Below are positions 1 to 64,000 of a DNA stretch of 64,000 nt, piece after piece (within the stretch, counting starts at the first letter, position 1; every line of letters begins with the position of its first letter). The stretch lies in NCBI GenBank assembly GCA_963729325.1, contig CAVSNS010000022.1, forward strand, positions 5,901 to 69,900. The letters are read 5' to 3'. Both the position numbers and the translations under genes were made by a program. Under the pieces are notes generated by a model. It was not told where the DNA came from and did not search any database. It worked only from the letters and a program-made list of their open reading frames with translations. Source of the DNA: an uncultured Acidobacteriota bacterium. Lineage in GTDB: Bacteria > Acidobacteriota > Terriglobia > Terriglobales > Acidobacteriaceae.

Positions 1-471
1 GGAGTGATGACCTGCCGTGGCGGCAAGGACTTTCATGGTCCCTGGGGTGCACCGACCATGATGGCTCTTGAAGGCGGCAGCCTTGGCTTGCAGTTGGGCG
101 GACAGGCAACCGATTTCGTCTTACTCCTGATGAGTCAAAAATCAGCCACGAATATTCTCAGCAGCAAGGTCAAGCTGGGCGGAGACGCCTCCGCAGCGGC
201 TGGACCGGTGGGACGGAATGTCTCTGCCGAAACCGATGTGACTATGCGGGCTGAGATCCTGTCTTATTCTCGGGCTCGCGGACTATTCGCGGGAATATCT
301 CTGGCCGGCTCAACGCTTCGACCGGACAATGACGCCAACAAAGCCTTGTACGGCAAAGAAGTCAGCGCCAAGGACATTGTCTTTGAAAAGGCAGTAGCGC
401 CGCCCAAGTCGGCGGAACTGCTGTTGTCAACGCTCAATAAGAGATCTCCGAAAAACTTGTCGACCAACTAG
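1..471 (+). CDS. SYLF / Ysc84-like (DUF500) lipid-binding domain protein, 5' end cut by window edge
   Basis: ORF 4..471 is open back to base 1. Gly-rich segments GGSLGLQLGGQATDFVLL, KLGGDASAAAGPVGR and ILSYSRARGLFAGISLAGS match my recollection of the SYLF domain. Confidence 0.5.
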   Translation, partial: GVMTCRGGKDFHGPWGAPTMMALEGGSLGLQLGGQATDFVLLLMSQKSATNILSSKVKLGGDASAAAGPVGRNVSAETDVTMRAEILSYSRARGLFAGISLAGSTLRPDNDANKALYGKEVSAKDIVFEKAVAPPKSAELLLSTLNKRSPKNLSTN

Positions 472-563
472 TCTTGTCCGCGCCGGGAGGAGGGGCAATC
501 TTCCTCCCGAGGATCTCCTTATCGTATCGTTTGCGCCGCCAAGACAGGATCTGACCTGAGTTC

Positions 564-639
564 TGGTGGGCCCGCCTGGATTCGAACCAGGGACCAGAGG
601 ATTATGAGTCCACTGCTCTAACCGCTGAGCTACGGGCCC
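564..639 (-). tRNA. tRNA with CAU anticodon (elongator Met or lysidine-type Ile2; not initiator)
   Basis: The reverse complement folds by hand as a 76-nt cloverleaf: GGGCCCG TA GCTC AGCGGTTA GAGC A GTGGA CTCATAA TCCTC TGGTC CCTGG TTCGAAT CCAGG CGGGCCC A CCA. The 1:72 pair is G:C. One U:U mismatch sits in the anticodon stem. Confidence 0.9.
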
Positions 640-755
640 GTCCACCAAACGCAAGCAGGACATTTCCGAGTGTAGCAAGCATTGTAGAGGATGCGAGGCA
701 TTGGCACGGCTGCCAGAGCTATCAATCATCGTCGGGATCGGTTGGCGGTGTCTTA

Positions 756-2099
756 TCATTCAGAAAGAAGTTGGCGTCGAGCGCTGCGGGAATGGTTTTG
801 GAAGGTAAGCGGCGTTTGGCTGAAGTCGAAACAATCAGAGAGATTATCAGCGGGTGCGTCCGCATACCCGAGCGAGGGCAAGCCGAAATTCTGTTCAATG
901 AACTTCAGGATGCTGCCGAAATCATGGGTAACGTGAGAGACATAAGCCGACTTCGCGAAGGGAGACACGACGATCAGAGGCACACGAAACCCGTACTCGT
1001 AGGAGTTGATGACTGTGGGTGCGACGTGGTCGTACCATCCTCCCCAATCGTCCCACGTGATGAGGATGGCGGTGTTGGACCAATAGGGGCTGTTGCCGAT
1101 GGCGTTGACAATAGACGCCACCCAGGATGGTCCTGAACCATTGTTCGACCCGGCGTGATCGGATGCCTGTCCCGTGGGAATCACCCAGCTCACGGCGGGG
1201 AGTTGCCCGTTGGCAATATCGCTCAAGACTTGTGTTTGCTGGAGGATGACGTTGTTGGTCCATTCCGGCCCTGTACATACAGTCGCGGTCGCGTCTGGCA
1301 CACAAATATGCCGGATGGCGTTAGGTCCAGTCCAGATGGAGCCGGCAGACGGTGTGTAGTACCGCCAGGTTAGCTTTTTGGAGTCGAGCAAGTCCACCAG
1401 CGCGGGATGCTCAAAACAGGGATATTGGGTTTGGGACTCGTCGCCCGTGGGATCGATCAACGCGACGAGCTGGCCGGTAGCGGCTGTACACCCGGTGCCC
1501 CCCGAGCCCGTCCCGTCGCCCCCGGGGGTAAACGGATTCTCCGCGGCAAACAAATTGCTTGTTGCGGTCGGAGCAGACGTACCCGAGATGATGAATTGAT
1601 GTGCGGGAAAGCTCGGGCCTTGGTTGGTCTGGAACATTCGATCCGCGAACGTGTAGCGTTCTGCCATTTGGAAGTACGGAGCCACCTCGGAGGGATTTAC
1701 GTATGCGAACTGAAGGTTAGGCGCAGGGCAATCGGTGGCTCCCGGCTTGCAGAACACGGGGATTTTGTCGGCGCCATCCATTCTTCCTGTGTCATACATG
1801 AGCACGAACGAGTTGTGCGAGTGATTCGGATCGTAGTCGGTCACTAGAGATACGGGTGCCAGTGGGATGGTTTGGCCGTCGGAATTCATACCGCTATTGG
1901 CAATGTCCGCATTCGGTAGACCATGGAAAAGGTTGTCAGGGGTACGATTCTCCTGGAAAATCACGACCACATGCTGAATCTTTCCGGAGCTCGACATTCG
2001 AGTCGATCCGCCACCTCCTGCACAACTATTGAGATTAACAAGAAGGCCAGCGACTAGGAGAAGGACGGCCCAGAACAGCAAAACGGTAGACCGACTCAT
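756..2099 (-). CDS. secreted phosphoesterase family protein (phospholipase C / AcpA acid phosphatase-like)
   Basis: 447-aa ORF with an N-terminal hydrophobic signal (LLFWAVLLLVAGLLV). The VVVIFQENRTPDNLFHGL motif and the ITWDDWGGWYDHV region are typical of the phosphoesterase family. Confidence 0.7.
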   Translation of the reverse strand: MSRSTVLLFWAVLLLVAGLLVNLNSCAGGGGSTRMSSSGKIQHVVVIFQENRTPDNLFHGLPNADIANSGMNSDGQTIPLAPVSLVTDYDPNHSHNSFVLMYDTGRMDGADKIPVFCKPGATDCPAPNLQFAYVNPSEVAPYFQMAERYTFADRMFQTNQGPSFPAHQFIISGTSAPTATSNLFAAENPFTPGGDGTGSGGTGCTAATGQLVALIDPTGDESQTQYPCFEHPALVDLLDSKKLTWRYYTPSAGSIWTGPNAIRHICVPDATATVCTGPEWTNNVILQQTQVLSDIANGQLPAVSWVIPTGQASDHAGSNNGSGPSWVASIVNAIGNSPYWSNTAILITWDDWGGWYDHVAPTVINSYEYGFRVPLIVVSPFAKSAYVSHVTHDFGSILKFIEQNFGLPSLGYADAPADNLSDCFDFSQTPLTFQNHSRSARRQLLSE

Positions 2100-2449
2100 A
2101 GCATTATCTCCCCTATGTCAGTCTGAACCATGCAAGCAGGACCTGCCACAAGCCTGTTGGAGCGGTTAGCAAGGGAGGCCTTACACGGGTTGGGTTTCTG
2201 CAGTTCGCACCCATACCTGTGGACGGCATTCGGTTCTCTGGGTTCTAAGATGCAAGGTTCGCCCCTGACAGGTTGCTAAACCCACTCAAAATGACTGGCT
2301 TGAGGCAAACGCCAAATTCCCCGTTACGAAAGTTTCGCATCAACCTCACAAGTGATTGTCCGGAAGTATTTTGCCTGCTATCACTTAGGTAGCACAAACT
2401 CATTGCCTGGAATTCCCAAGAGGCCCTAAAAGGAGCCTGCGGTAGAGTT

Positions 2450-5212
2450 GTGAACAACCGCTCTCAGTCGTGGAGAGAACTGAGCGTCCGAGCCAAGGTT
2501 TTTATTAGCCTGGTCGTGGCGATAGGCACCAGTGTGCTCCTGTATGGGGCCGTGAACCCGACCAGCAAGAACATCGCTCAATTCATTTGCTATCTGCTGA
2601 TCGCGATTCTGGCTTCACGTCTCAAAGTCAATCTGCCCGGGATCACGGGCACGATGTCGGTGAACTTCCTGTTCATTCTTCTTGGAGTGTTGGAGCTGAG
2701 TCTCACGGAGACCCTGGTTCTGGGAACTGCCGCTCTACTGATTCAATGTTTCTATCGAGATCGCCCCAGCGCACTCCAAGTGACATTCAATATCTGCGCC
2801 AGCGCGTTTTCTATCGCGGTGGCGTACGGCGTGTATCACTTTGCCCTGTCGCAAGGGCGAATAAAGAGTCATCCATCGTTATTGGTAATCGCGGCGTCCA
2901 CGTACTTCATCGCTAACACCGGTTCGATTGCCGGCGTGATAGCGCTCACCGAGCACAAGTCACTGAAGAAAATCTGGGTGCAGTGTTACTTCTGGTCCTT
3001 CCCCTACTACCTTGTGGGTGCGGGATTCGCTGGCACCTTGGGATGGTTCAACCGTACGTTCGGCTGGCAAACGTCGCTGCTGGTGGTGCCGGTCATATAC
3101 CTCTTCTACCGTTCGTACCGTCTCTACCTGGGAAAACTGGAGGACGAGAAGCGTCACGTGGAGGAGATGGCAAACCTGCACTTGCGGACCATCGAAGCGC
3201 TGGCCTTGGCCATTGAGGCCAAAGACCATACCACGCACGATCACCTGCAGCGAGTGCGCGTCTATGCCATTGAAGTTGCCAAAGAATTGGGAGTAACCCC
3301 AGAAGAGATGGAAGCTCTGCACGCGGCAGCGCTATTGCATGATATTGGAAAGCTTGCCGTGCCTGAGCACATCATCTCCAAGCCCGGACGCCTGACCCCA
3401 GAAGAATTCGAGAAGATGAAGATTCATCCGGTGGTCGGGGCGGAGATTTTAGAGCGGGTGCGATTCCCTTACCCGGTAGTGCCGATTGTGCGGGCGCACC
3501 ATGAGAAGTGGGACGGAACCGGATATCCGTTTGGCCTGAAAGCCACCGAGATCCCGATCGGAGCGCGCATCCTTTCGGCAGTGGACTACCTGGACGCGCT
3601 AGCATCCGACCGCCAGTACCGCCGCGCCTTACCGTTGGACGAAGTCGTTAGGCGTCTTTCTGACGAATCCGGGAAATCTTTTGATCCAAAAGTGGTGACG
3701 GTCTTACAAAAGCGATATCGTGACCTCGAAAAACTGGTCGAAGCCCATTTCGGACATGTGGCTCCATTGCGGCTCTCGACTGACGTAAAGGTGGAACACG
3801 GGGTCGCACCCGCCGCCGGCTTTGAAGACATTACGGTCAAAGATGCTCCAGGCCAGGAGGCTACTTTCCTCTCCTCTATTGCGGCTGCACGGCAGGAGGC
3901 CCAGACCCTTTTCGAACTGAGCCAGGACTTAGGGGCTTCGCTCAGCCTGGACGAAACCTTGTCGGTTTTCTCGGTGAAGCTTAGACGGCTTGTGCCTTAC
4001 GATGCCATCGCCATCTACGTCAAGCGTGGTGCGGAATTAGTTCCAGAGCATGTGAGCGGTGACAATTTCCGCTTGTTCTCGTCGCTTCGCATCCCGCTGG
4101 GCCAAGGACTCTCCGGCTGGGTGGCGGAGAACATGAAACCGATCATCAACGGAAATCCGTCGGTTGAGCCAGGATATCTGAACGATCCGACGAAATTCAG
4201 CACTTTGCGCTCGGCCATGGCGATCCCGCTGGAGGGGTTAGCCGGAGTAGTCGGCGTGCTCGCCCTTTACCACGCGGAGGTAGACGCATTCACTTCCGAT
4301 CACCTGCGAATTCTGTTGGCGATCAGTTCCAAGATGGCCCTGGCCATCGAAAACGCGCTGAAATACGAGCAAGCGGAGAGTTCCGCCACTACCGACTATC
4401 TCACGGGATTGCCGAACGCCCGGTCACTGTTTCTGCAACTCGACCGCGAGCTGGCGCGTTGCAAACGGGACAACTCGACTCTAATCGTGATGGTCAGCGA
4501 TATGGATGGTTTCAAGCAGATCAACGACCGCTTCGGTCATCTGGAGGGCAATCGTGTACTGCGCCTGTTCGCGCAGGCTTTAAAGGACAGCTGCCGCGAA
4601 TACGACTACGTGGCTCGGATGGGCGGCGACGAATTTGTGGTCGTAGCCCCCGGCCTGCCCGCGGACGCGGCTGCCAAGAAAGCCGAGCAATTGCGTGAAC
4701 TCGCCAAGCATGCCGGCAAAGAAGTCTGTAGCGAAGATATTCTTTCGCTGAGCGTAGGACAGGCGTCGTATCCCGGAGACGGACAGGATGCCGAAGGATT
4801 GCTCGCGGAAGCCGATCGCCGCATGTACCTGGAGAAACAGCGGCAACCCTCGCGAAAAAATCGCCGGCTCTATCCGCGGATGAAGTGCAGGGTCACGATT
4901 GAGTTGCAGCCCCACGATGAAGAAATCCCCGTCCTCGGTAATCTTATCGACGTCAGTCTGGGGGGCTGCTACGTGGAGACCAGCGCTATCTTGCCTCCTG
5001 GCTCCAAGCTTAAATTGGTTTTTTCCATCGACGATGGCAAGATGCAGGCTGAGGGCAGCGTGGTTCGAATCGATCCGGGATCGGGGATCGCGGTTCGGTT
5101 CAACGACATGAATCGCGAGGACCGCGAGAAAATGCACCGTGTGCTGGAGTTTGTGCACAATTCCACCATGTTCTACGACAACCGCTACTTCTCAAAACTG
5201 CTGAACCGTTGA
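2450..5212 (+). CDS. membrane-anchored HD-GYP / GAF / GGDEF / PilZ multidomain c-di-GMP signalling protein
   Basis: 920-aa ORF with a GTG start. About 220 aa of multi-TM N-terminus come first. HD-GYP motifs are HDIGK and HHEKWDGTGYP. A GAF-like block is LSGWVAENMKPII...AIPL. The GGDEF domain is MGGDEFVVV, with an RxxD I-site (REYD) five residues upstream. The C-terminal PilZ motifs are RLYPR and DVSLGG. Confidence 0.85.
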   Translation: MNNRSQSWRELSVRAKVFISLVVAIGTSVLLYGAVNPTSKNIAQFICYLLIAILASRLKVNLPGITGTMSVNFLFILLGVLELSLTETLVLGTAALLIQCFYRDRPSALQVTFNICASAFSIAVAYGVYHFALSQGRIKSHPSLLVIAASTYFIANTGSIAGVIALTEHKSLKKIWVQCYFWSFPYYLVGAGFAGTLGWFNRTFGWQTSLLVVPVIYLFYRSYRLYLGKLEDEKRHVEEMANLHLRTIEALALAIEAKDHTTHDHLQRVRVYAIEVAKELGVTPEEMEALHAAALLHDIGKLAVPEHIISKPGRLTPEEFEKMKIHPVVGAEILERVRFPYPVVPIVRAHHEKWDGTGYPFGLKATEIPIGARILSAVDYLDALASDRQYRRALPLDEVVRRLSDESGKSFDPKVVTVLQKRYRDLEKLVEAHFGHVAPLRLSTDVKVEHGVAPAAGFEDITVKDAPGQEATFLSSIAAARQEAQTLFELSQDLGASLSLDETLSVFSVKLRRLVPYDAIAIYVKRGAELVPEHVSGDNFRLFSSLRIPLGQGLSGWVAENMKPIINGNPSVEPGYLNDPTKFSTLRSAMAIPLEGLAGVVGVLALYHAEVDAFTSDHLRILLAISSKMALAIENALKYEQAESSATTDYLTGLPNARSLFLQLDRELARCKRDNSTLIVMVSDMDGFKQINDRFGHLEGNRVLRLFAQALKDSCREYDYVARMGGDEFVVVAPGLPADAAAKKAEQLRELAKHAGKEVCSEDILSLSVGQASYPGDGQDAEGLLAEADRRMYLEKQRQPSRKNRRLYPRMKCRVTIELQPHDEEIPVLGNLIDVSLGGCYVETSAILPPGSKLKLVFSIDDGKMQAEGSVVRIDPGSGIAVRFNDMNREDREKMHRVLEFVHNSTMFYDNRYFSKLLNR

Positions 5213-5489
5213 TTCGCGAAGAAAGCGGCTCCCCCTTCGTTCTTGGTGGAACCATCCGCGTCCATCGGCAAGGGATGCGGGCGTTAGAATGTCCGCAGGT
5301 CGACGGCGATATTCGGTAGTGGCTCAGTTTAAGGTAGAAGCGAGCCGAACGTGCGATTATTGCGTCGCAAAGAACGCGACGCTTCGCGCGGCTCGCCTAG
5401 ATCCTTCACTGCGCAAAAAACGCTTGTTCAGGATGACAATCAAACTGAGCTACTGCTCGATATTCCACGGGCTGTGAAAAGGGGGACGC

Positions 5490-5831
5490 ATGAAAGTCTT
5501 GGTGGTGGAGCCGGATGAAACCACTGTGAAAGCTACGGGAGTAATGCTTAACCGGCTGGGTTACGAAGTTGGGCTGGCGACAAATTGCGATGAGGCGTTT
5601 CGCATCTACTGCAATCAAGGGCCATATCATCTTGTTGTTATTGATCTGACATTTGTGCGCGGATCCAGCGCTGGCGGGGTTAAGTTTATCGATGCCATGC
5701 GGCAGAAGAATCCCCAACAGGATTACGCCTTTGTTACGGGGTCCTCGATTCTGCGAAGGCCATTCTCCTTGCAAGAACTGGACGATTTTATGGGTGGATT
5801 CCGCCGTCCTGCTGGCAGCCGCTTTGGATAA
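5490..5831 (+). CDS. stand-alone response-regulator receiver domain protein (atypical)
   Basis: 113 aa. MKVLVVEPDE acidic pocket, LVVIDL acceptor Asp and FVTG Thr position are present. RPF replaces the usual KPF. Confidence 0.55.
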   Translation: MKVLVVEPDETTVKATGVMLNRLGYEVGLATNCDEAFRIYCNQGPYHLVVIDLTFVRGSSAGGVKFIDAMRQKNPQQDYAFVTGSSILRRPFSLQELDDFMGGFRRPAGSRFG

Positions 5832-5900
5832 GGTCCACAGGCCCAGCTACTTGGCGAGGAGTTTCAGTTAACGAAGCCGGCTAGCAACCGCTCTCACAAT

Positions 5901-6473
5901 CTACTTTCGGCCGGGATGGAACTCCCCGCGGTTGGAGAATTGCGAGTAAGGCCATTCGTTCTTCTTGGTGGGCAACGTGGAAGAGGTAACGGGCGCAAGG
6001 GACGCCGGGTCGACTTCCCAATCCGCGGGAGCGGGATGAATGCACCAAACATTTCCAATCTGATCAAGCGCCAGCCCAACCAGCCAGTACTTATTCTCAG
6101 TTCCGAGCGGGACGCAGTTTGCCACGCGAGCAGTTGCGTGATTGCCACCGGGAAGATCGTCCAGCCGCACCGGCGTTCCTGGCTCCAGAGGGCATGGAAG
6201 GCGCACTCCGCAGCCGTGTGGGTTCACGACCAGAGTGTGGCAGCTTTCTGAGAGCTGTGTGGCCGGATCCAAACTGGTCACGCGAAGCGGGATTTGAGCT
6301 CGAACGCGTGTGCGGCGAGTCGGTGTATCGTGCGATTTTGCGGTTGATTCCATATTGCGGGGCTTGTTCAAGATTTTACGTGCGAAATTCTGATTGGCGT
6401 TGATCTCGCTGGCAGAAACGGACACCAAAGTAACGGAGGCGTCGCCCTTCAACTGTAATGCCGGCGAGCTCAA
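5901..6473 (-). CDS. PilZ-like domain protein
   Basis: 190 aa. An RRTRVR motif (RxxxR) is followed by VVNPHGCGV, a variant of D/NxSxxG. The beta-rich remainder resembles the C-terminal PilZ of the 920-aa protein. Confidence 0.5.
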   Translation of the reverse strand: MSSPALQLKGDASVTLVSVSASEINANQNFARKILNKPRNMESTAKSHDTPTRRTRVRAQIPLRVTSLDPATQLSESCHTLVVNPHGCGVRLPCPLEPGTPVRLDDLPGGNHATARVANCVPLGTENKYWLVGLALDQIGNVWCIHPAPADWEVDPASLAPVTSSTLPTKKNEWPYSQFSNRGEFHPGRK

Positions 6474-6528
6474 GGGCTGGGGGTGACCTTCCCGATTTCG
6501 GTCGCCTCAGGAAGACTCTTCGCGCCTT

Positions 6529-7623
6529 TTAAATGGCGACCAGCTGAATTTGAATGAGCGGACCGGAACTATTTGCTCGGGCCTTGCGGAGCATGTTCGC
6601 GGAGGGAATGCCGGTGCGATGGAACGACTTCTCGCAATCCGCGGTCGAGGGCCCGCGCATGCTGCCTTCCATGTAGGCAAGACCGGGACAGCGAGTGCAG
6701 GTGCCAACATGGCTACAAGTCGAGCATACGGGTAGGTCTTTAGCGCGAATCGAGCGAACCTCATGCAAGGCCGGCGAATCGCGCCAGATGTCGATGAATT
6801 TCTGTTTTCGTACATTGCCACTGGGCAGGGGAAACTGCACGCAGGGAAAAACGTCGCCATAGGGAGTGATGTAGGCCGCTGTGTGACCGGCACTGCAAGG
6901 ATATCCGTCCATGATACCCTCGTCGGGCGGGGGCGGGGGGGCACAAAATTTTTCTACGTTTCCCACGAGGCCCGGATTGTGAAAAACTGCATTCAACTCT
7001 GAACCAGGAATACGCAAACTGAGGATTGAAGTGTCTCCATCCATCTTCGGAGTGATCGTCGGATCCAAAGTGTAGGTAACCCCGAGCTCGCGGGCCAGTG
7101 CCTGCACTCCTGCATGGTCGCGGCTGTTGGCCGTCATCAGAACATTAGCGATCACAACCTTCAAGCCCTGTAATTTCAGAAAGCGAATCGCTTCCACACT
7201 CCGCTTCAGCGAGCCCGGTAGTTTAGTGATAGCGTCATGCACTTCGGAGCGGTGGGAGTAGATGCTGATTTGTATGTTCTCGACTCCCAACTCCACCATC
7301 CGTTTGGCTTCACGCTGGCGGATCATCACGCCGTTGGTCTTGATTCTGACATTGAAGCGCAGGCGACGGGCATATTCCAGAATGTCGAAAAAGTCGCGTC
7401 GCATCAGCACTTCCCCGCCACTGAGGGTCAGAAAAAAAGTGCCTGCCTCGGCCAGTTGATCCAGCACGTCTTCGATCTCGGCGGTGCTCATTTCGCCGTG
7501 ATCGTCGTGATCCAGATAGCAGTGAACGCAGCGTTCGTTGCAACGGTACGTTACGTCCAGATGGATGGCGAGAGGAACACCCAGTTCCATGGCCCGCTGA
7601 TTCATCTGCTGCATGAGACTCAT
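6529..7623 (-). CDS. radical SAM / SPASM-domain peptide maturase
   Basis: The CNERCVHC motif (CxxxCxxC) lies near the N-terminus. A Cys-rich C-terminus (CSAGH...FPCVQ...CSTCSHVGTCTRCPG) is typical of SPASM auxiliary clusters. The ATG at 7621-7623 overlaps the upstream PqqD stop (ATGA). The ORF track extends the gene to 7647. Confidence 0.85.
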   Translation of the reverse strand: MSLMQQMNQRAMELGVPLAIHLDVTYRCNERCVHCYLDHDDHGEMSTAEIEDVLDQLAEAGTFFLTLSGGEVLMRRDFFDILEYARRLRFNVRIKTNGVMIRQREAKRMVELGVENIQISIYSHRSEVHDAITKLPGSLKRSVEAIRFLKLQGLKVVIANVLMTANSRDHAGVQALARELGVTYTLDPTITPKMDGDTSILSLRIPGSELNAVFHNPGLVGNVEKFCAPPPPPDEGIMDGYPCSAGHTAAYITPYGDVFPCVQFPLPSGNVRKQKFIDIWRDSPALHEVRSIRAKDLPVCSTCSHVGTCTRCPGLAYMEGSMRGPSTADCEKSFHRTGIPSANMLRKARANSSGPLIQIQLVAI

Positions 7624-7949
7624 GCTGTCTCCCTGGACCCAGTACATGGATCATCGATCGGACGATCCGAAACCAGCAAAATGCCGTGGGGGGAAAGCTC
7701 TTCGACGAATCGCTCGGCGTCGCGGAGTGCCACGCCGGGTTCGACCTCGAACTGCTCGATGACGCCGCCTACGATTTCGGAAAGTGGAGTGCGGCCGTCT
7801 GCCGACTGCCAGATGGCGGTGGCCACCTCATTCAGGGTGAAGAAGGTGGAGTCCACGGCGGACATGATCATCATCTCTCCGCCCAGCATTCGAGCGGCAA
7901 TGGCGGAACTGCGGGCAATGTATTTATTACTCATTGGATCAAGTCCCAA
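7620..7949 (-). CDS. PqqD-family peptide chaperone (RRE-type)
   Basis: 109 aa. FFTLNEVATAIWQSADGRTPLSEIVGGVIEQFEVEPGVALRDAERFVEELSPHGILL matches the PqqD winged-helix pattern. The gene is translationally coupled to the radical SAM gene. Confidence 0.75.
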   Translation of the reverse strand: MGLDPMSNKYIARSSAIAARMLGGEMMIMSAVDSTFFTLNEVATAIWQSADGRTPLSEIVGGVIEQFEVEPGVALRDAERFVEELSPHGILLVSDRPIDDPCTGSRETA

Positions 7950-8086
7950 ACCCGCTGGTCAGGAACGAACGTCAGCCGCCTTACCATAACACTTTCGACG
8001 AACTCACAGGCGGAGCGAAAAAGCATTTTGACCAACTTCGGGTAGTGGGCTAATTCTGTGTTGCTGCGTCAAATCTTTCCGTCATT

Positions 8087-8266
8087 CTAGGCCGAGGGTG
8101 AAATTAGATCCCAAGGCACATCTCTGTGCAGAACGAATACACCCTTTGTGCTCTTAACATCAGCGACTTTCTTCTGAGGGTCAACTTTGGTTACTACATA
8201 TGTTCCGGCGTATTTTGGATCTTTGACAAGGACCGTATCGCCCACTTTTGGTGTTTGGGTCGGCAT
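8087..8266 (-). CDS. 59-aa small ORF of unknown function (below ORF-track cutoff)
   Basis: Hand translation: MPTQTPKVGDTVLVKDPKYAGTYVVTKVDPQKKVADVKSTKGVFVLHRDVPWDLISPSA. It has the same orientation as the PqqD gene and lies 137 nt upstream of it. Confidence 0.3.
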   Translation of the reverse strand: MPTQTPKVGDTVLVKDPKYAGTYVVTKVDPQKKVADVKSTKGVFVLHRDVPWDLISPSA

Positions 8267-8364
8267 GCAAATAGTTTCCCATAGCCCCGTTTACATTGCC
8301 AGTCGGTGGGATTTCAAACTACACCACTACCAGACTGCGCAGGACTTGACTGTCCGGATTACGA

Positions 8365-8697
8365 TTGGGAATGACCACACAGACTCGGAAGTTCATCGAA
8401 CTGGCCGACATCCTTGGGATGCGCTTCGATTGCAGGAAGTGCCGCGCCAGCCTATCGCTGCCGATGGAGAAAAGCCCAAGCCCACCCAGCGACTGCCCGA
8501 ATTGCGGCTGCGACTGGACGGAGATGCCCGACGGGACTGACCACAAAGAGGAATTCCAAGTGCTGTCGGACGCGCTGGCAGCAGTTTCCCGCTTGCATCT
8601 CGGTTGTGCGTTCACGCTCGAAATTAAGCCTGAGCCGCAAGCAATTCCCCCATCTCCCACACGTGATCCGTTAGTCCACTCTGCATCGCAGGCGTGA
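8365..8697 (+). CDS. hypothetical zinc-ribbon protein, 3' end overlapped by (possibly disrupted by) the IS
   Basis: CRKC...CPNCGC pairs are present. A coherent sequence runs to ...AFTLEIK and then into the antisense of the transposase 3' end. Confidence 0.3.
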   Translation: MGMTTQTRKFIELADILGMRFDCRKCRASLSLPMEKSPSPPSDCPNCGCDWTEMPDGTDHKEEFQVLSDALAAVSRLHLGCAFTLEIKPEPQAIPPSPTRDPLVHSASQA

Positions 8698-9619
8698 CGC
8701 GCAGAGTTTGATGAACGCGGCAGAAGTTGTACCAAGCGAAGTACAGAGTCACCGCAGCCTTGAGGTTATCGAGCTTCTTAGAGAACGCATTGGTAAGCCG
8801 TGTAAAACGACGCACGTGCATACGCAGACTCAAATTCGACCGCTCGATATGAGACGTGCTGATATGTGCGGGATCGGGCCGTCCATCGCGGACTTTGGAT
8901 ATAACCTCCGTGATGTGTCCTGGGGAGTACCGCTCATTCCCATGCTGGCCGTAGTCTCCGAAGAGCTTTACAAGCTGCGCGAAGTCCACAGTTCCGCCGA
9001 ACACGTCCTCGACTCCCCGCTCGTAGAAGTGAAAGCCATCAGTGGTCAACTGGAATCGGCCCGCTGCAAGGCGCTTCTGCAAGCCGGAGAGAAATGCCAT
9101 CGTGGTTTCGCGGGTGCGCTTCCCGATCTCGAAACAAGGGATCAGTTTTGTTTCCGGGTCAAGCGCGATGAAAATCCACTGGTCACCAAGTTCGGCGGGG
9201 TCGCCGCTGCGAACGTGCCGCGCCTTCTTGCCCACGTAGCACCAGAGTTCATCGCACTGCACGTAATTGGCTTTAACTCCGCGAACCTTGGAATCGAGAA
9301 CACGCTGCGCATTCGCCGCTGCCGTCACCATAAGAGACAAAATCGTGTTCTTGTGCAATCCTGTGAAACGCGAGATGGCGCGAATACTCATTCCCTCAAG
9401 CATGAGGGACAGGGCTTTTGCCGCAGTCTCGGGATCGGTGTGGTGGGAGCCGAACGCCTTAGGGCTAGTGGGATCGGCAAAGGTCGCGTGGCAAGAATTG
9501 CAGCGCCAGCGTTGAATGCGGCGCTTACCGAAGTACCCGAACTTTTTGCAGGTTTGGTGCTGGCACTTGAGGCAGGTCATGGGGTTTCTCCGCTTGCGTT
9601 CTGCGGAGAAACCAGCCAA
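8624..9619 (-). mobile_element. IS1-family insertion sequence, single-ORF transposase (element ends not determined)
   Basis: 331 aa. An N-terminal Zn-finger (CLKCQH...CNSCH) and an HTH (SIRAISRFTGLHKNT) precede a DDE region. That region ends HIERSNLSLRMHVRRFTRLTNAFSKK, which resembles the IS1 InsB tail [25 protein letters not shown]. Confidence 0.7.
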
Positions 9620-9859
9620 AATAGCTTTGGGTCTGAGGCGTGGGTCACTCCGCGCTTTGGATTAGCCCCGCAACCTGTTTGCGCAGGAAGCGGGGCACTG
9701 ATTGTTAAGGGTTATGGGTTATCCCGGTGGCACAACGGTAATTTCCACCGTGGGCCCCTGAGCAGTGAATCGAACAACGATCACGATTTTCACTGTTCTC
9801 CTTTCTCAAGAAAACGCTCTGCGCTCGAATCGCAGGGCGTTTCGCATTTGCGTCCAAAG

Positions 9860-10267
9860 TCATTTCGCGTTTCTCGGGGCGATGATCTGATCCGGAACCG
9901 GGCAATATCTTCCAACTTCACATTCGTAAAGCTGGCGGCTCTTTGTGAGTCGCTTGAGGGCGCTATGAATGACTGCCAGCGGGTTCGAGTATCGGCTCAG
10001 GTCGTATCCCGCCAGCGCAAGATTATTTCTTATATCCGTTGGGCTCATGGGCACGGGGGCCATGCGGACGGCGGTGAGCACGATTTCCTGAAACCCAACA
10101 ATATCGGCCTGGGCGTGGTGAAAAAGATTCCTAGAAGTCGTGATCGCCAGGGACTTTACGAGCTGCTGAAGTCTTACAACTTCCATAGTCCAGTGATCGC
10201 GTTGTCTGATCGCAGAAAGAAGTTCCTCTCGGGCAGCGTTCAAAGCGTCATTGTATACATAGGCCAT
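9860..10267 (-). CDS. hypothetical protein
   Basis: 135-aa ORF with no recognisable motif. The C-terminus may be a winged helix. Confidence 0.3.
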   Translation of the reverse strand: MAYVYNDALNAAREELLSAIRQRDHWTMEVVRLQQLVKSLAITTSRNLFHHAQADIVGFQEIVLTAVRMAPVPMSPTDIRNNLALAGYDLSRYSNPLAVIHSALKRLTKSRQLYECEVGRYCPVPDQIIAPRNAK

Positions 10268-10472
10268 AAACTACAGCGAGGATATTATGCAATTGCATAA
10301 AAGTCAAGTAAATTCTGCAAAAGGAGTGGCCAAGCCTAGCTCATGGGATGAGGCGATACAAGAGGCTGAGCGGAAACTCCGAACTTCCACGACAAGAACC
10401 AAGCAGTTAGAAGCTGCCATTCGGACTTTTAGGGCACACAAGAGCAGCGGTTTGCCTTGGCCTCGCACAAAA

Positions 10473-11204
10473 TCAGCAACACGGAATTAGCCCAGTACCC
10501 AACTTCGCGTCCTCAGCGAAAAAGAGGATATTTCTGAGCAGGAGACGCGCGGCTTCGGGTGCGTCAACAGGCTCGATCTTGTTCTGGGGTCCCTTGACGA
10601 GAAAAAAAAGTGTGGATAGCTGCGCCGAGCAATTCTCGCCGACGCGCGCGAGTTCCCCGGCAAAGGGAGTTCCGCAAGCGCGATAACCGTACTGAGTGCG
10701 GCGAATGTAGGAGATTTCGTCGGTTAGCACGGTGACATCACGAGGCGCGAGACAGGCAATCGTGGTTTTGCCCGCTCCGGAGATGCCAGAGAAAAGAAAC
10801 GCCCGGTCATTCCGGACTGCGCTCGCGGCGTGGAGGAGGAATCCGCCTTCCTTGGCCAGAATCAAAGTGTGTACGATGCGCAGCACGGAATCGATGGAGT
10901 AGGGGTTGGCTGACTGACGAATGCGTCCCCGCCCTGCCCGAGGGTCCCAGTGCGCACGAAAATCTCCTCGGCGTAAGCGCCACATTCCATCCCGCATTTC
11001 GACCCGAACGTCGTCCTCCGATTCCGACTCCGGCAACTCGGACGGCGCGGTCAGATCCACATCAAACTCGAACCTGGGTTGTGAAGCAGACCCGACAAAA
11101 CCGGCGTACCTGCTAACCAGCATGTCACGAAAGATTCGATCCTGAGTGCGCAGCAGGATAGAAAAGCCCCCGATTTCCACCGCGATCTCATGATCTTGGG
11201 GCAC
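10473..11204 (-). CDS. HPr kinase C-terminal-like (HprK-related) kinase
   Basis: 243 aa with a GTG start. HAASAVRNDRAFLFSGISGAGKTT is a P-loop in the context typical of HprK-related kinases found in RiPP and lasso loci. Confidence 0.7.
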   Translation of the reverse strand: MPQDHEIAVEIGGFSILLRTQDRIFRDMLVSRYAGFVGSASQPRFEFDVDLTAPSELPESESEDDVRVEMRDGMWRLRRGDFRAHWDPRAGRGRIRQSANPYSIDSVLRIVHTLILAKEGGFLLHAASAVRNDRAFLFSGISGAGKTTIACLAPRDVTVLTDEISYIRRTQYGYRACGTPFAGELARVGENCSAQLSTLFFLVKGPQNKIEPVDAPEAARLLLRNILFFAEDAKLGTGLIPCC

Positions 11205-11239
11205 TCTCTCTGGCTCCGTGTTTTACAGTTCTCCTGCCT

Positions 11240-11737
11240 TCACGCTGGCCCGGCAACTGTAGCTTCAAAACGAGATCTGGAACTCCTGCGCTGAGCGTCG
11301 AGTCGCATGACGATACGCTGGAGCAGATTGCAATGACAAAGCATCCGGCCGAAAATTTGACGGAATGGACCAAGCTTCAGCGTAGGTGCAGGGAACCAAC
11401 TGTCACGTTGAATTTTCGTAACCTTACCCAGCAATTCGCCTGGACGCACGGGCGGATCGGCCTGCGGCATGCAGTCACCGCGAGTAATAAGGAACTCGTG
11501 CTCTAATCTGGTTTTGCTGAGAACACGATGAACAAAGAAGCGACCATCGCGCAAGAAAAGCACGACGTCACCGTGTTCCATTTGATCAAAATTACTATAT
11601 TGGATAGTAAGAAGGTCGCCTGGCCACAACGTGGGTAGCATGCTGGCTCCCGTGGCGCGCAATTTTAATTTGCCGCTCGACTGCAGCCCCTCGGCCGCCA
11701 GACTGCACTTTCGCTGCTCGCAGGCCTCAGCGTTCAT
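11240..11737 (-). CDS. SipW-like (ER/archaeal-type, S26B) signal-peptidase-family protease without an obvious TM anchor
   Basis: 165 aa. GASMLPTLWPGD is the Ser nucleophile box. FVHRV has His where bacterial SPase I has Lys, as in Bacillus SipW (THRI). A TRGDCMPQAD box follows. Confidence 0.65.
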   Translation of the reverse strand: MNAEACEQRKCSLAAEGLQSSGKLKLRATGASMLPTLWPGDLLTIQYSNFDQMEHGDVVLFLRDGRFFVHRVLSKTRLEHEFLITRGDCMPQADPPVRPGELLGKVTKIQRDSWFPAPTLKLGPFRQIFGRMLCHCNLLQRIVMRLDAQRRSSRSRFEATVAGPA

Positions 11738-11747
11738 CGGTAACAGC

Positions 11748-11927
11748 CTATGACACCTTCTTGTGACCGTGGCACTGATGCTGGGTGCCGCTGATCTTTC
11801 CGCAAGCCAAGGCCAGCGTCTCGAATGCCCGCTCGTAGCGAAACTCTGGCCTTTTGTACGGCTTCTTGGCTTTAGTCTGGCTCGGTGCGCTCCTGTCTTC
11901 TGCAGAAGGCCGGTTCCTCTGAGTCAT
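11748..11927 (-). CDS. candidate RiPP precursor peptide, 59 aa (below ORF-track cutoff)
   Basis: Hand translation: MTQRNRPSAEDRSAPSQTKAKKPYKRPEFRYERAFETLALACGKISGTQHQCHGHKKVS. An in-frame stop lies 5 codons upstream of the ATG. By my hand count about 70 percent of third positions are G/C. The ORF ends 10 nt upstream of the peptidase gene on the same strand. Confidence 0.5.
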   Translation of the reverse strand: MTQRNRPSAEDRSAPSQTKAKKPYKRPEFRYERAFETLALACGKISGTQHQCHGHKKVS

Positions 11928-12077
11928 AGAAATACCAATGCGCTAGACGGTTACGTCTGCCTTGCGAACGAAGCACGAGTCCTAAGATAGCGCAGTGTAC
12001 AACAGACAGGAAGCCAAATGCTAAACCTTTGTTAACTCCTCGGACGCCCGGAAGCCAAGCCCGACTGGCCTTGCGTC

Positions 12078-12887
12078 TTAATAGAAAGAGAGCGTGCCGA
12101 GAAACCTTGCGCGCCTTAAGGTGTGGGAAAAAATCAGGAGGCTGAAAGGCAGCAGTGTCAGGGAAAAAATGCTCAGCACCATGATTTCGGGTTCCAGAGC
12201 TGCGAAACTCGCGCCTTCAAGAAGTGCCATGCGCATTCCGTAGAGGGAGTGAGTGATGGGAATCAGGTCGGACAGCACGCGCAGCGCCCAGGGGAGAGTC
12301 GCGACGGGAAACAGGGCTCCGGTCAGAAACCACACGCCGGACCCAAGCAACCACACGACTGCAGATCCCTTTTGAATGGCCAATTGCAAGGCGGCAGCGA
12401 GAATGCCGAGCGCGACCGCGATCAGGAGCGACAGCAGGAAGATCAGTGCGCAAGCTGCGACATTTGGGCTGGGAATTGCGCCTCGCCATAACAGAAGGCC
12501 TGCTCCGATAAAAAGGAGCAGTTGGATCGTATTTCGGCCAAACGCGGAAAGGGCACTCAGTAGAACCAACAACGGCGCGGATGTAGAGGTGGTGACCAGT
12601 ATTTCCAGAGTGCCCGTCTGTTGCGCTTCCTGCACGATCTGCAGGAAAGCGCTGATACCCAGGAGCCAAAATGTGTAGAAGCCGGTGCCCACCAGCACGA
12701 AGGGGAAGTAATCCATTCCCTCGGGACGGAATGAGGGACCGATAGCACGAGAGAGGTAATAAAACGCGGCCAGTTCGGCTGCCGTTCCGGCCGCGGTAAT
12801 CAGAAAGCCTGAGCGATAGCGGATGGCGGTCAAGAGGTCGCGGCGCAGGATGGCGAGCATTTTGTCGAGCGGGCCGGCCAGTCTCAT
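12078..12887 (-). CDS. ABC-2 type transporter permease
   Basis: 269 aa with about 6 hydrophobic helices. It overlaps the upstream ATPase gene by 4 nt. Confidence 0.7.
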   Translation of the reverse strand: MRLAGPLDKMLAILRRDLLTAIRYRSGFLITAAGTAAELAAFYYLSRAIGPSFRPEGMDYFPFVLVGTGFYTFWLLGISAFLQIVQEAQQTGTLEILVTTSTSAPLLVLLSALSAFGRNTIQLLLFIGAGLLLWRGAIPSPNVAACALIFLLSLLIAVALGILAAALQLAIQKGSAVVWLLGSGVWFLTGALFPVATLPWALRVLSDLIPITHSLYGMRMALLEGASFAALEPEIMVLSIFSLTLLPFSLLIFSHTLRRARFLGTLSFY

Positions 12888-13681
12888 CGCCAGCTCCTGG
12901 AGGTCAACGGTGCCGCCTCATCCAGTTCACCAGTGGTCTGAAAATAGAAGGAGCGCAGCTCGTCCGCATCCGCGCCAGTAATTTTCCGGTAGCCCGCCAG
13001 TCGGCCCTTATCCAGCACGGCAGCAAAATCGCCCACCGCGGCGGCCTCGTTGAGGCTGTGTGTGGCCAGAATGACAGTCGAGCCTCCGGCGGGAAGGGCG
13101 CGGATGAGAGTCTGAAAGTGGGTCGCCGCCGCTGGGTCAAGGCTGCGCGTTGGCTCGTCCAGCAAGATGACTGAGGGCTCTTTAATGAGTGCCCGCGCGA
13201 TGCCCAAGCGCTGGTACATGCCACTGGAAAACTTCATGACCAGAGTGTCCGCAGCGTCGAGCAAGCCGGTCCGTTCCAGCACAAGTTCAATTTGACGAGG
13301 TCGTGAGCGGCGAGGGACATCATCCAAGGCGGCAAAGAAATCGAGATTCTCCCGAGCCGAAAGTCGAGGGAAAAATGACCTTTCAGTGGAAACCGCAAAA
13401 CCCACATGTCGACGCACATGATCGGGATCTGTGTAGGTGTCGGCGCCTTCGACCAGGACACTCCCGGCATCGGGAAGGAGCATGGTGGATACCAGCTTCA
13501 GAATGGTTGTTTTTCCACTGCCGTTGGGACCCAGCAGAACAAGCACCTTGCCGCTGGAAACTCGAAGGGAGATCCCATCCAAGGCATGAGTTTCTCCTCT
13601 TCGTTCCCGGCCCATCCAGTTAAACATAGCGGGGCGGTGCCGGAAAACTTTGCTGACCGACTGGAGGATGACACTATCCAT
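12884..13681 (-). CDS. ABC transporter ATP-binding protein
   Basis: Walker A GPNGSGKTT, signature FSSGMYQRL and Walker B ILLDEP are present. The likely start is MDSVILQSV at 13681. The 113-aa Arg-rich extension in the ORF track is probably not translated. Confidence 0.85.
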   Translation of the reverse strand: MDSVILQSVSKVFRHRPAMFNWMGRERRGETHALDGISLRVSSGKVLVLLGPNGSGKTTILKLVSTMLLPDAGSVLVEGADTYTDPDHVRRHVGFAVSTERSFFPRLSARENLDFFAALDDVPRRSRPRQIELVLERTGLLDAADTLVMKFSSGMYQRLGIARALIKEPSVILLDEPTRSLDPAAATHFQTLIRALPAGGSTVILATHSLNEAAAVGDFAAVLDKGRLAGYRKITGADADELRSFYFQTTGELDEAAPLTSRSWR

Positions 13682-13752
13682 TTTTCTATTGCAAGAGTAT
13701 CCCGCAAAGACAACGGTATTATAGTGGCGATCGCAGAACTTTCCGCGCCAGA

Positions 13753-14979
13753 GTGGAGCGGCTAATTTCGAAAAAACCACCCTCCCGTATGCCCTCTGCC
13801 CCGCCAATGCCGACAGTCCCGCCAGCCAAGCCTGAGCGACCACAGGTGCGAGCATTCGTCTCCAGCACCGAGTTCGACTTGTTGCTCGCCTGCTGCGCCC
13901 ACGCTTCTGGCGACGAACGTATCCGCGAGATTCTTGAAGGTCCGCTGGACTGGAAGCGGCTTCTCCAGCTTGCCGGGCACCACGCCGTGATACCTCAGCT
14001 ATATCAACGTCTGTCGGCATCCAATGTCATACCCCAAGCGTTGCCTTTGCTTCAGCAGCACTACGAAGCTAACGCGCGGCAGACCCTCTGGCTCACTCGC
14101 GAATTGCTCAGGATTCTCAGTCACTTGCAGAGAAACAGCATTGAGACTCTGCCATATAAGGGTCCCGTCCTGGCTGAAATTCTCTACGGCAATGTTGCGC
14201 TGCGTCAGTTTTCGGATCTGGATCTGCTGATCCACGAGGCGGACCTGGCGAAAGTCAAGGCCGCACTTCTCGAACTGGGATACAAGCCCGCGCTTCAGCT
14301 GACCCCGTGGCAAAACCGCGCTTATCTCGAGTCCGGGTATGAATACGCATTCGACAGCTCTCTCGGCCGGAACCTGTTGGAAATGCAGTGGCGGATTCTG
14401 CCACGTTTCTATTCGATCAACTTCGACGTCGACGCGTTTTTCAGCCGGTCCATGGTCCTGAGTTTAGGCGGACATTCTTTGCGCACGCTTTGCAAGGAAG
14501 ACTTAATGGTGGTGCTCTGCGTTCACGCCGCCAAGCATGTATGGGTACAGCTTTCCTGGCTGTGCGACATTGCGGAGTTATCCCAGTCAGTCGACTGGGT
14601 CGTCGTTCAGGACCACGCCCAGCGGTTGGGCATCGAACGAATCGTAGCGGTGACTTTCATCTTGGCTGCCCGACTTCTTGGGACACGCATGCCGCAACCA
14701 GTACAGGAGCGCATCCGCAACGATCGCGCTGCCGAAGGGCTTGCAGATAAAATTCTGCCAATCGTGGCGCAGAGAACGGAATACCACACGGAATCGATGG
14801 CTTATTTCCGGCTAATGATGGATGTGCGAGAACGGTGGCGGGATCGATTGCGTTTTGTGGGGCGATTGGCTTTCACCCCAAGCGTCGGGGAGTGGAGCTC
14901 GGTCCGATTGCCCGGCCCTCTGTTCCCGTTGTATCGCGTCGTGCGTCTGATGCGATTGGCGCGAAGATTGATTTCATAG
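13753..14979 (+). CDS. NTP_transf_5-type uncharacterised nucleotidyltransferase
   Basis: 408 aa. TEFDLLLACCAH...DWKRLLQLAGHHAVIPQLY and DLDLLI...KHVWVQLSWLCD fit my recollection of this family. The gene is divergent from the ABC operon. Confidence 0.65.
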   Translation: MERLISKKPPSRMPSAPPMPTVPPAKPERPQVRAFVSSTEFDLLLACCAHASGDERIREILEGPLDWKRLLQLAGHHAVIPQLYQRLSASNVIPQALPLLQQHYEANARQTLWLTRELLRILSHLQRNSIETLPYKGPVLAEILYGNVALRQFSDLDLLIHEADLAKVKAALLELGYKPALQLTPWQNRAYLESGYEYAFDSSLGRNLLEMQWRILPRFYSINFDVDAFFSRSMVLSLGGHSLRTLCKEDLMVVLCVHAAKHVWVQLSWLCDIAELSQSVDWVVVQDHAQRLGIERIVAVTFILAARLLGTRMPQPVQERIRNDRAAEGLADKILPIVAQRTEYHTESMAYFRLMMDVRERWRDRLRFVGRLAFTPSVGEWSSVRLPGPLFPLYRVVRLMRLARRLIS

Positions 14980-15000
14980 CCGACCGAGTTCTGGAAACTA

Positions 15001-15822
15001 TCACCGTTTCGCATTCTTCCTTGCCCGCGCCATACCCGCCCGCAGACCTCGTTCGACGGCTCGCGTATATCCAGACTTCTTCATGCTGGCCATGGCTGCC
15101 GCCGAAATACCGCCCGGCGTGGCTGCCTCGTGCAGCAGATTCTGCAGCGATGTCTTGCCCTCACGCCAGGCGATAAGACCATCCGTGAGAGCGTGCAGGG
15201 CTGCAATCTGTGCCATTCTGCGACTGAGCCCCAACTTCTCGGCGGCTGCCGTCAATACCGCAAGGGCGTGATAGCCGTGGCTACAGGAGTAGGTCACGGT
15301 GAAGGCATCGAACTGGTTCTCAGGAATTTCTACAACGGGCCCGACTTTGCCAAAAAATTGCTTTACCTTTTGCTGTTCCGAGCGTGAGAGCTCGGGGTCA
15401 AACACCACCGCTGTCAGACCGCGCCGACTGCGGCATACCGGACTGGGCATGGCACGGGCCCAACGCACCGGCGGTCCCGCTCCAGCCCGCAACTTGGCCA
15501 GAGGAACACCCGCTGCGAGGCTGACGGCGGTCACGGGGTGGCTAATCTTCCCGATTCTGTCTAGCAATTCACGGACTGAGTTCGGCCTCACCGCGATGAT
15601 CAGAAGATGAGCTTGTTGCACCGCCTTGCCGAGATTATGTTCGACGATCACTCTGTACTGCTGTTTGAGACGCAGCACTTTGCGAGGATGGCGGTCATGC
15701 ACGACGATGGGCTTCTCATATCCAGAGAGCCGGAGGCCGGCCACAAGTGCGCTCGTGATCCGACCTCCGCCTAAAAAGACGGTCGCACTTTTTCGCACGG
15801 CTTTCACGCGAGGTCTACGCAA
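15001..15822 (-). CDS. proC: pyrroline-5-carboxylate reductase family protein
   Basis: The Rossmann N-terminus is FLGGGRITSAL. MPSPV...GLTAV and ATPGGISAAAM are P5CR signature regions. Confidence 0.7.
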   Translation of the reverse strand: MRRPRVKAVRKSATVFLGGGRITSALVAGLRLSGYEKPIVVHDRHPRKVLRLKQQYRVIVEHNLGKAVQQAHLLIIAVRPNSVRELLDRIGKISHPVTAVSLAAGVPLAKLRAGAGPPVRWARAMPSPVCRSRRGLTAVVFDPELSRSEQQKVKQFFGKVGPVVEIPENQFDAFTVTYSCSHGYHALAVLTAAAEKLGLSRRMAQIAALHALTDGLIAWREGKTSLQNLLHEAATPGGISAAAMASMKKSGYTRAVERGLRAGMARARKNAKR

Positions 15823-17144
15823 GCCCGGTCCACAGCCTCGATCAGCAACGCAATATCTTCATCCCTGTGCGCGGTGGAGATGATCCAGTGCAGTCCATTG
15901 GATGGCGTCATGTAGATGCCCTTGTCGAGCAAGCGATGGACGAAGCGAGAATAGCGCTGAGTATCCACATAGGTGCAGTAATCGCGATAGTCGTGAATGG
16001 CCTCCCGATCGGTGAAATAGATCTGGAACATGGGGCCAAACCCCTGCACGATCGCCTTGACGTTGCGCCGGCGAAATACTTCGCGCAATCCAGCAATTGC
16101 CGCATCGCCCATTGCATGAAGCTTGCGATATGCACCATCGGTAGATAGTAGATCGAGGTTAGCGGCGACCACCTTCATGGTAAGGCGGTGTCCGTTGAAG
16201 GTTCCATAGTGCAGGACCATGCCGTCGCCCCAGCGCATGCGATCGAGAATAGAGCGCGGACCCGTCACGGCGCCCACGGGAAATCCGGCGCCCAGCGCCT
16301 TGCCGAAGGTGCTGATATCGGGCTGGAGTCCGTAGTACTCCTGACAACCGCCAGGCGCGTAGCGGAACCCGGTGACGACTTCATCGAGAATGAGCAGCAC
16401 ACCGTAGTCGCGAATGAGTTCGCGGAGTCGCTTGAGAAAGCCATCGCGCGGGAGAATGCAGCCCATGTTGGCCATGATTGGCTCGGTGATAGCGGCCGCG
16501 AGTTCGCGGCCATGCTCGCGCAACACGCGCTCAATGCTGTCCACGTCATTCCATGGCGCGAGCACCACGTCGTCAAAGGTGGTCGGCGGAATGCCTTGCG
16601 AGTCAGGAATCCGGGCCGGGTTTTCCCGCGAACCCAGTTGCTCCAAGGGATGGCCGTGTGCATTCAAAAGATAAGGATCGTACCAGCCGTGATAGTGCCC
16701 TTCGAACTTCAGGAATTTGTGCCGTCCCGTGTGGGCACGCGCTAGCCTCAAGGCCAGCATGGTGGCTTCGCTGCCGCTGTTGGTGAAGCGAACCACTTCA
16801 GCGGATGGGACCATTCGGCAGAAGCGCTCGGCGGCGTCAACCTCTGCCGAGGTTGCGGCCGCAAAGTGTGCGCCCTCGGCCGCTGCCTGCGAAACCTTGT
16901 CAACCAGCTTGGGATGCGCATGGCCATGGATGAGCGCGCCAAACGACATCATGAAATCCACGTATTCGTTGCCGTCGGCGTCCCAGACGCGCGAACCCTG
17001 GCCGCGCTCGAGAAAGATTGGACCAGCAGTGTATACGGATAAGCCGCGCGAAGGGGAGTTCACGCCTTCGACCAGCGATTGTTGAGCGCGGCGAAACCAT
17101 TTCTGCGAGCGAGAAGCATGGCGGCTTGGAGCTGTCTTCGTCAA
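15804..17144 (-). CDS. class-III PLP aminotransferase, glutamate-1-semialdehyde 2,1-aminomutase-like
   Basis: 446 aa. FTNSGSEATMLALRLAR, LILDEVVTGFR and DISTFGKALGAGFPVGA (PLP Lys) are present. Confidence 0.8.
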   Translation of the reverse strand: MTKTAPSRHASRSQKWFRRAQQSLVEGVNSPSRGLSVYTAGPIFLERGQGSRVWDADGNEYVDFMMSFGALIHGHAHPKLVDKVSQAAAEGAHFAAATSAEVDAAERFCRMVPSAEVVRFTNSGSEATMLALRLARAHTGRHKFLKFEGHYHGWYDPYLLNAHGHPLEQLGSRENPARIPDSQGIPPTTFDDVVLAPWNDVDSIERVLREHGRELAAAITEPIMANMGCILPRDGFLKRLRELIRDYGVLLILDEVVTGFRYAPGGCQEYYGLQPDISTFGKALGAGFPVGAVTGPRSILDRMRWGDGMVLHYGTFNGHRLTMKVVAANLDLLSTDGAYRKLHAMGDAAIAGLREVFRRRNVKAIVQGFGPMFQIYFTDREAIHDYRDYCTYVDTQRYSRFVHRLLDKGIYMTPSNGLHWIISTAHRDEDIALLIEAVDRACVDLA

Positions 17145-17189
17145 TGCTCCTCAGTGCCCACGTAACGGACCGAGCGTGCCGGCAACGAC

Positions 17190-17951
17190 CTAGTCGGCCG
17201 TGCCGCCGCCATCCACCACAAGCGCAGCTCCGGTCATGAACGACGTGTCGTCGGAAGCGAGAAACAGAACGGCTTTGGCGATTTCGTTGGCAGTTCCTAT
17301 CCGCCCTAAGGGCCGGTTGCTGCAACCTGCCAGATAATCTTCCCATTTCAAACCGCGCATACGCGCGTCCCCTGGAAGCATGGGCGTATCTACGTCTCCG
17401 GGACAGATGCAATTCACCCGGATACCCTGCCGCCCGTGATCGATCGCCATCGCCTTGGTCAGAAGAACCACGCCGCCTTTGGAAGCGCAGTATGCCACCG
17501 CCGCGTCGCCACCCACGATCCCCCAGCCGGAGCTATTGTTGATGATTACGCCGCTGCCCTGCTGGATCATGCCAGGCAGTGCGGACTTCGACATTAGGAA
17601 AGTGCCCTTCAGGTTGATGTCAATTTGGAGGTCCCATTCTTCTTCGGTGCAATCAAGGGCGGTGTGGGGATAGAAAATACCGGCGTTGTTGAACAGGATG
17701 TCCAGGCGACCGAAAGCGTGCACGGTTTCGTCGACGGCGCGGCGGCATTCTTCCGATTTCCTGACATCGGTACGGATAAAAATGGCGGAACCACCTTCTT
17801 TCAAAATTTGCTCGGTCACGGAATGGCCACGCTTTTCGTTGCGGCCGGCTATGGCTATTTTGGCGCCTTCTTTGGCAAAGAGGAGCGCCGAGGCTTCACC
17901 GATGCCGGACGTCCCACCCGTTATGAGAGCGACTTTGTTTGCCAGGCGCAT
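17190..17951 (-). CDS. short-chain dehydrogenase/reductase (SDR)
   Basis: TGGTSGIG, NNAG and YCASKGG motifs. Confidence 0.85.
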   Translation of the reverse strand: MRLANKVALITGGTSGIGEASALLFAKEGAKIAIAGRNEKRGHSVTEQILKEGGSAIFIRTDVRKSEECRRAVDETVHAFGRLDILFNNAGIFYPHTALDCTEEEWDLQIDINLKGTFLMSKSALPGMIQQGSGVIINNSSGWGIVGGDAAVAYCASKGGVVLLTKAMAIDHGRQGIRVNCICPGDVDTPMLPGDARMRGLKWEDYLAGCSNRPLGRIGTANEIAKAVLFLASDDTSFMTGAALVVDGGGTAD

Positions 17952-17965
17952 AGGTGTGGCCCAAG

Positions 17966-18739
17966 CTACGACCCTGCCAAGCCCCCACCGTCTACGACGA
18001 GCGCAGTGCCGGTCACGAACGACGCTGCATCACTTGCCAAGTACAGCGCTGCCTGCGCAACCTCCTCCGGCTTGCCTACGCGGCCTAGAGGACGCTGGGT
18101 GGATTCTTCGAGAAAGCGCTCGATCGATTCTCCCAGTTGCTGGGCTTCGTCGCGCAGCATCGTGGTATCGGTGTCCCCGGGGCAGATGCAGTTTACGCGA
18201 ATGCTAGACGGGCCGTGGTCTATGGCCATGGCTTTAGTGAGCAACACCACTGCGCCTTTAGACGCGCAGTACACCGCCGCCTTCGGGCCGGCAACAAGTC
18301 CCCAGCCTGATGCCATATTGATGATGGAACCTCCGCCGGCCTTCTCCATGATTGGGATAACTTGGCGCGACATCAGAAAAATGGATTTTACATTGACGGC
18401 CATCACCCGGTCCCAGTCTGCTTCGCTGAGCTCGACAACGGAGGCGCGCCGGATGATCCCCGCATTGTTGAAGAGAACGTGAATCCCGCCCAGTTCTCGC
18501 GATGTATTTGCCACTACGCGCTCACAAGCGGCAAGTTTTGTAACATCGGCGGTCTGAAAGAAACCCCGACCTCCATTCTGTACGATCTCCTGGACGACCG
18601 CGTCTCCCGCCTGCTGATTCAGGTCCGCGATTGCGACCGACGCACCTTCCTGGGCAAAAAGCAGCGCCGTTGCCCGTCCTATGCCGGAAGCGCCGCCGGT
18701 GATGAGCGCGACCTTACCGTTAAGCTGTCCTCCACTCAC
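17966..18739 (-). CDS. short-chain dehydrogenase/reductase (SDR)
   Basis: TGGASGIG, NNAG and YCASKGA motifs. Paralogue of the neighbouring SDR genes. Confidence 0.85.
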   Translation of the reverse strand: MSGGQLNGKVALITGGASGIGRATALLFAQEGASVAIADLNQQAGDAVVQEIVQNGGRGFFQTADVTKLAACERVVANTSRELGGIHVLFNNAGIIRRASVVELSEADWDRVMAVNVKSIFLMSRQVIPIMEKAGGGSIINMASGWGLVAGPKAAVYCASKGAVVLLTKAMAIDHGPSSIRVNCICPGDTDTTMLRDEAQQLGESIERFLEESTQRPLGRVGKPEEVAQAALYLASDAASFVTGTALVVDGGGLAGS

Positions 18740-19488
18740 CGGCTGGCCAGCCCTCCTGCGGTCTCCGCACCGTCAATCGTATAGACCTGCCCCGTCATGT
18801 ACGCGGCGTCGTCAGACGCCAAGAACGCGAACAGGGCCGCGATCTCCTCAGGCTGGGCGTGGCGGCGGAGAGGAATCTTGCGATTTAGCTCTTCCAGCAT
18901 CTCGTCGGTATATTCGGCACGCTGCATGGGCGTTAGCACGTATCCCGGGGCGACTGCGCAGACTCGAACTTTGGGCGCGAGTTCCAGAGCCATGGACTTG
19001 GTCAGCTCGATGACTCCAGCTTTTGTGGCGTTGTAGTCGGCATAGTAGGGCTGGCCGACGAGGCCGTTAGTCGAGGCAGTCTGAAGAATCACTCCGCTGC
19101 CACGCTCCCACATATGCCTGGCGGCGGTCTGGGCCACATAGAAGACCCCAGTCAGATTTACGGCGATGACTTTGTCCCATTCCTGGGGCGTGATGTCCAG
19201 AAAGTTATGGCGGATGCTGATGCCGGCGTTATTCACTAGCACGTCTAGGCCGCCCATCATGCGGACAGCGTCGGCAAAAGCCGCCTCAACCTGCTTAAGG
19301 TTTGAGACGTCGGCATTTAGCGTACCGGCGAGCTTCGGCAAGTGCGTCTGGATCTGCTTGAGGCCCTGAACGTCGCGGTCAAGCACACATACGACCGAGC
19401 CTTCTTCCAGAAAGCGTGCCGCAGTCGCAGCCCCAATCCCGCTTGCTCCACCCGTGATCAGGACACGCTTGCCGGTGAGCCCTCGCAT
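18736..19488 (-). CDS. short-chain dehydrogenase/reductase (SDR)
   Basis: TGGASGIG, NNAG and YNATKAG motifs. It overlaps the next SDR by 4 nt. Confidence 0.85.
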   Translation of the reverse strand: MRGLTGKRVLITGGASGIGAATAARFLEEGSVVCVLDRDVQGLKQIQTHLPKLAGTLNADVSNLKQVEAAFADAVRMMGGLDVLVNNAGISIRHNFLDITPQEWDKVIAVNLTGVFYVAQTAARHMWERGSGVILQTASTNGLVGQPYYADYNATKAGVIELTKSMALELAPKVRVCAVAPGYVLTPMQRAEYTDEMLEELNRKIPLRRHAQPEEIAALFAFLASDDAAYMTGQVYTIDGAETAGGLASR

Positions 19489-19593
19489 TTGGTTTCCTTA
19501 AGACGACAAAATGGGAACTTAGAATAGACCGGCGGAGGTGATCCTGGCTAGGAGTTGAAAACCAGTTCTCGGTTCTCGGTTGCTAGTTCTCAA

Positions 19594-20748
19594 TTAGATG
19601 GGCTTGCCGCGAAAGAAGTAGACCAATTCGATGATCAGAATGATCACGACCATGAGTTCGAGCACGAAAGCTCGGCTCTGATTGAACTGATCCATCATGA
19701 AGCGGTAGAGGTCCTCGGCGGTTTGCAGTTTTTGGGTCACTAGGTCTTTATAGTCAGGGACACCGACTTTGGCCGCCGCCAGCTTGTACAGACGGGCGGA
19801 GAACATGTCACTGAGGAACTTGATGGCGTTGTCGGCGTGCTCGGTTAACTCGGTCACGTCCAGTAGAACGGTATGTAGCTTGGTGGCCGCACGTCCCAGG
19901 CGCCAACGGGACAGCATGCCAGTGCCTTTGTCGAAAGAATCGTACACACGTTCCAATTCGTGGGTCAGGAGTTCGTCGTAATGCCGGAATTCCAGCAACT
20001 GGGAATTCGCGTACTCCAATAACTGGATGGCGGTCTCCGCGCCGGCGTCAGTGTCATAGAGGAAGGCAGCATTCCAGCCGATCACGGCCAGGTCGTTAGG
20101 GTAATAAGAAATGCGTGACTGCAGAATTTCATTGCGCTCGCCGTCGGAAAGCTGAGCAGTTTCGCCACGCACAATCTGCGCGATACGCGCTCCTTGGGAG
20201 GCACACAGTTCGGCGGCGGAAGGCGAGCCAGTTATCTCGCGCACGTGGAAGATAAAGTAATCTTCGCTCAGCCAGTCCGGGTAGGGCTTGACCAGGGCAG
20301 GCGCCGCCCGCTCCAGCTTCTGGCGCGCAATGCGCGCCGCGTGGCGTTCGAAGTCCACATCTGACACCCAGCGGCTCCCCAGGAGCACCAGTGTGTCCCA
20401 GTCGCCTGAAAACGGCAGCTCGAAGACCACGCTGAGCACACCGTAGTCGTAATACTTGATCTGTCCCTGCAGTTGCTCGCCGCTTTCGAGCACCAGAGGC
20501 TCGATGGGTTCTACAACCGGGGGTCGCTGATAGCGGACGTAGCCGGGGGCCGGGTGCTTGAAGGTAGGCTGCTCCAGCGTCCGCGCCCCGAAGATTTGGC
20601 GCAACTGATCAAGCCGAATCTCCTCGCAGACGTCAAATTGGATAAGCACCAGGACCGAACCGTGGACCGACGCCTGAATGGCTGGTTCCGCCTTCGCCAC
20701 AGGCGAGACGTCGGTGACCATGAGCAAATTTTCGCTGTCCCGGATCAT
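19594..20748 (-). CDS. hypothetical protein with C-terminal TM helix
   Basis: 384-aa ORF. The terminal hydrophobic segment is LELMVVIILIIELVYFF. I could not assign a family with confidence. Confidence 0.45.
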   Translation of the reverse strand: MIRDSENLLMVTDVSPVAKAEPAIQASVHGSVLVLIQFDVCEEIRLDQLRQIFGARTLEQPTFKHPAPGYVRYQRPPVVEPIEPLVLESGEQLQGQIKYYDYGVLSVVFELPFSGDWDTLVLLGSRWVSDVDFERHAARIARQKLERAAPALVKPYPDWLSEDYFIFHVREITGSPSAAELCASQGARIAQIVRGETAQLSDGERNEILQSRISYYPNDLAVIGWNAAFLYDTDAGAETAIQLLEYANSQLLEFRHYDELLTHELERVYDSFDKGTGMLSRWRLGRAATKLHTVLLDVTELTEHADNAIKFLSDMFSARLYKLAAAKVGVPDYKDLVTQKLQTAEDLYRFMMDQFNQSRAFVLELMVVIILIIELVYFFRGKPI

Positions 20749-20873
20749 ATGAAAGTAAGGCCTAGGCCGAGGATGGGAGATTCCATCTCGGCCTCCCTAT
20801 TTTCCCAGAAATCAAGCCGCTCTGGGAGGCAATGCAGTAATAATAGCTAATGTATTTGTAATCAGCAGGTTGG

Positions 20874-23800
20874 CTATTCGCGATGGACGAGTGTCCACAA
20901 TATTGCCACAGCAGTCGCTACGCCCGTTAGCGCCAGACTGGTCTTTCTCATAGACTGCTTCACCTCCGCCTGCTGGTGTCGGACTCCGATGCGTTCGGGG
21001 TAAGCATTGTCAACGGGCACGGTATCTGCCCACATCGCCATCTGAACGACCTCCGCTAGGTGCAGGGCGTGGCGGTCAGTGCATTGAGCGATCTGCTCCC
21101 GGCAACTGAAGCCGTCAGCGATGATGAGGCAACCGGGCGAGGCTCTGCGAACGGCGGGTAGAAGCTCCAGTTCGCCAATCGCGACGGAGACGTCATATTT
21201 GTCTTCCTCAAAGCCAAAGGAACCTGCCATACCGCAACAGCCGGGTGCCGGCGCCTGATATTCAATGCCCATGCGCTTGAGGACCGCCTCTTCGTCACTC
21301 ATCTTCATGATCGATTTGTGATGGCAGTGGCCGTGGATCAGAGCCTTGCGGGCTAGTTGCGGCAATTCGAAATGCTTGGCCTTCTTTTCCAAAAACTCGC
21401 TGAGGAGAAACGTTTGCCGTGATAGGCCGCAGGCCCGAGCGTCATTGGGGAATAGATTTATTAGTTCGTCGCGAAAGACTGCAGCGCAACTTGGCTCCAG
21501 CACAACCATGGGGACCTCGCCTTCGATTTGCTCTGCAAGCGCATCCAAGATTTTCAGTAGCAAGGTCTTAGCACGGTCAAGCATGCCGAAATCGTACAAT
21601 GGACGCCCACAACACAGGCTTGCGGCTGGCAGCCGCACCTGAAAGCCGGCAGCTTCCAACACGTCTACTGCAGCCTTGGCTGTATCGGGCAGGAAATAGT
21701 TGTTGAATGTATCGGGCCACAACAGTACCGCGGATGCCCCAATATTCCGCGGGGGGCGGCGGGTGAACCAGTTGCGGAAGGTTTGCGGGGCAAAGGCCGG
21801 AATGTTTCTTTCCCGCGGCATGCCCACAACTAGCTTGGCAATGTCACGCAGGAATGGCAATTGCGTGGTCAGATTAGCCAAACCCGGCGCGTTCGACGCC
21901 AACCGCGCCCAGATATCGATGTTTGCGAACGCATAAGCACTGCGCGGACGTAGGCGGCCTTCGTAGTAATGAGACAGGAACTCGGCCTTATAGGTGGCCA
22001 CATCCACTCCGACGGGACAATCGCTCTTGCATCCCTTGCAGGAAAGGCAAAGGTCGAGCGAGTGCTTCACGTCTTCGTCTCGCCAGCCATCGCGGATCAC
22101 TTCGCCCTGGGTCATCTCCCACAGCAGGTGGGCGCGTCCTCGGGTGGAGTGCTCCTCTTCCTGCGTTACTCGGAAGCTTGGACACATGACGCCGCCCTCG
22201 TCGTGACGGCACTTCCCCACTCCCACGCAGCGGAGCGTGGCTTGCGCCAGGCTGCCGCGATCTTCCGGGAGTTGAAAATGGGTTTCCGGCTCCCAAGGGT
22301 GGTAGCCGGCACCCAGACGCAGGTTCTCATCCAACTTGTTAGGTTCGACCACCTTGCCGGGATTCATCCTCCAATCGGGGTCCCACAGCGCCTTGAACTC
22401 ACGGAAAGCCTGCACCAGTTCAGGGCCGAACATCTTGGGAAGCAGCTCACCGCGTGCCTGCCCATCTCCATGTTCGCCGGAAAGCGAACCTCCGTAACTC
22501 ACGACTAGATCCGCGGCCTCCTCGACGAACTTTCGATATTTCGCGATACCCTCGCTGGTGAGCAAATCAAAGTTGGTGCGGTTATGCACGCAGCCGTGGC
22601 CGAAATGGCCGTAGAGGCTCCCCCCGTAGCCATAGCTGTTCATCAACTTACGCAGATCGCGCAGGTAACGGCCTAGTTTCTCTGGTGCGACCGCGGAATC
22701 TTCCCAGCCTTCCCAGTTCGGCGCCTCCCCGGGGACGTGAGAAATTACACCGAGGCTGGATTCCCGCACTTCCCACACCCGCTTGATTTGCTGCTTGTCG
22801 GTGAAAAGGTGCATCTGTGGAGGATTTGGGCCTCGGCTCAGCGCTGCCACCAACCCGAGCGCCTGGGCTTCAGCTTCCTGCCCCGTGTTCGCGCCGAACT
22901 CGGCAAAGAGCCAGCCCCCGCCTTGGGGCAGGAGAGCTAACCCCTCGGAGTTGATGCCCCTGCGCCGGGTGTACTCGACCAGCAGGTCGTCCACTCCTTC
23001 CAGGCCGATTGGTTTATGGGCCATCACGTCGGGCACGTGGTCGGCACACTGGTAAATGTCGGGATACGCGATCAGCAGTAGCACACGTTCCGGCGGGCTC
23101 TCCACCAAACGGCATGTGGCCTCCAACACCGTCACACATGTTCCTTCCGAGCCTACTAGCGCTCGCGCGACGTGGAAGCCGTTCTCGGACAGCAGGTAAT
23201 TCAGGTTGTATCCGGAAACCCGGCGCGGAATGTTGGGATAGCGCTGGCGGACAAGTTCAGAATACTTATCCCGTAGGCTCTTCAGGCCAGCATAGATTGC
23301 TCCGCGCCGGTCGCCTTCACTAACGATTTTTTCTAACTCTGTATCGCTGGTTTGTCCTACTTTCATGCGCAGACCGTCATAGGTAAGAATTTCCAGCGCT
23401 TCGATGTTGTCGTCGGTCTTCCCCGCCATGACGGAATGCACCCCGCAGGAGTTATTACCAATCATTCCGCCGAGCGTGCAGCGATCGTGGGTGGCGGGAT
23501 CGGGACCGAACGTTAAATGATGTCTCTCAGCCGCGTTGCGGAGATGATCTAGAACCACGCCAGGTTGAACCCGGGCGATGCGGCGGGCTGGATCAATCTC
23601 CAGAATCTTCGACATGTATCGGGAGAAGTCCAGAATGACGGCCACGTTGCAGCATTGGCCAGCAAGGGATGTCCCACCGCCTCGGCACAGGATAGGAGCG
23701 CCGTATTTACAGGCAAGCGAAACCGTGGCGACGACGTCATCAGCATCTCGAGGAAGGACCACCCCGATGGGAACCTGACGATAGTTAGATCCGTCGGTTG

Positions 23801-23993
23801 CGTAGAGAGCGCGGGTGCTGCGATCGAAGCGGACCCCGCCGCGAACGTGGCGGCGCAGATCGGCCGCCAGAGCCTGGGCATCCACGTGGAGTCGCTGACC
23901 AGAGTGTCTACCGGCAACGAAGTCTGGTTGTCCAGGAAGGATTGGCGGTAGCTCGTCTGACATCTCTGCCCTCGATCTTATATGTTCAAGCAA
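20874..23993 (-). CDS. FAD-binding + Fe-S (CCG) fusion oxidoreductase, YdiJ / D-2-hydroxyacid dehydrogenase-like
   Basis: 1039 aa. A PCMH-type FAD domain (GGGTSLAGQ) precedes a ferredoxin-type CLSCKGCKSDCP motif. Cys-rich GlcF-like repeats fill the C-terminus. Confidence 0.8.
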   Translation of the reverse strand: MLEHIRSRAEMSDELPPILPGQPDFVAGRHSGQRLHVDAQALAADLRRHVRGGVRFDRSTRALYATDGSNYRQVPIGVVLPRDADDVVATVSLACKYGAPILCRGGGTSLAGQCCNVAVILDFSRYMSKILEIDPARRIARVQPGVVLDHLRNAAERHHLTFGPDPATHDRCTLGGMIGNNSCGVHSVMAGKTDDNIEALEILTYDGLRMKVGQTSDTELEKIVSEGDRRGAIYAGLKSLRDKYSELVRQRYPNIPRRVSGYNLNYLLSENGFHVARALVGSEGTCVTVLEATCRLVESPPERVLLLIAYPDIYQCADHVPDVMAHKPIGLEGVDDLLVEYTRRRGINSEGLALLPQGGGWLFAEFGANTGQEAEAQALGLVAALSRGPNPPQMHLFTDKQQIKRVWEVRESSLGVISHVPGEAPNWEGWEDSAVAPEKLGRYLRDLRKLMNSYGYGGSLYGHFGHGCVHNRTNFDLLTSEGIAKYRKFVEEAADLVVSYGGSLSGEHGDGQARGELLPKMFGPELVQAFREFKALWDPDWRMNPGKVVEPNKLDENLRLGAGYHPWEPETHFQLPEDRGSLAQATLRCVGVGKCRHDEGGVMCPSFRVTQEEEHSTRGRAHLLWEMTQGEVIRDGWRDEDVKHSLDLCLSCKGCKSDCPVGVDVATYKAEFLSHYYEGRLRPRSAYAFANIDIWARLASNAPGLANLTTQLPFLRDIAKLVVGMPRERNIPAFAPQTFRNWFTRRPPRNIGASAVLLWPDTFNNYFLPDTAKAAVDVLEAAGFQVRLPAASLCCGRPLYDFGMLDRAKTLLLKILDALAEQIEGEVPMVVLEPSCAAVFRDELINLFPNDARACGLSRQTFLLSEFLEKKAKHFELPQLARKALIHGHCHHKSIMKMSDEEAVLKRMGIEYQAPAPGCCGMAGSFGFEEDKYDVSVAIGELELLPAVRRASPGCLIIADGFSCREQIAQCTDRHALHLAEVVQMAMWADTVPVDNAYPERIGVRHQQAEVKQSMRKTSLALTGVATAVAILWTLVHRE

Positions 23994-24038
23994 AGACGGC
24001 AGCGCTGCAAGGTATACACATTAAAGAGGGTTAGAGCC

Positions 24039-24335
24039 TCAGCTCCAAAGCCGCGTCACGTAGTCGGCCATACTCAGCGTCAGGAGAAGCAGAAGCCAGA
24101 AGACAGCTGCGACCACCACCATTTTGCTGAGTTTCTCACTGGCATATTTTACGTGCATGAAAAATAAGACCACCAGCAGGGCTTTGAACGTTGCTATTAC
24201 GAGAGCGACGACAGTATTCAGCGGCCCCAGGTCGATGAAGGACACGCCAGCGGTGATAACGGTCAGGCAAAGCAGCGTGATCCAGATGCCAAGATAAAGC
24301 TTGCTCGAAACGATGGGTTCAGACATGGCGCTCAC
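24039..24335 (-). CDS. ctaF: cytochrome c oxidase subunit IV (bacterial caa3-type)
   Basis: 98 aa with three hydrophobic helices. It lies immediately downstream of subunit III. Confidence 0.65.
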   Translation of the reverse strand: MSAMSEPIVSSKLYLGIWITLLCLTVITAGVSFIDLGPLNTVVALVIATFKALLVVLFFMHVKYASEKLSKMVVVAAVFWLLLLLTLSMADYVTRLWS

Positions 24336-24991
24336 TTTAGCGGTTTTCGATCGATCAGGTATAGCAACGGAAAAAGATAAATCCAGATAATGTCGACAAA
24401 GTGCCAGTACAGTCCGCCAATTTCAACTGGGTTGTGATACTCCGGCGTGTAGCGGCCCTTCCATGCGTAGTAAGTCAGAAATATAAAAATGCCCACCCCA
24501 ATGATCATGTGCAAGGCGTGCAGGCCGGTCATGGCGAAGTAAAGGGAGAAGAAAATCTGTTCGTGTGAGGGGTCAATCCTGATCTGCGGATATTCCCTTA
24601 TCAGATCGTCCGCACTAAAGGAGGACCCGGGGATGTGGTGCTCCTGAAACTTCGTATACCACTCCACGCCTTTAATTCCCAGAAATGCCAGTCCGAAAAC
24701 AATCGTCAGCAATAAAAGAATGACTAACAACTTTCGTTTGCCCATCTGCGCCGCCCTTACGCCAAGCGCGACGGTCAAACTGCTGCAAATCAATACCGCG
24801 GTGTTGATCGTGCCCAACCAGATATCGAGGCTGCGGCTGCCGGCGGCAAACTCATTGAAGTACCAGTAGCGATAGATGAGGTAGGCGCAAAACATCCCAC
24901 CGAAAAACATGACTTCGGTCGCCAGGAAGACCCACATGCCGAGCGAGGAAGCCTGACGCTGCTGCTCCATGTCGGCGAAGTGGTGCCGCAA
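24332..24991 (-). CDS. ctaE: cytochrome c oxidase subunit III
   Basis: HHFADMEQQRQASSLGMWVFLATEVMFFGG is a typical subunit III N-terminus. The start is uncertain (TTG at 24991 or ATG at 24970). The ORF-track extension to 25177 overlaps ctaD and is rejected. Confidence 0.8.
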   Translation of the reverse strand: MRHHFADMEQQRQASSLGMWVFLATEVMFFGGMFCAYLIYRYWYFNEFAAGSRSLDIWLGTINTAVLICSSLTVALGVRAAQMGKRKLLVILLLLTIVFGLAFLGIKGVEWYTKFQEHHIPGSSFSADDLIREYPQIRIDPSHEQIFFSLYFAMTGLHALHMIIGVGIFIFLTYYAWKGRYTPEYHNPVEIGGLYWHFVDIIWIYLFPLLYLIDRKPLK

Positions 24992-25022
24992 TGCAGGATT
25001 ATGTTGTTCAACGGCAATCGGG

Positions 25023-26657
25023 CTATGGCTCAACCGACGCCTCCTCGGGAGCTGGGATATGCGCGTAGTCGTAAGCTTCCCATGTGACCTCTGGAGTCCG
25101 CTCGAAATTGAACGTGGGCGGAGGCGAAGTGGTCGTCCACTCCAAGCCTGAAGCGCCCCAGGGATTGTCCTCCGCAATTTTCCCGTAGCGCATGGACCAC
25201 AAAAAATAAACCATGGGCAGGAGGTACCCGACCGCCAAAATGGTTGAGCCCGCCGTCGAAAGCACGTTCAGCACCTGAAACTCCGGCGGATATTGCCAGT
25301 AGCGGCGCGGCATTCCGAGGTATCCGAGAATGAACTGTGGAAAGAATGTGAGATTGAAGCCGATGAATACGATCATAGCCGCCAGTTTGCCCCAGAACTC
25401 GGGATACATGCGGCCGGAAATCTTGGGCCACCAGAAATGCATTCCGCCCAGATAGCCCATGACCGCGCCGCCCACCATGATGTAGTGGAAATGGGCAATC
25501 ACGAAATAAGTGTCGGTAACGTGAACATCAATGCCCAGCGCCGCCAGGAATAGTCCGGTCAGTCCTCCCATAGTGAACAGGCCGATGAATCCGAAGGCAT
25601 ACAGCATGGGGGTGGAAAACGAAATCGAGCCCTTGTACATGGTCGCGGTCCAGTTGAACACCTTGATGGCCGAGGGCACCGCAACCAGGTAGCTGAGGAT
25701 GGAGAAAATCAGTGCCGAATAGAGAGAGATTCCGGCCACGAACATATGGTGCGCCCAAACCAGAAAACCAAACACCGCAATCGCGATACTCGACATGGCG
25801 ACAAACTTGTATCCGAAGATGCGTTTGCGCGAGAAGCAGGGTACGATCTCCGTGACTACGCCCATGGCGGGCAGGATCATGATGTAAACCGCGGGATGGG
25901 AGTAGAACCAGAACAGATGCTGAAATAACAACGGATCGCCACCACGCGTTGGGTCGAAAATTCCCAGATGCAACGCCCGTTCCAATACAACCAGGAGCAA
26001 TGTCACGGCGAGCACTGGCGTGCCCAATAGCTGAATGATGCTGGTGGCATAGTGGGCCCAGATGAACAGTGGCAAGCGGGACCAGGTCATCCCGGGGGCC
26101 CGCATGCGGTGAATCGTCACCACGAAATTCAGCCCGGTCAGGATCGATGAAAATCCCGAGACAAAGATGGCAAGTCCCGCTTCAACCACCTTGGTATTGC
26201 TGAACGCAGTGCTGAAGGGCGTGTAGAACGTCCAGCCGGTGTCCGCTCCCCCAGTCAAAATGCAATGCAGCATCATGACACCGGCAATGATGTAGAGATA
26301 CCAGCTCAGCAAATTGATGCGAGGGAAGGCGAGGTCGCGGGCGCCGATCATCAGCGGCACCAGGAAATTTCCCAACACAGCGGGGATAGATGGGATCAGG
26401 AAGAAGAACACCATGACCTGTCCATGCATGGTGAACAGCTTGTTGTAGGTGTCCGCCTGCACCAGATCTCCCGCCGGGGTCAAAAGTTCCAGCCGGATCA
26501 GTAGTGCAAAGAAGCCTCCGATAAAGAAGAAGAAGGTGATCGACAGCAGGTAAAGCAGCGCAATGCGCTTGTGGTCTGTGGTCAGCAGCCACGACCTGAT
26601 GCCGTACTCCCGATTGAGGTAGTTCTCGCGTTCGGCGGTGATTGCAGCGGTAGCCAT
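25023..26657 (-). CDS. ctaD: cytochrome c oxidase subunit I
   Basis: 544 aa. [18 protein letters not shown] and HFHYIM heme/CuB ligand regions are present. Confidence 0.95.
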
Positions 26658-26659
26658 TG

Positions 26660-27655
26660 CTATTGCACCTTTGGTTCCTGCGACTTCGTACTGGGCACCA
26701 GCGAAGGAGTGCCAGCCGAGCCCGATGGAGGCTGGTTGAGCGACTTAATGTATGCAACCAGCGCACTCAACTGCTCTTCACTGACCAGTCCCTGAAATAC
26801 CGGCATAATGGGCTTGAATCCGGAGACAACTTTGGCCGCGGGGCTCAAAATGGACTCGCGAATATAGTTTTCATCGGCGATCACGGTCCGACCGTCTTCC
26901 AGTTGCACCCGCTTGCCAAAGAGTCCCACCAGATTCGGGCCGCGACCCTGGGTGTCGGACCGGTGACAAGTGGAGCAGCCAAGCTGCTGAAAGATGCTCT
27001 CTCCATTAGAGGCCAGCGATCCCATGGCTCCGCCTCCACCCATCCAGGCTTCGTACTGCGCCGGCTCCATCACCACGACTTGTCCAATCATGCCGGAGTG
27101 CATGGTGCCGCAATATTCCGCGCAAAACAGGTGATAGGTGCCGGCCTTAGTAGCATGAAACCACGCAGTGGTGTAGCGGCCAGGAAGGACATCCTGCTTG
27201 ATGCGGAAAGCGGGAACGTAGAAGCTGTGGATCACGTCCTGCGAAGTCATGATCATCTTTACATCGCGGCCTACGGGCACATGCAGTTCGTTAATCTCAC
27301 GCGGACCCTCTTCGTGCTGCAGCTTCCACATCCATTGCTTAGCTACGACATAAATTTCTGTAGCGCCCCGAGGCGGGGTGCGCTCGTTGAAATAGATGAC
27401 AGCGCCCCAGACAAAAATGACCATGAAAATGCAGAGGGGAATCACTGACCAGGTCAATTCCAAGGGAGTAGAACCCTCAATCTGCTCAGCGTTGATACCT
27501 TTGCGACGACGGAATCGGGTCGCAAATATCAAAATCATGACGAAGATCGATACGCTCACGAAAGCGCCGAGCGCCACGAGAAAAATGTAGAGCGCGTCGA
27601 CGCTTCCGGCGGTGGTGGAGGCCCTGACAGGCCAAAGTGGAAAAGTGTCGTGCAT
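26660..27655 (-). CDS. ctaC: cytochrome c oxidase subunit II with fused C-terminal cytochrome c (caa3-type)
   Basis: The CuA site is [12 protein letters not shown]. The heme c motif is CSTCH. Confidence 0.9.
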
Positions 27656-28617
27656 GAAATTATGTGACTCGATGCGCTCCTTGACCGCTCAGCGCTGATC
27701 CTCGTCGAAACAGCACGGCGATCAGAATGCTCAAGAACCAAAATTGTCGCGGCGGCGGATATTTGCAGCACCCGCGAAATGATCGCACCGTATTTGCCGG
27801 TTGCCGGATCGTAGTGATAGCAGTACAGCAACACCTGGTCCACCACGGTACCGATTTTGTTTTCTGAAGCTTGGACCAATGCAAGCCGCAAGTCTTTGGG
27901 CGCGTACTCGACTCCGTAGAAGTACTGCGCAATTTTGCCTTCCGGAGTTAACACCATGATGGCGGTGGCGTGAGCGAACTGGCCGGTCCTGGCATCGTAC
28001 TGATATTGGAAGCCTGCGGCTCTGGTGAGAGCATCGATCGATTCTTGTGGCCCGGTGAGAAAATGCCAGCCGGCAGCGGCACCGGAGCGTCCGTAGCGCT
28101 TGAGGTATTCAGCCTTCTTGGCGGATGCCATTTCCGAAGTCTCGTGGGGATCGAAGCTAACAGTGAGGACATCGAATTCTTTGCCCACGTCGAATTTCAA
28201 TACCCGTAACGCACTCTCCAAACCGCTCAAGACTTCCCCACATAGCATTGGGCATTGGTAGTAGACCAAGTTGAGGATCATCGGTCTCTTGCCGAAATAA
28301 TCGCCTAGGCGAACCGCCCTGCCAGTTTCATCGCGAAACGTGAGATTAGGAGGAATCTGCTCATCCAAGTGCTGCTCGATACCGACGTTCTGCAAACCCG
28401 GTGGCCGCACATTTGACGGAGGCGACATGATGCCCCGCGTCATGCCCTGGCCCCAGGCTGAGGCGGCAAGTAGCAAGACAGTTGCCGGCAAGAGCCATTT
28501 CGAGTTTTTCGTCGTTGTGGTACTCCGCATCAGTTTAAGCGCCTCAGTGGCTAAAGCCGATCCGGTTCGATTTTCTTTGCGGCACGACTGAAGTCGTGCC
28601 CTCCCAAAGCTCGGCAA
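27556..28617 (-). CDS. SCO1/SenC copper chaperone; 3' end probably frameshifted
   Basis: The thioredoxin-fold CPMLC (CxxxC) motif is present. The tail of this ORF overlaps ctaC by 100 nt. The alternative frame (27660..27932) carries a TM-like FWFLSILIAVLF and stops 4 nt before the ctaC start. Confidence 0.7.
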   Translation of the reverse strand: MPSFGRARLQSCRKENRTGSALATEALKLMRSTTTTKNSKWLLPATVLLLAASAWGQGMTRGIMSPPSNVRPPGLQNVGIEQHLDEQIPPNLTFRDETGRAVRLGDYFGKRPMILNLVYYQCPMLCGEVLSGLESALRVLKFDVGKEFDVLTVSFDPHETSEMASAKKAEYLKRYGRSGAAAGWHFLTGPQESIDALTRAAGFQYQYDARTGQFAHATAIMVLTPEGKIAQYFYGVEYAPKDLRLALVQASENKIGTVVDQVLLYCYHYDPATGKYGAIISRVLQISAAATILVLEHSDRRAVSTRISAERSRSASSHIISCTTLFHFGLSGPPPPPEASTRSTFFSWRSALS

Positions 28618-28678
28618 TCTTTAAGGTCGTGCCCTTTCCAAACTACCCTGACTTTGAGCTCGTGTTACAGCGTCCACC

Positions 28679-29206
28679 TCATTCCTGCTTCGGCCGAGCC
28701 GGTGGATGCGACTGGCCGCTAGTGTCCGAACGCTCGGCGGCTTTTCTGGCGGTGTTCACTGGAGACGACGGCACGGTTCCCGCTTTCGGCGACACCGGCA
28801 AACCGCGTTCCGCAATCAGTCGCATGGCACGCTCGATCGGGATATGCACCACGCCAGCTTTCTCATCCACCCAGCCGTAGCTGTTGAGGGTTCTTTCCTC
28901 CTGTAAACGAAAATCCGTGATCTCCAGCCGCTCATTTTTCTCCAGGCGGGGCTGAGGAAATTTCTCGATGTCAGTGGGCGCCACAGCCCGCGTGTCGCTC
29001 GCAGCTTTTTGCACCAGCGGATTCTGGACCGGCTGGTGTCGCCTCGCATACCTATCCAGGTAGCCGTACATTCCCCACACCGCAAGAGACGCGAGCGCGA
29101 TCATTACCGCCACCCCGATCAGGAACTCAAACACGCTTCGGGCGCCTAGGTCTTCGCGCTCGAATTCAACGCCGCTGTTGTGTTCGTGTTGCATCTCTTC
29201 ACTCAT
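28679..29206 (-). CDS. hypothetical single-TM protein between act and cox operons
   Basis: The ORF is 28679..29242, with a likely start at MSEEMQHEH. One TM helix is FEFLIGVAVMIALASLAVWGMYGY. Confidence 0.45.
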   Translation of the reverse strand: MSEEMQHEHNSGVEFEREDLGARSVFEFLIGVAVMIALASLAVWGMYGYLDRYARRHQPVQNPLVQKAASDTRAVAPTDIEKFPQPRLEKNERLEITDFRLQEERTLNSYGWVDEKAGVVHIPIERAMRLIAERGLPVSPKAGTVPSSPVNTARKAAERSDTSGQSHPPARPKQE

Positions 29207-30410
29207 GCGCGGGTTCCAAAACCTCGTTAGCGAATACGTCATACGCGGGCACGAGGGGCATCGACCTGAGGTTGCGGAAGAAATGCGCCAGCCATAATCC
29301 GCCCATCGCGATCGGCACTACCACGTCGGCCCAAGTCACACTCAGGGTCTGCGAGAAATTGGGCTCGATTATCCAGAACAGATCCACATAGCGCATCAGT
29401 AACAACCACACCGCTAGCCAGACCAAACGAGTCACGTCACGCTTGAAAGGCCGCGAGAGCAGGAATACGAAAGGCACAGCGAAATGGAACAACACCAGAA
29501 ATAATCCGACATATCCCCAGCCGCCGTTCAGACGCCGCATGTACCAGGTGATCTCATCGGGCAGGTTCCCCGCCCAGATGATGAGCCACTGTGAGAACGC
29601 AGAAGTAAGCCCATACCATGATGAAGGTCAGCATGAACTTCCCATGATCGTGGACATAGTCGGGCTTCAACAACTCCGACATAGGTTTGTACTTCACCAG
29701 AATTCGCTCCACCACTACAGCGAAGCAGAGCGCCGACAGCACTTGCCCAATGAGGAACGACAGACCGTAGATAGTGGAAATCCAGCTTGGGTCAATGGAC
29801 ATCACCCAGTCGATGGCCGCGAATGTAATGGTGAATCCATAGAGGATGAGCCCCGGCCCACTGAGCGCCTTGAAACGAGCGCTATTGTCGCGCGAGGGCG
29901 GGCTGATCCTGCTCCGCCGACCATTTGGTCAGGAAGAATACCAGTGCGCCCCAGATGGCGAAGTAAATCACGGCCCGAATCACGAATCCATTCACTGAAA
30001 GATAGGTCTGGGTAATCTGCTGCAAGTGCTCCCGAAGATGCTGGTCTGGAATCGAATCCAGGGGCCGCGCCCAAATGTAAAGCTTGGGCAGTCCGAAAAA
30101 GATTGGAATGAACAGCAGCGCCAGCAGCGGAAGCGTCCGCATCGCCGCTCCCAGAATCCGCCGGATGATCATGCCCCAGCCGCCCTTGGTGAGATGGCGA
30201 AGCATTAGAATCGCCATCGATCCCAGACACACCCCCAGCCACGCCATAAAGCTGAGCAGGTAGGCGCGGAAGAACTCGGCCGGTGCGGACAAATGCCCCG
30301 ATCACCGAAATCACGCCGAAAATCAGGCCGACGATAAGCGATCGCTGACCGATGGTTTTGACCACCGGCGGAGCCATCAAGTCCAGATTGTCGACCCGCG
30401 CCGGGCTCAT
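29199..30410 (-). pseudogene. actF: Alternative Complex III subunit ActF (NrfD-like membrane protein), broken by about 3 frameshifts
   Basis: Coherent membrane-protein sequence hops between ORFs 29802..30410, 29882..30292, 29554..29805 (its frame is open upstream through NSARFKALSGPGLILYG) and 29199..29540. Confidence 0.65.
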
Positions 30411-31087
30411 TTCGGTCCCTCTTCTTTACTCTCGGTCTTCGGTGCAATTACCGGGAGCGTCGCACCCGACCCAGGTTCCTCAAAGGTGGGAGGCTCGGAT
30501 GGCACTTTCTGTCCCGCCGGAACATCATTCGCAGTGGCTCCCTGGCTCAATTGCAAGGCGCGGATATAGGCCACAATGCACCAGCGATCCCGCGGCGCGA
30601 TTTGCGAGGCATAATCGGGCATGGCGCCGAAGCCGTTGGTCATGACGTCGAAAAAGTATCCTAGCGGCGCTTGGCGCAATCGCTCTGCGTGAAATGAGGG
30701 AGGCTTGCGCGGGAATCCACGCGACGGAACTACTCCGTTGCCATCGCCCAGACGCGAATGGCAAGGAGCGCAATAAATGTCGAAGCGCTCCCGGCCGCGC
30801 GCCAAAATGTCATCGGAAACCGGAAAGGGCATGTAGTCGCCCGGATTGTTTCCGATTTTCCCGGTGTAGAAATAGGTGTCTTCATGCAATTGTCCGCGGG
30901 CCATCGTGCCTTCTACGGGAGGACGCGCCGAGCGCAGATCGGCGTAAAAGTCGCTCTCTGCAAGCGGCTTGAAGCGCGGCTGGTCCTGCATGTCCTGGCG
31001 GCAGCCGGAAAGCAGTAGCGTTGCGACAAGCAATGTGGCGAGATTCAATGTAGGCGCAGAGCGTCCACGCCTGTGCACACGCGGCAC
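30407..31087 (-). CDS. actE: Alternative Complex III monoheme cytochrome c subunit ActE (lipoprotein)
   Basis: LLLSGC lipobox and a single CAPCH heme motif. The position after actD supports the call. Confidence 0.7.
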   Translation of the reverse strand: MPRVHRRGRSAPTLNLATLLVATLLLSGCRQDMQDQPRFKPLAESDFYADLRSARPPVEGTMARGQLHEDTYFYTGKIGNNPGDYMPFPVSDDILARGRERFDIYCAPCHSRLGDGNGVVPSRGFPRKPPSFHAERLRQAPLGYFFDVMTNGFGAMPDYASQIAPRDRWCIVAYIRALQLSQGATANDVPAGQKVPSEPPTFEEPGSGATLPVIAPKTESKEEGPK

Positions 31088-31128
31088 GAGCGAGGACGCT
31101 CGCGCCTATATCGCTCATGCGACTCGCT

Positions 31129-31665
31129 CTAATCGGGCACCTCCGAGATGGATCGCGGTCCCAGACTCTCCAAGAATCGCCGCGTCTCCGTCGGACTGTA
31201 TTTTGGATCAGATGCAAACACGATCAGGAAGAATCTGTCCTTGGTAGCGAACGCAAAGCGCGGCACATTAAACACCGGGTGGTACGGCATGGGCAATCCG
31301 TTCAGCGCCAGCATGCCCAACACGGCCGAGATACCCCCAAAAAGAATCGTCATCTCGAAGGTCACGACGATAAATGCCGGCCACGAGTGATACGGCTTGC
31401 CTCCGACATTGATGGGGTAGGTGACCGCTGAAATCCAGTACTGCATCAGATAGCCAGTCAGGCCTCCGATCAATGCGCCGATTAGAACGACCAGCGGCAC
31501 TGCGTTACTGTGGAAGCCGATCGCTTCCGCCAATCCCTCGATTGGGAAGGGACTGTACGCGTCAAGCTTGATGTAGCCGGCTTCGCGGGTGCGATGCGCA
31601 GCCGCCATCAAGCTGGTTGCGGAATCGAACTCCGCCATAATCCCGTAAGTTCCGGTGCGCTTCAT
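31129..31665 (-). CDS. actD: Alternative Complex III subunit ActD (DUF3341)
   Basis: YGIMAEFDSATSLMAAAHRTREAGY...LDAYSPFPIEGL is the typical DUF3341 N-terminus, followed by two TM helices. Confidence 0.75.
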   Translation of the reverse strand: MKRTGTYGIMAEFDSATSLMAAAHRTREAGYIKLDAYSPFPIEGLAEAIGFHSNAVPLVVLIGALIGGLTGYLMQYWISAVTYPINVGGKPYHSWPAFIVVTFEMTILFGGISAVLGMLALNGLPMPYHPVFNVPRFAFATKDRFFLIVFASDPKYSPTETRRFLESLGPRSISEVPD

Positions 31666-33039
31666 TCCTTCACCTCCGCCTCAGGCAGCAGAGTGCGCAT
31701 CTCAAAGATCGAAATCATGGGCAGCACACGCACGAACAGGAACATCGCCGCCAAGAACATGCCGATGGTGCCGATGTATGTCATCCAGTCCCAGCGAGTC
31801 GGGTAATACATCCCCCAGGAAGAGGTCAGGAAATCGCGATGCAGGCTGACCACCACGATGATGAATCGTTCCAGCCACATGCCAACCAGAACCACTCCAG
31901 AGATCAGGAAGAGCCAGAGCGGACTGCTGCGCAGCTTGGGGATCCACAGTACCTGGGGAATGACAATGTTGCATAGCAGCAGCATGTAATAGAAGAAGGC
32001 ATAGGGGCCGTGCAGCCGATTCCATAAGCGTGAACGCATCGTAGCGATTGCCGCTGTACCAACCCATAAAAGCTTCAACGATGTATCCGTAGGCCACGAT
32101 CAGTCCGGTCGCCAGCATAACTTTTGCCGAGTTCTGCAAGTGGCGTTCGGTGATGAAATCTTCCAACTGGAAGATTTTGCGGATGGGAATGGCCAGCATC
32201 AACACCATGGCAAAACCGGAGTAGATTGCTCCGGCCACAAAATATGGCGGGAAAATTGTGGTATGCCAGCCCGGCACAATACCGATGGCAAAATCAAAGC
32301 TCACGACGGTGTGCACGGAAAGAACCAGCGGCGTCGCAAGTCCGGCGAGCAGTAAGTAGGCCGTCTCATAGCGATGCCAGTGCCGCGCTGAACCGCGCCA
32401 GCCCATGGCGAGGATGCCATAGATAATCTGCAACGCGCGATTGTCAGCTCGGTCGCGGAGAGTGGCCAGGTCGGGAATCAGTCCGATAAACCAGAATAGC
32501 AATGAGATCGTGGCGTAGGTGGAAACGGCAAAGACGTCCCAAATCAGTGGGCTGCGAAACTGCGGCCACACTCTCATGGTGTTGGGATAGGGAAACAGCC
32601 AATACGCTAACCATGGCCGGCCTACGTGAATCAGGGGGAAGATACCGGCGCTGGCCACAGCAAACAGCGTCATCGCCTCCGCAAAGCGGTTGATCGAGTT
32701 ACGCCAGGATTGACGTAGAAGTAAAAGGATGGCCGAAATTAACGTTCCGGCGTGCCCGATTCCGATCCACCACACGAAGTTGACGATGGCAAATCCCCAT
32801 CCGATAGGGATGGTCACGCCCCAGATACCGATACCACGCACGAAAAGATAGCCAATGGCGTACAGCAGCATCATGGTGAGCAAAAACGCGACCCCAAAGC
32901 CAAAGAACCACCCGTTCGAGGTGGGACGCGTGAGCACGATCGAGCTGATCTTGTCGGTGACCGTGCCGAAGCTGTATCCCGGCTCGATAACCGGGGCTTG
33001 TGCGTTCTCGGCTGCCACTGGTTGGGTTCGCTCGTCCAT
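31662..33039 (-). pseudogene. actC: Alternative Complex III subunit ActC (NrfD/PsrC-like), one frameshift near 32022
   Basis: ORF 31702..33039 is coherent up to NRYDAFTLM. The true continuation [16 protein letters not shown]... is in ORF 31662..32078. This is consistent with one extra G in ATGGAAT. Confidence 0.8.
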
Positions 33040-33057
33040 GACTTGCTCGTGCTCTGG

Positions 33058-35927
33058 TTAGCCTTTCAGTTCAGGGTTGGGGTTGCGAATCTCAGCCAGA
33101 TACGTAGTCCGTGGTCTCGTATTCAGATCCGCTAGCAGGCTGTAATTGCGCGCGCCCGCCTTCAGTTTTGAAACCCGACTGTTGGGATCGTTGATGTTGC
33201 CGAAAATAATCGCGTTCGCCGGACAGGATTGCTGGCAGGCCGTCTGCAACTCTCCGTCCTGAATCTTGCGGTCTTCGCGTTCGGAATCAATTCGATGTTC
33301 GCTGATGCGCTGCACACAGTACGTACACTTTTCCATCACACCGCGGCTGCGCACGGTCACATCCGGATTGCGCATCATCTTGTATTGCGGCGTCTCCCAA
33401 TCCTGGAACAGAAGAAATTAAAGCGGCGCACTTTGTATGGGCAGTTATTCGAGCAGTAGCGCGTGCCCACGCAGCGGTTGTAGGTCATGTCGTTCAGACC
33501 TTCCGTGCTGTGGACGGTCGCGCCGACGGGGCAGACCACCTCGCAGGGCGCGTTCTCGCACTGCATGCAGGGCACGGGCTGGAAGTAAGCCTTGGGATTG
33601 TCACGGTCGCCCTGATAGTAGGCATCCACGCGCAGCCAGTGCATGTGGCGTCCGATGACGACCTGCTCCTTGCCCACAACCGGGATATTGTTTTCCGACT
33701 GGCAGGCGACAATGCAGTTGTTGCAGCCCACGCAGGCGTTCAGGTCGATGGCCATGCCCCAGGCGTAGGGTTCCTTCTCATAGGGATAAGGCTTGTAGAG
33801 TGTTAGCTCCTTCGGTGGCTCCTCTTCTTTGGCGAAGTTCGGTTCTTTGCGATACTCCTCAAGCGTGGTTTCGCGAACCAGGGGCCGCGTGGCGCCGTTG
33901 GGAGTGTCCATGGTCTGGTAGCCCTGGGTGGATGCCAGCTTGTAAGTCCTCCGGTCTTTGTGATCTTCACGCCCTCGGCGAACCACGGGGTCGCGCTACA
34001 GCGCAGCGGATACATGTCAAAGCCCGCGCCCGTGCCGGCGCGACCAGCGCGGCTGCGGCCGTAACCTAGAAAAACGGTGACGGAGTTATCGGGATGTCCA
34101 GCCTGAATCCAGATTGGAGCCGTGACCTTCTTGCCATTGAGTTCCAGCTCGACCATGTCTTCTGTCTTCAGACCCATCCGCGCGGCCATTGCCGGCCCGA
34201 TCAGCACGGGGTTATCCCAGGTGATCTTGGTCATCGGCTTGGGCAATTCCTGCAGCCAGCCGTTGTTGGAGAATTGGCCGTCGTAGATGCGTGGGATCGC
34301 GGCGGAAGTTGATTTCGATGGGGTCCGTGTCATGGAAGCGGGGATCTGCAAAGTTTTGATTCCTTCAAAGCGATTTGCTTGGGGATGAAAGTGGTACCCT
34401 CAATCCAGCCATCGTGCAGCGACTTCCGCCAGAAGGCATCGAAGTCCGCGCCGGAATGTTGCTTTTTCCAATAAGCCTGCACGATGTCGTGGCCGCTTGC
34501 GTCCGGATTGACCGGCGAGCAATCGCCACCAGCTCATACGCACTCTTGCCGTTGTAGAGCGGCGCGATCAGCGGCTGGACGATGCTCACCGTGCCGTCGT
34601 AAGCGCGGGTATCGCCCCAGGCTTCGAGATAGTGCGCTTCATTCACATGCCAATGGCAAAGCTCCGCAGTTTCGTTCTGATGAAGACCGAGGTGAACTCG
34701 CAACGGGATATTGGTGTTCTTGAGCGCATCTGCGAAACCAAAATCGGCGGGCGCGTCGTAAGCAGGGTTTCCACCCATGATGATCAGGATGTCCACTTTG
34801 CCGTCGCGCATGTCGGCAACGAGGTCTTTAAGTGATTCGGTTTGATTTACTGGGTTTGCATTCACTGGATCGGTGTAGAGAACCGTCTTGCCAATGTTGC
34901 CCAGCGCTTGGTTCACGGCGTGACCGAAAGCATGCACTACGGGAGGCTGATGATCGCCCACGATAACAACGCTAGATCCGCGATGGGTGAGGAGATCTTG
35001 AACAATTGGGCCCGAAAACCCAGGGTTATCTCCTACTACGCCTCCGCTTGGCGGATTGACGGGCAAGTGGCTCGATAGATTATGCGCAAATTTCTCGATC
35101 TCGCTCGCCCGAATCGGCAACCGATGATCCGCCTTCGCCCCCGTCGAGCTCATCCCGCTCTCGACCACATAAAGCCGATTCATGTTGCCGGAGTCAGGAT
35201 TGCGGCGCTTGGCGAAATCGCGAATGTACCGTGTAGAGCCGGGGAACCCGGGGTACAGGAAGTCTGCGTCGAGCGAGACAATTACGTCCGCCTTCTCAAA
35301 ATCGTATCGCGTCTCGACGGGCTGGCCGAAGGCCATTTTGGCGCCTTCCAGCACGTTGTCGCGATTGATGGGCTCATACACGTGCCACTTCGCCTGCGGA
35401 TAAATCTTCAGCAGCGATCCCAACTGGTCGGCCAACGTGGGCGAAGAAATCGTCGGCGTCAGAATGCGGATGCCTGCACCTTGCAAGCCTTTCTGCACGC
35501 TGAGCGGCCCACGCATCGCTTCCTGAAACATCCCCCAAGTGCGGACGTCGCCGAGATAGGCGATGGTCTGAGAGCGGTCTGGATCGTACAAACCGAGAAT
35601 CGAAGCCTGGGCAAAGATATCTGTGCCACCCTGGCTCGCGGGATGCTGCTCGTTGCCTTCAATCTTGGTCGGACGATAAAGATGGCTTTCGACCAGGATT
35701 GGACTGGCGTATCCGCTCAAAGTGAACGCTGTCGCGAAGAAGAGAGGACGTCCGGGAACCACTTCTTCGGGCTGCCTCACGTAGGGAACGATCGGCTCGA
35801 GCGGCTGCTTGGTGCATGCGGTCATGCCTGCCAGCGCCATCGAGGCGCCCATCAGCTTCAAGAAGCCGCGGCGGGAAACTGAATCCACCCACTCCGATGC
35901 CCCCTTGGGAAATTCGCGATGCATCAT
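33058..35927 (-). pseudogene. actB: Alternative Complex III subunit ActB (molybdopterin-like + 4Fe-4S ferredoxin domains), at least 4 frameshifts
   Basis: Homologous sequence is spread over several ORFs. These are 34365..35927 (Tat motif SRRGFLK), an unlisted frame about 34350-34520 (GHDIVQAYWKKQHSGADFDAFWRKSLHDGWIEG), 33803..34351, 33375..33986 ([20 protein letters not shown]) and 33058..33378 (CTYC...CPANAI). Confidence 0.8.
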
Positions 35928-36723
35928 CTCGCGGAATTCCGCGCTACCAGCCAGCTCTTCGAGACGGAGAAATCGCGAATGTATCGTGTCGAACCCGGAA
36001 ACCCCGCGTACAGAAAATCCGCGTCGAGCGAGAGAATTACATCCGCCTTCTCAAAGTCGTATCGCGTCTCGACGGGCTGGCCGAAGGCCATCTTGGCGCC
36101 CTCGAGAACGTTGTCGCGATTCACCGGCTCATACACGTGCCACTTCGCTAGCGGATAGAGTTTCAGAACGGAATTCAACTGATCGGCCAGCGTAGGCGAA
36201 GAAACCGTCGGCGTCAGAATGCGGATTCCCGCGCCCTGCAAGCCTTTCTGCACGCTGAGCGGCCCGCGCATCGCTTCCTGAAACATCCCCCAAGTGCGGA
36301 CATCGCCGAGATAGGTGATGGTCTGAGAACGATCTGGATCGTACAGGCCGAGAATTGAAGCCTGAGCAAAGATATCGGTTCCACCCAGGCTCGCCGGATG
36401 CTGCTCGTTGCCTTCAATCTTGGTCGGACGATAAAGATGGCTTTCAACCAGGATTGGACTGGCGTATCCGCTCAAAGTGAACGCAGTCGCGAAGAAGAGA
36501 GGACGTCCGGGAACAACTTCCTCCGGCTGCCTCACATAGGGAACAATCGGCTCGAGCGGCTGCTTGGTGCATGCGGTCATGCCTGCGAGCGCCATCGAAG
36601 CGCCCATCAGCTTTAAGAAGCCGCGGCGGGAAACTGAATCCACCCACTCCGACGCACCCTTGGGAAATTCACGATGCATCATCTCGCGGAATTCCGCGCT
36701 GCCCGCCAGTTCCTCCAGGCTGC
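35214..36723. repeat. tandem direct duplication, 2 x about 755 bp, diverged (roughly 90 percent nt identity by eye)
   Basis: Unit 1 starts GAAATCGCGAATGTACCGTG at 35214. Unit 2 starts GAAATCGCGAATGTATCGTG at 35969. The two are colinear to the end of each unit. 755 is not a multiple of 3. Confidence 0.85.
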
Positions 36724-36859
36724 GCCAGTATTCCGGCCCTTTGGTCGCTGCGATGCGAGCGCGGACCGTCTCCAAACCCAACGCGGCGTCCAACTCGTCT
36801 TTCTTGCCGGGACAGACATCTTCGCGCCGACTCTTACCGTTTTGTTCTTCCATCTTCAT
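35924..36859 (-). pseudogene. actB: duplicated 5' fragment of actB (true N-terminus plus first copy of the repeat), truncated by frame-breaking junction
   Basis: The 311-aa ORF repeats residues MMHREFPKGASEW...GSTRYIRDF of the downstream ORF with 10 substitutions. It then reads out of frame (SVSKSWLVARNSAR) to a stop. Confidence 0.75.
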
Positions 36860-36865
36860 CCCAAT

Positions 36866-37561
36866 TCACCGATGACAAGTCGAACAACTTGTAATGTCAG
36901 TGACCGTGCGCAGCTTATATTTCTTCGCCAGGTCGGTGCCGAGCGCAATCTGATCGGTGTACTCTTTTCCGTCCATAGTCAGCGGCTTGGCACTCGAGGG
37001 CTGCTCATAGCGCATGTTGAACACCTGGTCGCGTGGACGCAGATGCTTCTCCGGCTTGCGATGGCACTCCAGACACCACTCCATCTGCAGGGATGCATAG
37101 TTGTACATCAGCGGCATGCGATCGACCGGGCCGTGGCAAGTGTTGCATCCGACGCCTTTGTTGATATGAATGCTGTGATTGAAATAAACAAAATCCGGAA
37201 GGTCATTCACCCGGTTCCACACTAGCGATTTACCGCTGCGAAAGCTCTCGCGCACCGGTTCCAGTAACTGGGCATTGGTCCAAATCTGCGAATGGCAGTT
37301 CATGCAGGTTTTGGTCGGAGGAATGCCCGCGAAGCTCGAGGTCTCAACCGAGGTATGGCAGTAGCGGCAGTCAATCCCAAGGCCGGCCACGTGGTGCTGA
37401 TGACTGAAGGGAACCGGCTGCGGCCTGGCTACTCCGGCGTAAGTCACATAGGGCGACCGTTGAATCTCGGCCGCTGCCCAGAACAGCGCCGCCACGACAA
37501 AAACGGCTCCATAAATCGTGGCGCGGGAAATGGTATTCGTACTGCGATGAAAGATCTGCAT
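36866..37561 (-). CDS. actA: Alternative Complex III pentaheme cytochrome c subunit ActA
   Basis: Five CxxCH motifs (CRYCH, CMNCH, CNTCH, CLECH, CSTCH) and an N-terminal TM anchor. Confidence 0.8.
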   Translation of the reverse strand: MQIFHRSTNTISRATIYGAVFVVAALFWAAAEIQRSPYVTYAGVARPQPVPFSHQHHVAGLGIDCRYCHTSVETSSFAGIPPTKTCMNCHSQIWTNAQLLEPVRESFRSGKSLVWNRVNDLPDFVYFNHSIHINKGVGCNTCHGPVDRMPLMYNYASLQMEWCLECHRKPEKHLRPRDQVFNMRYEQPSSAKPLTMDGKEYTDQIALGTDLAKKYKLRTVTDITSCSTCHR

Positions 37562-37780
37562 CGAACGTCCAGTGCAGCGGGAACCACCAGGCTGGGCCCC
37601 GGTTCATGCAGCGTTGGTTAAGCGGTCACGAGAGAGCCGTGACACTAAAGATGAAAACTGGCGATTGTAGCAGGCCGACAGATTGGGAATTGCGGTCCGC
37701 TACAGTTAACTGCGAAACAGTGATCAGAGCTTGGGCCCAGAAACAAATCCCCTACAACGACGGCACTCGCTACCGGAAAC

Positions 37781-39226
37781 CTATCTCAGATTCATTACCA
37801 ATAGCTTGGGCTCGGTCATTTCCTCGATCGCATAACGCAAACCTTCGCGGCCCTGTCCAGAATCCTTGATGCCGCCATAGGGCATGTGGTCTATGCGAAA
37901 ACTCGGCACATCCCCGGCAATCAACCCGCCCACCTCGAGTTCTTCATAAGCGTTGAATAGCAGCTTGACGTCGCGAGTGAAGATCCCCGCCTGCAAGCCG
38001 TAGGCAGAGTTGTTGGTCCGGCGCAAAGCATCCTTGAAGTCGTCATAGGGCTCAATCGTTACCACCGGAGCGAATATCTCCTGACAGTTCACCTTCATTT
38101 CTGGACGAGTGCCGGTCAGCACCGTGGGTTCGAGCATTGGACCGCTGCGCCGCCCGCCGCAAAGCAAACGCGCGCCGCCTCGCACCGCTTCCTGTATCCA
38201 GTCGCTGGCCCGTACGGCGTCACTTTCCCGGATGAGCGGCCCAAGATCGGTGGATTCATCGAGCGGATCTCCAGTTCTTAACTTCGCAACGCCTGCCAGC
38301 ATCAGATCGGTGAACTTGGCGCAGACCGAACACTCCACCAGGATGCGCTGCACTGAGATGCAGGTCTGCCCTGCATACCCAAAGCCTCCTGCCACGCAGC
38401 GGTCGGCGGCGTAGGCCAAGTCCGCATCACTGTGCACTATGACGCCGGCATTGCCACCTAACTCCAGAATCACTTTCTTCTTACCCGCGTTTTTCTTGAT
38501 CTGCCAGCCTACCGCCGCGCTGCCGGTGAAACTGATCATTTTCAGGCGGTCATCGCTCACGAGCAGACCGGCATCTTCATTCGACAAGGGCAGAACATTG
38601 AGGGCGCCATCTGGCCAACCGGCTTGCTGGACCGCCTCCGCCAGTAAGAGGGCGCTGAGTGGAGTCTGGGGCGCGGGCTTCAGCACCATGCTGCAACCAG
38701 CAGCAATCGCTGGCGCCAGTTTGTGGGCAACTAGATTCAGCGGGAAATTGAAGGGAGTGATTCCGGCGATCGGGCCTAGCGGAAAGCGACGCACAATCCC
38801 CCAGCGCCCGGCCGTGTACTCCTGCCAGTCCAATGGGAGATATTCGCCATAGATGCGCGTGCTTTCCTCCGCAGCGACAGTGAAAGTGAAGATAGAGCGC
38901 TCCACTTCCGACCGGGCCGCCTTAATTGGCTTTCCCGCTTCCTGCGCCAGGGTGCGGGCAAATTCCGCTTTGCGCTCGCCGATGTTCTGAGCCACCCTCC
39001 GGAGCACGCGCTGACGCTCAAAGGCGGGAAGACGGCGCGTGGTTCCAAAAGCCTTCACTGCCGCGGCAATGGCTGCCTCCGCGTGTTGGCGCCTGCCTTG
39101 GAATACTTGGGCGATCACGCTTCCGTCATACGGCGCTCGCACTTCAACCGGATCGCCTTCCTCCATCCACTTGCCATCCACCAAAAAACCTTGCGTGCTG
39201 ACTGGAGTCGCAATCATTTCGGCCAT
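37781..39226 (-). CDS. NAD(P)-dependent aldehyde dehydrogenase
   Basis: 481 aa. ELGGNAG and GQTCISVQR (catalytic Cys) motifs. Confidence 0.85.
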   Translation of the reverse strand: MAEMIATPVSTQGFLVDGKWMEEGDPVEVRAPYDGSVIAQVFQGRRQHAEAAIAAAVKAFGTTRRLPAFERQRVLRRVAQNIGERKAEFARTLAQEAGKPIKAARSEVERSIFTFTVAAEESTRIYGEYLPLDWQEYTAGRWGIVRRFPLGPIAGITPFNFPLNLVAHKLAPAIAAGCSMVLKPAPQTPLSALLLAEAVQQAGWPDGALNVLPLSNEDAGLLVSDDRLKMISFTGSAAVGWQIKKNAGKKKVILELGGNAGVIVHSDADLAYAADRCVAGGFGYAGQTCISVQRILVECSVCAKFTDLMLAGVAKLRTGDPLDESTDLGPLIRESDAVRASDWIQEAVRGGARLLCGGRRSGPMLEPTVLTGTRPEMKVNCQEIFAPVVTIEPYDDFKDALRRTNNSAYGLQAGIFTRDVKLLFNAYEELEVGGLIAGDVPSFRIDHMPYGGIKDSGQGREGLRYAIEEMTEPKLLVMNLR

Positions 39227-39350
39227 GACCTTAGCTTAAACCTCTGCCGGATGAAGAACCGACAATTATAGGCTTTTTGCGTGCTGCCGATTGCCTGCCC
39301 GTTGCGATGATAATAACCTCCGTACACTGGATGAAGGAGGACGAAAAAGG

Positions 39351-40787
39351 TTGCAAGAATCCATTTTGGGACTCGCCACGATGCTCCGCAGCAAGTCGAT
39401 CTCGCCCGTCGATCTCACTGAAGAATGCCTGGCGCGGTATTGAGAGACTTAATCCCACGCTGAATGCGTTTATCACGGTCACGGCAGATGCTGCCCTGGC
39501 CCAGGCGCGGGAGGCTGAGGCCGAAATCCAGCGTGGCAACTGGCGTGGACCGCTGCATGGCGTCCCAATTGGGATTAAGGACCTGATCGACACGGCAGGC
39601 ATCCGCACGACTGCTGCCAGCGGATTGTTCAGAGATCGCATTCCCACAGAGGACGCGGAAATTGTCCGTCGCGTAAAGGAGGCGGGGGCTGTGTTGCTAG
39701 GCAAACAGAATCTGCATGAGTTTGCCTATGGTGGCAGCTCGATGGTGAGTTATTTCGGCGAAGTGCACAATCCCTGGGACCCGGCTTATATCGCAGGTGG
39801 GTCTTCCGGAGGCTCTGCCGCCGCCGTTGCCGCGGGCCTCGGCTATGGCGCGATCGGTACTGACACCGCGGGCTCCATTCGCGAGCCGGCGGCGCTCTGC
39901 GGTGTGGTCGGTCTTAAGCCCACGTATGGACGGGTTAGCGTCCGCGGCGTGATCCCGCTTTCGGTGTCACTGGACCACGTCGGCATCATCACGCGCACGG
40001 TTGCTGATGCAGCGGTGATTCTGCAGGCCATTGCTGGATTTGACGCGAAAGACAGCCGCAGTGCTGATGTGCCAGTTCCGGACTACTTGTCGGGGATGCG
40101 CCAGAAGACGCTGCGGCGAATCGGTGTCCCGCGAACATTTTTCTTCGACGATTTAGACGCGGAAGTCGATTCCGCTTTGAAACAGGCGCTTTCGGTTCTG
40201 GCCATGATGTCGGCTGGAGATGCGACGATATCGAATTGCCAGTCCTGACCGACCGGAAGCTGCAGAGTGCAGAATCTTATGCTTATCATGCTGAGTTCGT
40301 GGCTCGAAGTCCCGAACTCTACCAGCCGGAAACGCTGCGCCGCATCCGTGCGGGCGAAAACATCAGTGCGGCGGACCTGCTTGCACGACGCCGTGAGCTG
40401 GAACAATCCCGGCGGGAAATCGGGGAGATTTTCGAAAAGGTTGATCTGCTCGTGACCGCGACCACCCCGATTCCGGCGCCTTCTGTGACCGAGTTAAAGG
40501 AATCTCCAGAGCGTCTTCGCACGCGCGAACTTTTACTCCTGCGAAACACCCGTCCTGCCAACGTGTGGGGATTGCCTGCAATCTCAATCCCATGCGGCTT
40601 CACTCAAACCGGTCTTCCAATAGGACTGCAAATCATCGGCCCACATTGGGGGGAAGCAAAGATTCTTCAGCTAGCCGATGCCTACGAACAAGCCACGGGT
40701 TGGCACAAGTCTGTGCCGAAGATTGCGTCCGATACAGCAGCTCTCCTCGCAACCTGCCGGCCAGTCCGGATTCAAACAAGTTGCTAA
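39351..40787 (+). pseudogene. amidase-signature enzyme (GatA-like), two apparent frameshifts
   Basis: The GGSSGGSAAAVAAG signature is present. The N-terminal piece LQESILGLATMLRSKSISPVDLTEECLARY is in a different frame, with a TTG start at 39351 after AAGGAGG. A second break near 40230 separates ORFs 39277..40248 and 40236..40787. Confidence 0.7.
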
Positions 40788-40796
40788 GATACCTCT

Positions 40797-41681
40797 GTGC
40801 GAGCCGCGGTTAGGAGGAAATCCCGACTCACGATCCTTCATGCGGATTCGCTCGCGCGTATTCCATGGCTGGTACACGGCTTCAGCACACGGCTCGGTGG
40901 CTTTTCTCGGGCGTACGGCGGAGGCGCGCTCAATCTGGGCTTCACGCAAGATGATTCGCTTACTGCAGTCGAACGTAATCGCCGAGCTTTTCTCAAGGAA
41001 TTCGGCCCAGCAGAGCATGGTCGCCCTTATCCGCTGATCACTCTGCGGCAGGTCCACTCCGATGTCATCCACTGCGCAACAGAATTCTCAAGTCAAGAAC
41101 TGGCTGGCGATGGCCTGATCACCCGTGAGCCGAGCATTTTGCTCGCCATTCAGACTGCCGACTGCCTTCCTGTGATTCTTGTCGACACCAAACTCCAGGC
41201 AGTGGGGGTTTTTCACGCCGGCTGGCGCGGAACCGTAAAGCGCATCGTGGAGAAGGGCGTTGGAGAGATGCGGCACAGCTTTGGCACTCGGCCACAAGAT
41301 ATCCAAGCTGCCATCGGGCCTGGCGTCCACAAATGTTGCTATGCGGTGGGGCCGGAGGTGCGCACTGAGTTTGAATCTCAATTCCGCTATGCGTCCGACC
41401 TGTTCCAGGAAATCATGGAATCGGATCCGGTCCGCGAGAAATATCCGCTGTTATTTCTCAACGCACGCGCTCCGGGCCATGGCGAACTTCAAAAGACAAT
41501 TTTTCTCGATCTGGTTGAGGCAAACCGGCGTCAACTCATGGCCGCAGGAGTTCCGGCGAGGAATATCAACGCATCGCCTCTTTGCACGGCTTGTCGCACC
41601 GATTTGCTGTTTTCTTATCGGGCCGAAAAGGGAGTCACCGGACGCATGATGAGCGTCGTGGGAATCAAGCCGGGGAATTAG
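40797..41681 (+). CDS. pgeF: YfiH/PgeF (DUF152) purine nucleoside phosphorylase / peptidoglycan editing factor family
   Basis: IPWLVHGFSTRLGG, QVHSD, TADCLPV and HAGWRG motifs. Confidence 0.75.
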   Translation: MRAAVRRKSRLTILHADSLARIPWLVHGFSTRLGGFSRAYGGGALNLGFTQDDSLTAVERNRRAFLKEFGPAEHGRPYPLITLRQVHSDVIHCATEFSSQELAGDGLITREPSILLAIQTADCLPVILVDTKLQAVGVFHAGWRGTVKRIVEKGVGEMRHSFGTRPQDIQAAIGPGVHKCCYAVGPEVRTEFESQFRYASDLFQEIMESDPVREKYPLLFLNARAPGHGELQKTIFLDLVEANRRQLMAAGVPARNINASPLCTACRTDLLFSYRAEKGVTGRMMSVVGIKPGN

Positions 41682-41879
41682 TCTATTTTGTCCTCTCAGA
41701 GACGTCATCCCGAAATCCGGCGTAATTCAGCCGGTTGAGGGATCTCGCGCGAGGCTTATCCGGACACGTTTCCTTGGCCGCACGCCAGATCCCTCGGGGT
41801 TGGAACTGAGCCATTGCCCGAAACTTGCCGCATTGCCTAACATCCTCCCGACGGTTAACATTCAGAGTCTCCGAGAAAC

Positions 41880-43482
41880 TTGATGTCACAAATCCGAATG
41901 TCTGAGGTCGCCGCCATACCCCACCATCCAGATGCCAACAATGGGTCTCCGGAAGCGCCATCCGTTGAGGTCTACGCCGTGTACGGCGTTGAGCCGGAAA
42001 TCCAGGCTTACGCGATGGCTAAGTATTCGCGCTCGGCGCTCTCCATGAAAGAGTCGCTGAGAGAAATCAGCCAGCAGAAGGCCGAGAAATTTCTCAACAC
42101 ATTTTATTTCCAGTATGGCCACCGTTCGATTGCTGATCTGGCGCACATCGCGCTGGCGATTGAACGGCTGTCGATTCTGGCGGCCATCGCTGTGGCCGAT
42201 GAGCAGCGCTGGGATGGCCAGGAACGTTCCACGCGTTATCAGGATTTCAAAAAAAGCGGCTACTTCACCCCAGATTTTGGCGACGACCAGCAGGCCCGCA
42301 CGTTGTATCGGGAGACGATCGAGGGTTTATTCGCGGAATACGAATCGCTTTCGGAGCGCATGTCCTACTTTCTTGCGAGCATTACGCCCAAGCCCGCCGA
42401 GATGAAACAGGAAGCTTACGAACGCACGCTGCGTGCCCGCGCTTTCGACATCTCACGCTATCTGTTGCCTCTCGCGACCAATACTTCTCTGGGCGAGATT
42501 GTGAATGCTCGGACGCTGGAGAGCCAGGTCTCACATCTGCTCTCGCACACACACAAGGAAGTTCGGGGGCTCGGAGAATTGCTGAAACAGGCAGCGACCT
42601 CTCCGGCTTACAACGTGAATGAGGAGTCATGGCGGGAGTTGGTCACTCAGATTCGCGCCCTATCGCCAGAGCTAGCGGAGCGAGCAGAGCAGGAGCTACT
42701 GCGCGAAGTTCGAGTGGCGCCGACCTTAGTGAAATACGCCGATCCGAGTAAATATGAGATCGAGACTCGGCGCGAGTTACGGCAAATCGCCTCCGAGCTG
42801 ATGGGAGACCTGCCGATCGCTCCGGCCCAGGCAGTCGATCTTTTGGATGACGACCCATTGGAAGTGGAGTTGGCGACGACGCTGATTTACGAAAACTGCC
42901 ATTATCCTTACCGGCAAATCCGGGAGGCAGTGCAGGCGGCCGGGGAGCGCATCCGCCGCGAGATCATTGACTCGGGGTTGCGCCATCGCAGCAGTCACGA
43001 CGAGATGCTGCGGCCTTTCTGCGCCGGTCAGCAGTTCCGCTTTGATATTTTGATGGACATCGGCGGCTTCCGGGATATGCATCGCCATCGGCGCTGCATC
43101 CAGATTGGACAGGGATTCACCACGAAGCATGGCTACGATGTGCCGGACGAATTGGAAGCTGCCGGAGTGCGAGGAAGCTACGATGCAGTCATGCGGCGGA
43201 CCGCGGTAGCGTGTCGAAGATTTATCGCGGCGCACTGGCGCGGAGGCGCAAGAGAGCTCGCAGTACGCCATTCCACTCGGTTTCCGAAAGCGAACCTTGT
43301 TCAAGATGGATTTTGCCGAGGTGGTCTACATCTCAGAGCTGCGTACCGGCCCTGCTGGGCACTTCTCTTACCGGAACGTCGCATATGCAATGTATGAAGC
43401 GGTTGCGAAGAAGTATCCAGCCCTGGCGAAGTATTTGAGGGTGCACGATGTGAGAGAGCCGGTGGATTTGCTGAGGAGATAG
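41880..43482 (+). pseudogene. tandem-domain ThyX-like FAD-dependent thymidylate synthase, frameshift near 43205
   Basis: ThyX-like blocks are present (YGHRSIADLAH; FRDMHRHRRC). The true C-terminus SSQYAIPLGFRKRTLFKMDFAEVVYISELRT... lies in another frame (ORF 43297..43482). Confidence 0.6.
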
Positions 43483-43532
43483 CGGACCCTGGTCCCCCGG
43501 ACAGCCGGAGGTGGCCGTCTCCACGCTGCTCC

Positions 43533-44585
43533 TTACGTGTACATCACTTTGCGCTCGCCCTTCACGATCCTTCCCACGGTGTAAGCCTTCTCCCCCGCAC
43601 GCTCCAGCACCGTCTGCGCTTTCTTGAACTTTTTCGAAGGGACAACCAACAGCATTCCTAGTCCCATGTTGAAGGTGCGCAGCATTTCGTCCTGGGGAAC
43701 ATTTCCCAGCTGTTGCAGATGCTCAAAAATCGGCAACACCGGCCAGGAGCCGATCTCGATCACCGCAGCCATGCCGCGCGGCAACACGCGAGGAAGATTG
43801 TCTGTCACGCCGCCGCCGGTAACGTGCGCCATGGCGGAGACGCACTCCGCATCCACCAGCCGCTTCACCGCGTGCCAATAGCTTTTGTGGGTCTTCATGA
43901 GCTCGTTGCCGACTTTGCCTTTGAGCTCATTCACGTAGGAATCGGGCGTGTAGTGGCCGATCTCAAAGAGCACCTTGCGGGCCAGCGCGTAGCCGTTGGT
44001 GTGCAGGCCGTTCGAGGCAAGCCCGAGGATGACGTCGCCAACCTCGACTGTCTTGCCCGTAATGATGCGCTCTCGCTCCGCGACACCGACAATGAAGCCC
44101 GCCAGATCGTATTCGCCCTCGGGATAGAAGCCGGGCATCTCCGCAGTCTCGCCGCCAATCAGCGCGCATCCATTATGCTTGCAGGCCTCGGCCAGTCCTT
44201 CGACCACTTTCTCCACGACTTCGGGCTCGAGCACTCCGGTGGCGAGGTAGTCCATGAAAAACAGCGGAGTCGCGCCCTGCACCGCGATGTCGTTGACGCA
44301 ATGGTTTACCAGGTCCGCGCCAATGGTGTGATGGACTTTCATCTCGAAGGCGACCTTTAGCTTGGTGCCCACGCCATCGACGCTCGATACCAGCACCGGA
44401 TCGGGCCACTTCTCTTTGTTAATGGCAAACAGTCCGCCGAAGCCGCCGATTTCGCTGAGCACGCCCCGAGTGAAGGTCTTGTGAGCCAGGTACTTGATCC
44501 GCTTCTTGGTGCGGTTCGCGCGGTCGATGTCTACGCCGGCGTCGGCATAGGTGACGGTGGCAGTCTTCGCGGAATCGTGGGCCAC
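43533..44585 (-). CDS. purM: phosphoribosylformylglycinamidine cyclo-ligase (AIR synthetase)
   Basis: YADAGVDID, DGVGTK and GGETAEMPG motifs. Confidence 0.9.
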   Translation of the reverse strand: MAHDSAKTATVTYADAGVDIDRANRTKKRIKYLAHKTFTRGVLSEIGGFGGLFAINKEKWPDPVLVSSVDGVGTKLKVAFEMKVHHTIGADLVNHCVNDIAVQGATPLFFMDYLATGVLEPEVVEKVVEGLAEACKHNGCALIGGETAEMPGFYPEGEYDLAGFIVGVAERERIITGKTVEVGDVILGLASNGLHTNGYALARKVLFEIGHYTPDSYVNELKGKVGNELMKTHKSYWHAVKRLVDAECVSAMAHVTGGGVTDNLPRVLPRGMAAVIEIGSWPVLPIFEHLQQLGNVPQDEMLRTFNMGLGMLLVVPSKKFKKAQTVLERAGEKAYTVGRIVKGERKVMYT

Positions 44586-44711
44586 AGAAATCAGTCCATC
44601 TCTATAGAAGTGCGGGGATTGGGGTTCGCTAACCGGAAGAAACGTTTTAAGCGCGGGTCATTGTAGCATGTTTGTCGGCGGGGTCAGGCGACCCGCACAC
44701 TCGGCATTGCT

Positions 44712-44900
44712 TTATTGGGTGATGTAGGACGAAAAATAATAAACCAGCACACCAAACAGAGTAAGGCCAGCGATTCCGTACGCCGTCAGGACCCAAACAT
44801 TTCGATCCTTGCGTCGCACTTTATCCGATGGCGAATTAGCTGCCGTAGCTGAATTCCCAGACTGCTCCATAAAAATCCTCCGAAAATGGATCCCTTGCAC
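44712..44900 (-). CDS. small hypothetical membrane protein
   Basis: 62 aa with one C-terminal TM helix (VWVLTAYGIAGLTLFGVLVYYF). Confidence 0.3.
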   Translation of the reverse strand: MQGIHFRRIFMEQSGNSATAANSPSDKVRRKDRNVWVLTAYGIAGLTLFGVLVYYFSSYITQ

Positions 44901-45062
44901 GCGATGGTCGCCCTGTCACGTCGCCAAAAGGCTGAGCAAAATTTTACTACGGCTTCAGTGGGCTCAAGGCTTGAAAATTGGGGAACCTCGTCCGGCCTTG
45001 AGGAAAAAACACCCCGGCTCACCGCCGGGGTGTTGGCAAGAATCGGAAACCTAGGCCGGAAC

Positions 45063-45263
45063 TTACTTCATATCACTCTTCTTGTCGTCTTTCTTCATGT
45101 CGTCTTTCTTTTCCTTCTTGGACGCCTTCTTGCTGGCCTTCTTATCGGCCTTTTCTGCCTTTTTGGAGTCAGCCTTCTTGTCCGTCGAATCCTGCGCGAA
45201 GGACACAGCCGACAACGAGAAGGTCAGAGCAACCGCAAATAACAGCGTGAGCAGTTTCTTCAT
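45063..45263 (-). CDS. small secreted Lys/Asp-rich low-complexity protein
   Basis: Signal peptide MKKLLTLLFAVALTFSLSAVSFA, then a KKADSKKAEKADKKASKKASKKEKKDDMKKDDKK tail. AAGGAGAG lies upstream of the ATG. Confidence 0.5.
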   Translation of the reverse strand: MKKLLTLLFAVALTFSLSAVSFAQDSTDKKADSKKAEKADKKASKKASKKEKKDDMKKDDKKSDMK

Positions 45264-45631
45264 TTTCTAAACTCTCCTTAACTGTTTCGGTATGTAGAGT
45301 CTTTGGATTCAGGACGCACGGCTGCGTTCGATGGCTAGCAGGGATTGTCCCGGTGGGTAAGCCATTGTAGTCCAGACAGCGAATTCTCCCAAGCAGAAAA
45401 TCTACTGGTGCCAGAGGAGGAAACGTGGTCGCGTAAGCGAAGTGTGTTCCGTCGCCTCCATCTTCCAGCACAAAAAATGTTGGACGCGTCGCGGTTTAAA
45501 GTTCCCTTTTAGGACAATTGCCCAGGAAATCTCGTGGCTACGAAAGTAATTCGCCTTTTCTTCGCTTCAGAACCCATGTATAATCCGCGCTCAACACCAT
45601 TCACAATTCATAACTAAGGAGCCGCACTTAT

Positions 45632-46729
45632 ATGTCTGATGAACGGACAAAGGCGATTGATCTGGCGTTTGCGCAAATCGAAAAGCAGTTTGGCAAGGGC
45701 TCAATCATGCGGTTGGGATCGAAGGAGGCCATCGTACCGATCGCGGTAATCCCTACAGGGGCCATTTCGTTCGACGCTGCCCTTGGCGTAGGCGGCTTTC
45801 CACGGGGCCGCGTGGTGGAGATTTTTGGTCCTGAGTCATCCGGCAAAACCACGATCGCATTGCAGGTAATTGCTCAAGCACAGAAAACTGGCGGCATGGC
45901 CGCGTTTGTCGATGCTGAGCATGCGCTCGATCCCGGCTACGCTAAGAAGCTCGGTGTGGACGTAGACAACCTGCTGGTCTCTCAACCCGACTACGGCGAG
46001 CAAGCTTTGGAGATCACCGAGGCGCTGGTGCGCTCCGGCGCCATCGACGTGCTGGTGGTCGACTCGGTAGCAGCGCTGGTACCGAAGGCCGAACTCGATG
46101 GAGAGATGGGTGACAGCCACATGGGATTGCAGGCGCGGTTAATGTCACAAGCGCTCCGCAAGCTGACTGGCACGGTCTCCAAGTCACGCACCTGCCTGAT
46201 TTTCATCAACCAGATCCGAGAGAAAATCGGCGTCATGTTCGGAAACCCGGAAACCACAACTGGCGGACGTGCGCTCAAGTTTTATTCGTCAGTGCGGGTG
46301 GACATCCGCCGCATCGCGGCGATTAAGGAAGGCGACGTAGTGACGGGATCGCGCACCAAAGTGAAGGTAGTGAAGAACAAAGTCGCTGCCCCTTTTCGCG
46401 AAGCTGAGTTCGACATCATGTATGGCGAGGGCATCTCCCGCGAAGGCGACTTGATTGATATCGCCGTGAATCACAACCTGCTGGAGAAGTCGGGGTCCTG
46501 GTTCAGCTACAAGAGCGAACGCATTGGACAGGGTCGCGAGAACGCCCGCCAGTTCCTCAAGGACAACAAGGAAGTCTATGCCAAGCTGGAAGCTGAGGTG
46601 CGCAAAGAGCTGGGACTGATTCCGGCGACGACGGCCCCGGCACAAGGCCAGACCCCGCCGACGGCGCGTGTAACCACGATGCCCAGTGCAGCCCCCGAAA
46701 CCGCAAAGGTGCCCGCAGCACGGCGATAG
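45632..46729 (+). CDS. recA: recombinase RecA
   Basis: GPESSGKTT Walker A and the canonical RecA core. AAGGAG lies upstream. Confidence 0.97.
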
Positions 46730-46891
46730 GAACTCCTCGACTCGATTGTCATTCTGAGCCGCTCGGCGTCGGGATACCAACCCTTCAGACGCTGAGGACG
46801 TTGCGCATCTTGCAATCATCAATTGCCATCCCTGCTCTCCACCGACTAGAATCTTTGGTTAACCCAGCCTGCCCCGCTTCTGTGAGGATGA

Positions 46892-47425
46892 TTGAAGCAA
46901 GTTATCGCCATCTATCCCGGTTCGTTTGACCCATTGACCAACGGGCATCTCGACTTGATCGAGCGTGGAAGTGAAATTTTCGATGAACTGGTGGTGGCGA
47001 TTCTGAGGAATACAGAGAAGAGTCCGCTATTCAGCTTGGGAGAACGCCGCGCAATGCTGGAGGCAATGACCGAGCGTTTCCGCAACGTGCGCGTGGATAC
47101 GTTTGATGGCCTCACCGTTGACTATGCGCTCAAAGTCGGGGCCAAGGCGATCTTGCGCGGCATTCGCGCCCTGAGCGATTATGAATACGAGCTGCAAATG
47201 GCTCTGATGAACCGCAAATTGAACCCCGATCTGGAAACCGTATTCATGATGCCAGCCGAACAATATTCCTACTTGAGCTCCAAGCTAGTGCGCGAGGTCG
47301 CCCAACTAGGAGGGTCCATCAAAGATCTGGTCCCGGCGATGGTGGAACAAAGACTCAGAGAGAAACTGGATCCAGCAGTCAAGTTAGAACACGCAAGAGA
47401 GCGAAGAGCAAAGACGGGAAAATGA
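46892..47425 (+). CDS. coaD: phosphopantetheine adenylyltransferase
   Basis: YPGSFDPLTNGHLDLIERG motif. Confidence 0.9.
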   Translation: MKQVIAIYPGSFDPLTNGHLDLIERGSEIFDELVVAILRNTEKSPLFSLGERRAMLEAMTERFRNVRVDTFDGLTVDYALKVGAKAILRGIRALSDYEYELQMALMNRKLNPDLETVFMMPAEQYSYLSSKLVREVAQLGGSIKDLVPAMVEQRLREKLDPAVKLEHARERRAKTGK

Positions 47426-47426
47426 A

Positions 47427-48629
47427 ATGACTTCAGTCACGGAAGCTCCTACGGCAGCGAAACTCACGGAACGGATTAACCGCATCGAACCCTCCGCCAC
47501 TATGGCGGTGGTCGCGGAAGCTGACAAACTGCGTCTGCAAGGCATTGACGTCGTAGACTTTGGCGCGGGAGAGCCGCACTTTTCCACCCCGCAGCACATC
47601 AAAGATGCTGCCATTAGCGCCATCCAAGGGAACTTCACCAAGTACACGGCGGTCGGCGGAACAGCCGAGCTGAAAGATGCCATCGTGCAGCGTCACGCGG
47701 CCGACTTCGAGTCGGACTATCGCCGCGAGGAGACAATTGCTTCCGTGGGTGGCAAACATGGATTGTTCAACGCAATTCAGGTGCTGGTGGAGCACGGCGA
47801 CGAGGTGATTCTGCCGGTTCCCTACTGGGTTTCGTTCAAAGATATCGTGCGTTACGCCGGTGGCAATTGCGTGTTTCTCGAGTCTGACGAAGCGCAGGGC
47901 TTCCGGGTGACCGCGGAGATGATCGAGCGACTGGTCACGCCGCGAACCAAACTCATTATCCTGAATTCGCCGTCCAATCCCTCGGGAGCCGTTATGTCAG
48001 CGGAAGACTTGACCGAAGTGGTGCGGCTGGCGGCTCAGCGCGGTATTTGGGTGATTTCCGATGAGTGCTACGTATATTTGAACTATAGCGGCAGCCGCTT
48101 CTCCGTCGGATCGTTGCGCGAATATCGCGACCGCCTGGTGATTGTGGGCTCGCTTTCAAAGACTTATGCCATGACCGGCTGGCGGTTGGGATATGCGCTG
48201 GGACCGGCGCAGGTAATCAGCGCGATGCAAAAACTGCAGAGCCAGTCCACGTCGAACCCAACTTCGTTTGTGCAGAAGGCCGCAGTCGGCGCCCTGAAAG
48301 GGCCGCAGCAGTGCGTTGAGGACATGCGACTCGAGTACATCCAGCTACGCGACCACGTGGTCAAGGGCCTACACTCCATTTCGGGCATCCGGTGTACGCT
48401 GCCAGAGGGCGCGTTCTACGCTTATCCTAACGTCTCGTCATTTTTTGGGCGCGGCGGAGTCAAGTCGGCCTCGGATCTTGCCGGGAAGTTGTTGCGCGAG
48501 GCGCACGTGGCCACGGTGCCGGGAGAGGGATTTGGAACCCGCGATCATATTAGGGTGTCCTATGCCACGTCGGTCGCCGAGCTCGATCGCGGGTTGGAAC
48601 GCATGCGCAAATTCCTGGGCGCACTCTAA
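47427..48629 (+). CDS. class-I PLP aminotransferase (aspartate aminotransferase-like)
   Basis: The NPSNPSG and SLSKTYAMTGWRLGY (PLP Lys) motifs are present. Confidence 0.85.
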   Translation: MTSVTEAPTAAKLTERINRIEPSATMAVVAEADKLRLQGIDVVDFGAGEPHFSTPQHIKDAAISAIQGNFTKYTAVGGTAELKDAIVQRHAADFESDYRREETIASVGGKHGLFNAIQVLVEHGDEVILPVPYWVSFKDIVRYAGGNCVFLESDEAQGFRVTAEMIERLVTPRTKLIILNSPSNPSGAVMSAEDLTEVVRLAAQRGIWVISDECYVYLNYSGSRFSVGSLREYRDRLVIVGSLSKTYAMTGWRLGYALGPAQVISAMQKLQSQSTSNPTSFVQKAAVGALKGPQQCVEDMRLEYIQLRDHVVKGLHSISGIRCTLPEGAFYAYPNVSSFFGRGGVKSASDLAGKLLREAHVATVPGEGFGTRDHIRVSYATSVAELDRGLERMRKFLGAL

Positions 48630-48673
48630 AGCGTGGATGTGCCGGTACCAACCTGTTCCCGCGTACTGGTCCC

Positions 48674-49675
48674 ATGAGCGAACTGTATCCATTGCTGATG
48701 CAGCCAGCATTCGACCCGCGCCCCTGGGGAGGGCTGGATCTCTCACCCATCTATCCCAATCATCGGTTTGAGGAGAAGATCGGTGAAGCCTGGTTGACCG
48801 GAGACGCGTGCCGAGTAGTGAATGGGCCGCTGCAGGGGCGGTCTCTGGCGGAATTGAGTTCGCAATATCAACGGGAATTGGTCGGAGCCACGGCCAGAGA
48901 TCCCAGCCACTTTCCTCTGCTGGTGAAGTTTCTGTTTCCGCACGAGAAGCTTTCCGTGCAGGTGCATCCTGATGACGAAGCCGCGCAACGCGTGGGTCAG
49001 CCTTGGGGAAAAACGGAATGTTGGTACGTCGCACACGCCAAGCCGGGGGCGCGGATAGCGCTTGGCCTTAAAGAAGGGTCCACACGAGCGCAGCTGGAGC
49101 AGGCAATTCACGAGAGGCGCGCCGAAGAGTTGCTCAACTGGATCAACATTTATCCGGGCGAAATGATTTACGTTGCCGCTGGAACCGTGCACACTCTGGG
49201 GGCCGGAGCAATCCTGGTGGAAACTCAGCAACAATCGGACACAACTTATCGCTTGTACGACTACGGACGCCCGCGCGAATTGCATCTCAGAGAAGGCCTC
49301 GCTGCCGTGAAGGAGAAAGTCGCGTCAGGAAAAGTAATTCGTCCGGCGCCTTCGTCCATCAACGGTGGCGGAAGTCTGCAGGCCCGGTTGATCGCTGCGC
49401 CTTTCTTCACGGTTAATATGTTCGAACTCAAGGGGCCTCATGACTTCCGTACCCGGGATCCATTCGGCAAAACCTCGGTTCAGATCATGGTGGCAGTTGA
49501 GGGTTGTGGCATTGTCGAATCTCCTGGGGCGGAACCGGTCATGATGGGGAAAGGCGACGCGGTCGTAGTGCCGGCGTGCATTGACGAGTTTCGGGTGCGC
49601 CCGCAGTGGACAACGGAATTCCTTATGTCGGCGGTGCCTGGCGAATTGGTACCAGAGCCGGCGACAAGAATGTAG
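48674..49675 (+). CDS. manA: type I phosphomannose isomerase
   Basis: LSVQVHPDD, GKTECWYV and the AGTVHTLG metal-ligand blocks are present. Confidence 0.7.
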   Translation: MSELYPLLMQPAFDPRPWGGLDLSPIYPNHRFEEKIGEAWLTGDACRVVNGPLQGRSLAELSSQYQRELVGATARDPSHFPLLVKFLFPHEKLSVQVHPDDEAAQRVGQPWGKTECWYVAHAKPGARIALGLKEGSTRAQLEQAIHERRAEELLNWINIYPGEMIYVAAGTVHTLGAGAILVETQQQSDTTYRLYDYGRPRELHLREGLAAVKEKVASGKVIRPAPSSINGGGSLQARLIAAPFFTVNMFELKGPHDFRTRDPFGKTSVQIMVAVEGCGIVESPGAEPVMMGKGDAVVVPACIDEFRVRPQWTTEFLMSAVPGELVPEPATRM

Positions 49676-49708
49676 AAAAACATCCCAAATCTGAAACCCA
49701 CAGACCCC

Positions 49709-50814
49709 GTGACTAACAAGAACTTCTATCCCGTGATCCTTGCCGGCGGGCGTGGCACACGCTTCTGGCCGCTGAGCCGCAAACGGCTAGCTAAGCAACT
49801 CCTGGTGCTTGACGGAAAACAGACCATGATCCAGCAAACCGTGGCTCGCCTGGTTCCGTTCGCTCCCGCCAAACGTTTCTGGGTCATAACCAATGAAGAT
49901 CTGCGGCGTGCGATTGGCCGCCAGCTCCCGCGACTCAGTAAGTCTCAGATCCTCGCTGAGCCGGTAGGCCGCAATACCGCACCTGCCGTTGGCCTAGCAG
50001 CATTCATTTTGTTGCGTCACGATCCTGATGCGATCATCGGCATGTTTCCCTCCGACCACGTGATCGCAGACGAAAAACGATATCGCCAGGTTTTGGAGAA
50101 AGGAATCCATATTGCCAGCGCGGGCGAAAACATCGTCGTGCTGGGAATTCGCCCCACGCGAGCCGAGACCGGTTACGGATATATCGAAACCGGCTCTGAC
50201 CAGCGGTGACGGGCTGAGAGTTCGCCGCTTCACCGAGAAGCCCGATGCCGAGAGGGCCGCTGGATTCCTGAAGGCCGGGAACTATTTCTGGAACAGTGGA
50301 ATGTTCTTGTGGAGCGCCCGCACGCTGGCCAACGCCTTGCACGAGCACCTGCCCCAGACGGCAATGGTGCTTGAACGAATTGCGGCAACATTCGGCACAC
50401 GAAAGTTCACGGAACTTTTCCGTCGCCTGTACCCAAGGTGCGAAAACATAAGCATTGACTATGCCGTGCTTGAGCGGAGATCTGCCAAAGGCGAGCGGCA
50501 ATCCAATATCTTCTGTCTGCCGGCTGATTTTGGCTGGAGTGACCTGGGATCTTGGACCTCGTTGCACGAACATCATGCGGGGAAACAGCCGTCAGACCGA
50601 CGGCAACCAGATTTCTGGGGCCGGCATCTTCACGCTGAACGCTCAAGGCAATTACATTCATGCGCCAGGAAAGTTCGTGGCCGCGGTAGGTGTGAGTGAT
50701 CTCGTGATCGTCGAAACCGAGGACGCGCTGCTGATTACCAATCGCAAAAGCGCGCAGGATGTCGGGAAAATTGTGCAATATCTGGATGAAAAAAAACTGC
50801 ACAAGCTGGTGTGA
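49709..50814 (+). pseudogene. mannose-1-phosphate guanylyltransferase, two apparent frameshifts
   Basis: The GGRGTRFWPLSR loop is present. The sequence continues across ORFs 49709..50209, 50112..50699 and 50455..50814, with breaks near 50200 and 50590. Confidence 0.7.
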
Positions 50815-50863
50815 GATAGTTGCTGGCCAATCTTCTTAGACAAGGCCCCCCGACTAAACAACA

Positions 50864-52283
50864 ATGGCGAATGACCAAATCAAGTTCGGTACCGACGGCT
50901 GGCGCGGCGTAATCGCTGATGACTTTACGTTCGACAACGTGCGCCGCGTGGCTGGCGCCATTGCCGCTTATGTATTGAAACACGAAGACGCGCAGCGCGG
51001 GGTCATCGTGGGCTACGACACTCGATTTGCCTCGCAGCATGCGGCCAGAGTAGCCGTCGAGATTTTGGCTGGGGCGGGAATCCCAGTCAAGCTGGCCAGA
51101 TGACTACACTCCGACACCTGCGATTTCCTATGCGGTGAAGACCCGGCAAGCCGCTGGCGGAGTGGTTGTCACTTCCAGTCACAATCCATGGAACTGGAAC
51201 GGCATGAAGTTCAAGAGCAAGTTGGGCGGATCGGCCGCTCCTGCGATCATGCGGATAATTGAAGAAGCGCTTCATGCCGGCGCCATGCCTAGCCGCGAAA
51301 AGGCTGCAATTGAAGAAGTTGACCTCAAGCAGCCCTACATTGCGGCCATCTGCGCATTCGCTGATGTTGATCTTATCGCCAAAGCCAAATTCAAGTTTGC
51401 GGTGGATGCGATGTATGGTGCTGGACGGGGCGTGCTGGGACAGATCTTTACCAGTCGTGCTATTCAGCATGTTGCCATCCGTCAGGAGTTAAATCCGTTG
51501 TTCCCAGGAATTAATCCAGAGCCCATCGAACCGCACGTGGCTTTGCTTCAACAGACGGTGGTGAAAGAAAACTGCCATGCCGGCCTAGCAACGGACGGCG
51601 ATGCCGATCGCATCGGCGCAGTGACCGAAGATGGCTCCTTCGTCGATGCGCACAAGGTTTTCTCAATCCTTACGCACTGGCTTTTGGAGCGAAAGAAATG
51701 GTCTGGTGAAATTGTGCGCGCCTTTAATACAACCGGCATGGTAGACCGCATCGCGGCCCGTCATGGACGCAAACTGAATGAGTGCCCAATCGGGTTCAAG
51801 TACGTCACTGATCTCATGAGTGTGCGTGAGATTCTCATCGGCGGCGAAGAATCTGGTGGCATAGGATATTCGCGCTTCCTGCCGGAACGTGACGGCATTC
51901 TCAATTCCCTGCTGCTGGCCAATGTAATGGCCGAAGAAGGCAAGCCGCTTGGCCAACTCGTAGCCGATCTACAGCGCGAGTACGGACCGCACTACTACGG
52001 TCGCCGGGACCTCCACATTTCTGAGGATATAAAGCAGAGGGCAATTCAGCGGGCGGGTTCGGAGCGGGCCAAACGTCTCGGCCCCTACAACATCATTAAG
52101 AAAGAGGGCCTTGACGGTGTGAAGCTCTTTCTCGATGCCCCTACGAATGGCAACGGAGCGCAGCCCTGGGTCTTGCTTCGGGCTTCTGGCACTGAGCCAT
52201 TGCTGCGAATCTATTCCGAGGCGGCATCACCCGAGCTTGTCGCTGAAATTCTGGGCAACGCGGAAGTGTTCGTCAAGGCCTAG
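50864..52283 (+). pseudogene. phosphomannomutase/phosphoglucomutase, one apparent frameshift near 51100
   Basis: FGTDGWRG is the N-terminus. The TSSHNPWNWNG active-site loop and the DGDADR metal loop are present. The gene is split between ORFs 50864..51103 and 51135..52283. Confidence 0.75.
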
Positions 52284-52420
52284 GGGCCGGAAATCAGTCC
52301 GGGTGGCCCACACGCGCATCTAACCACTAGTAACTACCCACTGGCCACTGTACTCCAGGGCCTCGCGTTTCGCATCTGGCAATACGATAATTAAGAAATT
52401 CTAAAGATCGCAGATCGAAG

Positions 52421-53575
52421 ATGAGCTCCGCAACCGCTGCCATTCCGGTTCCAACCGACTCGCCAGAGGCGCGACGCTATAATCGCGTGAAGCGCTGGCT
52501 GGGGGTTAGCGACTTTGTCTTGGGACTGGTGCTCCTGCTCGCGTTGTTGGTGACAGGATGGAGCAACAGCTTGCGCGATCTCGCCTATCGGGCTGCCTTT
52601 CAAAACTATACCCTGGCCGTTTTTCTCTACGTTTTGATGCTGATGACAGCTGGCAAACTGCTTGGATTGGGACTCGAGTACTACGGCTTCCGCCTGGAGC
52701 GCCGATTCCAGCTATCCAATCAAAGGTTGCGCTCCTGGGTTTGGGACGAGTTCAAAGCTTTCTTGGTCGGTCTCGTCATTGCAGTGATCTTTGCCGAGTT
52801 GTTGTACTTCATTCTTCGGCAAGCCCCACAATACTGGTGGTTTATTGCCTGGGCAACATTTCTGATGCTGTTCGTCTTGATGGCTCAACTGGCGCCTGTT
52901 GTCCTTTTTCCCATCTTCTACAAGTTCGAACCGCTAAAAAATGAAGAGTTGAAAGCCCGGTTGGTACGGCTCAGCGAGCAGGCGGGGACGCAGGTGCGGG
53001 GTGTCTACCAATGGAAGCTTTCGGAAAAGAGTAAGAAGGCGAACGCCGCCTTGACGGGCCTCGGCGCCACCAGACGCATCATTCTGGCTGATACATTGCT
53101 CGACAATTATTCGGCGGACGAAATTGAAGCCGTACTGGCGCACGAACTCGGCCACCATGTGCATCGGCATATCCTCAAGAGCATCGCAGTGCAGGCGGGG
53201 ATAACGCTCATGGGTTTCTGGGCTGCGAACTGGATCCTGCACTATACGGTCGACCGCATGCACATGTTTGAGACCTTGTCTGATTTTGCTAATCTGCCGC
53301 TGCTGGCTTTGGTCTCGACTGTGCTGTCATTGCTAGTCTTGCCGGCGTTGAACGCTTATTCCCGTTACAACGAGCGCCAGGCCGATCGCTATGCCTTCTG
53401 TTCTATCCCCAAAGTCGACCCTTTCATCTCCTCGATGAACAAGCTGGCGCAGCAAAATCTGGCCGAGCGTTCCCCATCCAAGTGGGTGGAATGGTTTTTC
53501 CACTCGCATCCGGCAATTTCCCGGCGCGTGGCCGCTGCCGAGGCTTGGAAAAAAATGCAACCGAGCGCTGTCTAG
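52421..53575 (+). CDS. M48 family (Ste24/HtpX-like) membrane metallopeptidase
   Basis: HELGHHVH motif and a multi-TM N-terminal half. Confidence 0.8.
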   Translation: MSSATAAIPVPTDSPEARRYNRVKRWLGVSDFVLGLVLLLALLVTGWSNSLRDLAYRAAFQNYTLAVFLYVLMLMTAGKLLGLGLEYYGFRLERRFQLSNQRLRSWVWDEFKAFLVGLVIAVIFAELLYFILRQAPQYWWFIAWATFLMLFVLMAQLAPVVLFPIFYKFEPLKNEELKARLVRLSEQAGTQVRGVYQWKLSEKSKKANAALTGLGATRRIILADTLLDNYSADEIEAVLAHELGHHVHRHILKSIAVQAGITLMGFWAANWILHYTVDRMHMFETLSDFANLPLLALVSTVLSLLVLPALNAYSRYNERQADRYAFCSIPKVDPFISSMNKLAQQNLAERSPSKWVEWFFHSHPAISRRVAAAEAWKKMQPSAV

Positions 53576-54303
53576 ACAGCTTTTTTGGCGGCCTGCAGGA
53601 TGGCTTCCACCCGCCCTAGATCTTCCTCCGTATCGACTCCCACGGTGTCGAAGGGCGTTTCTCTTACATATATCGGAATTCCATTTTCCAGAAAGCGCAA
53701 TTGCTCCAATCGTTCAGTGTTCTCTAACGGAGATTCGTGAAACTCGACAAATCGGTTCAGCGCCGACTTACGATAGGCATAGAAGCCGAGATGCTTGAAG
53801 AAGGATGGGTTCGCCGCATCGCGATCGTAGGGAATTGTGGCACGGGAGAAGTAAAGTGCGCGGCCAGTTCTGTCGGTGACGACCTTCACCGCATTCGGAC
53901 TGTTGATGTCCTCCGCTTGCGCAAGCGTTTTCAATGTCCCAACCTGGACACTTAAATCTTCCATCACATCGAGTAGCACAGCAATGTGCTCGAGGCGAAT
54001 GAGCGGCTCATCACCCTGAACATTGAGATAAACATCTGCCACCACCGATTGCGAGACTTCGTGCACGCGTTCGGTTCCACTGCGATGTGACATCGCGGTC
54101 AATTGTGCTTTCCAGCCGTTGTGCCGGCAAACTCCGATAATCTCATCCGAATCGGTGGCAATGATGACATCATGAAGTAAGGGTGAGGATCGCACAGCTT
54201 CATACACCCGGCCAATCAGTGGCTGCCCGGCGATCTCGCGCAACATCTTGCGCGACAGCCGGGTGGAAGCGAGGCGAGCAGGAATTACAGCGATGGCCTT
54301 CAT
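53572..54303 (-). CDS. kdsB: 3-deoxy-manno-octulosonate cytidylyltransferase
   Basis: AVIPARLASTRLSRK and NVQGDEPLI motifs. Confidence 0.85.
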   Translation of the reverse strand: MKAIAVIPARLASTRLSRKMLREIAGQPLIGRVYEAVRSSPLLHDVIIATDSDEIIGVCRHNGWKAQLTAMSHRSGTERVHEVSQSVVADVYLNVQGDEPLIRLEHIAVLLDVMEDLSVQVGTLKTLAQAEDINSPNAVKVVTDRTGRALYFSRATIPYDRDAANPSFFKHLGFYAYRKSALNRFVEFHESPLENTERLEQLRFLENGIPIYVRETPFDTVGVDTEEDLGRVEAILQAAKKAV

Positions 54304-54383
54304 CCCGTCCTAGTGTCAATTTTCTCCCCCCAGTTGCAATAGGCCGCCACCTGAAAGCGTTTGAGCGAGAAAGAAGCTGCGAC

Positions 54384-55028
54384 TCAGTGTTTGGCGTGAA
54401 ATACATGCGTTTGGACGTCCGGCCAGAACTCCGTGAAGCCATTTTTTCCCATGAGTCCGAGAAACCCCCACAGGGTGCGAAGCAACGCGCTCCGCGTATT
54501 GGCCTCGCTATCGGCCCGCCAGGTGTTGGAGAGGAAGTTGTTTCCAGGGGTAGAAATATATCTGGCATAGGCAGGCGTGAGTTGGCCGTTGCGATTATGG
54601 GCCAGGAAGGTCATAATCACGACATTCTCCAGCCTTCCCTTGAAGGGCTGGCGGTAGGCCCGAAAATAGCGGGGATCTTCTTTCCAGAGCGCGCCCAATC
54701 CCGCTTCGATGGCATTGCCAGTTGAGACGCCCGTGAGCCGCATCCCGTAGCGCTTGCCAAAACCCGTCCACGAACCCCCATATTCTTTCGGGGTGTCCCG
54801 GGCAGTGCCAAAGCCGGCAGTGAAGAGACCCACGGTGAGAGTCTCTGGGCCGACGGTGCTATCGACGAACCACTTCACGCGCTGGCTGCCGGTAATGTAA
54901 TGGTATGGCTTGATAGAAAAAGAGGCAGAATTGGGTAGATCATCTTGTTCAGCTTTCGCCGTCTGTGCCGGAGCAATCCCGGTAACTGCGAGGAAAATTA
55001 CGACCACCAGCAAGTATTTATGATTCAC
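54384..55028 (-). CDS. hypothetical secreted protein
   Basis: 214 aa with the signal peptide YLLVVVIFLAVTGIAPAQT. Confidence 0.45.
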   Translation of the reverse strand: MNHKYLLVVVIFLAVTGIAPAQTAKAEQDDLPNSASFSIKPYHYITGSQRVKWFVDSTVGPETLTVGLFTAGFGTARDTPKEYGGSWTGFGKRYGMRLTGVSTGNAIEAGLGALWKEDPRYFRAYRQPFKGRLENVVIMTFLAHNRNGQLTPAYARYISTPGNNFLSNTWRADSEANTRSALLRTLWGFLGLMGKNGFTEFWPDVQTHVFHAKH

Positions 55029-55239
55029 GTGATATTAGGTGCCACGAAACCAGTGAAGGTGCCAACTAATTGTACCTGCGAGGTCAGTCGAACGGGTTGA
55101 ACATCATGCTATGTAGGGTTTGGCCCAAGGGTTGCCGGGCAGTCGTCCTATGATACGATTTAGATCGTCGGAGCTGGCATTTAGGGGCGTGCGCTATGCA
55201 CCGATCGGGATATCCCTCCAAATTAATTCCATCCCAAGT

Positions 55240-55316
55240 GGCGGCGTAGCTCAGGTGGCTAGAGCGACGGTCTCATAATCCGTAGGTCGTTGGTTCGAGT
55301 CCAACCGCCGCCACCA
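55240..55316 (+). tRNA. tRNA with CAU anticodon (elongator Met or Ile2 type); integration target
   Basis: GGCGGCG TA GCTC AGGTGGCTA GAGC G ACGGT CTCATAA TCCGT AGGTC GTTGG TTCGAGT CCAAC CGCCGCC A CCA, folded by hand. The 3' half is overlapped by the integrase ORF on the opposite strand. Confidence 0.9.
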
Positions 55317-56539
55317 GTACTTTCAAGCACCTGGAGAATATCCGGCGGAACCCCCATTTCGCCTTGTTGCGCGGGGGTTGCGGATTGTTGCGGAGTTGTT
55401 TCTGCCTCTTCTGCCCGGACCCCGTCAAGCCTGTCTACGAAGCAAACATCGGCACCGGGAATCAGGTGGCCGTAAATGTCGACTGTGACCTGAATGGAAC
55501 TGTGCCCCATTTGCTCTTTCACGTAGACAATGGAGGCGCCGTTTTGGAGAAGTAAAGAGCCGAAGGTGTGGCGGAGATCGTGCAGGCGAATCCTACGAAT
55601 GCCAGCCTTGGCCAGCACGGGAAGAAATACGCGATGGTAGAGATTGTCGGGGTCGAGGATCGTCCCTTCCGGTGACCGAAAGACGAGTTCGTCGGAGATG
55701 TCGTTCTCGTCTTTCAGGTAAGCCTCCAACAGACGCTTGTCTCGAAGTTCGACGAGCACCCGTCTAAGCTCGCGGGATAGATCCACCCGTCTTGATTTCT
55801 TGCTTTTCGTTGTCGTGTGCTCGCGGTGCACGTAGTTGTGCTGCACCAGAATGAAGCGCGCAGAGTCATTGTCATCGCCGCCAAGCTGGACGTCGCCCCA
55901 CTGGAGCGCCACGAGTTCTCCGCGGCGCAGTCCGGCGCGCACTGCCATCATTAAGAGGGGATGGTAATCCGGGAAAATCTCCTGAGCAGCCTTCAGGAAC
56001 TGCTGAACCTCCATGGTGGTGAGCGCGATACCCTTGGTTTCGGGTGTCTTGGCCGAGCGCGTGAAACGGCCCAGGCGGGCCGCTGGGTTGAACTCGACAA
56101 ACCCCTCCTCAATGGCATAGTTGAACAAGCTGCGGATGACGCACAGCGCGTTGCGGATGGTGTTGCGCGATAGATCTTCGCTGATTAGGTGATTGATCAG
56201 CGCCTTGATGTCATCCCGCCGGATCTCATTGAGTACCTTCTTCCCAAATCGCGGGCGCAAATACTGTTCGAGAACCCCCTCGTAACCGTTGGCGGTTGAA
56301 GTCTTGCACTCGATCCGTACATAGTCCCTCAGCCAGCTGTCCGCATATACGTCAAAGGTAGGTTTCTTGTCGTCCGTAGTATCGAGGATGCTGAGGTCCC
56401 CGAGCGCGAGCTTCGCCTCAACCTGTCGGCGAACCTGCTCCGCCGCCTCTCGGCTCCCGACGCATTTCGCCTTGCGACGCCCATGGTAGTCGACTACCAC
56501 GTACCACTTGGCGCCCTTCTTGCGAACCTTCACACCCAT
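55259..56539 (-). CDS. tyrosine-type site-specific integrase
   Basis: 426 aa. AGLRRGE, HDLRHTFGS and GHSSIQVTVDIYGHL are the catalytic boxes. The 3' end reads through the antisense of the tRNA. Confidence 0.9.
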   Translation of the reverse strand: MGVKVRKKGAKWYVVVDYHGRRKAKCVGSREAAEQVRRQVEAKLALGDLSILDTTDDKKPTFDVYADSWLRDYVRIECKTSTANGYEGVLEQYLRPRFGKKVLNEIRRDDIKALINHLISEDLSRNTIRNALCVIRSLFNYAIEEGFVEFNPAARLGRFTRSAKTPETKGIALTTMEVQQFLKAAQEIFPDYHPLLMMAVRAGLRRGELVALQWGDVQLGGDDNDSARFILVQHNYVHREHTTTKSKKSRRVDLSRELRRVLVELRDKRLLEAYLKDENDISDELVFRSPEGTILDPDNLYHRVFLPVLAKAGIRRIRLHDLRHTFGSLLLQNGASIVYVKEQMGHSSIQVTVDIYGHLIPGADVCFVDRLDGVRAEEAETTPQQSATPAQQGEMGVPPDILQVLESTGGGGWTRTNDLRIMRPSL

Positions 56540-56787
56540 CAGTCCGTCCCCTTTACGCCTGCGACTAATTCATCCACGATACAACCTATGTCAATATTGG
56601 CTACCTGGTGAGCTTCCAGCCAGCGGTCGAACTCGCTGCGGCGAACCAATATCTTGCACCCCACGCGCACGGCCGGCAGCGGGTCAACGCAGCGATGGAT
56701 CCACTCGCGCAGAGTTCGATTCGATAGACAGGCGTACTCTTGGAGTGCCTTTAGGTCCAACCATTCGGGTTGTCGCTGTTCAATCAT
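56539..56787 (-). CDS. excisionase / AlpA-like HTH DNA-binding protein
   Basis: 82 aa. LDLKALQEYACLSNRTLREWI...ILVRRSEFDRWLE. Its stop overlaps the integrase start. Confidence 0.6.
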   Translation of the reverse strand: MIEQRQPEWLDLKALQEYACLSNRTLREWIHRCVDPLPAVRVGCKILVRRSEFDRWLEAHQVANIDIGCIVDELVAGVKGTD

Positions 56788-56821
56788 CGAGCCTGCGATT
56801 CGTGCCTCCGCTTTGATCTCC

Positions 56822-56839
56822 TTGTGACACTTGTGACAC
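56822..56839. promoter_or_regulatory. two abutting direct copies of TTGTGACAC upstream of the excisionase gene
   Basis: CTTGTGACACTTGTGACAC at 56821-56839. The inverted half-site GTCACAAG is at 56898-56905. A TATATA box follows at about 56847. Confidence 0.4.
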
Positions 56840-57284
56840 TTTCTCCTATATAGGGCGTTCGCGCGCGTGCGAGTGGACGGGAATAACAGGTTGATCCGTC
56901 ACAAGCGTCACGGAGTCTCTGTTGAGCGAGATTCCGAGAAAGCCGAGCCCGGTCCGATTTCGTTGCGGAACGAATCCTCTGAATGTCCAGCCCGAGCCTA
57001 GTTCGACCATGACGAATGAGTCCAAGACTTCCTCGTCGTCGATTGATAGCTATTCACTATGCTTGTTGCATTCAAGCATTGTCCCCACCGAGCACCGCCC
57101 CTCGAACTCCCAGTTGCAGCTTCGAGAAACGAAAACGATCGCGACTCGAAGAGATCAGACCAAAACCATTCCAAGTCAAGCCCGGATCACTGCCCTACTC
57201 CGGCAGCTTAGGACACAGTTGCCTTGTGAGCCGTGATGGACAGTCCCGCTTTATCGCACCAGCCGGGTTAGTTTGCCTGCGCGT

Positions 57285-57349
57285 GCGTGCGTGTCAAGGT
57301 GCTTCGCCCGCGAACGCGGCGCACCTCAGTCCGACCTTGACACACACGC
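57285..57349. repeat. 16-bp imperfect inverted repeat (15/16) with 33-nt spacer; candidate origin/oriT-type site
   Basis: GCGTGCGTGTCAAGGT (57285-57300) pairs with ACCTTGACACACACGC (57334-57349). The spacer contains the mini-palindrome CCGCGAACGCGG. Confidence 0.6.
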
Positions 57350-57519
57350 CCTAGCGCAGGCCGCGCTCCGCCATGGTTCGAATGAGCCTTTCCTGCGCTG
57401 CGCGTCCGCGGCAGCCAAGTCCCCAGCGCAAGTCATAGTCTCCAACTATCAAACAGAGCCAGCAAAATCTTGGACTGGCACACCGCTCGCTGGCTACCAT
57501 CCCTCATCACTAGCCCGAT

Positions 57520-58590
57520 TTGGTCCCCACCATGCGACTCGACTTTGGCATTCCCGACGATATTCCCGACGCTCGCAGGGAGCGCGACTCCGAGCGCCGG
57601 CCAAGCCAGGCTTCGCACACGCCTCGCTCGATCCCGGCTCTGCCGCCGACGCCGCTCGAACGCCGGCGCGAGATCATGAAAGAACAGGCATCCAACAAAC
57701 GCCCGCTCGACATTTCCAAATCCACGAGGCAGCGTGGACCGGACCGCCCCAGGTCCGAACGGAAGCGGGAACTCTCCCCGGAACGGCAACTGGAAGTCCA
57801 ACGGCGAATCGGCCGAGACCACCTTCCCCCACGCTATCTTGGTCTCCAGATCCGGCCCGAGGAGGTGAAACTGCTAACCGAAGTCGGGCGGCTTCGGGTC
57901 ATCACCGCGCGCGATCTCAGCGAAACCGTTTATCGCGGACAGAAGGGGCAGCTCAGCCGCGATCTTCAATTCCTGCGAGACAAGGATTTGATCTCCACCG
58001 ACTTCGTCAACGCCCGCCGCGACGGACGACTCAAGAAAGTCGAGCGAATCGAGGTCGTTACCCTAACCAGAACTGGCCGAGCCCTGGTCCGGCAGAGCGG
58101 TGAGCTACGTCCGGATCAGGAAGTGTATGCTGGCCTGGTCAAGCGGCGCGAGGTTGAGCATGACTCCCAGATCTACCGTGCTTATCTGAAAGAGGCAGGC
58201 CGGATCGAGCGCCTCGGTGGCAAAAATCCTCGCATTGCCCTCGACTTCGAGTTGAAAGCCAAGGTTCAGCGAGCGATCTATCACGAGCGAAAAGCCAATC
58301 CCGAGCGCGACCTGCAGGAGATCCGGCAGCAAGTCGCCGACGAGATCAAGCTTCCTGTGGTCGACGGACAGATTCAGATTCCCGACGCACGCATCGAATA
58401 CGAGCTCGACCAGGGAGCCCGGACTGCCTTCTCTGACATCGAAGTCGCGACCGCCGCCTACCGTCCCGGCCATCTCCGCGCCAAGGCACAAGCCGGTTTC
58501 CGCATCTATGCCTCATCTCGCGATCGCTCCCGTTTGAGTGCGCAAATCGAAGGCGAGCACCATATGCTCGACCGCATTCTCGATCTCTGA
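57520..58590 (+). CDS. Replic_Relax (replication-relaxation)-like protein; start uncertain
   Basis: 356 aa. The N-terminus is charged and looks disordered. A wHTH-like LLTEVGRLRVITARDL...LQFLRDKDLI follows. Then come EVEHDSQIYRAYL, IPDARIEYE and SDIEVAT, a PD-(D/E)-like pattern I associate with this family. Confidence 0.45.
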   Translation: MVPTMRLDFGIPDDIPDARRERDSERRPSQASHTPRSIPALPPTPLERRREIMKEQASNKRPLDISKSTRQRGPDRPRSERKRELSPERQLEVQRRIGRDHLPPRYLGLQIRPEEVKLLTEVGRLRVITARDLSETVYRGQKGQLSRDLQFLRDKDLISTDFVNARRDGRLKKVERIEVVTLTRTGRALVRQSGELRPDQEVYAGLVKRREVEHDSQIYRAYLKEAGRIERLGGKNPRIALDFELKAKVQRAIYHERKANPERDLQEIRQQVADEIKLPVVDGQIQIPDARIEYELDQGARTAFSDIEVATAAYRPGHLRAKAQAGFRIYASSRDRSRLSAQIEGEHHMLDRILDL

Positions 58591-59639
58591 TGAACCGCGA
58601 TCCTATTCCGTTCATCGAGGAACTCGGCTACGCACCCCGCGAAGCCACCTTCCTCTATGCCGTTGGCATGCACTCGGGCTACTTCCTCCGCCGCCAGTTT
58701 GATGGGTACATCGGCCGGGTTAAGGGAGCCATCTCCCAGCATTTTCTAAACAAGGCGGAGCGCCGTGGCCACATCCGCGCGCTCGACTACGGCCAGAACC
58801 GCAAGGTATTTCATCTCTACTGGAAGCCGATCTATCGACTGCTGGGCGACGAGGACTCCCAGCACCGGCGCGTGAAGGGCGACTTGCAGGTCAAGATTCG
58901 ACTGATGATCTTGGACTATGTTTTGCGGGACACGCAGGAACATTTCCTGGAGACGGAGCAATCGAAGGTCGAGTTTTTTACTCGATCGTGCGGCCTCTCC
59001 GCCGACCTGCTACCGGTAGGTGGTTCCACAAAGCGGTATTTCCCGGACCGCTTTCCGGTTTCGACGCTGCCGCACGGACGAGACAAGGATCCGACGATCC
59101 GCTTTGCCTTCATTGATGAAGGGTTGTTCTCACGGCGGAAGTTCGAACGCTTTGTCCTCCAGCATGAGAGGCTTTTCCGCGCTCTCGGACGGTTTACGGT
59201 CGTTTATGTTGCCGACGCTCAGCGAAACTTCTCGGCCGCCGACAAATATCTCGCTCATCGTTTCCCACGGTACCCTGATGCGCTGAGGGAGGAAGACTTC
59301 CCACTCGGGATCGAACACTTCCTCGAATACCTGGAAGCGAGCGACGTGTTCGATAACACCCGGCTGGTCCCGACTCGGAGGGAACTGGATGTCCTGGAGG
59401 AAGGCGAACGCGTTTACACCGCACCCATCCACTCCCAACTGGAAACCGACTGGTACGAAGATCGCATCAGCCTCGATCAGATTTCCGAGCGATACGCTCG
59501 CGGTCGGAACAACGCGCCGTTTGAAACCTTGTTGCTCCCGTTCAAATATCCAGTGCTTGAGCACCGACGTTCTCGCGGAGGTGTCGATGAGTCGGTGCTA
59601 ATGAGGACTCTACCCTTGCCACTCACCGCACATGACTAA
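58590..59639 (+). CDS. second Replic_Relax-like paralogue
   Basis: 349 aa. The start overlaps the upstream stop (TGATG). FLYAVGMHSGYFLRRQF...RGHIRAL is wHTH-like. RLMILDYVL and FPDRFPV...FAFIDEGLFS follow. Confidence 0.45.
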   Translation: MNRDPIPFIEELGYAPREATFLYAVGMHSGYFLRRQFDGYIGRVKGAISQHFLNKAERRGHIRALDYGQNRKVFHLYWKPIYRLLGDEDSQHRRVKGDLQVKIRLMILDYVLRDTQEHFLETEQSKVEFFTRSCGLSADLLPVGGSTKRYFPDRFPVSTLPHGRDKDPTIRFAFIDEGLFSRRKFERFVLQHERLFRALGRFTVVYVADAQRNFSAADKYLAHRFPRYPDALREEDFPLGIEHFLEYLEASDVFDNTRLVPTRRELDVLEEGERVYTAPIHSQLETDWYEDRISLDQISERYARGRNNAPFETLLLPFKYPVLEHRRSRGGVDESVLMRTLPLPLTAHD

Positions 59640-59695
59640 CTACCGCGGCACCAATCAGATGCACAGCGCATGCGGTCTGAGAATGTTGCCGGCTA

Positions 59696-59761
59696 AGGGC
59701 GGGAACGACCCCGCCTCTGGCTGCCGCGCGTCGGCAGACGCGCTGGTCGTTCCCGCCCTTT
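59696..59761. repeat. perfect 16-bp inverted repeat with self-pairing 34-nt loop (terminator or recognition structure)
   Basis: AAGGGCGGGAACGACC (59696-59711) pairs with GGTCGTTCCCGCCCTT (59746-59761). The loop holds GCGCGTC/GACGCGC. A second 10-bp hairpin, CAGATCAGTT/AACTGATCTG, lies at 59797-59826. Confidence 0.6.
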
Positions 59762-59871
59762 GCCTGGAGAGCGCAGAGCAGAACCAGATCATCCTCAGAT
59801 CAGTTTGGCATCTCGAACTGATCTGAAGCTGATCCGCACTGGGTCATAGAGTCGGCGTCCGAGGAGAGGTC

Positions 59872-60192
59872 ATGAGCAAGTTCAAGATCGAAAAAGGCGT
59901 AAGTCGAATCAATCGCGTCAAACTCCAGGCATCGATCGAGGAGCCAGTTGCTACCGAGCTGGCGCTCATGTGCGAGTGGTCGAATAACGATCGGAACTAC
60001 GTGGCAAACGAGCTACTGCGTTTCGCATTGTCCCAGGACGGCGAGTTTCAGGCCTACAAAGAATCTGTAAACCTCTCGGCTCGAGGAAAGGCCCAAGGGT
60101 CAACGAACTCCGCCCGGCTAAGACCGAAGCCGCTGTCACAGAATCCACTTCTGGTACTCGTCAGTAGGGAAACGATATGGTTGACGGACTGA
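59872..60192 (+). CDS. possible ribbon-helix-helix (CopG-like) protein
   Basis: 106 aa. VKLQASIEEPVATELALMCEWSNNDRNYVANELLRFAL fits a strand-helix-helix pattern. GAGGAGAGG lies upstream of the ATG. Confidence 0.4.
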   Translation: MSKFKIEKGVSRINRVKLQASIEEPVATELALMCEWSNNDRNYVANELLRFALSQDGEFQAYKESVNLSARGKAQGSTNSARLRPKPLSQNPLLVLVSRETIWLTD

Positions 60193-61018
60193 TTCTAAGT
60201 TTGAAGCTCGCTTTGAGAACGCTAGTGCGGCACCAATTTCTTCTCTCGGCAGGATTGAGCGTCGCAGCAGGCATCATCCTCCGAGCACTCGTAGTTCTTC
60301 CAGTTGGTAGTCCTCTATTTCAATATGGGAGCCATCCAGCGCTCTGCCTTTCGCATGGATTCAACCTCGCGTCAATGATGGATATTTCATCTCCTTAGCC
60401 GAACGAAAATCGGTTTCCCGGTGGGTCTCCCACGTTCGTTGCTCAAAACTGAAACAGCCAGCGTTGTTAAGACCGAGAACAGCAATGGAAATTCCCCATG
60501 TCCCAGTGACGAGGGGAATGTCCCGCATACATTCTCTATACCGTCTTGCAGGCAACCTGCCTTGATCTGCGTGAGGGAGTTGTCGAACAGACGTCGTATG
60601 ACTCGCCGCGCGTCGCGACCGAGTCGACTCCACGTCGATGCATCCCGTACTGGAAGCAGAGCCTCAGGACCGCAATTCAATGTCCCGCATTGTTCTGGGT
60701 TTGGGGATTGCCGTTTTCTGTCGATGAGTGGGAATTCACTTTGACGACGGCACTGAGATCATGCGTCGCTGGGATGGTTTCATGGCATCTCGATTGCTTT
60801 CGGATAATGCGAGATGGTTTCGCCGATCAAGACTGGACCTGCTCAGGGCTGCCATGTTAGGGACGCTGTGGAGAGAAGTCAACGCAATGCCGGGGTAGTA
60901 CCTTTCGGGAAAAATTCGGCTACACCCCCGCTCCGGCTGGGCGGGAGATCCAAATAGCGGTAACCAAGCCGTAGCGTGTACAGCAAAGTTTTCGCGCGCC
61001 GAACTGTCGAATTCGAAT

Positions 61019-61167
61019 GCGGAAAAGGGATGGGCACTTTTGCCACTTCATCTCATGGTCGGATTCGGCTTTGCTGCCCATGGGTATGTGAAACTCAGCC
61101 GCGCGGTCCAGAGAGTTTCGCTACTATTCTCGCCGGCATCGGAGTTCCTCAGCCACATCTTATGGCC
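61019..61167 (+). pseudogene. DoxX-family gene remnant (frameshifted, 3'-truncated)
   Basis: AEKGWALLPLHLMVGFGFAAHGYVKLSR is in one frame. GPESFATILAGIGVPQPHLMA is in the next. No continuation follows. Confidence 0.35.
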
Positions 61168-61960
61168 CTTCTGGATTCGGGACTTCGCAAGATAGGGCGC
61201 AGCTCGGCTGTCGCGAGCGGACCGTCTTGGTCTTGCGCTGGACCCTGAAGGCGAGCGAGATACCAAAAATTTCGTTTGTGTCCCAGCCACTGGGCAGGTT
61301 AACCGACTGTAATAAGTAGTAAGGCCGAAGAGAGAACGAATCGGCGATAGGCAGTCGTACTCCCACCTGGAAGCGGTTCTGGGTGTAGCTGCTGCCGCCG
61401 TTGGCGAAGGGGTTGTTTCCGGCAGTGATAAAGAACTCATTGCTCACGACCAGCACCGGCCGGCGCGGCATGCGAAGCGGTAAGGTGTATTCGACGCCCG
61501 GGCGAAATCGAAGACGCGAGGAAGCAGGCCGGTTATCAGCAAAGCGTCCCTCGATGAGCGTGCGGAGTGTCGGCCGCCACGGGCCACGGGATGTGCTCAG
61601 GGTGAGATTGAGCTGCACCCGGTTTTCGTAAACAATTGTGGGATTCCCAGGAAAGCGCTGGTAACGATAAATCGGTATCAACGTGAACCACGGCCGCAGA
61701 CGGAAGGCAAGGCCGCCTTGAACGAAGTACTCGAACAGGTTGGACGCTCCCTCGTCGAACCGCTCGTAGAACTCGACATCCAGAGATTTATTCGCCGAAA
61801 GGCCAGTGGAAATTCCCTGATCGAGCCAGAGTCCTATCTGCTTCTCATTTTCGGGGTCCTCGGGCTCCTTTTGTTGCTGCGCCCTAGCCCGGACAGCCAA
61901 GACGCAACTGCACAGCACCGCAATGACGCAGACTATGCGCCGCAATGTATTCGGGGTCAT
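61160..61960 (-). CDS. DUF2490-like putative outer-membrane beta-barrel protein
   Basis: The likely start is MTPNTLRRIVCVIAVL (signal peptide). Alternating beta-strand pattern includes FEYFVQGGLAFRLRPWFTLIPIYRYQ. The ORF track extends the gene to 62188. Confidence 0.45.
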   Translation of the reverse strand: MTPNTLRRIVCVIAVLCSCVLAVRARAQQQKEPEDPENEKQIGLWLDQGISTGLSANKSLDVEFYERFDEGASNLFEYFVQGGLAFRLRPWFTLIPIYRYQRFPGNPTIVYENRVQLNLTLSTSRGPWRPTLRTLIEGRFADNRPASSRLRFRPGVEYTLPLRMPRRPVLVVSNEFFITAGNNPFANGGSSYTQNRFQVGVRLPIADSFSLRPYYLLQSVNLPSGWDTNEIFGISLAFRVQRKTKTVRSRQPSCALSCEVPNPEGP

Positions 61961-62048
61961 TAAAGCATCGTGGCGTCCCGTACGGTTGCTCATGGCTTGC
62001 GCCAGCCAGTGTTTCCCATTCAGCGAAAGCACCGCCAGGAAACCAATT

Positions 62049-62375
62049 TCACTTTTTGCAGCTACCCGATGCTGGCTGCACTTCCACAACCTTGAAGTGA
62101 GGCTTCGGTCGCGCAGTCCCCGTATCAGTGCTCGGGGTCGCGGATTGATCTCCGATGAGGGTGACAGACTGTCCGACATAGGAATCAAGGTGAACCGATG
62201 TACTATAGACCAGGTTCGTGACGCCTTTTTTATCCACGAGTCGGTATTCGTCAGGTTGGCCGGTGCTGGTCAGGCAACCCGTAATTTTGCTGTGAGTTTT
62301 TTGTTTTGGGGACTGACTGAAAGCAGGAGCTAGCGTAACCACCAGAATCGCCAGCACAAATAAAGTTCCTCTCAT
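62049..62375 (-). CDS. small secreted hypothetical protein
   Basis: The likely start is MRGTLFVLAILVVTLAPAFS, a signal peptide. Confidence 0.4.
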   Translation of the reverse strand: MRGTLFVLAILVVTLAPAFSQSPKQKTHSKITGCLTSTGQPDEYRLVDKKGVTNLVYSTSVHLDSYVGQSVTLIGDQSATPSTDTGTARPKPHFKVVEVQPASGSCKK

Positions 62376-62687
62376 GACACACCTCCGTTGACCACTGAAA
62401 AGCCTCGGCACCCACGGAATTATAGTCAGGCCCAGACGCTTTGGACAGTTCTGCCGTCCATCTGCCGTCCAGCAACCCTTTAGAAGCCAATGGCTGCCGA
62501 TTAGTTCGTCACAAGAAATTCAAAACAGCCCACTACCAAATCGCACACACTGTCGCGAGTAGGTGAAATCGGTGTACAATCCCTCCCGCTTTCGAGTCCA
62601 GCAGAAAATTTCGACTTGAACCGTGTCCACTGGGTTTGAAATTGGACCTCAGTTCAAGGTTCTTGGGATTCTTACGGGGAGAGATCG

Positions 62688-63689
62688 ATGAAAAACTACA
62701 AGACTGTTCTCGGATTGTTGGTTATTTTGTGCGCCTTGATGTTCAGCGCGCAGCCGGCTTTGTACTCACAAGACAAGACCACCCAGCAGGGCGCAGTTCA
62801 AGTCCACCTGGTCGTCACGAACGAGGCCCAGCGTGGTGACGAGGTTCCAACTCTGCAGCAGGATGACGTGAAAGTGAAACAGGGGAAGAGTTTTCTCAAA
62901 GTGGACAAATTGATCCCGGCTCAGGGAGATAACGCAGCGCTCCAACTGTTCATCCTGATCGACGATACGCTCGGCTCTGGTGTTGGAAACAATCTCACCG
63001 ATATTCGGGATTTCATCAATGCACAGTCGGCCTCAACCGTGGTGGCCGTCGGCTACATGTCGAACGCGGCCGTCAACGTTGTCCAGAACTTCACCGCGGA
63101 CCATGCCCTTGCGGTCAAGGCACTCCGCCTGCCTCGCGGGGGTCTGTCGACGATGGATAGTCCGTATCTGTCGCTGATCAGCTTGGTAAAGGGGTGGCCT
63201 CAGCAGAATGTCCGGCGTGAAGTCCTGATGGTGACAGACGGCCTCGACCGGCTCCGGGGAGAGCAGCCTGCGCCTTCCCGCTTGGGCCCCAGCTTTGGTC
63301 CCGTGTATCACAGGATGCCCACTATGAGCCCAGACGTGAACTCGGCCAGCGAGATCAGCCAGCGCTATAACGTGATTGTCTACTCGCTATACGCCGTGGG
63401 CGTGGGACGAGCCGCGCGAAGTTCCTGGGACCTGCAAACTGGCCTTTCTGGCCTCACGAAGCTCGCAGATGAAACCGGCGGTGACTGTTTCTCTCTGGGC
63501 ACTTCAAGTCTGGTGAGTTTCAAACCCTACCTGGAGCGCTTGCAGAAGATGTTCGACAATCAGTACTACGTAGTTTTCCAGGCCACCCCCGGAAAGAAAG
63601 CTGGGCTCCAGCGTGTCAATGTCACGACCGAGGTGTCGAACGCCGAGATAGCCGCCGCCGACAACGTTTGGGTTCCGGCAGGAAAATGA
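62688..63689 (+). CDS. VWFA-related (acidobacterial-type) secreted protein
   Basis: 333 aa with a signal peptide. LQLFILIDDT...VAVGYM...VLMVTDGLD is a VWA-like beta-alpha pattern. Confidence 0.6.
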   Translation: MKNYKTVLGLLVILCALMFSAQPALYSQDKTTQQGAVQVHLVVTNEAQRGDEVPTLQQDDVKVKQGKSFLKVDKLIPAQGDNAALQLFILIDDTLGSGVGNNLTDIRDFINAQSASTVVAVGYMSNAAVNVVQNFTADHALAVKALRLPRGGLSTMDSPYLSLISLVKGWPQQNVRREVLMVTDGLDRLRGEQPAPSRLGPSFGPVYHRMPTMSPDVNSASEISQRYNVIVYSLYAVGVGRAARSSWDLQTGLSGLTKLADETGGDCFSLGTSSLVSFKPYLERLQKMFDNQYYVVFQATPGKKAGLQRVNVTTEVSNAEIAAADNVWVPAGK

Positions 63690-64000
63690 GGGTTCTTATG
63701 AAAGAACCTCAAGTCCCCCGTTCAATTGCAGCTGCCCCTCACGCAAGCGCCGTGAGGTAAGGCGCTCTTGATGGAAGGATAAGCTGGCCAGCATCCGGTG
63801 GCCGGTTTACGATTCTCGTGGTTCTCGCTGTCGGGATTGCCGGGGCGTTTTTTGAAAGTGGGACAATAGAGAAATTGGCAAAATAGATATACACCAGTAC
63901 ACCGGGGGCAAATGATGCACAGGCAGTGAGAAACGAAGAGCGACTTCCCGATGAGTGATGAAGCGCGAGTAACCCGTATTTTCTCAATGGAGGAAACGAG

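Follow-up and report, generated by a model that had tools for sequence, protein, structure and literature searches.

The genes of the locus

The window, a 64,000-nucleotide stretch of DNA from an uncultured Acidobacteriota bacterium, contains between positions 6,529 and 14,979 a group of genes that lie on the minus strand, with the exception of an NTP_transf_5 nucleotidyltransferase gene on the plus strand. All of the genes named in a preliminary description of this locus were present, and profile searches with Pfam and NCBIfam models upheld the family assignments made there.

The radical SAM (rSAM)/SPASM enzyme (364 aa; 6529..7623, minus strand; Pfam Radical_SAM 9e-23 and SPASM 6e-12; start codon and length checked) has a CxxxCxxC motif close to the N-terminus and a full set of SPASM cysteines. 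It is without a fused RiPP recognition element (RRE), which implies that, as with PqqE and MftC, the enzyme would depend on a discrete PqqD protein. No NCBIfam equivalog model was matched above its cut-off, the best full-length alignment being to MftC (125 bits versus 265), and the closest solved structures by sequence were SkfB, SuiB, PqqE and CteB.

The adjacent gene encodes a discrete PqqD-type RRE of 104 aa (7620..7934, minus strand; Pfam PqqD 1e-14). Its TGA stop codon overlaps the ATG of the rSAM gene in the sequence GCATGAGT, the ATGA coupling reported in the preliminary description. The best sequence matches in the PDB were the lasso B1 proteins TbiB1 (2e-3) and PbaB1 (3e-3). By BLASTP, the protein was 25-30% identical to LppB of the linear polyphosphorylated peptide (LPP) pathway of Bacillota (LppA/K/B/S/D/N; Popov et al., Nat Commun 2026, PMC13381572) and to Acidobacteriota RREs in the supplement of that study.

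A P-loop kinase-like protein of HprK/PEPCK fold, cut to 243 aa, is encoded at 10473..11204 (minus strand). It scored below the cut-off of every curated NCBIfam model, with weak matches to HprK_rel_A (2e-5), HprK_rel_B (4e-5) and ScmC (1.5e-4); the precomputed Pfam assignment is PF27840 (ScmC). The P-loop (GxSGxGKTT) and the residues D162-E163 are invariant in the family alignment. When the AF2 model of the intact orthologue P0004 (pLDDT 84.5) was used in a fold search, ATP-PEPCK folds were matched with probability 1.0. Because PEPCK was returned rather than HprK, the role of protein or peptide kinase is a prediction only.

Upstream of the kinase-like gene lies that of a cytoplasmic S26 serine peptidase of the archaeal/SipW type (165 aa; 11240..11737, minus strand; Pfam Peptidase_S24, 25.1 bits versus a cut-off of 23.3), which also matched the NCBIfam model of archaeal-type signal peptidase I (sigpep_I_arch, 6e-11). 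The catalytic triad S32, H70 and D88 is at least 95% conserved in 25 orthologues. The protein was 32-33% identical by BLASTP to two LPP cluster-1 SpI peptidases (E 3e-14 and 4e-12) and 27-33% identical over the four LPP SpI peptidases compared; the corresponding values for true SipW were 27% and 4e-5. The enzyme is predicted to be the leader peptidase, a role that has direct precedent since the LPP pathway has been partly characterised in Bacillota (PMC13381572).

The putative precursor peptide is a 59-aa ORF (11748..11927, minus strand) that matched no family in profile searches, with a leader ending in KKPYKRPEFRYERAFET and a predicted 22-residue core, LALACGKISGTQHQCHGHKKVS. Among distinct homologous sequences, the C-terminal Ser is found in 29 of 29 and exactly two Cys in 28 of 29; the spacing of the two Cys and the length of the tail are nearly fixed, and the leader carries a conserved YxxPxF...FET motif. 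Thus, of the earlier characterisation of this ORF as Cys/His-rich, the two cysteines are retained among homologues but the His-richness is not.

An ABC-2 type permease of 269 aa (12078..12887, minus strand; Pfam ABC2_membrane and ABC2_membrane_3) and an ABC transporter ATPase (12884..13681, minus strand; Pfam ABC_tran 8e-32) complete the minus-strand genes. The ATPase ORF extends mechanically to 14020; after the start codon was checked, a protein of 265 aa from the ATG at 13681 was considered likely, and orthologues have 264-265 aa. The NTP_transf_5 gene (13753..14979, plus strand; Pfam PF14907 8e-59; likely start at ATG 13789 or 13807) is divergent, as originally described, and its DxD motif (D156/D158) is kept in 13 orthologues.

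An IS1-family element interrupts the operon

The PqqD and rSAM genes are separated by 2.5 kb from the remaining genes, and mobile DNA lies between. The preliminary description had therefore cautioned that the two halves may be independent, and had assigned the spacer to an IS1 element and about 2 kb of unrelated small ORFs. The IS1 assignment was borne out, whereas the small ORFs proved not to be separate from the element: four unannotated ORFs at 8087-8266 (minus), 8365-8697 (plus), 9860-10267 (minus) and 10287-10490 (plus) all lie within a single IS1-family element of 2,459 bp (8041..10499), inserted in the 3′ end of the kinase-like gene. An IS1 transposase is encoded at 8624-9619 (minus strand; NCBIfam NF033558, 101.5 bits versus a cut-off of 100). 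The element is bounded by inverted ends of 26 nt (8041-8066 and 10474-10499; 26-27 nt, 93% complementary), the sequence of which occurs twice in the window against an expectation of zero. Directly outside these ends, an 8-bp target-site duplication, CAACTTCG, was read from the sequence (left copy 8033..8040, right copy 10500-10507).

The final 8 residues and the stop codon of the shortened kinase-like protein come from the end of the element. The displaced 3′ end of the gene, severed by the insertion, was located at 7931..8032 (minus strand) as 33 codons and a stop (VKMLFRSACEFVESVMVRRLTFVPDQRVWDLIQ*). P0004 ends in exactly this sequence, VKMLFRSACEFVESVMVRRLTFVPDQRVWDLIQ, which also agrees with the family consensus and contains its near-invariant F and W. 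In silico excision of the element yielded an ORF of 268 aa, the homologues having 265-268 aa, with a stop codon overlapping the start codon of PqqD. The PqqD gene thus has ATGA overlaps on both sides, with the downstream rSAM gene and with the upstream ancestral kinase gene.

The element was not found in the orthologous loci L002-L007, where gene order is uninterrupted; relatives 97%, 85% and 71% identical have exactly the same order. At the empty sites of L002 and L003, CAACTTCG is present as a single copy. The empty sites and the restored ORF overlapping the PqqD start indicate that both halves were once one operon. Its ancestral order was NTP_transf_5 (divergent)/ABC ATPase, ABC-2 permease, precursor, S26 peptidase, kinase-like protein, PqqD RRE and rSAM/SPASM. 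The locus is one operon with translational coupling, which a recent IS insertion has split, shortening the kinase-like protein as well.

The 2.5-kb separation, with an IS between, could also be read as two unrelated groups, rSAM/PqqD and kinase/peptidase/transporter/NTP-transferase, brought together by chance. This was ruled out by the empty-site comparison, and we give it next to no credence: the spacer is exactly one IS with its target duplication, the ORF regained on excision overlaps the PqqD start, and in IS-free loci the genes are contiguous and overlapping. The copy of the cluster in this genome is probably impaired, as the insertion removed the last 33 residues of the kinase-like protein and parted PqqD and rSAM from the upstream operon. 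Intact orthologues of the cluster are present in close relatives.

Conservation of the cassette

Of the 28 genome loci, almost all from Acidobacteriota, 23 have the genes in the order precursor, S26 peptidase, kinase-like protein, PqqD, rSAM/SPASM, with the precursor kept in both position and sequence; the precursor was also recovered as 12 metagenome proteins. In the other five loci no precursor was recognised next to the enzymes, the genes of which were present or cut by contig ends. The S26 peptidase, kinase-like protein, PqqD and rSAM genes each occur in every one of the 28 loci with enough DNA, with two gaps: the S26 gene was not detected in L034 (Thermomonas), and the rSAM gene was not found in L035 (Rikenellaceae), on a 5.7-kb contig. 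In every comparable locus both gene groups lie together with no IS between them, and in all IS-free loci the cassette genes are contiguous and overlapping. As almost all of the loci come from one phylum, this co-localisation may partly reflect shared ancestry. The NTP_transf_5 gene and the ABC pair are not constant neighbours: roughly half of the loci have the NTP_transf_5 gene no more than 10 kb from the cassette, its position varying, and the ABC pair adjoins the cassette only in the closer relatives of the window. Frequent neighbours are exporters (ABC-2 or RND) and a large secreted protein of unknown function.

The core is about as strongly conserved as the enzymes, over several Acidobacteriota orders, which is unusual for an antibiotic RiPP. 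The cassette also abounds in soil metagenomes, where related proteins number more than 7,000. Together with the frequent large secreted protein and the PqqD/rSAM-SPASM/peptidase logic, which matches that of PQQ and mycofactocin (as seen in the NCBIfam matches), these observations would suit a conserved physiological product, such as a peptide-derived cofactor, metal-binding peptide or signal, rather than a secreted antibiotic. Against this, ABC-2 or RND exporters often adjoin, and the cassette neighbourhoods lack a conserved redox enzyme that could employ such a cofactor. We consider a physiological product somewhat unlikely; it concerns the role of the product and is compatible with the biosynthesis proposed below.

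Search for a lasso cyclase

The preliminary description had found no Asn-synthetase-like lasso cyclase in the window, and the ORF scan and phmmer search agreed. No Asn_synthase was present among the ORFs of at least 426 aa; ten were scanned, and the remaining three were assigned from syntenic calls or annotation. The latter were a 446-aa ORF (15804-17144) and a 1039-aa ORF (20874-23993), whose counterparts in syntenic loci were called as Aminotran_3 and FAD-oxidase genes, and an annotated 920-aa GGDEF/HD protein (2450-5212). In the Thermomonas MAG locus L034, 7-9 kb downstream, an Asn-synthetase-like gene occurs with another kinase-like gene and another PqqD; phmmer with this neighbouring cyclase matched nothing in the six-frame translation of the window.

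The L034 arrangement, the nearness of the RRE to lasso B1 proteins, the YxxPx[L/F] leader motif and the tailoring of paeninodin-type lasso peptides by HprK-like kinases and NTP_transf_5 enzymes would all fit a tailoring and export sub-cluster of a lasso pathway, with the cyclase and B2 protease elsewhere in the genome. This is very improbable. An Asn-synthetase-like gene lies nearby in just 1-2 of about 30 loci, so that it is not a conserved partner, and positions 7-9 of the predicted core lack a conserved Asp or Glu for macrolactam closure. Moreover, nearly all loci have their own leader peptidase and class-defining rSAM, and the LPP precedent indicates that such a module works without a cyclase.

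Proposed pathway

The core reading, a RiPP-type locus in which a lasso-style RRE, an HprK-like kinase and NTP_transf_5 are combined with an rSAM/SPASM enzyme and an S26 peptidase, with no lasso cyclase, is supported. Taken as a whole, the locus is probably best explained as one operon for the biosynthesis of a RiPP, into which an IS1-family element has inserted in this genome. The operon, kept among soil Acidobacteria, would make a small modified peptide.

We infer every chemical step of the pathway. The PqqD-type RRE is predicted, from lasso and LPP precedent, to bind the leader through its YxxPxF motif and to hand the peptide to the rSAM/SPASM enzyme, which would modify the 22-residue core, most likely by thioether cross-linking through the two conserved Cys. 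The HprK/PEPCK-fold kinase would phosphorylate Ser, the best candidate being the Ser that invariably ends the precursor, in parallel with paeninodin and pseudomycoidin, and NTP_transf_5, in loci having one, may decorate the phosphate. The soluble S26 peptidase is expected to cut off the leader behind the conserved FET, as LppS does in LPP, and the ABC-2 pair would export the product.

The two Cys could instead form a disulfide, with the rSAM target elsewhere. A related reading is a plain LPP-type pathway to a linear phosphorylated peptide, with the rSAM peripheral or acting like MftC on the C-terminus and the two Cys in a disulfide. The peptidase, RRE, kinase, NTP-transferase and FET-type leader have their counterparts in LPP, some Bacillota LPP precursors without an rSAM also have two Cys in the core, and MftC, to which the rSAM aligns best over its full length among the NCBIfam models, has a C-terminal residue as its target. 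We nevertheless think this unlikely: the rSAM gene is coupled to the RRE and present in every genome locus but L035, the Cys spacing and tail length hardly vary, and the enzyme appears to rely on the discrete PqqD. The locus is read as a putative new variant, an LPP-like module with an rSAM maturase.

Comparison with known systems

The cassettes of this kind had been described as defined in silico only. This holds in part: the S26/RRE/kinase/NTP-transferase module was partly characterised as LPP in May 2026, while for the version with rSAM/SPASM no description and no known product were found in the literature searched.

The in silico SynChlorMet (SCM), HprK-related kinase A/B and GeoRSP systems (TIGRFAMs/NCBIfam) share the same ordered triad of ScmC-type P-loop protein, PqqD homologue and rSAM/SPASM. 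Their equivalogs scored far under cut-off here (ScmC 21 versus 125, ScmD 25 versus 100, ScmE 96 versus 400, GeoRSP rSAM 118 versus 400), and this cassette has one rSAM gene, not two. To our knowledge, the SCM cassette has no assigned precursor, and S26 peptidase and NTP_transf_5 are not described as its members.

Sactipeptide- and ranthipeptide-type systems (SkfB, CteB, AlbA) likewise combine an rSAM with full SPASM and a Cys-containing core, and SkfB is the closest solved structure by sequence. Unlike those maturases, the enzyme here has no fused N-terminal RRE and would use a discrete PqqD; the kinase, NTP-transferase and S26 peptidase are foreign to those systems, and the thioethers here are putative.

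Paeninodin/pseudomycoidin-type lasso pathways resemble this locus in having a B1-like RRE for a [Y/W]xxP leader, an HprK-like kinase alongside a precursor that ends in Ser, an NTP_transf_5 enzyme and an ABC exporter. PsmK and PadeK act as kinases on the C-terminal Ser, and hexose addition to the phosphate requires PsmN (PMC6993621). In contrast, this cluster is without an Asn-synthetase-like cyclase, B2 protease and acidic ring-closing core residue, has a serine peptidase as the predicted leader remover, and contains an rSAM/SPASM enzyme.

Along with this lasso tailoring, the closest known system is the Bacillota LPP pathway, in which LppS cuts after FET in an RRE-dependent manner, LppK polyphosphorylates core Ser, and the leader motif is YxxPxVLxHQxIxFET (PMC13381572). 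Features in common are the S26 leader peptidase, which is soluble and of archaeal/SipW type, a discrete RRE resembling those of lasso pathways, an HprK-like P-loop kinase, an NTP_transf_5 enzyme, an ABC exporter and a KKPYxxPx[V/F]...FET precursor leader. They differ in that the rSAM/SPASM enzyme, absent from LPP, is strictly associated here and coupled to the RRE; that YxxP and FET stand two residues closer together in the leader here; and that Ser3, phosphorylated in LPP, is not conserved, the C-terminal Ser being invariant instead. The core here is short (22 aa) and conserved whereas that of LPP is hypervariable, and where LPP has an MsbA-like pump as exporter, this locus has an ABC-2 pair. 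Finally, LPP was reported as restricted to Bacillota, whereas the host phylum here is Acidobacteriota.

Gene content of the locus

All genes named in the preliminary description were recovered by ORF listing and profile searches. The minus strand carries a radical SAM (rSAM)/SPASM enzyme (6529-7623; Pfam Radical_SAM 9e-23, SPASM 6e-12) and a PqqD-type RiPP recognition element (RRE; 7620-7934; Pfam PqqD 1e-14); the TGA stop codon of the PqqD gene overlaps the ATG of the rSAM gene, which is thereby translationally coupled to the RRE. On the same strand lie a P-loop kinase-like protein (10473-11204; Pfam PF27840 (ScmC), with weak NCBIfam HprK-family matches), an S24/S26 peptidase (11240-11737; above the Pfam cut-off, best NCBIfam match archaeal-type signal peptidase I at 6e-11), a 59-aa ORF encoding the precursor (11748-11927), and an ABC-2 permease (12078-12887) and ABC ATPase (12884-13681), both identified with Pfam. 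An NTP_transf_5 gene (13753-14979; PF14907 8e-59) is transcribed divergently on the plus strand. The catalytic motifs of the cassette enzymes are intact, and the S26 peptidase conserves the triad S32, H70 and D88. The observation of a RiPP-like locus that combines lasso-type accessory enzymes with a radical SAM maturase is confirmed, and its interpretation supported. Counts of predicted promoters and terminators over 6300-15100 did not differ from those in shuffled sequence.

An insertion sequence divides a single operon

The two halves of the locus had been suspected of being independent, being separated by an IS1 element and apparently unrelated small ORFs. A repeat search located inverted repeats of 26-27 nt at 8040-8066 and 10474-10500, and direct reading of the ends defined an element of 2,459 bp (8041-10499) flanked by a direct 8-bp target duplication, CAACTTCG. 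The end sequence occurs twice within the window, both times at the ends of the element, which is present there as a single copy. With its IS1-type transposase (8624-9619; NF033558, 101.5 bits vs a cut-off of 100), terminal inverted repeats and a target duplication of the 8-9 bp typical of the family, the element belongs to IS1. All of the small ORFs between the halves lie inside it.

An IS1-family element of 2,459 bp is a long one. This one encodes four further ORFs of 59 aa (8087-8266, minus strand), 110 aa (8365-8697, plus), 135 aa (9860-10267, minus) and 67 aa (10287-10490, plus), none of which has a Pfam or NCBIfam match and which may be passenger genes. Exact-product look-ups of the transposase with both start-codon choices found no other contig.

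The effect of the insertion on the kinase-like gene was read directly from the sequence. The final eight codons and the stop codon of the 243-aa ORF come from the right end of the IS. In silico excision of the element together with one copy of the duplication produced a 268-aa ORF with a new C-terminus, LVKMLFRSACEFVESVMVRRLTFVPDQRVWDLIQ, and a TGA that overlaps the ATG of the PqqD gene. This restored tail fits the family consensus and matches, residue for residue, the end of P0004, an intact orthologue of 268 aa and 85% identity. Contigs of close relatives contain the empty site with a single target copy, and the gene order there is uninterrupted: NTP_transf_5 (divergent), followed by ATPase, ABC-2 permease, small ORF, S26 peptidase, ScmC-like protein, PqqD and rSAM/SPASM, contiguous and with mostly overlapping stop and start codons. 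Thus, the two gene groups co-localise in relatives without the IS, and the ends of the element, the target duplication, the restored ORF and the empty site remove the doubt about independence: the two halves are one operon, split by an insertion sequence.

The insertion was common to the window and one ENA contig (L001) only. The window is 99.2% identical over PqqD-rSAM to L002, a related locus without the IS, and 96.0% identical over the remaining shared cluster region, and the insertion is therefore recent. Because the IS truncates the kinase and cuts PqqD and rSAM off from the genes upstream, the window copy is probably impaired, and was probably inactivated by the insertion. The insertion also provides a natural before/after pair that delimits the operon precisely.

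The cassette is conserved across Acidobacteriota

A locus search with a 14-sequence kinase alignment, limited to one genome per species and thus a sample rather than a census, returned at least 28 loci, comprising 26 from Acidobacteriota (Terriglobales, Bryobacterales, Acidoferrales and Sulfotelmatobacter), one from a Thermomonas MAG (L034) and one from a Rikenellaceae MAG (L035). To score conservation, every ORF of the loci listed was compared with the window proteins. Among these, the S26 peptidase, ScmC-like protein, PqqD and rSAM/SPASM enzyme follow in the same order in every locus whose sequence reaches far enough, with two gaps: the S26 peptidase was not detected in the Thermomonas locus, and the rSAM gene, present in every other genome locus listed, is absent from the 5.7-kb Rikenellaceae contig. 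Directly upstream, 23 of the 28 loci listed have a recognisable precursor; the surroundings of the enzymes yielded none in L008, L013, L015, L027 and L032. About half of the loci listed have NTP_transf_5 no more than 10 kb away, at varying positions, and the ABC-2 pair adjoins the cassette in some of them only.

Other genes recur at the borders of the cassette. RND efflux genes (a pump of ~1,050 aa and a partner of 370-460 aa) flank it in seven to eight loci (L009, L010, L014, L018, L021, L023, L030) and may serve for export or immunity in place of the ABC-2 pair. A second recurrent neighbour, present in about 19 of 30 loci (L026 7280-9217, L011 12408-14249, L030 6269-9010 and about 16 others), encodes a secreted Thr/Gly/Ala-rich protein of 600-900 aa with no Pfam match, conserved motifs in its N-terminal region and a C-terminus reading ...CAVKLTQAAL[E/Q]. 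Its gene immediately precedes the precursor or immediately follows the rSAM gene. Neither the window nor its closest relatives contain this protein; the corresponding place in them is taken by the ABC-2 pair and NTP_transf_5. A 920-aa protein with HD-GYP, GAF, GGDEF and PilZ domains (window 2450-5212) is conserved downstream of the cassette in relatives to ~70% kinase identity, beside a small ORF without a family match (5901-6473) in the same relatives; the two seem to reflect conserved synteny, not a role in the pathway. A phage-type tyrosine integrase (55259-56539; Phage_integrase 2e-22) is encoded well away from the cluster.

Some of the loci contain broken genes. In L001 (3228-4651) NTP_transf_5, intact in the window, is split into two ORFs, and in several long-read MAG loci (throughout L027 and L033) the cassette genes are in fragments. 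Sequencing frameshifts are a more likely cause of both than decay.

The kinase-like protein

The kinase assignment is the weakest of the family calls. NCBIfam matches to HprK_rel_A (2e-5), HprK_rel_B (4e-5) and ScmC (1.5e-4) were all far under the cut-offs, and PF27840 is the precomputed Pfam call for the window protein and its 120 best homologues. P0004, the intact orthologue, was modelled with AlphaFold2 (pLDDT 84.5), and the model matched ATP-dependent PEP carboxykinases (PEPCK) with probability 1.0. The P-loop fold of PEPCK is common to HprK. A PDB profile search with the kinase family returned P-loop and PEPCK matches alone and none to HprK. In the family alignment GxSGxGKTT and the following D-E are invariant; the truncated window protein is without the near-invariant F and W of the consensus, and its homologues are 265-268 aa long. 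The family is large, with more than 7,000 related proteins in a word-indexed search and 141 clusters at 50% identity (E below 1e-30) in an exhaustive one. A lanthipeptide-like route, with elimination of Ser/Thr driven by the kinase, was set aside, there being no lyase/cyclase and no conserved Ser/Thr partner.

The precursor peptide

A word-based search with the 59-aa precursor returned 12 proteins, and most precursors were taken from the loci instead. The 29 distinct sequences align as ...KKPYxKPxFRxERVFET followed by xALxCGK-x7-C-xxNRKxS. All 29 end in Ser; in 28 there are two Cys and no more, most often spaced C-x9-C; 7 residues follow the second Cys in 26, and 22 residues follow FET in 22. 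The small ORF had been characterised as Cys/His-rich: the two Cys are indeed conserved, and the His-richness of the window copy is not. There are no acidic residues in the window core, LALACGKISGTQHQCHGHKKVS, nor is any conserved among the 29 precursors. If released by a cut after FET, this core would have a monoisotopic mass of 2302.18.

Two sites of leader removal were considered. Cleavage after A-L-[A/S/T], just before the first Cys, would accord with the AxA rule of signal peptidases. In the linear polyphosphorylated peptide (LPP) pathway, however, described in Bacillota in 2026, the S26 peptidase LppS cuts after the Thr of FET, and only with the RRE protein LppB presenting the peptide (PMC13381572). 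These experiments favour a cut after FET, which is ranked first and defines the core as used here.

In locus L018 (9297-9980) no stop codon separates the precursor frame (...KKPYEKPSFRFEQVFVTSALSCGKVAGAVESGCSRAKFES) from the S26 peptidase gene, and the one runs on into the other. Either the two genes are naturally fused or this long-read MAG is misassembled at that point.

A proposed pathway

By precedent from characterised pathways, the RRE would bind the YxxPxF leader, the S26 peptidase would remove the leader after FET, the kinase would phosphorylate the C-terminal Ser, NTP_transf_5 would decorate the phosphate, and the product would be exported. In paeninodin and pseudomycoidin it is the C-terminal Ser that the kinase phosphorylates, and PsmN (NTP_transf_5) is needed for addition of hexose to the Ser phosphate (PMC6993621); the invariant C-terminal Ser of the cassette precursor points to the same phosphorylation site. 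The least certain step is the rSAM chemistry, which is most economically read as thioether cross-linking that involves the two Cys. Against it, some LPP cores from clusters lacking an rSAM enzyme likewise carry two Cys, and the best full-length alignment of the rSAM protein was to MftC (NCBIfam).

We tentatively suggest, with rather less than even confidence, that the cassette represents an undescribed RiPP class: a short rSAM-cross-linked peptide, its invariant C-terminal Ser phosphorylated and then decorated and its leader removed by a signal-peptidase-like enzyme, in a family that is widespread in soil Acidobacteriota and that either gave rise to the Bacillota LPPs or is parallel to them. 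On this reading, the strong conservation of the core would point to a shared physiological role for the product, in metal binding, signalling or surface biology, and not to strain-level warfare. Acidobacteriota rank with the most abundant bacteria of soils, and to our knowledge almost no peptide natural products are known from them. The locus is relevant to natural-product discovery in this phylum; the cassette is very common in soil metagenomes and, since the precursor is identifiable and conserved, a ready target for heterologous expression.

Comparison with known systems

The reported absence of a lasso cyclase from the window was borne out. No Asn_synthase match was found among window ORFs of at least 426 aa (ten ORFs scanned, two more read from the syntenic Aminotran_3 and FAD-oxidase genes, and the 920-aa GGDEF/HD protein taken from its annotation), and phmmer with the cyclase of the Thermomonas locus gave no match in the six-frame translation of the window. 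An Asn-synthetase-like gene is nearby in only one or two of about 30 related loci listed, and profile searches of the cluster genes returned no family match to a transglutaminase-like B2 protease. The precursors also differ from those of lasso peptides in having no conserved Asp/Glu at core position 7-9 for ring closure. The lasso-like features are the discrete PqqD/B1-type RRE, whose best PDB sequence matches were TbiB1 and PbaB1, and the leader, in which PYxKPxF fits [Y/W]xxPx[L/V/I/F].

Immediately downstream of the cassette, the Thermomonas locus (L034 11813-20407) contains NTP_transf_5, a fused ABC transporter, another P-loop kinase-like gene (16536-17522), another PqqD (17964-18311, minus strand) and an Asn-synthetase-like gene (18908-20407, minus strand). 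This looks like a neighbouring lasso-type cluster and echoes the co-location of LPP and paeninodin (lasso) clusters reported in Bacilli; it is an exception among the listed loci.

The ScmC/PqqD/rSAM triad resembles that of the SynChlorMet cassette, a system defined in silico (TIGR04248-04251), but all the equivalog scores were far below the cut-offs (ScmC 21.2 vs 125, ScmD 25.2 vs 100, ScmE 96.1 vs 400 and ScmF 62.7 vs 400 bits), and the broad family PF27840 alone applies. The rSAM/SPASM maturase and Cys-containing core recall sactipeptides and ranthipeptides. Literature searches on ScmC/SynChlorMet, PF14907, HprK with PqqD and radical SAM, or Acidobacteria with SPASM and kinase returned nothing relevant.

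In LPP clusters, LppS is a SipW-like S26 peptidase, LppB a discrete RRE, LppK an HprK-like kinase that puts several phosphates on core Ser3, and LppN an uncharacterised NTP transferase; an ABC pump is also encoded, and the leader motif is YxxPxVLxHQxIxFETxxS (PMC13381572). The same study calls LPPs restricted to Bacillota; its main text does not contain "radical", "SPASM" or "Acidobacteria", and its supplement includes, without analysis, a few Acidobacteriota S26 peptidases beside "other" RREs. The Rikenellaceae locus (L035 1822-5684) encodes, in this order, PqqD, a kinase-like protein with a weak Hpr_kinase_C match, an S26-like peptidase and an MsbA-type ABC transporter, and looks like an LPP-type cluster outside Bacillota; a precursor was not found in it.

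The window leader shares KKPY..P.[F/V] and FET with LPP leaders. Its S26 peptidase is 32% identical (BLASTP, E 3e-14) to an LPP cluster-1 SpI peptidase, vs 27% (E 4e-5) to a true SipW, and NTP_transf_5 and an ABC exporter are also present, both being variable across related loci. The window differs in having an ABC-2 type pair, not an MsbA-like one, and a YxxPxF-to-FET spacing two residues shorter. Core position 3 in the window family is Leu and position 4 is A/S/T/I, whereas LPPs are phosphorylated on Ser at position 3. Finally, the cassette includes an rSAM/SPASM enzyme, whereas LPP clusters have no radical SAM or other class-defining enzyme and their product is linear. The closest relative of the cassette is nevertheless the LPP pathway, whose type of machinery is thereby extended well beyond Bacillota, and the cassette joins three separately studied RiPP lines: lasso-type leader recognition, the signal-peptidase/kinase (LPP) pathway and radical SAM cross-linking.

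Follow-up and report, generated by a model that had tools for sequence, protein, structure and literature searches.

A conserved 59-codon gene in soil Acidobacteriota as the probable precursor gene of a radical SAM-containing RiPP pathway related to LPP clusters

The linear polyphosphorylated peptide (LPP) clusters of Bacillota encode LppA, LppB, LppS, LppK, LppN and LppD (Popov et al., Nat Commun 2026, PMC13381572). The first report of their SpI-like, RRE-guided leader-peptidase logic dates from May 2026 and describes it as restricted to Bacillota (PMC13381572). LPP precursors are 35–200 aa long, with the leader consensus YxxPxVLxHQxIxFET and cores described as ‘highly variable’. LppS cuts after the T of the conserved FET; F at −3, E at −2 and T at −1 are needed, cleavage is unaffected by substitutions in the first five core residues, and the polyphosphorylation site is the Ser at core position +3 (FETxxS). 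In the solved LPP and lasso complexes, an Asn and an Asp of the RRE bind the leader Pro and Tyr, respectively (PMC13381572). A related form of tailoring is known from paeninodin and pseudomycoidin (PadeK, PsmK, PsmN), in which (poly)phosphorylation of the C-terminal Ser by an HprK-like kinase is followed by its glycosylation via a nucleotidyltransferase-family enzyme (PMC6993621).

Judged from sequence, LPP is the closest known system to the acidobacterial cluster analysed here, which lies in a window of 64,000 nt (the whole stretch of DNA that was analysed). The two have in common a soluble archaeal/ER-type signal peptidase I homologue with a Ser/His/Asp triad as the predicted leader peptidase, a discrete PqqD-type RRE with a putative Tyr-binding Asp and Pro-binding Asn, and, apparently, a precursor leader of the form KKxYxxPx[V/F]...FET. 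Both clusters also contain an ABC exporter and, as probable counterparts, a P-loop gene of the HprK superfamily and a gene for a nucleotidyltransferase that is uncharacterised. In contrast to LPP, the hosts are Acidobacteriota rather than Bacillota, a radical SAM (rSAM)/SPASM enzyme is a fixed member of the cluster (accounts of LPP mention none), the kinase-like protein belongs to the ScmC type, and the exporter is a two-gene ABC-2 system of permease and separate ATPase, whereas that of LPP is MsbA-like. The acidobacterial peptide is most likely a relative of the LPP peptides with a radical SAM enzyme added. The genes of the cluster in the window are as follows.

11748–11927, minus strand: 59-aa putative precursor peptide gene, stop codon at 11748–11750 (translation, conservation and synteny)
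11240–11737, minus strand: soluble SpI-like (S26B/SipW/SEC11-type) predicted leader peptidase, 165 aa (Pfam/NCBIfam, blastp)
10501–11204, minus strand: ScmC-like (PF27840) HprK/PEPCK-type P-loop protein, 3′ end cut off by an insertion sequence (IS), the ORF continuing into the IS to 10473
7620–7934, minus strand: discrete PqqD-family RRE, 104 aa (PF05402, 1.1e-14)
6529–7623, minus strand: rSAM/SPASM enzyme, 364 aa, without a fused RRE (PF04055 and PF13186)
12078–12887, minus strand: ABC-2 type permease (PF12698 and PF01061), upstream of the peptide in 35 of 57 loci
12884–13681, minus strand: ABC ATPase, DrrA-like (PF00005), in 37 of 57 loci
13753–14979, plus strand: NTP_transf_5 nucleotidyltransferase, divergently transcribed (PF14907, 8.4e-59)

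We estimate a probability of roughly 80% that the 59-codon ORF encodes the RiPP precursor of an uncharacterised, widespread pathway of soil Acidobacteria that would proceed by the mechanism set out below. The minus strand of 11748–11927 translates directly to MTQRNRPSAEDRSAPSQTKAKKPYKRPEFRYERAFETLALACGKISGTQHQCHGHKKVS, followed by a stop codon, and the start of the next gene on the same strand, encoding the S24/S26-like peptidase, lies 10 nt downstream; the translation and coordinates agree in this respect with the preliminary description of this DNA. With a GC content of 57%, short ORFs are plentiful in the window, and 142 ORFs of at least 40 aa occur within 15 kb, so that a 59-codon ORF alone is no more than expected by chance. 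The ORF rises above this expectation because of its homologues, their loci and a codon-aware substitution pattern. Twelve database homologues were found at 65%–100% identity, with no annotation beyond ‘hypothetical protein’, together with homologues in 58 species loci at 41%–100% identity, and an exhaustive HMMER scan retrieved 526 representative clusters at E ≤ 1e-3. Among 64 distinct nucleotide versions of the gene from Acidobacteriota MAGs and metagenomes, the sense frame was never interrupted by a stop (0/64), whereas each of the other five frames contained stops in 27–60 versions. The sense-frame pN/pS was 0.43 (0.62–1.34 in the other five frames), and entropy was highest at the third codon position (1.47 vs. 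0.86 and 0.87 at the other two). The codon-aware pattern that the preliminary description had proposed to look for was therefore found, and its hand count of ca. 70% GC at third positions was close to the measured 0.71 (0.51 at both the first and second positions).

The opposite view, that the ORF arose by chance and that the true feature is the antisense ORF at 11763–11990 on the plus strand or a non-coding element, might draw on the commonness of short ORFs at this GC content and on the greater length of the antisense ORF. However, the antisense ORF, whose codon boundaries coincide with those of the sense ORF, was broken by stops in 27 of the 64 homologues and had a pN/pS of 1.23. An Rfam scan of the region gave no match, and promoter- and terminator-like sites were not enriched there (0 and 1 found, respectively). 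The antisense ORF was consequently rejected as a real gene, as already suspected when it was first described as a shadow, and this view as a whole has a negligible probability. The 59-codon ORF is a genuine, strongly conserved gene. No Shine–Dalgarno sequence was evident upstream of it, searches of Pfam and NCBIfam with the peptide and the antisense product matched no family, and the peptide profile matched no PDB sequence.

The family consensus, KKPYxKPxFRxERxFETxALxCGK-x7-C-x5-[KR]xS(end), has two parts: a conserved recognition motif in the leader and a tail that varies except for two Cys and the terminal Ser. Residues 1–20 form a charged, variable N-terminus, residues 21–45 are near-invariant, with the leader recognition part KKPYxKPxF...FET at 21–37, and beyond them only C52, [KR]57 and S59 are maintained. 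The elements of the peptide are located as follows.

11841–11858, minus strand: putative RRE-binding motif of the leader, Y24-K-R-P27-E-F29 (YxKPxF after KK[P] in the family)
11817–11825, minus strand: F35-E36-T37, motif that the SpI-like peptidase is predicted to recognise and to cut after T37 (homology to the FET of LppA)
11805–11813, minus strand: A39-L40-A41, alternative AxA-type cleavage site, proposed in the preliminary description
11751–11804, minus strand: predicted core C42 to S59, CGK-x7-C-x6-S(end), with C42, C52 and S59 as candidate modified residues

The YKRPEF motif, followed by Thr-Leu after seven residues, had been noted earlier as resembling lasso leaders. This reading was confirmed in the sequence (seven residues separate F29 from T37-L38), and YxxPxF proved to be conserved in the family, with Y and P invariant or near-invariant. 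In the hhalign comparison with LPP leaders, the YxKPxF motif was in register with YxxPxV, although the match was statistically modest (E 0.0014, probability 18%). Y, P, FET and a hydrophobic residue at +5 occur as in LPP leaders, but YxxPxF and FET lie two residues closer together. The presumed cognate RRE points in the same direction. Its best matches among PDB sequences were the lasso B1 RREs TbiB1 (5v1u) and PbaB1 (9x90), the equivalents of LppB N33 and D70 were each retained in 54 of 54 PqqD homologues, and the pocket residues stay hydrophobic.

The adjacent peptidase exceeded the cut-off of PF00717 (25.1 bits) and matched TIGR02228 (sigpep_I_arch) at 5.9e-11, below the cut-off of that family. 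Blastp aligned it with four LppS-type peptidases from Supplementary Data 1 of PMC13381572 (1e-9 to 3e-14) and with the SSN-cluster-3 peptidases of the same study (5e-12 to 5e-15). The equivalents of LppS S29, H68 and D93 were invariant in 56–57 of 57 peptidase homologues, and the alignment indicated that the protein has no N-terminal membrane anchor, unlike SipW. Because the homologous LPP system cuts after FET, cleavage of the acidobacterial leader is predicted at the same point, most likely after T37. None of the 64 versions from genomes and metagenomes departs from FET, which is not strictly invariant in more distant members, 13 of 150 representatives having a variant (FEV, FVT, FES, FER, FAT).

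The preliminary description had instead assigned a signal-peptidase site to ALA|Cys42, by which the same pathway would yield an 18-residue product starting with Cys. The site is indeed present. A39 and L40 were invariant in the 64 versions, the enzyme belongs to the S26 family, which fits a cut after A41, and length was most tightly constrained with Cys42 as the starting point (18 aa in 116 of 137 sequences). Position 41, in contrast to the rest of the proposed motif, was not fixed as Ala; it was always small or β-branched (A, S, T or V). Val at −1 is unfavourable for classical SPase I under the −3/−1 rule, and some members carry Val at this position. Furthermore, FET is conserved here, and LppS, the one homologue that has been characterised, makes its cut after this motif, which places F at −3 and T at −1; an ALA|C site is without precedent in the homologous LPP system. 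Thus, ALA|Cys42 stays a live alternative but an unlikely one, and the boundary after T37 is the better supported.

The predicted core differs from those of LPP in being short (18–22 aa) and of fixed length (C-x9-C-x6-Ser), in containing two invariant Cys and in ending with Ser. Moreover, the third residue after FET is always Leu, whereas LPP has the phospho-acceptor Ser there. In the 150 representative clusters, the Cys–Cys spacing was 10 in 122 of 136 sequences, the length from the first Cys was 18 in the proportion given above, and the last residue was Ser in 144, which bears out the emphasis that had been placed on the terminal Ser. The CGK triplet was invariant among the 64 versions but for one CAK; it is reminiscent of the W-G-K motif of tryglysin, a resemblance that we presume to be informative only as a lead. 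The last 18 residues of the window peptide contain Cys at 42 and 52, His at 50, 53 and 55 and the terminal Ser59. While both Cys and the Ser were near-invariant across the family, the three His were not conserved. The ‘Cys/His core’ of the preliminary description is therefore, as far as the alignments indicate, a ‘Cys’ core, and a role of the His residues as metal or modification sites was rejected.

An rSAM/SPASM maturase combined with a Cys-containing core is shared with sactipeptide and ranthipeptide systems (SkfB, CteB, AlbA, StsB). The full seven-Cys SPASM motif was read from the rSAM sequence, and this auxiliary-cluster motif is common to the maturases of these systems and WgkB, with partial matches to SkfB, CteB, StsB and WgkB. 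The acidobacterial system is unlike sactipeptide and ranthipeptide systems in that the enzyme lacks a fused RRE, the core has only two Cys and the matches are below cut-offs. In agreement with the missing RRE, the PDB matches to SkfB, SuiB, PqqE and CteB begin approximately 90–100 residues into those RRE-bearing enzymes. As the enzyme scored below the cut-off of every curated NCBIfam rSAM family (NirJ2, AhbD, MftC, GeoRSP, WgkB, StsB and ScmE), its reaction cannot be assigned.

A discrete PqqD paired with an rSAM enzyme, as in PqqE/PqqD and MftC/MftB, could also suggest that the peptide gives rise to an intracellular cofactor or small molecule resembling PQQ or mycofactocin, particularly given that the rSAM enzyme aligns end to end with the MftC model and that the peptide, like MftA, has an invariant last residue. 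However, the scores were below the family cut-offs (MftC: 125 bits vs. 265; PqqE: 93 vs. 381), and neither the Gly-Val-Tyr motif nor the Glu-x3-Tyr motif occurs in the peptide. A dedicated ABC exporter is kept in approximately 35 of 57 loci, a leader peptidase of a type known to release a long core is present, and the fixed 18-residue core with two invariant Cys exceeds what a cofactor precursor needs. We consider a cofactor precursor improbable.

The near-invariant C-terminal Ser and a [Y/W]xxP motif in the leader, with a discrete B1-type RRE as its presumed binding partner, are shared with the paeninodin/pseudomycoidin type, and it might be asked whether the peptide is itself a paeninodin-type lasso precursor. 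A Thr near the leader end, genes for an HprK-like protein and a nucleotidyltransferase, which the pade and psm clusters also have, and an RRE closest in sequence to lasso B1 proteins are all compatible with this. Nevertheless, in the nine related loci that are annotated, no asparagine-synthetase-like cyclase or transglutaminase-like B2 protease was found up to 10 kb on either side. No Asp or Glu is conserved after residue 37 that could form the ring, the conserved Thr would sit at leader position −1 or −5, depending on the cleavage site, and the leader peptidase is of another class (serine, SpI-like) and accompanied by an rSAM enzyme. The lasso reading is highly improbable and was rejected on the grounds of the missing cyclase, B2 protease and acidic ring residue.

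The ScmC-like protein has, according to structural modelling, a PEPCK/HprK-type fold. Its AF2 model had a pLDDT of 82, and the best Foldseek matches were to ATP-PEPCK (E 5e-9), with no HprK/P among the best 50 matches listed. Searches of the PDB with the single sequence and with a profile likewise retrieved only P-loop-level matches to DnaX and PEPCK and no HprK/P. Relatives of 265–281 aa carry precomputed PF27840 assignments, and the P-loop GxSGxGKTT and D175/E176 are invariant. Against NCBIfam, the protein gave weak matches to ScmC and HprK_rel_A/B; because the HprK_rel_A/B matches cover the P-loop only (E ~1e-5), the protein is at most a putative kinase.

The combination of an ScmC-family HprK-like protein with a homologue of PqqD and an rSAM/SPASM enzyme resembling PqqE also recalls the SynChlorMet cassette (TIGR04248–04251: ScmC, ScmD, ScmE and ScmF) and GeoRSP. 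The acidobacterial cluster differs from SynChlorMet in having one rSAM enzyme instead of two (ScmE and ScmF) and an extra peptidase, nucleotidyltransferase and exporter, and its matches were far below the equivalog cut-offs (ScmC: 33 bits vs. 125; ScmD: 25 vs. 100; ScmE: 96 vs. 400). The SCM precursor is not known to have been identified, and the peptide described here could represent a candidate substrate type for orphan ScmC/PqqD/rSAM cassettes.

The preliminary description had suggested a search for homologous small ORFs at the equivalent position in related loci, with conservation of YxxPxF, ALA-C and the terminal Ser. Such ORFs were found in 44–45 of 57 species loci, where the peptide gene is followed directly downstream by the genes for the S26-like peptidase, the ScmC-like protein, PqqD and the rSAM/SPASM enzyme, and the same order recurred in metagenome contigs. 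YxxPxF and the Ser were conserved, and the ALA-C motif only in part, given the variation at position 41. The ABC exporter and the NTP_transf_5 gene are usually close by, the latter within 7 kb of the peptide in 42 of 57 loci. In the window, the call of a 378-aa ATPase ORF extending to 14020 is probably an over-extension, judging from relatives of 265 aa. In an intact related contig (L067), the genes from the peptidase to the rSAM enzyme overlap by 4 nt, which suggests translational coupling. Clusters of the L067 and L066 type lack the IS and encode a peptide with 100% identity to that of the window. The hosts are soil Acidobacteriota (Terriglobales and Bryobacterales), and the cluster recurs in thousands of metagenome proteins. 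Literature searches on this acidobacterial system found nothing.

In approximately 12 of 57 species, the peptide gene lies away from the enzyme genes and adjoins that of an unrelated secreted protein; thus, the biology of the peptide may be wider than the cluster. A conserved, secreted-looking protein of 500–620 aa (‘protein X’) is encoded next to the peptide in 19 of 57 loci, 10 or 11 of which have no enzyme genes nearby. Pfam searches with protein X and with the genes between the three precursor copies of one locus (L057) identified no family and gave only faint β-propeller hints. This arrangement could mean that the peptide is a small conserved non-RiPP protein (a regulator, adaptor or subunit), for example, a partner of protein X. 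Such a role is quite improbable, since the leader motif corresponds to those bound by RREs, the residues for such binding persist in the cognate RRE, and a folded small protein would hardly combine a variable N-terminus with a short tail in which the Cys and the last Ser are invariant. The tight operon linkage to PqqD and the rSAM enzyme and the occurrence of multiple precursor copies also argue against it; in two loci, three copies with identical cores were found, a situation typical of RiPP precursors.

For the RiPP precursor that we favour, the following pathway can be proposed. The discrete PqqD would bind YxxPxF, as the lasso B1 and LppB RREs do, and would hand the peptide to the RRE-less rSAM/SPASM enzyme for modification of the core. 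We infer that the targets would most likely be the two invariant Cys, which might form, for example, thioether cross-links, possibly within C-G-K. The ScmC-like P-loop enzyme may phosphorylate a hydroxyl group, for which the C-terminal Ser would be the best candidate by analogy with paeninodin-type peptides, and the NTP_transf_5 protein may elaborate the phosphate on this Ser. The soluble SpI-like serine peptidase would remove the leader, most likely after T37 or alternatively after A41, and the ABC-2 transporter would export the product. We tentatively suggest, with less than even confidence, that these steps define a new and very abundant RiPP class of soil Acidobacteriota. Its single core of 18–22 residues would combine an rSAM-installed cross-link on the two invariant Cys, perhaps in Cys-Gly-Lys, with an LPP- or paeninodin-style phosphate or phospho-glycosyl group on the C-terminal Ser, the leader being removed by an RRE-guided signal-peptidase homologue. 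If so, the mature peptide may work with the secreted protein X, whose gene is its neighbour in a third of the species, and this partnership would suggest an extracellular structural or signalling role over an antibiotic one.

In soils, Acidobacteriota belong to the most abundant bacteria, and hardly any of their natural products have been characterised. With a candidate substrate identified, the pathway, made up of a 59-aa peptide and five or six small enzymes, becomes directly testable. Leader removal by an SpI-like, RRE-guided peptidase would be extended beyond Bacillota and joined to radical SAM chemistry. The example also illustrates how ORF cut-offs of 60 aa can hide the key gene of such clusters.

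The copy of the locus in the window is probably non-functional or impaired, given that an IS removed the last ~34 codons of the ScmC-like gene and parted PqqD and the rSAM enzyme from the upstream genes. This truncation of the kinase-like gene was absent from the preliminary description. The elements concerned are the following.

8040–10500, no strand assigned: 2.46-kb IS within the ScmC-like gene, with an IS1-family transposase at 8624–9619 on the minus strand
7931–8039, minus strand: last ~34 codons of the ScmC-like gene, left as a displaced 3′ remnant and collinear with positions 9424–9530 of L067

Inspection of the repeats and alignment of the junctions revealed 27-nt terminal inverted repeats and a 6-bp target duplication at 8034–8039 and 10501–10506, and a blastn comparison with the uninterrupted contig L067 delimited an insertion of 2461 bp with a 6-bp overlap.

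Translation of the minus-strand ORF 11748..11927 yielded the 59-aa product proposed in the preliminary description, and the ORF ended 10 nt upstream of a same-strand gene for a 165-aa S24/S26-like peptidase. The residue features attributed to this putative RiPP precursor were all found (YKRPEF, T37-L38, A39-L40-A41-C42, two Cys, three His and a terminal Ser), and the hand-counted ~70% GC at third codon positions agreed with a computed GC3 of 0.71. Chance alone yields many ORFs of this size here (15 kb of the window, 57% GC, contain 142 of 40 aa or more); therefore, the case for a gene depends on comparative evidence. A word-indexed protein search identified 12 homologues of 59–63 aa (65–100% identity), and their alignment contained the invariant pattern KPY.KPEFR.E..FETLAL.CGKI....C....K.S. 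Scanning one genome per species with a back-translated pattern gave 58 loci, hosted throughout by Acidobacteriota MAGs (Terriglobales, Terriglobia, Bryobacterales and Acidobacteriaceae), and HMMER, run exhaustively over 1.84 billion representatives, retrieved 526 clusters at E ≤ 1e-3, including 226 at E ≤ 1e-10. Among 64 distinct nucleotide versions taken from all loci, the sense frame was free of stops (0/64), the pooled pN/pS was 0.43 and the column entropy at codon positions 1, 2 and 3 was 0.86, 0.87 and 1.47, respectively. This codon-aware substitution pattern, with position 3 the most variable, favoured the minus-strand ORF. Stops occurred in the remaining five frames in 27–60 of the 64 sequences; the antisense ORF 11763..11990(+), earlier regarded as a shadow, behaved as one, its frame being broken in 27/64 with a pN/pS of 1.23. 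The peptide gene is real and under purifying selection. No Rfam family matched the region, and promoter- or terminator-like sites were not enriched in it (0 and 1 found). The ORF was identical at 180/180 nt to six metagenome contigs (L066–L071), the flanking 9.4 kb of which was only 95% identical, and the adjacent peptidase gene differed at many residues between the window and these contigs. Of all the genes in the locus, the precursor seems to be under the tightest constraint.

The consensus of the 64 versions and 150 representatives was [variable, about 20 aa]-K-K-(P)-Y-x-K-P-x-F-R-x-E-R-x-F-E-T-x-A-L-x-C-G-K-x7-C-x5-[KR]-x-S(end). The C-terminal Ser was present in 144/150 representatives, the Cys–Cys distance was 10 in 122 of 136, and the tail from the first Cys measured 18 residues in 116 of 137. 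FET was invariant in the genome set and varied (FEV, FVT, FES, FER, FAT) in 13 distant members of the 150 representatives. The Cys/His core proposed earlier did not hold up, as the three His of the window peptide were not conserved in alignments of homologues. No Pfam or NCBIfam model matched the peptide, a literature search found nothing on it, and its database name, where called at all, was only 'hypothetical protein'.

In related contigs with precomputed gene calls, the gene order was fixed: NTP_transf_5 (divergent), ABC ATPase, ABC-2 permease, the peptide, the S24/S26-like peptidase (165 aa), ScmC (PF27840; 265–281 aa), PqqD (104 aa) and rSAM/SPASM (364 aa). The last four genes, from peptidase to rSAM, overlapped by 4 nt in an intact relative (L067). 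Across 57 species loci, tblastn placed the peptidase (45), ScmC (44), PqqD (43) and rSAM (44) directly downstream of the peptide, and a nucleotidyltransferase (42) and ABC genes (35–37) within 7 kb. The expectation that a homologous small ORF would precede the peptidase gene in related loci was thus borne out, and the operon partners of the peptide gene are fixed. The window carries the same gene set apart from an insertion in the ScmC-like gene, together with the following features.

12884..13681, minus strand, ABC ATPase (relatives start MDSVILQ..., 265 aa)
2450..5212, plus strand, 920-aa HD-GYP/GAF/GGDEF/PilZ protein adjoining the cluster, also beside it in annotated close relatives
5901..6473, minus strand, ORF that is PilZ-like by eye, matching no Pfam family
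15001..19488, minus strand, P5CR/F420-oxidoreductase-like gene, Aminotran_3 aminotransferase and three tandem short-chain dehydrogenases, beyond NTP_transf_5 and syntenic in close relatives

The mechanical 378-aa ATPase ORF, 12884..14020(-), is ~113 codons too long and overlaps the divergent NTP_transf_5 ORF 13753..14979(+). The C-terminal part of ORF 5901..6473(-) corresponds to a 91-aa 'orf91' of relatives, found in 19/57 loci, and the P5CR-like gene was present in 16/57. The 920-aa neighbour could reflect c-di-GMP-linked regulation or mere synteny.

The closest known system is that of the linear polyphosphorylated peptides (LPPs), whose core genes encode a peptidase (LppS, SpI-like), a discrete RRE (LppB), a kinase (LppK, HprK-like), an NTP transferase (LppN) and an exporter resembling MsbA (Popov et al., Nat Commun 2026, PMC13381572). 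The LPP precursor motif is YxxPxVLxHQxIxFETxxS; LppS depends on LppB and cleaves after the T of FET, requiring F-3, E-2 and T-1, with the first five core residues dispensable; LppB D70 and N33 hold the leader Tyr and Pro in crystal structures; and core Ser3 is polyphosphorylated by LppK (PMC13381572). Against comparison sequences from Supplementary Data 1 of that paper, the window peptidase matched four LppS-type enzymes at 1e-9 to 3e-14 (28–33% identity) and, at about 1e-15, members of SSN cluster 3, in which Acidobacteriota are represented. The SpI-like peptidases of cluster 3 come from Acidobacteriota, Myxococcota, Chloroflexota, Schekmanbacteria and Desantisbacteria, several being paired with 'other' RREs (PMC13381572 Supplementary Data 1), and match the window peptidase at least as well as LppS does. 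RRE-guided signal-peptidase homologues are probably widespread beyond both the LPP and acidobacterial families. Unlike true SipW, the window peptidase has no membrane anchor. Equivalents of LppS S29, H68 and D93 were invariant in 56–57 of 57 acidobacterial peptidase homologues, and those of LppB N33 and D70 in 54/54 PqqD homologues, where the pocket residues are still hydrophobic; the best PDB sequence matches of the window PqqD were the lasso B1 RREs TbiB1 and PbaB1. Judged from their sequences, the peptidase and RRE are homologues of a pair that has been characterised by experiment, and they retain its catalytic and binding residues. A profile–profile alignment of the peptide family with 14 LPP precursors placed KKpYxKPeFRyE--RVFET on kkxYxxPxVLxhQxIxFET over 26 columns, with a 2-residue gap and a modest E of 0.0014. 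Statistically modest alone, this leader match is coherent with the homologous RRE and peptidase.

The acidobacterial clusters nevertheless differ from LPP clusters. LPPs are stated to be restricted to Bacillota, and neither radical SAM, SPASM nor Acidobacteria are named in the main text of PMC13381572, whereas rSAM/SPASM is a constant member of the acidobacterial clusters. The phospho-acceptor Ser at core position +3 of LPPs is an invariant Leu in the acidobacterial peptide, whose core is short, of fixed length and Cys-bearing, in contrast to the long, 'highly variable' LPP cores. Furthermore, the acidobacterial clusters have a ScmC-type P-loop protein, and their exporter is a two-gene ABC-2 system rather than MsbA-like. 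LPP membership was rejected on the basis of Ser+3, the no-further-tailoring-enzyme feature and the exporter type. A lasso peptide was rejected because no cyclase or B2 protease was annotated within 10 kb on either side in nine related loci and the core has no conserved acidic ring residue, and a SynChlorMet cassette because equivalog scores were not reached and two rSAMs are required; defining features of mycofactocin and PQQ precursors were absent. In its workings the system clearly resembles an RRE-guided RiPP whose leader and peptidase module is of the LPP type, with chemistry that we infer throughout. For specialists in RiPPs and soil microbiology it holds real interest, since it is abundant and compact and can now be tested directly.

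The rSAM carries CxxxCxxC at residues about 27–34, and its 7-Cys SPASM motif is complete. The enzyme lacks an N-terminal RRE, as its SkfB and CteB matches start about 90–100 residues into those enzymes, and thus presumably relies on the discrete PqqD, which would bind Y24xxP27xF29 and present the peptide. The rSAM reached the cut-off of no curated family, its best matches being NirJ2, AhbD, MftC (end to end, 125 bits vs. a cut-off of 265), TIGR04053, GeoRSP, WgkB, StsB and ScmE, and its reaction cannot be assigned from sequence. Its predicted target is the core, in which the invariant Cys42 and Cys52 are the most plausible sites of thioether-type cross-linking; that C-G-K is contiguous and invariant suggests that the cross-link is local.

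NCBIfam matches of the ScmC-like protein (ScmC, 3.7e-8; HprK_rel_A/B, about 1e-5) were all far below cut-offs. In a Foldseek search, its AF2 model (pLDDT 82, pTM 0.80) came closest to ATP-dependent PEP carboxykinase (E 5e-9, TM 0.5), to whose fold superfamily HprK/P belongs. A GxSGxGKTT loop, a preceding LHAAS motif and D175/E176 are invariant in the family. Such a P-loop enzyme could instead activate Ser for elimination and Cys addition, as class III/IV lanthipeptide synthetases do. In the proposed pathway, the ScmC-like enzyme would phosphorylate the near-invariant C-terminal Ser, a residue that PadeK and PsmK likewise target in paeninodin and pseudomycoidin (PMC6993621). NTP_transf_5 might then elaborate the phosphate, for which PsmN-dependent hexosylation is a precedent (PMC6993621). 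The SpI-like peptidase would remove the leader, for which a cut after T37, at the end of FET, is favoured (probability about 55–60%); a cut after A41, directly before Cys42, is a distinctly less probable alternative. The ABC-2 system would export the product.

The window copy of the cluster is disrupted by an insertion sequence (IS). Metagenome contigs near-identical to the window (95–97% over 14.6 kb) were found (L066–L071); all lack the insert, and compared with them the window has an extra 2461 bp towards the 3' end of the ScmC-like gene.

8034..10506, intact-looking IS, span including target duplications; 27-nt terminal inverted repeats at 8040-8066 and 10474-10500
8624..9619, minus strand, IS1-family transposase gene inside the IS

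The target duplication is 6 bp (AACTTC). The IS removes the last ~34 residues of the ScmC-like protein, including family-invariant ones, and comes to lie between the upstream genes and the PqqD–rSAM pair; the peptide gene is intact. The IS-free near-identical contigs indicate that the insertion is recent. It probably inactivates or polarises the cluster in the window strain.

In about 12 species, the peptide gene lies away from the enzymes. A conserved, secreted-looking protein of 500–620 aa (protein X) adjoins the peptide gene or follows the rSAM gene in 19/57 loci, comprising 10 or 11 enzyme-less and 8 full-cluster loci.

Enzyme-less loci with protein X: L024, L030, L034, L037, L042, L047, L048, L049, L056, L063
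Full-cluster loci with protein X: L022, L028, L035, L039, L040, L041, L051, L055
Examples of protein X: L034:8467-10107 (+), L048:6288-7973 (+)

Protein X has an N-terminal DW[ST]xH[RH]xIF[ST], a Gly/Ser/Thr/Asn-rich body and a C-terminal ...TQ[SA][AG]LQ, with a signal peptide in some members; it matches no Pfam family and is not present in the window. The association hints that protein X is a functional partner or target of the peptide, and leaves room for peptide biology beyond the cluster.

Several loci were irregular. At L053:3667-4065, the terminal stop of the peptide was lost (read-through ...NRKTSWLITG...); in L012, the cluster was rearranged, with the ScmC match on the opposite strand and no PqqD match; and in L044, the peptide was recovered as a fragment only. 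These irregularities may be decay or assembly artefacts. Two loci carried three precursor copies each, starting at 355, 5389 and 7965 in L057 and at 7986, 13067 and 15642 in L049, with several kb of genes without Pfam match between them. The copies were identical from F30 to the C-terminus (FRFERVFETRALTCGKVQQTQGSCAHNRKSS) and divergent at their N-termini, and one L049 copy had a degenerate RRE motif (KEALSQAEF).
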